Assembly (NCBI GenBank): GCA_009914755.4
Contig: CP086569.2
Span: forward strand, 10,176,001 to 10,240,000
Direction: 5' to 3'
Source: the human T2T-CHM13v2.0 reference genome, Homo sapiens
Length of the DNA stretch: 64,000 bases
The notes beneath the pieces are model-generated. The model worked only from the letters and a program-made list of their open reading frames with translations. It ran no database searches and was not told the DNA's origin. Shown piece after piece: positions 1 through 64,000 of the stretch (the stretch's first letter is position 1; every line of letters begins with the position of its first letter). The translations under genes and the position numbers were made by a program.

Positions 1-1788
1 AGCATTAGGTATATCTCCTAATGCTATCCCTCCACCTCCCCCTACCCCACAACAGGCCCCAGTGTGTGATGTTCCCCTTCCTGTGTCCATGTGTTCTCAC
101 TGTTCAGTTCCCACCTATGAGTAAGAACATGCAGTGTTTTGTTTTTTGTCCTTGAGATAGTTTGCTGAGAATGATAGTTTCCAGCTTCATCCATGTCCCT
201 ACAAAGGACATGAACTCATCATTTTTCATGGCTGCATAGTATTCCATGGTGTATATGTGCCACATTTTCTTAATCCAGTCTGTCATTGTTGGACATTTGG
301 CTTGGTTCCAAGTCTTTGCTATTATGAATAGTGCCTCAATAAACATACGTGTGCATGTGTCTTTATAGAAGCATGATTTATAATCCTTTGGGTATATACC
401 CAGTAATGGGATAGCTGGGTCAAATGGTATTTCTAGTTCTAGATCCCTGAGGAATCACCACACTGACTTCCACAACTGTTGAACTAGTTTACAGTCCCAC
501 CAACAGTGTAAAAGTGTTCCTATTTCTCCACATCCTCTCCAGCACCTGTTGTTTCCTGACTTTTTAATGATCGCCATTCTAATTGGTGTGTGATGCTATC
601 TCATTGTGGTTTTGATTTGCATTTCTCTGATGGCCAGTGATCATGAGCATTTTTTCATGTGTCTTTTGGCTGCATAAATGTCTTCTTTTGAGAAGTGTCT
701 GTTCATATCCTTCGCCCACTTGTTGATGGGGTGTTTGTTTTTTTCTTGTAAATTTGTTGGAGTTCATTGTAGATTCTGGATATTAGCCCTTTGTCAGATG
801 AGTAGATTAGAAAAATTTTCTCCCATTCCGTAGGTTGCCTGTTCACTCTGATGGTAGTTTCTTTTGGTGTGCAGAAGCTCTTTAGTTTAATTAGATCCCA
901 TTTGTCAATTTTGGCTTTTGTTGCCATTGCTTTTGGTGTTTTAGACATGAACTCCTTGCCCATGTCTATATCCTGAATGGTATGGCCTAGGTTTTCTTCT
1001 AGGGTTTTTATGGTTTTATGTCTAACATTTAAGTCTTTAATCCATATTAAATTAATTTTTTATAAGGTGTAAGGAAGTGATGCAGTTTCAGCTTTCTACA
1101 TATGGCTAGCCAGTTTTCCCAGCACCATTTATTAAGTAGGGAATCCTTTCCCCATTTTTTGTTTTTGTAAAGTTTGTCAAAGAACAAATAGTTGTAGATA
1201 TGCAGCATTATTTCTGAGGGCTCTGATCTGTTCCATTGGTCTATATCTCTGATTGGTACCAGTACCATGCTTTTTTGGTTACTGTAGATTGTAGTATAGT
1301 TTGAAGTCAGGTAGCATGTTGCCTCCAGCTTTGTTCTTTTGGTTTAGGATTGACTTGGCAATGCGGGCTCTTTTTTGGTTCCGTATGAACTTTAAAGTAG
1401 TATTTTCCAATTCTCTTAAGAAATCATTGGTAGCTTGATGGGGATGGCATTGAATCTATAAATTACCTTGGGCAGTATGGCCATTTTCATGATATTGATT
1501 CTTCCTACCCATGAACATGGGATTTTCTTCCATTTGTTTGTATCCTGTTTTATTTCATTGAGCAGTGGTTTGTAGTTCTCCTTGAAGAGGCCCTTCATAT
1601 CACTTGTGAGTTGGATTCCTAGGTATTTTATTCTTTTTGAAGCAATTGCGAATGGGAGTTCACTAATGATTTGGCTCTCTGTTTGTCTGTTATTGGTGTA
1701 TAAGAATGCTTGTGATTTCTGCACATTGATTTTGTATGCTGAGACTTTGGTGAAGCTGCCTATCAGCTTAAGGAGATTTTGGACTGAG
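1..1788 (-). mobile_element. L1 3' fragment (ORF2 C-terminal region), truncated by the window start
   Basis: Minus-strand ORFs 104-346, 579-767, 703-963, 1047-1268 and 1416-1886 translate to successive L1 ORF2 C-terminal segments (e.g. ...[71 protein letters not shown]). They are the reverse complement of 7000-8640 in the full-length L1 downstream. Confidence 0.85.
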
Positions 1789-1960
1789 ACAAAAATACAA
1801 CAAAAATTAGCCAGACGTGGAGGGTTACACAGGAGAATTGCTTTAACCTGGGAGGTAGAGGTTGCAGTGGGATGAGATCGCACCACTGTACTTCAGCCTG
1901 GGTGATATAATAAGACTCCATCCCCCCTCCAAAAAAAAAAAAGAAAAAGAGAAAAAAAAA
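1788..1960 (+). mobile_element. Alu right-arm fragment with A-rich tail
   Basis: ...aaaaatacaacaaaaattagccagacgtggag...ggaggtagaggttgcagtgggatgagatcgcaccactgtacttcagcctgggtga... followed by an A-rich tract at 1925-1960. Confidence 0.8.
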
Positions 1961-3594
1961 GAGTTGTTGATACTCACTTTTTTTCTCAAAATTCTGATCA
2001 CTCCTTAAACCATCCAGATTTCAGTCTGTCCACTCCACTGATCTTGCTTTTGTCAAGGTCATCAGTGACTTCTATATTTCCAATTTAATGGTCACCTATC
2101 ACTCTTAAAGAGTTGGACATCCGTTCTTTGTTTGAACATCTTCTTCCCTTGTCTTTTGTAAAGTCAAGTTTAATTTTGTTTTCTTCCTACCTCACTGACT
2201 TCTCTCATTCTCCTTGACTGGCTCCTACTTAATTCAGCCCCTAAATGTTTGTCCTAGGCTCTCTACTTATTTGTGACATTCACTAGATTCCACCAAACCT
2301 CTGCTTCCAATATGCTGTTTCTTTAACTATATATGCACTATTTTTATTTCCTTCATACTTAGAATTTAACATGGCTGATTAGACATAGTTCGTGGAAAAA
2401 ATATAGTTCTGGATTAGATTGGAAGTTGGCTTCTGATCAGATTTATTCACCTTGAATACTCAGGTTTACAGTGTCTATCTTATAGTCATTAAGTACCAAA
2501 TATAATTTTTAAAGCAGGTTGAATTTATATGAACAGGAACAGAATATGGAAGACAATGGACATCAAGTCTATCAGTTAAGAGTTTGAGGGGGTGGAGCCA
2601 AGGTGGCCGAATAGGAACAGCTCCAGTCTACAGCTCCCAGCATGAGAGATGCAGAAGAAGAGTGATTTCTGCATTTCCAACTGAGGTACCAGGTCCATCT
2701 CACTGGAGAGTGTCGGACAGTGGGTGCAGGAAGTGGGTGCAGCGCAACAAGCATGAGGCATAGCAGGGCGAGTCATCTCCTCACCCGGGAAGAACAAGGG
2801 GTCAGGGAATTCCCTTTCCTACTCAAAGAAAGGGGTGACAGATGGCACCTGGAAAATTGGGTCACTCCTGCCCTAATACTGTGCTTTTCCAATGCTCTTA
2901 GCAAATGGCACACCAGGAGATTATATCCTGTGCCTGGCTTGGAGGGTCCTATGCCCACAGAGCCTCACTCATTGCTAGCACAGCATGCTGAGATCAAATT
3001 GCAAGGCAGCAGCGAGGCTGGAGGAGGCTTGAGTAGGTAAACAAAGCAGCCAGGAAGCTTGAACTGGGTGGAGCTCACCAAAGCTCAAGGAGGCCTTCCT
3101 GCCTCTATAGACTCCACCTCTGGGGCCAGAGCATAGCCAAACAAAAGGCAGCAGAACACTCTGCAGACTTAAATGTCCCTGTCTGACAGCTTTGAAGAGA
3201 GTAGTGGTTCTCCCATCACGCAGCTGGAGGTCTGAGAACAGTAAGGCTGCCTCCTCAAGTGGGTCCCTGACCCCCGAGTAGCCTATCTGGGAGGCACCCC
3301 CCAGTAGGGGCAGACTGACACCTCACACGGCCGGGTACTCCTCTGAGACAAAACTTCCAGAGGAACCATCAGGCAGCAACATTTGCTGCTCACCAATGTC
3401 TGCTGTTCTGCAGCCTGCACTGCTGACACGCAGGAAAACAGGGTCTGCAGAGGACCTCCAGCAAACTCCAACAGACCTGCAGCTGAGGGTCCTGACTGTT
3501 AGAAGGAAAACTAACAAACAGAAAGGACATCCACACCAAAACCCCATCTGTACGTCACCATCATCAAAGACCAAAGGTAGATAAAATCACAAAG

Positions 3595-4451
3595 ATGGGG
3601 AAAAAACAGAGCAGAAAAATTGGAAACTCTAAAAATCAGAGCACCTCTCCTCCTCCAAAGGAATGCAGCTCCTTACCAGCAGCGGAACAAAGCTGGATGC
3701 AGAATGACTTTGACAAGTGGAGAGAAGAAGGCTTCAAACCATCAAAGAACTCTGAGCTAAAGGAGGAAGTTCAAACCCATGGCAAAGAAGTCAAAAACCT
3801 TGAAAAAAAATTAGACAAATGGCTAACTAGAATAACCAATGCAGACAACACCTTAAAGGACCTGAGGGAGCTGAAAACCATGGCATGAGAACTATGTGAC
3901 GAATACACAAGCCTCAGTAGCTGATTCGATCAACTGGAAGAAAGGGTATCAGTGATGGAGATCAAATGAATGAAATGAAGTGAGAAGAGAAATTTAGAGA
4001 AAAAAGAATAAAAAGAAATGAACAAAGCCTCCAAGAAATATGGGACTATGTGAAAAGACCAAATCTACGTCTAATTGGTGTACCTAAAAGTGACGTAGAG
4101 AATGGAACCAGGTTGGAAAACACTCTGCAGGGTATTATCCAGGAGAACTTCCCCAATATGGCAAGGCAGGCCCACATTCAAATTCAAGAAATACAGAGAA
4201 TGCCACAAAGATACTCCTCAAGAAGAGCAACTCCAAGACACATAATTGTCAGATTCACCAAAGTTGAAATGAAGGAAAAAATGTTAAGTGCAGCCAGAGA
4301 GAAAGGTTGGGTTACCCACAAAGGGAAGCCCATCAGACTAAAAGATGATTGCTCACCAGCAACTCTACAAGCCAGAAGAGAGTGGGAGCCAATATTCAAC
4401 ATTCTTAAAGAAAAGAATTTTCAACCCAGAATTTCATATCCAGCCAACTAA
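3595..4451 (+). pseudogene. L1 ORF1 remnant, interrupted by stops
   Basis: MGKKQSRKIGNSKNQSTSPPPKE... stops at 3888 and resumes at 4050 as MKRPNLRLIGVPKSDVENGT...ARREWEPIFNILKEKNFQPRISYPAN, so ORF1 is not continuous. Confidence 0.85.
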
Positions 4452-4672
4452 GCTTCATAAGTGAAGGAGAAATAAAATCCTTTACAGACAAGCAAACGCT
4501 GAGAGATTTTGTCACCACCAGGCCTGCTCTAAAAGAGCCCCTGAAGGAAGCACTAAACACGGAAAGGAACAACCAGTACCAGCCACTGCAAAAACATGCC
4601 AAATTATAAAGACCATCAAGTCTAGGAAGAAACTGCATCAACTAATGAGCAAAATAACCAGCTAACGTCATA

Positions 4673-8588
<3,916 letters not shown>

Positions 8589-10098
8589 ACAATGAGAACA
8601 CATGGACACAGGAAGTGGAACATCACACACTGGGGCCTGTTGTGGGGTAGGGGGAAGTGGAGGGATAGCATTAGGAGATATTCCTAATGCTAGATGACGA
8701 GTTAATGGGTGCAGCACACCAACATGGCACATGTATACGTATGGAACAAACGTGGACATTGTGCACATGTACCCTAAAACTTAAAGTACAATAAAAAAAA
8801 GTTTGAGTGTTGTAACATCTTAATGTAAGTGAACATGTCCTGAATTAGGTATTTCGTGGAAGTGCAAACGTAACAAACAGCAAAAGGCATTCAAAAATAC
8901 TTGAAAGAGTAGGCAAAAGACTGAATATGAGGTTTATAAAACAGAGAATTGTACCTCCCCATGATTTGTGACCCAAATGACTTGGAGGATAAAATGCTGC
9001 TAATCCTGGTAATGAACACATTTCTCTCTAGAGACTGACTGACTCCAAATTTGAAGCCAAATTTACTTTTATGGCCATGCTTAAACTAACATAATAATAT
9101 ATTGGTCTAATTTCTTCTATGAAATCAGATCGAAAAATAAATAATCTTGTATTCAGACTTTCTGTGTGTTCTGTTTTCATCTTAGTACTGTAGCTTAAGA
9201 TCACTTTGTGACTTTTTCTTGTATTTTCCCAAAGGCTATTGCAAAAGCAAGGAAGTTGTGATCTAGTTTTGTGGCAGAACAAGTATGGTCTAGAGGGAAA
9301 ACTGACTTGGAGCAACAGATGTGGTTTTAGACATGTTGAGTTTAAGGTGGTGTCAAGATATTCCATTGAAAATGGAAGTTACAGAACTATGACTGAAGGT
9401 CAGGGAACACTCTGAATGGTGAACGCAGGCTGGAAAGTCATTCAACCATGACATACTGACCTGGAGACACATAGCTAGTGGTATCCTAAATATTTAGGCT
9501 TGGGTTTACATTTTACAACTAGCAGATGACATAATAAAGCCAATCAAAGATGCGAGCAGAAAGGGAAAGAAAACAAGGGAGTGAATAGCCAAGGGACACA
9601 TTTTGCAAGGCTCAGTCAAGTTGACTATACTGAATGTTGTGGAGAGCTGTCAAAGAAAGTAAAGACAGAAGATTTTGTAATGGTAAGGTTGACCTTGAAG
9701 AGTATATTTTCAGTGGAGTAGTAGGGGCAGGATTCTTTTGGAAAATGAAATGAGTGAATAATGATGAAAAGGAGATAAGCAAACAAGAAAAAAGATTAAT
9801 AGCTTTAGGGAGGTGTTTTCAAGGGAAAGTATTTTTTAATAACTTTAATAGCTTATTGCTTTATTCAGTGAAAAATGAGCCTACTGTAAGATTTGAAAAT
9901 ACAAAAAGTACAAAGAAGGACGCAAAAAAAACCATGTGAAATGCAACAATAAAAAAAAAACTACCCTTATTGTTTTGAAAAACATACTTGCAGGTTTCAA
10001 TTAATAGAGCATACAATTCATTGAAAAGAGTATGTTAAATTTTTTTGGAAAATACTTGTTAAACATACAATGTTAATATTGATTAAAATACATTTCTT

Positions 10099-10429
<331 letters not shown>

Positions 10430-13400
10430 TTAGTGAGATGCATGATATTGTTCCTGCCCCCTTCTCATTTACTCTCATTCTCTCTTGTAGACTAGAAAAC
10501 TATTGCTAAATGCCAGAGTGAGACAGCATTCATTATTAATTCAATTTTTACTTTTTTCTCTCTATGGATGGAAGTGTCAAAAAGAGACTTTGTTCCCGTG
10601 AATATGTATATAGGAATGGAAGAATGAATTTTTAAAGCAATTTCACTCAATTCTTTGAATTCTTCATGTATTAAATACCGAAAACTATATACATGACAAC
10701 TGCAAGTCATTCAATTTTGTTGAAACAAGCATTGAAAATTGCTTGACTTAGAAGAGGAGTTACTATTTAGCCTTTAGAAATTGTTCACCTTGTGAAGCCA
10801 ATGCCTTACATTTCTAATCTTAAAAGGTAAACTGAGGCACATTTTTAAAGAGTTTGAGCAAGAAATATTCCATGAATTGTGCAGCTCCAAAGTAGAAGCC
10901 ATTCAGGAGCTCCATCAAGGGAAAACAATGGGGAGAATTTTATAAAACACACACAGAACTAAAGCAGATGGTATTTGATTGGTTACAATTACACAGTTGC
11001 CTCATTTGATCAGTCCCATCGGGAAGTCCTAATTATATAAGTTTGTTAACTGCTTCTAATTGGTTGAGTTTACATTCTTTTTTTTAGATATAAACATTTA
11101 CAAGAAAGAGCTGAAGTTAAGTTTTGCTTATGTTTGCGAATCAAGCAAGGTTGAAGTCACTTCTGAGGCCTGTTGTTTTCTTCTAAGAGATTCTTCAGGT
11201 CTGGTCTCTATGTTAAGTTGTATCAGCCTTAAGGAACCTCTTGTCCTCGATGTGTTTCTTTTTTTGCTTGTTTTTATTTTTGCCTTTTTATTTTAAGATA
11301 AAACTCAGATATGGAAAGCACACAAGTGTATGGTTTTATTTCCACCACACAGATATAAAGCAACAGAATATTGCCTACCAAACTAGTATTCCAATGCAGA
11401 TACCTTGTCCAAATCACCATTCCCTTTAGGCCTTTCACAAAACTGAGAAATTTGTCTGTGTTATTAGGAAGCCACACAGTGGCCAATGAAGAAATGAATA
11501 CCAAAGACAGTTAGACTTAGAAGAAATACATGATGAATCAAGGTCTTGAAGAAGGCCTGAGTGGAAAGAATCAGATAAATTCTACGTCACTGACAAAGGT
11601 TAGTCTTGGAAAAATGAAATTTCTTTTACTGCAAGTCAGAGAAAAGAGAAGAGAGGACAAGTTCATTCAACCTGTCATTTAATAAAGATTTATTAAGGCC
11701 CTATTACTTGACAATAGTGTAGAAAGCACTGGAGAGAGATTTTAAAGAGGAAAATAAACTGTACTTGGGCTCTCCAGTTAGATGGACTTAATTGCTTCAA
11801 AAAAGGAGGAGATGAGGTTGTGGTTTTCAATAAAAGCTGTTTAGGGGATTGTGGATTTGGACATGTGAAGAGTGGGGACAAAATTTCAAAAAGCTACAGT
11901 AGAGAAAACCCTACAGAATCAATACATTTTATTTGCAGGACTCTGGAAAGAGCCAAGTCTACCATTTTGTTTTAAAAGCTAAGCTTGGAATGCTTATATC
12001 AGACACCACAGTGAATCTAATTGTTTCTATTTTTATAATTGGACCTACTGCTGGAGTGATGCCAAAACAAACATACCAAATTAAAGTACAAACACTAATA
12101 AAACATAACAGGAGCAGAATGCTGCAAACTCAACTGCTTATTTAAAAAAAATGATTAGCTTTAAAATGTTAGCATGTCAGAAAACAATTTCCTTTTACTA
12201 ACATCAGTTTTGAAGGTCCACTAATCAAAAATATATAGAATTAGGACAGGCAGTGAATTCAATAAAGTAGACCTTGCAGTAAAATAAAATTTGCTGCAGG
12301 CCCATGCTATTGGAATTAGAAAGGCGTCGTCAATCATATGCCTGCAGATCAGAGGTCTCAGTGAGCCAGTGATAATTCTCATGTTTAGAGTCCCCCTGTT
12401 ATAACATGTCATCTTTTTAAATATCCTATTTGATGCAATATTTAATTGTCTCTTTAAGGGTGATGAAAAAAATACTAGGATGCTTGAACACTTTAAAAAT
12501 AAAAATATCCAAATGAGGCAGGCAGTGGGACTTCTTTTGTGTTTTCCTTTCTTTGAGCAAGACAGCATTTTTCTTTCAGTTCTTTCCTTCTGTTCTCATG
12601 AATTAATCTGCATTTTGTGATTTTAGATCTGTGCAGGGTGGAGTGTGATTACTGAGGTCTTAATCAACATTTAGGCTGACAGATAACGTAGAACCAGCTA
12701 TTATCTTCTGTGCAGAGAGATATGTTTATTGTAAATGCTGTGGGCTCTGAAAAGTTGGGAGACGAGACTTTTGAAATGGATGAGAGTGTCAAAGTGTTGC
12801 TTTAGATCCCTATATAGGTGAAAGAACTGCAAAGATGACTTGTAAAGAAAGAGTTATTTGTGATATATTTGAATGGAAGATAAAAAAGGAAATTATTTTA
12901 CTTCAAATATGATATGTTTTGTAATTATTAACTGAATTATAGAATTTGAATAGGAAGTGATTTCATAAAGCAATCACTCTAGTGATTTCCCAATACTGAT
13001 TTCCAGACAGACACAAGACTGGGATAATATTTTCACTACTCCACGGCAGAATTTAAAAAAAATAAGATATCATTATAGACAGATTTTCAATGAAGCTAGA
13101 TTTGTTACTTGATTTTAATTTAATATTACATTATTTTTATTTGTAGTCTTAAAATACTCTTTCCTCTTTGAGATGACAGATGTATATGGTAGGATGTGTA
13201 AAATGCTCTTGGTTAGATTAAATGAAACAATCATTGTTCTTTTGGAAATTGGAGTAGGGCTAATGTGAAGCTAGACGAGAAAGTAGGCAGCATGTGGTTT
13301 GAGGAACAAGATCTTCTTGTGCCTGAGCTCTTCCTCTATGTACTCAATATCCTTATTTTGCTATCCAGTTTACAATGTCATTTTGTTCCCTACTCCCTTC

Positions 13401-15411
13401 TTTCCCAAATTGAAATCAACTTTGAAAAAGAATCAGCTTTCAGCCATTTATCCAACTCACAGGCAAGGTGAGAGTGCACTGTAGGTGCTAGAAACAAAAA
13501 TCCACTGCTCTCAATTTTATTTTCTCATGTACGTTAATCCCTCTATCTCTACCAGCTCAGTATACATATACAACTGTGATCTAAATTCTTATATTGCTTT
13601 TATAAATTAGAATTTTTCCCATTGTTTAAGCCCCTGCCGCCTACCCCTTCATTACTTTTCTCCACTAAGCATGCTGTACCCACTTCTCTCATTTCTTCCC
13701 ACTGGCTTTTCAGTTCAGTTCAATTTGGTTTTGGTCTCATTCCACTGGAACTACTTTTATCAAGGACAGCATTCCCATCTGTATTATTAAAACCACTGGT
13801 TACTTTACCATTTTCCTCTTACTCAAATTCTCAGCATTATTCTGCACATTAGCAACTCTCTTTTCTTCAAACACAGAACTATGCCAAAATTGTCCTATTC
13901 TAGAGAGTTGGCAGCTGTTTTCTCACTCTTTTGCAATGGTTGCTCTTTCTGATATATCAAATAGGAATTCCTTGGAGAAAGCTTCACTTAGTTCCCAAAA
14001 TCCAATAGTTCTGTCTGTTATACCAACCATCACTACCGTCTGTTACTCTCTTTCAGCATCCCAAAGTTTCCTTCACAGCATTTACAATTGCTTGTGACTT
14101 TTATTTATTATCTGTCTCTCCCTGTACATAAAGCTTAAAGAAGTCAGGGACCATTAACCCCATATTCATTGCTGTACCTCCAGAACCCAGCACAGTGCTT
14201 GTTGCATAGTATTAAATATTCATTGAATATTTATTATTCAGTGAATAATAAATTTAATAATCTCAAATAATAATGAAGATCAATAATAATCTTGAATCTT
14301 AATAAAGATTCATTGAATAATTTGATGGATAGATGAATGCCAAGAATCCCACAATATTTTTTACTAGCCTCAACTTGAAAACTCATTCCAAGACTTTTGC
14401 ATTTTATCTTTGCAATGATTCTTGCATCTGCCTCTTTCTTCCAGTCCTTTCTTCCACTTTCCTTGCCCAGGCCACCATCAGCTATTAGTTGAACCACTTA
14501 ATAAAACTCATAACTCACCTTCTGTTTCTCTTGCTGATCTTCAACCCATCCTATATATTGCAGTTAGTCTTATAACCTTCGTGAAACTCAGATCTTATTT
14601 TCCTATGAAAAAACAATAACAAAAAAAACTTGCCTTTATGTAGACAGTTTGTTCTAAACTTTCTTTCCTGGCATTTATGCTCCTTGAAGATCTGTCTTTA
14701 ACTGACACCAGCTCTAAGTTGTCATAATGTATTTGCCTAGCTCTTTTTTTGTGTGTACTTCTCTTTTGACACTTTTAGGACTCAATGTTGTGTTATTACA
14801 ACATTTAATAGAATGAGAACATGTTGAAAGCAGATACATGGTATGTTTTCTAATCTCAGCACTTACCACAGTTTTTGATACACACAACTCTATAAATATT
14901 TGCTGAATAAATCATTGTGTGACCCTCTTCTTGAAGTTCTATGTTCAATATCAAAGAGAATATAGAATATAAAAATGATTAACTGCAAACCCTATATAGT
15001 GTTTGGTGTAACTAAAAATACTGAATTCTGTACATTTTGTTTAAGGCAATGGATATGACTTAATAGCTGTGTTACAGTTAAATATTGGTGTGCAACTGAT
15101 GCCTGCAGTTTCCTGAGCCAAAAGAGAAAAAATCTTGTCCTTAGATATTTTTCAACTGAAAAGTCCTCCAATTAATTAGAAGACCCTTAGCAAAAAACCT
15201 GTTGATGCATGTTGCCTTTTCCCCAGAAAGATCTGCAAGATATGAAGAGAACAATAGCCTCAGGCAGTACACTCAGAAGATGAAAGTGTATAATGTGAAA
15301 AAACACACTGAGTATTTCTAGCACAGGCTGACTGCCTGCAGGTCCTGATATTTACCCTCAAGCATGCTGCTCAGAATTCCATTATAGAGGAATTAAAGTG
15401 GCCAAGCATAT

Positions 15412-15462
15412 ATGTATGTGTGTGTGTCTGTGTGTGTGTGTATGAGCGATGGAGTTTCACTC

Positions 15463-15516
<54 letters not shown>

Positions 15517-15608
15517 CCACATATATACATTTATGTATACACACACATATATACATATATGTGTGTGTATGTATATATATATGAGTGAAACTCCATCTCT
15601 CTCACACA

Positions 15609-15646
<38 letters not shown>

Positions 15647-15652
15647 ACTGTT
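15412..15652. repeat. Compound (TG)n/(TA)n/(CA)n microsatellite
   Basis: gtgtgtgtctgtgtgtgtgtgtatg ... (at)n ~56 bp ... acacacacccacatatatacat ... (gt)n at 15610-15645. Confidence 0.95.
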
Positions 15653-15820
15653 CCAGTTATATTTGTTAACATTTAGAAGAGGGTTGACATGATGTGCATA
15701 ATTTTAATCAATCCTGGTGTTGTCTCTGAGTAAACAAAGTGCATGACTGATATTTGAGATACTTCATGCCTTATCTCTGGATATCTACTTATGTTCTATT
15801 TTCATTTGTTTGTTTGTTTG

Positions 15821-16286
<466 letters not shown>

Positions 16287-16770
16287 CTTCTGTTTTCATC
16301 TTATACCATGACTGGTTCATCTTCCAGCTATGCTCCAGTCACCCTGAATTATCTTATAGTCACTTGATTCCAATAATGCACAAGCTTTTTTGTCTCCAGG
16401 CTCTGACACAGGCTGTTTCCTCTGTTTGGACTCCCCTTCCCTTCTTTTCTGCCTAAAATATTTCTACTCATTCTCCTATATCCAGAGCTCTTGATGCACA
16501 TTCTGAGTTAGTAAGCAAAATATATATGTATGTTCTATAAATGTTTATTGAAAGAATTATCATAAATTTCATCATTTTTAAAAAGGGTCTGTGACCCCAT
16601 AAATATTAAGATTCATTTATTTCTGCCTGTAATCAAATGTGACACAGTGAAGGCATACACAGACCTCCTCATTTCCCACTGCCCGAAACAAGTTATCTGT
16701 CACAGATATTCTGTCCCTTTTCTCAGTTTTTATAGCACACTTTACATATTACTCTCCTTTTTTTTGTTTG

Positions 16771-17070
16771 TTTTTTTTTTTTTTTTGAGACAGAGTCTTG
16801 TTCTTTTGCCTAGGCCAGAGTGCAGTGGCGTGTTCTTGGCTCACTGCAAACTCTGCCTCCTGAGTTCAAGCAGTTCTCCTGCCTCAGCCTCCCTGGTAGC
16901 TGGGAGGCTCCCAAGTATTCTCCCAAGTACTCCCACCATGCCTGGCTAATTTTTTGTAGAGATGGGGTTTTACCATGTTAGCCAGGATTGCCCCAATCTC
17001 CTGACCTCATGACCCTCCCGCCTTGCCCTCCCAAAGTGCTGGGGTTATAGGCATGAGCCACTACATGCAG
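16771..17070 (-). mobile_element. Alu, full length
   Basis: tttttttttttttttgagacagagtcttgttcttttgcctaggccagagtgcagtggcg ... ccctcccaaagtgctggggttataggcatgagccac. Confidence 0.85.
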
Positions 17071-17746
17071 ACTAGTATCGCTCGTTTTATACCATTTCTA
17101 CTTGTATCCCTTTGGACTGAGCTATCACTGAAGGCAGGAACAATGTCTTATTCACCTTTGCTCACAGAAATTAGCACAAATGGATTCATTTTAGCTGGGA
17201 GAATGTTGAAGCTTAAGTCAACTTGCCTGGAATTTAAAGGTTTGCATATGCTAAAATTCTGGAGGATACAGTGCTTGCATCTTCTAACTATTACCCATAC
17301 ATTTAAATTTTTGACAGTCATTGCCCTTCTTCAGGTTACAATGTGAATACCAAGAAATACAACATTTCTCCTTAATAAAATATGACAACCTTGAGCTGTG
17401 ATAGTCTGACACAAACACAATCAGTGTGGTGCTATCTTCTTCTCCAATATAATTTCTTCCAATTATTTTAATTATATGAGTTATAGAAATAAAATAAATA
17501 AGTAAAACAAAGGGGAATAAATTGTTGGCAAAATAATTAAAAAGTCTCAGAACTTCAGGATGCTTATTTATAGATTAAAAGGTGAACACCTAGCAAAATA
17601 GATGAAAATAGACTCATGTCAAGATATGTCAATGTAAAATTTGAGAACACTGAGAACAAAGAGAAAATTGTATAAGTTTCCAGAGAGGTAAAAATAGGTC
17701 AGGTACAAAGGATGAGGAATCAGATGATTTAAAGATTGTCAACATT

Positions 17747-18067
<321 letters not shown>

Positions 18068-19964
18068 TCAACACCATCACTATAAACCTGAAGGCAATGG
18101 ATTACAGTTATGCTTTAAAAATTCTAAAAGAAAATAATTTCTGACATATGTTTTTGTTTCCACATAGACTAAAATCAAATATACAAGTAGAAAACATACA
18201 TTTTTCAGACATATGACAACTGTAAAATTTTGTCTCCCTGTGAAGCTTTTCTCAGGAAACTGCTAGAGATTTTTTTCCTACCAAAAGGAAGAAGTAAACC
18301 AAGACAGATAAATATGTGAAATGCAGAAAATAAGAGACAGAACAAAAGAGAGAGATAAATTCGTAAAAGGGTAATGAATGAAATTCCTAGGATGAGACAA
18401 TTGAATGAGGCCTAGAGGGCAACCAGTCAGACTGTTGCAGCAGCCTACAAGAGAGTGTTCTTCAAGGTGGGAGCATTTATAGAACAATTCATGTGAATAA
18501 AAGTCTTGATATGAGATTTAAAAAAATTAGTAAAGAATTTTCAATTGAATTAGCACAAGTTAAAATAAAATTAAGTGGAAATTGAGCAACAAAATTATAA
18601 CCACTATTTCTCAGCAATTCATGGTTATCATAATAGAAATTTAAGCGTACTGAGAACTTAATGATACCGAAATTATTACAGATTAAATTTGTGAGTAGCA
18701 GGAAAAGTGATATTACAATAGGAGTTTATAGACAAATGTTTCTATGACAACTTGAAAATTAATGTACTAGATATTTAAATAAAGTATTAGAAAAGAAACA
18801 GCAGCATCAATTCTGAAAAACTAAAGTGAGGGGATAATGATGCAGGGAAAATTAGTAAAACATACAAAGCTAACTTTTGGTTGTTGGAGAAATATAGTAA
18901 ATGGTACAAACCTCAGGCAAGTTTAGATAAAAAGGGAGAAAGCACAAATAAAACTAAGAATTTAAAAGATACATAACTATAGATACAGTATAGATTAAGA
19001 AGCTAATAAGGAAATATTATTAACACTTCATCCTACAAATTTGAAAACTTAGATCAAATAGAGATATTTATAATCTGTCTATATATATAGACATATATAT
19101 AGCTTTCTATATATTTTTTCATATTTAATTTTTTATATTTACATCTTATATTTATATATAATATATAAAGATAAATATAATCTATGTATATAGCTTGGTA
19201 AAATTGATATAAGAAGACATATATAATCTGAATAGTCTCATAAATGTTCAAGGAAATAAAGGATTGTTCCTAGAGATAAAACAACAGGCTCACATTTTTT
19301 CCCCAGGCAGAGCATTTCAATATATATGAAGAATTCTATAAAATAAAAAAGGGAAAATCCTAAACTTATTCTGTGAGGCAAGCAGGACTTTGAAGCCAAC
19401 AAGACATAAACTGAGTAGATAAAAAGATATGAAAACTAAAGTCCATTCTCATTCGTGAAACAAATGGTAAAATCCCAAATGTAACAAGATTTATGTGGGT
19501 TCTTTGAGGGTTAGAAGGAAATTTGCTTCTGCCCGATCCTGCTACTCTAGGACAACCCACACGCAAATTTATGTTTTGAGATTTTCTATAATACCCATGC
19601 AATATGGAACTGGCTTGACAATCTGTGTGATAGCCAGCCTGTGGCCACGACTTCTCAGGGACACAAATTGTTTCTGTTTGCCTCCTTCTTCTGCTCAGCT
19701 CCAAGAGAACTTTGACCAAAGTTCCTTGAGCTTGGAAATAGGAATGGGTGGGTTTACTTCTGTTTCACCATTACTGTGAAGATACGGTCTGGTGGAATCC
19801 AGATCCACTGGGAGAGAGTTGGCTATTAAACTCTTTTCCTGAGTAGTCCCTAGGCCTTGACTAGAGCCTTTCTTGAGATATGAGGCTAATAGTTCCTTCT
19901 TGGTCCACCACTTTTTGATATAATTAATGTTTCTTCCACTGGGAATTTTTAATGGTTTGGGAAG

Positions 19965-46289: not shown

Positions 46290-48480
46290 AAACACGAAAA
46301 GACACCAAGTCCCTGTCGGTACAAATCACAGATGTGCTTCCGAGTTACTGAGGCACGGTGCAAATTTGTCAGTGCCCTTAGCATCTGTGGCCCACGTGCA
46401 CGGATATTCAGTGGAAGAAGCATTACACAGCCTGTATAATTCAGCACGATCTGTGATAATACCAGAAGAAGGGATCTCATGTGAAATCACTAGACTGAAT
46501 TGCACGTAGGATTCAAGGAAGAAGCCCAGTCTGCTGCATTCACTCGGTGGGGTGGCAATATGGCTGAGCCACCAACCCGTGGCACGCCCATCCATCGTAG
46601 ACAGTTCCTGGTTTGCTACCTGCCTTGGAAAAAGCTCCTCCCCTACCACCACTTTAAAACAGGCTAGCTCCAAAACTAGCCCTGGCATCTATTTACGGTC
46701 ATTTTCTTATCTATTTACCTCCTAGAAAAATCATTGCAAGACCCTTTCCTCAACATTTTCCTATGCCTTAAATTTGGGGCAACACGTTTTAAGACGACCT
46801 CGTTATAGGCAAGTCCCCAGACGTTTCCTAATCTGAGTTGCCCAGAGTGCACACACCAATCTGTTGCCCCATTGCCGCTATAGGGATACCGTACTGGACC
46901 ACAGTGTCTTTGACATGCACACAGTAGGATAGAGGGCAGCTTGAGGGGGCCAAAGGGTTCCGACTGTTTTCAGAATAATTTGCTTAGAACACCTGTTTCT
47001 CCTGTGTTTGTGGGTCAGGGGGACGGTAGTCAGAGGAGGACAAGACTCCCGCTCCAGAGCTTCAGAGGTCTGCATAGGAGCAGGGACAAAACCGGGCGAT
47101 AGATTTTCAAAGCTCAACTGCTTTGACACCGAGCAGGAGGGGTAGAATGCATATTGCAGGCACCACAACAGATTCAGGAACTTTGACTGTCAAACCCTCT
47201 TCCCTGAAACAACATAGCTCTTCTCACAGAAGCTGTGCTGACCAGAGTCTATACGGGACAGCAATGTTAGCACTCTAGTAGCGTGTGGTCAACATGGATG
47301 CTCGTGTTGGAACTGTTTCATCTGGGAACAGGAAAGAAAGTTCTGCCTCCGACACTGAAATCCTCCTGCCCCATCCTTGACAGAGGCAACCCCTTGTCTT
47401 GTGCAGACACACGTGTTCCTGGGAAGCAGCCTCCCACTCGCGAATGAAAGCTGTATGTTTTGTCCTCCTGTGTGAGGCTTGCAAAACATATTCCGCAACT
47501 ATATTCGCTTTACGTTCTAAACCTTAGGCAAACTATGCTGAAGAGGCCACAGAAAATTTAGGGGCCCTGGGCTCCAGATACAATCTGCAGTGCCAATCAC
47601 GAGGGAGAACAGAGCCTCACTAGACTTTGCAAGAGCACAAAATGCACTCGTACTGTTGTTAGCTACATACGTTATTGGCTCCTCACCTAACACAGAATCT
47701 TGGAGAAAAGCTTAAAACAACTAAAGATGTAAACATCAACAAGAGTGTCCATATCCTGGGTCATCAAGTGACAAGAGAGTCCATGGATGGATTCTCCAAC
47801 AATCTTATATTCCACTAATCCACCCCCTTTCCCCTCACTTCTGTAAGTTTCTGTTTTCCCTTAGTCATCTATGCCAAAAGCGTATCCTGAATGCCTTCCC
47901 ACATGCCTCTGTCACCTTTCCCACAGTCCCTCCATACACCTTACATGCCCATTTCTTCTCACGTTGATGTTTTAGAAGTCCTGAGAGGCTGATTGTCCCA
48001 GAAAAGGATCATGCATTCACCTTTAAAAGAACATGTGGATTCAACACGAAAGCGAACTTTAAGATTTCCATCATCCTGTGCTTAGCTACTGTGTATGATG
48101 ATACCCAAAATGAAGGATTTTGGAGGTCCCAGCAAACTGGGCCCTGGAAACCCAGTAACCCCATTCCTTGAACTATCTCTGCTTCCATAGGACGAAGTCA
48201 GCCTCCAACTAAGCTGTCTTTTGCTTTTACCTCTCCCACTCTGTCCTGTAGGAAGAATCCCAACACATCCCACACCCATTCACTCTACAACTTTAGAGGC
48301 CCAGCTCCAACGCAGACTGGTTATTTCCATGAAGAGAATAAAGCACGTGGATTGATCAATTCATTATGACACCCGAATAAAGTGGATAAACATACACACA
48401 CACACACACACACACAAACACAAAGACACACACACACACACAGACACAGAGTCACACATCCTTGAGAATGTTTATTTTTC
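46290..48480. other. 2.2-kb segment present only in unit 2 (indel relative to unit 1 at about 28170-28200)
   Basis: Unit 1 reads aaatatacgcaaatacagacacacggttggtagtttaaacctgtctgattttctgtgactggatctgtttttcctttag. Unit 2 reads aaacatacgcaaccacaaacacacacgtgctactttaaacacg ... 2.2 kb ... ctgaatttttgtgactcgatctctttttcctttag. A (CA)n-rich tract sits at 48396-48450 at the right edge. Confidence 0.8.
48396..48450. repeat. (CA)n-rich microsatellite
   Basis: acacacacacacacacacacaaacacaaagacacacacacacacagacacagag. Confidence 0.9.
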
Positions 48481-48646
48481 ATTCCATACAATCCACATTT
48501 ACCCCCTCTTCCTGAATTTTTGTGACTCGATCTCTTTTTCCTTTAGTTCCTGTGCATAAGACCATGCTGAGTACTGCTGTCCTGCATATGGCTGTAACTT
48601 TTTAGGAGTTCTGCTGTATTAGGTAAAATCTGATGCTCCATCATAT

Positions 48647-48669
48647 TCAACTCAACAACTGGGAGTCCC
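48647..48669 (-). CDS. TSPY1: TSPY exon 6 coding part (stop codon at 48647-48649)
   Basis: Minus strand tgtgtttctctag|gggactcccagttgttgagttga gives (G)DSQLLS*; the remainder of the exon is 3'UTR. Confidence 0.7.
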
Positions 48670-51203
48670 CTAGAGAAACACAAACTCATGTTAAAACGCA
48701 TTTTCTCTGAGCCATACTTTGAAATGTTTCAATTGTGGGGCCCGCTGAGAAAAGGATATCCCTTCCCCATTTGTGATCCCTTAAACTTCCTCCTACCACG
48801 TGTTACAAACTGTTCTGCGCAATCCCTGCCCCATTCCCAGTATTGTCTGTGAGGGGAGTCAGCTAACAAGATGCACTGGGCCCTAAAAGCACACACAAGT
48901 CTGATGGGGCAACAGCTTAAGGAAATCCATGAATCTAAACAGTCCTTTGTGGTTTGGGGCAAGGATGACCAGGACGCACATTCAGGGAGCCCAATCTCAT
49001 GGGGTTGGTGGGATGACTGCCGGTGGGGTTGACAGCCGTGGAATCAAGTGCCACAGACTGAACTGAATGATTTTCAGCTTTACTTCTCATTGATTCTGGA
49101 AATGGACGATTCTTCACTGGGCTTAAGACTCCACAGCTATCACCCGCTTTGCAGTGCAGTCTCTAACGTGCCTTTTCAGCCCAATGCCATGAACGTCCTG
49201 GATTCTGTCACTCTCTGTCTTCCTCTCAAGGAATTTCTACATGTACGAAAGGAGCCTCAATTTCTACATTTCTGAAATGAGCACCCAGGCTCCCTGAATA
49301 GGCAGGTGTGTCAACCCCCTTATACTGGGCATCAAACAGCTCCAGTGCCAACTAACGGCTCACCTGACGTCTCTGTTCCCTCTTCAGGTGGCTTCATCCT
49401 CTTGTAGTATTGCAGGGGATTGCGCCACAGGTCCTTACATAGGATCTGTCAGGGGACTCAATCGGGAAAGGCCTCATCAGGGCTCAGAAAGGTGACCCAA
49501 GCAGCTGGGAACACACGGGGTCATTCCTCATGTTTCCCAGTGAGGACTCACCTCAGCAATCTTGTTAGATCCTGCGAAGTTGTGGTCAGAGAACCAGTTG
49601 AAGAAGTTAAGGCTGCTGTTGTGGTGTCTGCGGCGATAGGCCTCCACTTCATAATCCGGATACCACTCAATTGGAGTGGAATGAGAAGCCCTGTATTCTA
49701 CAGAGACAGGAGTTTTTGTGGGAAGGGGGCTGGATCCCGTTGGCAATGATCCACCCACCATCTTCCTTCCACTACCCATCCTGGGAGCCACCTGTCACCT
49801 GTGATGTTCACCAGATATTCCTTGGTAATCACTTTATTCTGGAAGTAGGGGTTACTCCGAAAGAACAACATGATCTTGCAGAGATGAACACGATGCTTCT
49901 CTTCTTCCACCTGTCAGGACAAGGTGGAGAAAGCTTAGATAGGTTTTCGGGTGAGGTGCTCACTCTTGCTTACAGGAATGAATTATTTCCCTTACCCTCC
50001 CCCGCTAAACCCTCCAGCCCCAGTCTTCCTGGCCTCACCTCCAGGCTGACCATGTAGCTCAGCATGTCTTCATCTTCGTCAGTGATCAGGGCTGACATCT
50101 GGGGGTGGTTTGCAATCTGATTTAGGTCAAAGAGACTTTAATGGAAGGGAAAGCGAGGAGCAACAGGGAAGAAGGCCTAAGAGCACCCAGAGGCTGGGGT
50201 AGGGGATTTCTCAGATCTGCTTCCATGTATGATCTCCTTTCGCCTCCCCGTCCCCGTAAACTAAGGCCTCCTGTGTTCACAGAGGGTGTATGATTCTGAG
50301 GCTGACTGCACTGACATGGGGAGGCGCGATTTGCAGAGACTTGCTGGTGTCTGAGGAGTGGCAGAATCTGCTTATAGCCGAAGACGCCCAGTCCCAGATC
50401 GGACTAGCAAGGGGCAGCAATCACACTCCCTTAAAAATAGCTTCATTCACTGAAAAACCTCTTCCGCTCTGAACTCGCTTCTGCTCTTCAAAAAGATGCC
50501 CCAAACGTCTGCTGCTCGGCATCACCAAGGGTTTCTCTGCCGCATGCAGGACAATAGTACCCACGCCTTCTCCGCCTTTCCACAGCCACATTGGTCCGTG
50601 GCAACTCCCCTTTGTTCCCCAAAGAGTCACATCGACGCCGAGCTGCCCATCGGTCACTTACACTTCCCCGAGAGCACCTCTCCACTAGAAAGGCCGAAGA
50701 AACACTGAGAAGGATACAACATTGGCCCAGAAGCCAGGGACGCTCTGGATGACGGCGCCTCTGCGGTCTAGGTGGGGCTTGCGCCTCCGCTCCATCTTTT
50801 CCCGCTGCCGAGAAAAGGCCTTCCTGGCTTGGGCATTAACCGGCTCCAGCTCCACCTGAACGGCCAGCAGCTCCTCCAGTGCAGACTCTGGGGTCATGGG
50901 CCCAGGGCCAGGCACAGCCTGCTGTGCCCGCTGGGCCTCCTCCCGCCGCTCCACGAGGCCCTCCTCCTCCGCCACCACCTCCACCTCCGCCATTATGTCA
51001 TCCAACAGCAGCACCGCCTCCTCCCCCAAAGCCGCCTGCTCACTCTCCACCCCGGCCGCCCCCTCCTGCACAGCCTCCATCCTGAAGGCGGTGCCCTCCT
51101 TGGCACTCGCACACACCAAGGCCTGTGCTGCCCGACCCACGCCACAGGAACCCTGCCGCAGCCTCTCTGGCACCCGGTAGGTCAGCGAGCCCTCAGGGCG
51201 CAT
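48647..51203 (-). CDS. TSPY1: TSPY (testis-specific protein Y-encoded), apparently intact 6-exon gene, 308 aa
   Basis: CDS is join(51203..50718, 50116..50039, 49910..49799, 49697..49552, 49445..49364, 48669..48647) on the minus strand, total 927 nt giving 308 codons plus stop. Exon 1 (ORF 50685-51290) reads [162 protein letters not shown]|gtatcc. Exon 2 is [26 protein letters not shown]|gtgagg. Exon 3 (ORF 49698-49910) is [37 protein letters not shown]. Exon 4 (ORF 49528-49791) is [49 protein letters not shown]|gtgagt. Exon 5 is [27 protein letters not shown](G)|gtgagc. Exon 6 has acceptor tttctctag| then GDSQLLS*. All junctions are GT/AG and phase-compatible. The protein matches the NAP/SET-domain TSPY as I remember it. 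Exon 5/6 coordinates are +/-2 bp. Confidence 0.85.
49364..49445 (-). CDS. TSPY1: TSPY exon 5
   Basis: Acceptor cctgacag|atcctatg...; [27 protein letters not shown]; donor gtgagccg. Confidence 0.75.
49552..49697 (-). CDS. TSPY1: TSPY exon 4
   Basis: Acceptor tctctgtag|aatac...; [12 protein letters not shown]...GSNKIAE; donor gtgagtcc. Coordinates derived from ORF 49528-49791(-). Confidence 0.8.
49799..49910 (-). CDS. TSPY1: TSPY exon 3
   Basis: ORF 49698-49910(-) begins at the exon's first codon GTG, which follows acceptor cctgacag; donor gtgacagg follows ...VNIT. Confidence 0.8.
50039..50116 (-). CDS. TSPY1: TSPY exon 2
   Basis: Acceptor aaatcag|attgcaaaccac; encodes [26 protein letters not shown]; donor gtgaggcc. 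Confidence 0.8.
50718..51203 (-). CDS. TSPY1: TSPY exon 1 (coding part)
   Basis: ORF 50685-51290(-). Met of MRPEGSL at 51201-51203. An in-frame upstream ATG at 51288-51290 ([29 protein letters not shown]) is likely 5'UTR. Donor gtatcc follows GFWANV. Confidence 0.85.
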
Positions 51204-51900
51204 GCGCCGGGCTTCCAGGCGCCCCCTAAGGGACTGCGCGCGAAGAGCCGGGGGGCCGCACCCAGGCCGACTTCCTCCCGTCGTGGCCAATCAATGGAAG
51301 GGCGGTGGGCGTCTCCCTGGGCGGCACAGCCACTGGCGGGCCTGCATCTCCAGCCCCCCCACCCCCCGCCTTCCCTGCCCAAGCCTCCTCCGAGAAGCCC
51401 TTGGAACTTGTGCCGGGTAGCTAGGCGTCCGGGCACACGCGGGCTGCGTGGCCTTTGGAATTGTGGGCATGGCAGCCCTGTGCCCTGACATCCTCAGTGT
51501 GGCAAGCCATGAACATCTCTATGTGTCATGAACACAGGAAACATCTCTCTTCATTAGGCAGGCCAGGTAGATGGTACATAAGGAATATTGCAGATCCAGA
51601 GGAGAACTTTCTCTGGTTGCTGGGGCGAGGGCGGCGGGGGTGGCCTAGCAGAAGTGAGTCGGGGCGGGTATGTGGGAGGAAAGTCACCTGCTTGTGCAGA
51701 GGTGGAATTCGTCTGCACTGTAGGCTAGAACCCTGGCATGTACTCTCGCAGGTCGAGGCAAATACAGGCTCCGAGTACCATGCTTCCTCCCTGAGGATGC
51801 TGTACTCCAAGGAGCATTCCAAAGGGCCTCTAGTCCTGTGCCCTGGGCACACCAGAGGCCAGCCGCCAGGGTTGGCCATTGTCGGCCTGCGCGCACGCTG
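51203..51900 (-). promoter_or_regulatory. CpG-island promoter of the unit 2 TSPY, with CCAAT and GC boxes
   Basis: tcgtggccaatcaatggaagggcggtgggcg at about 51283-51315. High CpG density through about 51900. Confidence 0.7.
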
Positions 51901-52227
51901 TTGTGCACTGCCTTGACGACCCAGAGGCTCCCGCACCCGCAGCAGCCGCTGCGGTGCCTGCTGGTGGGGCTCTGGAAGCACAGGGCCTCGGCCTCTGGCT
52001 TCTGAGCTCCTATGCGCAGTTGACCCTGCTGTGGTCCTGAGCCCCACGGCGAGTGCGGCCATCTGCGGGCCCAGCGGGGCTCCTCAGGAAACCTGGGTCC
52101 ATGTAGGTGTGGGACTAGGTTTTCAGCAGGGAGAGGCCCGTGGGTCTTTCACGGAGCGGGCCTCTTGGGGAGCAGCCCCCAGAGCATAGGGATACCGGGG
52201 ATGTGCTGGGCTGTGCAGGCCAGGGTC

Positions 52228-52515
52228 TGTGGGAGCACCCAGGAGGGCACCGTGTTCAGGCTGGAGGCTCTGCTGGAGAGGACGGCCGGGGTACAGAGCA
52301 AGGAGGCAGCCTTGGAAGAGGAGGCGGTGCTGAAGGTGGAAGACATAATGGCTGAGGTGGAGGTGGTGGTTGAGGAGGAGACTGACGTGGGGTGGCAGAA
52401 GGAGGGCCAGCGGGCACAGCTTGGCCCTGGACCCAGCACACCCAGGCCATCAATGGACTCGCTGGAGGTCCTTCACTTGGAGGTAGACTCCGTGAATGCC
52501 CCTGTGGCCTGGGCT
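52228..52515 (+). other. Inverted, diverged TSPY exon-1-like segment upstream of TSPY (unit 2)
   Basis: ORF 52165-52863(+) reads ...[94 protein letters not shown]. Confidence 0.8.
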
Positions 52516-53589
52516 TCTGGGACAGAGCCATATCCTTGCAGCTGCCGATTCCAGATGGCTGGCAGCAGGGGATGGGCATCGGGCTTCGTGGGGGCATGGG
52601 GGCTGTTGGGGGAGGAGCCAGGAGGAGGCACATGGGGTGAGCCAGGAGGCAGGGGATGGGGGACAGGATGGGAGCCGAGGTCACGTTCCTGCAGCTGTGA
52701 GGGCAGCTTGCTTGTAGCAGCACTGGGAGCACGTGGTAGGGAAGGGGAGCCGAGCACAGCACTCACAAGGGAGAATCGCGGCGCCAGAGTCCCTTCACGC
52801 ACAGCACAATGTCAAAGGGCATGTTTCCCTGGGAATGTCCTGGAGGAAGGGGAGTCTGCATGACATTGCCAGCCATTGAATCACCCCCGCTCTCAGTGCC
52901 CGTTTCCAGAAGGCTCGCCCCAGAAACACAAGGTGCTTAAGACTCGGGTTAGCGGTACATGGGGCTGCCGACCTCCACAAGGCAGGTACTAGCTCCCCAG
53001 ATATGCTTTCTTCTGCCTGCCGGCGCTGCACCCAAAGGGTTATAGCCCCTGAGCGTATATAACCTCCTTTGCACCCACCCAGTCCCCATGGGGAGCGCCA
53101 GGAACTACCCTGCAGCCCCTTCTAACTACAGGGCTTCCTCAGGCAGACAGGTCCACCCCTCAGGGAGACTAGGATAAGAAGACACCACACACCCGGACAT
53201 CAGCAGAGCATGTCCAGCACCCAGCAAGCAAAGGCCTCCTGCAGCTCATGAACCCAGAGAAGCAGCCGCCTCACACCACCCTGCCCCCGCCCCTGCCCCT
53301 CAGCTGCAACCACCTGCCCACTTTTTCTGCCTCCCGTCTCTGGTCAGCCCAGGCCGTCTTGGCCGGGGTCCAGCCACCCCAAAAACCACCACAGTTGTGG
53401 CATTGCCTCCTCACCAGACAGAAACAGAGGATCAACATCGGAGCGTGACAGGCCAAATGTCTGGGAGATATCCCTGCTCCACATTCTCTGTGCTCTTGCA
53501 GAATTGCAGGCGTCAGGAGGCTTGCCCACTGAATCATCTGGAGACTCCTTGACCAGATGTAGATTGTTTGGCACACCAGATGTTGACCT

Positions 53590-55080
53590 GGGTTGGAAAC
53601 CATGATGAAGTGATGGATTTGCAGGTCAGGCTGGGGAGCCTGGGTCTGTGGGAGGGGTCCAGTGTCTGAGTCAGTTTGAGGTCCCCCTGGGGTCCAGGGT
53701 TGTCTCAGTTGCAAAGCTGGGAATGGGAAATTCATGCTTCACTCCAGCTAGCAGGCCACCTCAGCCCAGCTAGATGAAATGGTCCCATTGAATCCATACT
53801 CTTTCTCCTTCTTGGTTAGGCAGGTGGAGGAACTCAGGCATCCCTGTTACCGGCAGCAAGATGAAGATTTCCTTTTGTCACAGCCTTTATTTCCACAATG
53901 AAGTGATCAGTAAGTAGTACTGCATTGGCATCCTCGGTAAGGAGTGCCTCCTAGCATGGTAGGGGAGCCGGTATGTGGGAGGGTAGGTCTAGGATGAACC
54001 TTCCTGACTCCTCTCCCTCCAGGGTACAGGGTATCTCATTCCACTGCAGTCCAGTTGTTCTGGGATCATGAAGGTCAAGCCTCCAGCTGCAGGCAGTACA
54101 CCTCCTACCTGAGCTTTTTCACCTGTTTGGCTGAACATGACTGCCCGGGTTTTGGTAGGATTGCTGAGGTGAGGTTCACCATGGGGCATCATGGGAAAGG
54201 ACCTCGCTGGGCATTCCTTGGTCTCTGGGGAATTGGCATTAAACTGTGACATGAACTGTCCTGGACCCACTTCTGCAGTCCCCTAGATCATCAGCCAGGG
54301 CCTATGGCTCAATCCATTGCAGTTCTATTCCATGGTGGGAGGGACAGCATTTTAGAGGGAACAGAGGCCAGGGAACAGCCTAGGGCTGGGAACTGAGAGG
54401 TCTTTCAGTCCTGGATCTGTGCCCCACAGGGAGAACCCAAGGATCATGCAGGAAACTGCAATGAGCAATCCCAGGCCATCCATTGGTTGGGGGAGAAAGG
54501 CCCATCGGTGAACTGCAACACCCACATTTCAGGATTGGGGAACCTTAAGCCACTACAATGCATATGTGACTAAGATCAGTGGGTGAGAAGCAGAGCTTAA
54601 GGGATAGCTGTCTCATCATCACTTGCCAGCTCCCTCCCTTGCCCTGAGACCTCCTACCACCTGAGACTCAGTTTGAGCTCATCCAGGACCCTCTCCCTCT
54701 CTACACAGATATCCACCTGAGGCCCATCTAAGTCTACATTCCTTCAGAATGTTTCTCCCAGGTCTGTCATGTTCTGTTTTGATGACCCCGGGCTGCCCTG
54801 ATATGTTATCCTCTCTGCTATCCTCACTCCAACTGCCCTGCCTTCCCATATAAGACAGTCCACTTCACAGGGAATCTGGAGGAATGCACTGGGTTCCAGT
54901 GTGATGAAATGTTCTATTATCTCCATGTACATGTATTTTAGAGCTTCCTCCAGGACTGGAAATGTGAAGAGATTGCAAAATGGCTGGGGACCTTCAGTAT
55001 GTGTCCAGGGAGGGAACCTGGCTGGGAATTAAGGCCCACCTGAGTAATGGTATGGACATCCAGTGTCAGTTATCTTGATA
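53590..55080. repeat. Intra-unit paralogous segment B (unit 2)
   Basis: Parallel to 33290-34760; ORFs 53989-54270(-) and 54055-54249(+). Confidence 0.75.
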
Positions 55081-55594
55081 AAGACCTGCTTTGTTACATC
55101 ACCTACTATTAATATAAAAGTTAATTTCTTAGAATATTGAAAAAACAAATTTAAGTGCAAAGAAAAATAATTTCTTCATAATTGTATGGAAAAACTGCAG
55201 AAGGATCCATTTTCCATTATAAATATTATGAGAGACTTGAAGTGTTTATCAAGTTTTAAGATATATTTTTATTGTTCTACTCCTGGCAATTGTTATGATC
55301 ATTTTTGCAATACAGGGACATGGACTCTGGAAAGTTTTTGAGGGACTTTCAGCTTCTTTTAGAGTACTTAGTCGTAAATTTTGAATTTTTTTCCCCTGTG
55401 GTTCTTTTCACTTTACTATTTGTACTTTATATGCAAGGTGTTAATTGTGTTTTCTTATTTGCCTCTTCTGGAACTTTTGTTTTCAAGGATTTTCTTTTTC
55501 AGTTAGATATGTGAGTTTGCCTCTGAGCACTTTTTCTAGCATAGATTTTTTTTTTAAATTCATTAGTTTTTGGGGGGGTGTGTGTGTTTGTTTG

Positions 55595-55862
55595 TTTTCA
55601 GATGAAGTCTCGATCTGTCATCCAGGCTGAAGTTAAGTGGCAAAATCTCGTCTCACTGCAACATCTGCCTCCCAGCTTCAAACGATTCCCCTGCCTTAGC
55701 CTTCTGAGGAGCTGGGATTACAGGCACATGTCCTGCTAATTTTTCTATTTTTAGTAGAGACTGGTTTCACCGTATTTGCCAGACTGGTCTCATACTGCTG
55801 TGATCTGCCTGCACTGGCCTCCCAAAATGCTGGGCTTCCAGGTGTGAGCCACCACGCCCAGC
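55595..55862 (-). mobile_element. Alu, full length in unit 2 (only an 85-bp remnant in unit 1 at 35365-35450)
   Basis: gttttcagatgaagtctcgatctgtcatccaggctgaagttaagtggc...cctcccaaaatgctgggcttccaggtgtgagccaccacgcccagcc. Confidence 0.85.
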
Positions 55863-57531
55863 CTCATTTGTTTGTTAATGTATTTTAATCATTATTATAT
55901 TTTCTTCATGTACATGTATTTTATAATTATTGAAATAATGTATTATATTTACTTAATACTTTTGTAGGATTTTATATGTAATATTTTCGCTCACCAAATA
56001 CAGTATTGTGTATAGGTTAACCTTGTATAGTATTGTCATTCTGTCTTTCATAAATTATTCAAGAACTCCAATACTGTTTTTCCCCAACCTGAGGAGAACA
56101 TGCAGATAGTTATAAAAAATTGTGCGAGGGGGTAAGTATGAAAATATAATCTGAAAGAATAATCAAATTCACAAATAAATTTCACATTTGTATTTTGCAT
56201 CATTTTGAAAATTTTATTTGCTGACACATGAAATTCTGTATTCACCTTCATGTTAAATATACACTTTTGAATCAATTTCAAGAATGAAAGCAATCCAAGG
56301 CCATGCATTAGTTCAGGAAGTAGAAAGCAGTTGTTATGTAGAAAAAGATCATATTTAATGAAGGTATATTTAGAGAGATCTTAGAAGGCTTAAGTCAATA
56401 TTTTTGTTTTTGTTGTTTTGGTGTTTTATCATACTGTGACCAGACTGTAGCATCAATAGTTATAGTCACTAGGCTACCAAAGTCTCAGAGCTGCAGTAAT
56501 TATTATTGAGGAAAGTGGCAGTGTGGTTGGCTCTTTAAGGAGAGTAGAGGACTTAGGAGTTTCCACCCAAGCCACAACGGCCTGATTTAGTGGGTGGCCT
56601 TCTTTTGCTGAAGCAGATAAGATACAGGAGAAGTGTGGACTCACTGTAGTAGCTAGGGCTTTGAGACTGGTAAAGCATATTTGTCCCCTAGTGCCATTGC
56701 CAGATATTGGTCTGCGCATAATGACATTTTCTGGACTCACTGACTCCTGTAAATTCAAACGTAGAATTTGGATTTAAATCCCTATTCCAACTTCTTAAAC
56801 TTAGAATTAATAAGTGGGTGATAAAATATGTATTCAGAAGAAAGGCAGACATCAGATAAGTACATAAGTAAATCTTCCTGGTAAAATACCTTCAAAAGTG
56901 TTACTACAAAAAAATCACTGAAGAGCATACCTTAAACAAGTTATTTTACTTGGAGAAATAGAAAAATGTTGGAGTCGTTTTATATACAATGTCTAATTTG
57001 TTTGAAGAACAGCATACTATCTCTTTAGTATGGCTAGAGATTAATAACTCATGTAAGAAAACTCAGATTGACAATAAAATTTTTCAGAGATTTTGTTCTG
57101 TAATTAAAGACTTTTAAAATGGTTTCCTACTGATCAATGATTCACTTATATTTATCATTTAGGCATATGCTGTATACCCTTCTATACAGGGACAAAGTTA
57201 TAGTTTCTATCATGTAGATAGAAAAGAATTTGACTGTGTACCACATTTGCATTAATGTCTTTGACCTGAGTAATGAAGCAAACAATGGAACTGTCTATGT
57301 CAGGTTACAGGTGGGCACAGCTGGAAGCTTCCATCACTTGTGCTTTAACATTTCTGCATTCTCATCAGTCTCTCCTGGAAAGAAAATGGACTATAACTAT
57401 CCTAAAGAACATATGTTACATGTAGACACTAAGTATTGAGATAAAACCTTGATTTGTCTTATCACTGTCTCGTCATTACATTTGTATGTGTAACTTACAC
57501 AGAGAAATTCAGTTTATTTTATCACCATTAA

Positions 57532-58160
<629 letters not shown>

Positions 58161-58659
58161 ACAACATTGTCATTCTTTAATCACTTTTTAAATGCCACTC
58201 TTCAAAAGTAACAAGTAAATTTTACTTAAGAAATTCCAAATGCCAAGTCAAGTTCAGCTTCATTTTCATAAAGAGGTAAAAAGAAAACAAATCAAAAAAC
58301 CTTCTTTTTCCTTTGTTTTGAAGTTAGCAAAGAGTTGGAAAACCAATCATGTCTACTTTGGTTTACAAAATTGACTGTACAGAGAAAGATCCTCATATAA
58401 ATGTTTTCAGATCTAAAATCTTGTGAAGTTATCATCAGAACCATCATCTTATAAAACAAAAACACATTTCCTAGTGGGTCTCTTGTGTGGATTAAACATC
58501 TTATTATTAGTAATGTATACAATTGTGATTACAGTTACTCCTTGAAACATAATATTAAAAATACAAATCTCATTTATTTTTTACAACTGCTACCCCAGTG
58601 AGAAAAAATAACACTGACCTGGTGTAATAATTTGTGCCCCAGAGAGCCAGCCTTCTGGA

Positions 58660-58864
58660 CTATTCAGATTCTTCAGACAGCCGGAGTGCTGAGAGCCGAA
58701 TGGGAGTCTGGACATCTTGGAGGAGTAGCAATGCCAGGATATTTCTTGCTGCTCCACTCACCAACCAGAATCTCTCATGCAGCAGAATGGTAGACACCTT
58801 CACAACTCTCAGTTGTGCCCCAGGATGCCTCAGGCCCAGTATCACAGCAGTGTCTTCAGGACTC
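58660..58864 (-). pseudogene. Serine protease (prostasin/testisin-like, S1 family) exon with Asp-region motifs, ending in a stop
   Basis: Acceptor gatgcacacag|g. It encodes (M)SPEDTAVILGLRHPGAQLRVVKVSTILLHERFWLVSGAARNILALLLLQDVQTPIRLSALRLSEESE*. Prostasin has ...[60 protein letters not shown]. ORF 58660-58845(-) covers most of it. Confidence 0.6.
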
Positions 58865-59228
58865 CTGTGTGCATCGGCAAAGATTTATTACAATACATTC
58901 ATTAGAAAACCTGAACCTTAAACCTACATCAGGCTTTCTAGCATATTTCTTTATTTATGATACATAAGGTCCCTAGCTCATCTTCAGAGAAATCAGAAAT
59001 CTATGGATAAAGAGTTCATAGACAAGGGGATTGCAGAGGAATTGACTAACAGAGGTACTAATAAGCCAAACACTGTGACAAAATTTCTTTTTAGCCTAAA
59101 ACAAAAATGTTATCCATATAAGTGAGATGCTCATGTATTATAGAAGTGAATTAGGAAGAGAAACCTTCAGCAATGTACTTATGGGATCATAAATCATAGG
59201 ATATGGGAAGAGGCAGGCACAAACTTAC

Positions 59229-59364
59229 ATGTTCCTGACACAGTGGGCAGCTATGAGAACCCATGAGCTGCTAACTATGGACCCGCTGTAGACCTGACTG
59301 CCACAGCTGATGATCCCAGCCTGCCAAGGCATGGCATATTGCAGAGAAATCTGATCTGCTGAAG
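59229..59364 (-). CDS. Serine protease catalytic-His exon (trypsin-fold, ...WVLIAAHC) with consensus splice sites
   Basis: Minus strand ttatttttctcttcag|CT TCA GCA GAT CAG ATT TCT CTG CAA TAT GCC ATG CCT TGG CAG GCT GGG ATC ATC AGC TGT GGC AGT CAG GTC TAC AGC GGG TCC ATA GTT AGC AGC TCA TGG GTT CTC ATA GCT GCC CAC TGT GTC AGG AAC AT|gtaagt. This reads ...ADQISLQYAMPWQAGIISCGSQVYSGSIVSSSWVLIAAHCVRN, which is phase-compatible with the 58864 exon (AT+G). It is the non-poly-K part of ORF 59225-59479(-). Confidence 0.65.
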
Positions 59365-59419
59365 CTGAAGAGAAAAATAAGCTAATTGTGCTAATTTGAA
59401 TAGAATTGCCATCTGTAGA

Positions 59420-59421
<2 letters not shown>

Positions 59422-59463
<42 letters not shown>

Positions 59464-59748
59464 TGAGACAGAGCCTCACTCTGTTTCCCAGGCTGGAGTG
59501 CAGTGGCGTGCTCTCTGCTCAGTGCAAACTCCGCCTCCTGGGTTCCTGCCATTCTCCTGCCTCAGCCTCCTGAGTAGCTGGGATCACAGATGTCCATCAC
59601 TGTGCCTGGCTAATTTTTTTTGTATTTTTTAGTAGAGACGGGGTTTCACCATGTTAGCCAGGATGGTCTCGATCTCCTGACCTCGGGATCCGCCCGCCTC
59701 AGCCTCCCAAAGTTCTGGGATTACAGGTGTGAGCCACCGCACCTGGCC
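59422..59748 (-). mobile_element. Alu with a 41-nt pure poly-T (A-tail on the minus strand)
   Basis: A t-run at 59422-59462, then gtgagacagagcctcactctgtttcccaggctggagtgcagtggcg...cctcccaaagttctgggattacaggtgtgagccaccgcacctggcc. Confidence 0.9.
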
Positions 59749-62289
59749 CATTTTTTTAAGTTTTAAATCCCTCCTATTTGTGCTAACCAAATTAGCATTG
59801 TTAAATATGACCAGCAAAGACAAGCTTCTACGTCTTTTGTGTTCATGCATTTTTCTTGAAAAGAAGTGTTCCTCTTACTATCTTTCTGAGTTCATAGTTT
59901 CTTTATGTCATAGCTTAAATTTCTTTAATCAAAATATTGGGAGTCATCCCAGCTTTCTCCCCCATTGCAACATTTATATATCTATGATTGTAGCTACCCA
60001 GAAATCACTGAAGTAGATAGGCAACAAAAAAATGTAATGATTTGAATGTATTAATAAATAATGAAAAATTTGGAGATAAAGCACCTGTCTCTAAAATGGA
60101 GGGGGCTTTTCTTCCTAAACTTATAATTTTAGTGAGATATCAAACCAATAGTTTAAATAGAAAATTCAAGATTGAGGTTCAGGAAAGAGCTCATATTTTT
60201 AAAATTATTTTAGCGTTCCTCAGAAAACTGAGTTGAAGCAATGCTCGTTTATATATATAGAGAGAGAGATAAAAATGTTGAAGATAACCTGTCTGTAGAA
60301 GGGGTAAGGAAGTATAGATGAAATTAGAAGCATAACTAAGATGTTAAGTGTAGTTGTCTTTGAGTTAGACTTTGGAGGATGTGAGCAAATAATTATGGCC
60401 TCTTTTATGTTTTAAGTGTATTATTCACTGTAACTATGGCGATAGGTGGTAGCTATAAAATAGCTGTGGCTAAGTGCACATTTAACTCATGAGACCAAAA
60501 GAGATCCCTCAATTTCTAAGGAAACAAGTAGAAGTACAGTAATGTGAAATAGCCATTGCTAATATTGTGATAGGTTTTCTGATAGCCAAAGGAAGGGGGA
60601 AACTGATAATAGCAACGTAACCCAATCTAGTACACCAGCACCTAAAACTCATTACTTACCAACTATTACACTGTTTCCAAACATCAAAATATCTTTAACT
60701 TAAAATATACTTAATTTAAAATAACTCTATTACAAATGCAAGCTACTGTGTGGTAGTAAAGAAATGTCTTTGTGTTAGAAGAGTGTGTCTTAATATTAGC
60801 CCTATTCATCTTTTGCCATGAGAAATCGATCAATCCATTCTACTTATCTAGTATCAGAATACACATTTAAGATAACTATAATAATCACGTTAAATGATCT
60901 CTATCATGATCTATAGGGATACTATGGAAATTGAATAATATATCAAGTATGAAATGCCTTTGTAAGCCATAAGGAAATAACTTCCATGATTTGGGAGATA
61001 AAATATTGTGCATTTTTCAGGAAGAGCTTTCTCTCCTCTCTCCTTCCATCTACTCTTTTCTATTTCAATTACCTTCTTCTTTGGCTTTGCCTACCAAGGT
61101 TTTGAGCCTTACTCTGAGGCTGTGGCAGAGAGATGAAGTGTGGCCAAATGGAAGTGGGAGCGGAGATAAAAGTCAAGGCATCTTTAGAAGCAGAGACTGA
61201 AAGGGACATGGAAGCAGAGGTAGTCATGGGCCCCTGGTGGTGCCAGGGTGCATGGCTAGGCCATGGCACTCCCAGGAGCCAGAAAGAAAAGGGTGCACTT
61301 GGCTGAAGACACAGGGCTTTGTGCAATGCTCCTCAAAGTGACTCAAGATTCCCACTTGCACCCAAGTGTCCTTTTGCTGTAGATGGCATACGAAAGGTGC
61401 TCCCAAGTCACGCTGCAAGAAACAAAGATACAAGATATGAATCAATATTTTGAAGGAGGGCCAGAAGTAACTTTTAGTGTGCAAGATATTCCTCTTTCTT
61501 CCTGGCATTCATACCCCATGAATTTGTCCCCTTACAGCCAGCCTCCCCAACAGCTGTCTTGGCCTCTACACAAAAAGTGAATTCATTCAGCTTGGGGCAC
61601 AATTGGGCACAAGGGCTGACTTGTTGGTTGCTCAGGTGCCCTTTTTGCAGAATTCCAGAACTTCCTGATAGAAAACACAGAAGAGGTGTTTGTGTTTGTT
61701 TGTTTTCAAATTTAGCCTAGATTAGAGGGGGAAGTATGGTGAAGAGAAATACATTTTTTTTTATTATTCAAGAGAGGATACTATTCTCTTTCCAAACATG
61801 CTTCTCTTCCATCCCAGGGTCTTCTTCATTACTCAGCCCTCATAAGGGACCAGCTAGATAGCCAATAGTCATATAGTTGTGTAAATTTCTCCTGTTCCAG
61901 ACTTTCCTCCAAGCATAGAGGAAACACCAGGGGTTGAAAATGTAGTGGCTGCTTCAGGAAGATCAACCCAGGTCCTAGAGGTCCCTTGGGAGCTAGGTAG
62001 GGTATGGCATGGTCAATGCTCACAGTCAGCTTGGGCAGATTCCAGAAGATGACTAAGCCCCACTGGACTAGGGCCAGGGCTCCTGAGCTTTTTCTGGGGA
62101 AAAAAAATCAAGAAAAATCTTATTATTTCCACATTTCAATTTGAATGAAGCCCTGGAGGTCACATGAATCCAGATGAAGTCCAGGTAAGCACTAAAGTAG
62201 AAATACTTCTTTAGAAACTATTTTCGAGGATCATTTGAGACCAGGTGCACAACATGATAAGAGCTTATTTATGCCAAAATAAAAATAGC

Positions 62290-62430
62290 CAGATGCAGTG
62301 GTGTGTGCCTGTGGTCCCATGTACTCAGGAGGCAGAGGTGGGATAATCTCTTAATATTGGGAGTTTGAGGCTACTTGTGAATCACGCCACTGCACTCCAG
62401 CCTGGGCAACAGAGTAAGACCTTGTTTCTA
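62290..62430 (+). mobile_element. Alu fragment (right arm) followed by a (TC)n/(CA)n tract
   Basis: gccagatgcagtggtgtgtgcctgtggtcccatgtactcaggaggcagaggtggg...gccactgcactccagcctgggcaacagagtaagacc, then tctctgtttctctctgtctctctcacacacacagacacacac. Confidence 0.8.
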
Positions 62431-64000
62431 TCTCTGTTTCTCTCTGTCTCTCTCACACACACAGACACACACAAATAAAGGGAAAGATATTCATTAACAA
62501 TCTCCAGTTGTAATTGCTTTATAATGATATCTTAATCTTGAAATGAATTACTTAGATTTACATAAAATAGGCACATCTAGCTGTGGTAAGGATACACTGT
62601 TCATTTAGTATGGAGCCAGCACAGAAATGGGAGAAAGACAGTTGTAGAGAAACTGTCAAGGGAATTCACCAATTCCTGCCTCCCAGCAGCTGGGACAGAG
62701 GGTTACATGGCCAGGGCATAATCCACACTCCGCAGAAGGAATACACATGTGGAATAGAGTGAGATTAGTGTTACCACTCTCCTATTTCTAAAATCTAATT
62801 TTAGGTTTTTAGGAATATGCTTGAGAAATTCAGTATCTTCAATTCTGAGACAATGCTTCGAAATATGCATTATTCACCCTAAAATTTCAGATATACTACA
62901 GAGGTTATCTGCATACTTTCCCTTTAAATAATAATGTAAAGTATATATATATATACACACATATATATATATCTTATTTATATCCAAGATATTATACTAT
63001 TATCCAATAGTGTGTGTATATATTCATATACCTCAAGTGGAATAATAAACCATTTCTAAGAAGTAAGACTATCTTTAAAATACTGCTCTCTGAATAGAAT
63101 TGTGCTTATAAAACATAGCCCATAAATCCTGTTTGGCAAAAATAAGATATCTCTCAATATTTAAACATCTCTCCTGAGTCATACAATAACCTAAATTTTG
63201 GTATTGCAAAGATCTGCGGACATAACCTCTTATCTTACAAACTGTGGTTTTAGAGTTCAACAAGGGTCTTCGTACCAAGTATATTAACCCAAACCTATGA
63301 CTAGACTAAAGGTGCCTGTGTTTTCATGAGAAATAACAGCTGTCTTGAAGAGCCAGAAAGTCTGGAAACTTTCTTTCCATATCACAGCTAGTTGACACTC
63401 AACCAGGGAAACATTGAGTTCTAAATGCCTAAGAGGTTGTTGTCTAGGCTTGGGTCCAGATTGAGATCCAGGCATCAGGAGAAGTTAAAAGTGTGGCTGG
63501 AGCAGCATGCAAGGATGAGAAAGAATGGGAAAGAATGCACTATTCAGTAAATGTTAAGAAAGATATTTTCTGAAGAGGATTAGCAGAAGAGGCTATGGAT
63601 AGGAGAACAGGAGAAGAGACCAGAGGAAAAATAACTGAGAAAGATGGGAAAATGCAAAATGAAGGGAATGCACAAGAAGAAAAGATTGAACAAGAAGAAC
63701 ACAGTGTATGTGGAGATGGAAGAGAACAAGACAGAAAAAAGAAAAAGGAGGAACAAAGAGAGATAAGAGAGGTACCTAGGACATCAGGGCTTTCTTTTAT
63801 CTTGATAATTTTTAATTTCCTGCCGTAGTGCTGGTAAACAAATCTTCTAGGAAGCAAATGCTTATAAGCTCGCTTGGTTGGAGAGAAATGATTTATCTTG
63901 GCTTTCTGTGACAGGTATCTCAGTTAACAAAGTGATAAAATAGTGATCTGGGAAAGAAACAGTTTTTACTGCCAAAAAGGGTACACGTTTAGACAAGGAG

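What the first reader, a model, noticed from the sequence alone, without database searches (positions are those of the whole stretch)
58660..59364. Two phase-compatible exons of a prostasin/testisin-like serine protease end in a stop about 0.5 kb from the TSPY array edge
On the minus strand, 59229-59364 has a strong acceptor (tttttctcttcag), encodes ...PWQAGIISCGSQVYSGSIVSSSWVLIAAHCVRN (the catalytic His motif of trypsin-fold proteases), and ends in a gtaagt donor in phase 2. The next exon (acceptor cacacag|g at 58864) completes the codon and encodes SPEDTAVILGLRHPGAQLRVVKVSTILLHERFW...NILALLLL...PIRLS. That aligns with the prostasin region [30 protein letters not shown]...GDIALLQL...PICLP but runs into TAG at 58660. 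The Ser-195 exon is missing, and the Alu and TSPY array begin within 0.5 kb. This is either a Y-linked serine protease pseudogene (PRSSLY-like) or a protease gene truncated by the rearrangements that built this locus. I do not recall a serine protease annotated beside human TSPY, which is why this deserves a look.
Basis: partly seen in the sequence, partly recalled or inferred. Interest (0 to 1): 0.7.

Follow-up and report, generated by a model that had tools for sequence, protein, structure and literature searches.

The report
Known human PRSSLY pseudogene beside TSPY
The two protease-like exons are real, but they belong to the already published, non-functional human Y-chromosome remnant of the PRSSLY gene, so this is an ordinary pseudogene rather than a new or truncated protease gene.

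Summary
Minus-strand exons 59364-59229 and 58864-58660 have the stated splice signals. Spliced, they give a 112-codon ORF with a significant Trypsin-domain hit (Pfam E=1.4e-8).

The locus is already described. The 'Human, Homo sapiens (model)' PRSSLY pseudogene transcript in Hughes et al. 2022 (BMC Biol 20:133, Additional file 9) contains exactly this exon-exon junction. It maps to the window at 100% identity as nine collinear minus-strand exons, from beyond 64000 down to 56379.

- The gene is not truncated by the TSPY repeats, and the downstream exons are not missing. They lie at 57374-57242 and 56746-56379, inside the outer TSPY repeat unit.
- The TAG at 58660 is not the ancestral stop. A private 2-nt deletion about 25 nt upstream shifts the frame; the exon really runs to 58619.

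Against intact mouse-lemur PRSSLY the locus carries at least eight frameshifting indels, a nonsense codon, loss of Asp102 and broken splice sites. "Prostasin/testisin-like" is only generic S1-protease similarity: 83% amino-acid identity to lemur PRSSLY, against E=1.2e-7 for the best solved structure and 7e-6 for prostasin.

One side result may be unreported. The TSPY repeat-unit boundary sits in an Alu inside a PRSSLY intron, so both TSPY units here carry PRSSLY's last two exons.

The parts
63316..64000 (-). 3' part of the giant upstream PRSSLY exon (model nt 2978-3662). It runs off the window end.
   Evidence: 100% identity over 685 nt to the Hughes 2022 human model. The junction that follows is non-canonical: gc donor, gg acceptor.
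62562..62729 (-). Exon encoding the start of trypsin-like domain 1 (CPSCWEAGIGEFP...SHFCAGSILNEQCILTTARC). It has Arg in place of catalytic His, as in intact PRSSLY.
   Evidence: Exact match to the model. tblastn to lemur PRSSLY, with a 1-nt deletion near 62657. Pfam Trypsin E=1.2e-6 for a stitched translation of this exon plus the next, 62727-61832.
61839..62093 (-). Domain 1 exon
   Evidence: 100% to the model. 66% aa identity to lemur. Indels of 1, 3 and 2 nt. The donor is gg instead of gt.
61536..61666 (-). Domain 1 exon
   Evidence: 100% to the model. tblastn to lemur.
61113..61412 (-). Domain 1 C-terminal part plus linker exon
   Evidence: 100% to the model. A 5-nt deletion at its start and a 1-nt deletion near 61285 relative to lemur.
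59465..59748 (-). Alu with a long poly-A tail, in the intron just upstream of the first flagged exon
   Evidence: 87% to an Alu consensus. The poly-A run is visible.
59229..59364 (-). Flagged exon 1: start of trypsin-like domain 2, including the His57 motif (LIAAHC)
   Evidence: Exact match to the model. 71% aa identity to lemur by tblastn. Pfam Trypsin E=1.3e-5 on its own.
58619..58864 (-). Flagged exon 2 at its true extent. Asp102 is lost (NDL>NIL). A 2-nt deletion near 58686 shifts the frame into TAG at 58662-58660. The donor CCAG|gtcagt is at 58619.
   Evidence: tblastn shows the frame change between ...PIRLSA and GCLKNLNSPEGWLSG.
57589..57859 (-). Alu in the PRSSLY intron. The right-hand boundary of TSPY-unit homology (57672) lies inside it.
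   Evidence: Self-alignment ends at 57672. Alu hit. The junction alignment shows unit 1 following this Alu and then switching to sequence homologous to 18515 onward.
57242..57374 (-). It has a 1-nt deletion near 57345 and a TAC>TAA nonsense at 57307-57305.
   Evidence: 100% to the model. Lesions listed and aligned.
56379..56746 (-). Last PRSSLY exon: the region equivalent to the Ser195 motif (SPENVIMR, against lemur TPGSAVMC), the C-terminus and the 3' UTR
   Evidence: 99.7% to the model, with one extra C at 56592. 59% aa identity to lemur.
37135..57672 (.). TSPY repeat unit 2 (20.5 kb). It contains the last two PRSSLY exons and a TSPY gene on the minus strand at about 51203-49359.
   Evidence: Self-alignment. 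TSPY tblastn. Pfam NAP E=2.6e-19.
18515..37134 (.). TSPY repeat unit 1 (18.6 kb), 86-89% identical to unit 2, with a degenerate TSPY at about 30880-29045
36686..36823 (-). Orphan copy of the penultimate PRSSLY exon in unit 1. It shares the same 1-nt deletion and the same TAA.
   Evidence: 89.9% to the model. Alignment.
35782..36148 (-). Orphan copy of the last PRSSLY exon in unit 1
   Evidence: 88.6% to the model. 58% aa identity to lemur.

Best explanation
The flagged exons are exons of the human Y-linked PRSSLY pseudogene, the remnant of 'protease, serine-like, Y-linked' described by Hughes et al. 2022. They encode the first half of the second of PRSSLY's two trypsin-like domains.

The whole 3' half of the pseudogene lies in the window on the minus strand, from beyond 64000 to 56379, and it keeps the ancestral exon-intron layout. 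It is not a working gene. It has accumulated frameshifts, a nonsense codon, loss of the Asp102 position and damaged splice sites. According to the paper it is transcribed only at trace level and no transcript carries a usable ORF.

Shown here:
- identity to the published model
- the exon map
- the list of lesions
- the relation to the TSPY repeat units

Inferred:
- that no protein is made
- that decay began in an early anthropoid ancestor
For: - The exact spliced junction GGAACAT|GAGTCCTGAAG and both exons occur in the paper's 'Human, Homo sapiens (model)' sequence.
- My reconstructed model is 5398 nt, the length listed in the paper's Additional file 6.
- Model nt 2978-5398 map to nine collinear minus-strand blocks. 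All are exact except for one extra C in the window at 56592.
[quoted passage not shown] - The 112-aa ORF is 83% identical (E=1e-49) to mouse-lemur PRSSLY residues 291-393. The best solved structure reaches only E=1.2e-7.
- Both trypsin-like domains of lemur PRSSLY (Pfam E=3.3e-46, two stretches) have counterparts in order in the window.
- Lesions relative to lemur: frameshifting deletions at about 62657, 62064, 62027, 61412, 61285, 58686 and 57345, an insertion near 56491, and a TAA at 57307.
- The model's junctions include non-canonical sites in the window: a gc donor, a gg acceptor, a gg donor and a tc acceptor.
Against: - dN/dS over the 104 in-frame codons of the two flagged exons against lemur is only 0.19. 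These two exons therefore look better conserved than a long-dead pseudogene might.
- Expression and absence of protein rest on the paper, not on anything tested here.
- I could not place the window on a human assembly, or check its current annotation, with the tools available.
Confidence: 0.96

Rival explanations
1. A serine protease gene physically truncated by the rearrangements that built the TSPY repeats. On this view the 3' exons, including the Ser195 exon, were deleted or displaced.
For: TSPY-unit homology begins about 950 bp downstream of the second flagged exon. The reading frame ends in TAG at 58660.
Against: The two remaining exons lie in the right order and orientation at 57374-57242 and 56746-56379, at 100% and 99.7% identity to the published transcript model. 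They align to lemur PRSSLY residues 413-548. The TAG results from a private 2-nt deletion. The repeat unit copied the 3' exons into unit 1 and left the original contiguous.
Confidence: 0.01
2. A processed or duplicated pseudogene of an autosomal prostasin or testisin type protease (PRSS8, PRSS21), or of another PRSS paralogue such as PRSS55.
For: There is generic S1 similarity, and prostasin is among the solved-structure hits at E=7e-6.
Against: Introns with consensus splice signals are retained at the flagged exons, so it is not processed. Identity to lemur PRSSLY is 83%, whereas the factor XII and prostasin matches are weak. The two-domain layout, with domain 1 carrying TTARC and domain 2 carrying AAHC, matches PRSSLY.
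Confidence: 0.01
3. The locus retains a function despite the lesions, for example as a testis lncRNA or as a short peptide from the 112-codon ORF.
For: The paper reports low-level transcription. dN/dS is 0.19 over the two flagged exons.
Against: TPM is about 0.1-0.2 and not testis-specific in human: brain values are 0-0.23. The ORF lacks an upstream in-frame start within a coherent transcript, because earlier exons are frameshifted. Asp102 is lost. The paralogous copies decay independently.
Confidence: 0.02

Closest known systems
Human PRSSLY pseudogene (Hughes et al. 2022, BMC Biol 20:133, PMC9178871; Additional file 9 'Human, Homo sapiens (model)')
   Same: It is the same locus. The model's 3' 2421 nt map to the window as nine collinear blocks, exact except for one extra C in the window at 56592.
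   Different: The window has one extra C at 56592. The paper's text and held supplements do not mention the adjacency to, or overlap with, TSPY repeat units.
Intact PRSSLY of mouse lemur (Microcebus murinus, BK059441) and other eutherians
   Same: Same gene family and same exon order, with two tandem trypsin-like domains after a giant upstream exon. Nucleotide identity is 82.5% over the protease-domain exons, and amino-acid identity is 83% over the flagged ORF.
   Different: The lemur ORF is open and Pfam-complete. The human copy has at least eight frameshifts, a nonsense codon, Asp102 loss and damaged splice sites.
PRSS55 (closest autosomal paralogue of PRSSLY, according to the paper)
   Same: A testis-restricted S1-family member. 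The paper names it as PRSSLY's nearest relative.
   Different: PRSS55 has a single protease domain and is functional.
Prostasin (PRSS8) and testisin (PRSS21)
   Same: Same trypsin fold and the same His57 motif context.
   Different: The similarity is only distant (prostasin E=7e-6, ranked below several other S1 proteases). There is no specific relationship.

Membership tests
PRSSLY (protease, serine-like, Y-linked), human pseudogene | Sequence identity to the published human PRSSLY pseudogene model | tested here: met
   The model's 3' 2421 nt map as nine collinear blocks, exact except for one extra C in the window at 56592.
PRSSLY (protease, serine-like, Y-linked), human pseudogene | Much closer to intact PRSSLY orthologues than to any other S1 protease | tested here: met
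   83% amino-acid identity, E=1e-49, to lemur PRSSLY. The best solved structure reaches only E=1.2e-7. No explicit tree with PRSS55 was built.
PRSSLY (protease, serine-like, Y-linked), human pseudogene | Two tandem trypsin-like domains, preceded by a very long upstream exon | tested here: met
   Domain 1 remnant at 62729-61113 and domain 2 at 59364-56379. 685 nt of the giant exon are present at 64000-63316, and the rest is outside the window.
PRSSLY (protease, serine-like, Y-linked), human pseudogene | Y linkage | tested here: met
   This is indirect. The locus is identical to the model that the paper places on the human Y. It is also flanked by TSPY genes with a NAP domain. The chromosomal position itself could not be looked up.
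PRSSLY (protease, serine-like, Y-linked), human pseudogene | Open reading frame across the protease domains (functional gene status) | tested here: not met
   At least eight frameshifting indels and a TAA at 57307. It is a pseudogene, as published.
S1 (chymotrypsin-fold) serine proteases, Pfam PF00089 | Significant match to the Trypsin profile | tested here: met
   E=1.4e-8, 35.2 bits against a cutoff of 20.6.
S1 (chymotrypsin-fold) serine proteases, Pfam PF00089 | Catalytic triad His57, Asp102 and Ser195 encoded in frame | tested here: not met
   His is present (AAHC). The Asp102 codon GAC is changed to ATC (NDL>NIL). The Ser195-region exon is out of frame and reads SPENVIMR, against lemur TPGSAVMC.
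Prostasin/testisin subfamily (PRSS8, PRSS21) | Closest similarity to prostasin or testisin | tested here: not met
   Prostasin at E=7e-6 ranks below factor XII, TMPRSS11D, PSA and enteropeptidase. PRSSLY identity is 83%.
Processed pseudogene | No introns, with poly-A and target-site duplications | tested here: not met
   Eight introns are retained. The flagged exons and the two exons after them have consensus ag/gt splice signals.

The most novel reading that the evidence does not exclude
The human TSPY tandem-repeat unit was created by a duplication whose right-hand breakpoint lies in an Alu inside an intron of the already dead PRSSLY gene. TSPY units would therefore drag along PRSSLY's last two exons, and several further PRSSLY-like fragments on the human Y would descend from TSPY+PRSSLY block duplications.

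In this window both TSPY units carry those exons with the same 1-nt deletion and the same TAA. That dates PRSSLY's death to before the duplication. The tandem PRSSLY>TSPY arrangement may preserve ancestral stratum-2 synteny. I found no paper stating this, but I could not test whether the units of the main 20.4-kb array have the same junction.
Probability: 0.4. Interest if true: 0.3.

Novelty: already known. Interest (0 to 1): 0.1.

Why it matters
It matters little as a discovery. The locus is the published human PRSSLY pseudogene, a decayed copy of the only known ancestral sex-chromosome gene kept on the eutherian Y but lost from the X. It has no sign of coding potential.

Its modest value is as a dated landmark. 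Its intron holds the breakpoint of the TSPY repeat unit, and lesions shared between the copies order two events: PRSSLY died first and TSPY duplicated afterwards. That could help reconstruct how the TSPY array arose.

Tried and rejected
- **Prostasin/testisin affinity.** I checked it by searching solved structures. Only weak, generic S1 similarity appeared, so I rejected it.
- **Truncation at the TSPY edge.** Rejected once the published model and lemur protein were mapped.
- **First homologue search.** It returned only seven short unnamed ORFs from contaminating primate or human DNA. They were no use for naming the gene. The literature search for PRSSLY gave the answer instead.
- **Possible FAM197Y/CYorf16 link.** I searched the last-exon ORF against the protein collection to see whether a named human protein matched. 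No named hit appeared, so this was neither supported nor excluded.
- **Literature on PRSSLY and the TSPY repeat.** Searches linking the two and a search of the paper's supplements for TSPY found nothing relevant.
- **Chimpanzee and rhesus models as orthologues, to date the lesions.** All three pairs are only about 87% identical, and those models lack the human lesions. They cannot be treated as simple orthologues, so I made no dating from them.
- **Rough dating from dN/dS.** I considered it, but 104 codons are too few to rely on.

Full report
**Observation.** I read the minus strand of 58400-59700 and translated it.
- The first block, 59364-59229 (136 nt), follows ttatttttctcttcag and is followed by gtaagt. 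It encodes SADQISLQYAMPWQAGIISCGSQVYSGSIVSSSWVLIAAHCVRN and ends two bases into a codon.
- The second block begins after cacacag at 58864. Its first G completes ATG. It then reads SPEDTAVILGLRHPGAQLRVVKVSTILLHERFWLVSGAARNILALLLLQDVQTPIRLSALRLSEESE and stops at TAG (58662-58660).
- The spliced 112-aa product matches Pfam Trypsin PF00089 at E=1.4e-8, 35.2 bits against a gathering score of 20.6.
- It also matches 168 solved S1 protease sequences at E<=0.01. The best is coagulation factor XII at E=1.2e-7, and prostasin reaches only 7e-6.

The "prostasin/testisin" label is no more than generic family similarity.

**Identity.** A full-text search for PRSSLY led to Hughes et al. 2022 (BMC Biol 20:133, PMC9178871).
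[quoted passage not shown] Additional file 6 lists human testis TPM of 0.13-0.17 and brain TPM of 0-0.23.
- I rebuilt the model from supplement parts 29 and 30. It is 5398 nt, the length given in Additional file 6. I then mapped it onto the window.

Model nt 2978-5398 fall on the minus strand as nine collinear blocks, all exact except for one extra C in the window at 56592:

| Block | Window coordinates | Note |
|---|---|---|
| 1 | 64000-63316 | giant exon, runs off the window |
| 2 | 62729-62562 | |
| 3 | 62093-61839 | |
| 4 | 61666-61536 | |
| 5 | 61412-61113 | |
| 6 | 59364-59229 | flagged exon 1 |
| 7 | 58864-58619 | flagged exon 2, true extent |
| 8 | 57374-57242 | |
| 9 | 56746-56379 | |

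The window is therefore human, and the finding is the published pseudogene.

**Anatomy and lesions.** I took the intact mouse-lemur PRSSLY (BK059441) from the same supplement.
- Its last 556 residues contain two Trypsin-profile stretches (Pfam E=3.3e-46).
- tblastn of that protein finds every part of both domains in the window, in order.
- Domain 1 lies at 62729-61113 and has TTARC, with Arg in place of His as in the intact gene. Domain 2 lies at 59364-56379 and has AAHC.
- The flagged ORF is 83% identical to lemur residues 291-393 (E=1e-49).
- A nucleotide alignment of the spliced human exons to the lemur CDS is 82.5% identical. It shows frameshifting deletions near 62657, 62064, 62027, 61412, 61285, 58686 and 57345, an insertion near 56491, and TAC>TAA at 57307.
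- Several junctions in the model fall on non-canonical sites in the window: a gc donor at 63316, a gg acceptor at 62729, a gg donor at 61839 and a tc acceptor at 61666.
- Asp102 is lost. GAC has become ATC, changing NDLALL to NILALL.
A 2-nt deletion private to this copy shifts the frame, so AAG AAT CTG AAT AGC is read as ...GAA TCT GAA TAG. The exon continues to the donor at 58619.

- Right: the exons, the splice signals, the phase, the trypsin fold and the "PRSSLY-like pseudogene" alternative.
- Wrong: that the Ser195 exon is missing and that the gene is cut off by the TSPY repeats. The last two exons are present 1.2 and 1.9 kb further on.
Alu fragments occupy 58038-57892 and 57859-57589, and TSPY-unit homology starts at 57672.

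**Relation to the TSPY repeats.**
- Self-alignment shows two tandem units, 18515-37134 and 37135-57672. They are only 86-89% identical, so this is not the homogeneous array.
- Each unit has a minus-strand TSPY gene. The one at 51203-49359 has an uninterrupted exon 1 and a NAP domain (Pfam E=2.6e-19). The one at 30880-29045 is degenerate.
- The TSPY query was written from my memory, so its percent identities are only indicative.
- The right-hand end of unit homology, 57672, lies inside the Alu at 57589-57859, within the PRSSLY intron.
- At the unit 1|unit 2 junction (37134|37135), the sequence follows that Alu and then switches to sequence homologous to 18515 onward.
- The repeat unit therefore includes PRSSLY's last two exons. 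Unit 1 carries orphan copies at 36823-36686 and 36148-35782, about 89% identical to the originals.
- Both copies of the penultimate exon share the same 1-nt deletion and the same TAA. PRSSLY was thus already disabled when the units duplicated.
- The paper's text and held supplements never mention TSPY in this connection. I found no other paper that does.

**Further copies.**
- A search with the last-exon ORF found only unnamed ORFs.
- One, P0010 on locus L001 (a Logan assembly of SRR10681885, host unknown), spans the same unit|unit junction at 89-95% identity.
- Two others, on loci L002 and L003, come from metagenomes of project PRJEB21933. That project is a study of paediatric Crohn's disease intestinal biopsies (PMC5769311), so the DNA is almost certainly human host DNA.
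- L002 and L003 align to window 59425-53611 at 80% over 5.8 kb and carry four domain-2 exons. They share the Asp102 loss but not the 2-nt deletion.
- The paper's chimpanzee and rhesus models are each only about 87% identical to the human copy and to each other. They also lack the human lesions, so they are not simple orthologues of this locus.

Primate Y chromosomes evidently carry several old PRSSLY-derived fragments.

**Mechanism.** The best-supported account is a unitary pseudogene decaying in place.
- The ancestral eutherian Y-linked PRSSLY lost constraint in anthropoid primates. The paper lists pseudogenes from marmoset to human.
- It then accumulated disabling mutations. Its 3' end was later co-duplicated with the neighbouring TSPY gene.
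- It produces trace RNA and no protein. That statement rests on the paper and on inference, not on a test here.
It is not evidence of present function.

**Verdict.** The locus is already known, and I score interest at 0.1. The only possibly new element is that the TSPY repeat unit overlaps the PRSSLY pseudogene, together with the order of events this implies. Testing that needs a complete Y assembly.

Noticed in passing
window 57589-57859 and 37100-37170: The TSPY repeat-unit boundary (57672) lies inside an Alu in a PRSSLY intron. At the unit 1|unit 2 junction that Alu fragment is joined to non-Alu sequence homologous to 18515 onward.
   Followed up: partly
window 36823-36686 and 36148-35782: Orphan copies (about 89% identical) of the last two PRSSLY exons sit in the inner TSPY unit. 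The penultimate-exon copy shares the same 1-nt deletion and TAA as the contiguous copy, so PRSSLY was dead before the duplication.
   Followed up: yes
L002:148-5928 and L003:156-5939: Contigs from human intestinal-biopsy metagenomes (PRJEB21933) carry another PRSSLY-like copy, 80% identical to window 59425-53611. It has four domain-2 exons, the same Asp102 loss and none of the 2-nt deletion, so it appears to be a further human paralogue.
   Followed up: partly
L001:1-1580: A Logan contig (SRR10681885, host species unknown) spans the same TSPY unit|unit junction as 37134|37135 at 89-95% identity. That junction therefore exists in at least one more copy.
   Followed up: no
Hughes 2022 Additional file 9, compared with window 62730-56379: The chimpanzee and rhesus PRSSLY pseudogene 'models' are each only about 87% identical to the human copy and to each other. 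This is far too divergent for human-chimpanzee orthologues. They also lack the human frameshift and nonsense lesions.
   Followed up: partly
window 56592: The window has one extra C in a C-run relative to the published human model. With it, the local frame reads KEGHPLNQA, like lemur AEHPLNQA. It may be a polymorphism, an assembly difference or a typo in the model.
   Followed up: no
window 18515-57672: The two TSPY-bearing units are only 86-89% identical, and the sequence to the left (1-18514) is not TSPY-like. Within the window this looks like a two-unit cluster of old copies, not the edge of the homogeneous 20.4-kb array.
   Followed up: partly
window 31908-34049, 52189-54171, 23560-23718, 42037-42364 (+ strand): Each unit also holds very diverged (35-65% aa) TSPY-like fragments in the opposite orientation to its TSPY gene. 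The query was a TSPY1 sequence recalled from memory.
   Followed up: no
window 1-1790 and 8691-6765: An inverted repeat of about 1.8 kb (96% and 90% identity) lies in the non-TSPY left flank.
   Followed up: no
window 63316, 62729, 61839, 61666: Four exon boundaries of the published model fall on non-canonical dinucleotides in the window (gc donor, gg acceptor, gg donor, tc acceptor). This fits decayed splice sites, or a model built by homology rather than from reads.
   Followed up: no
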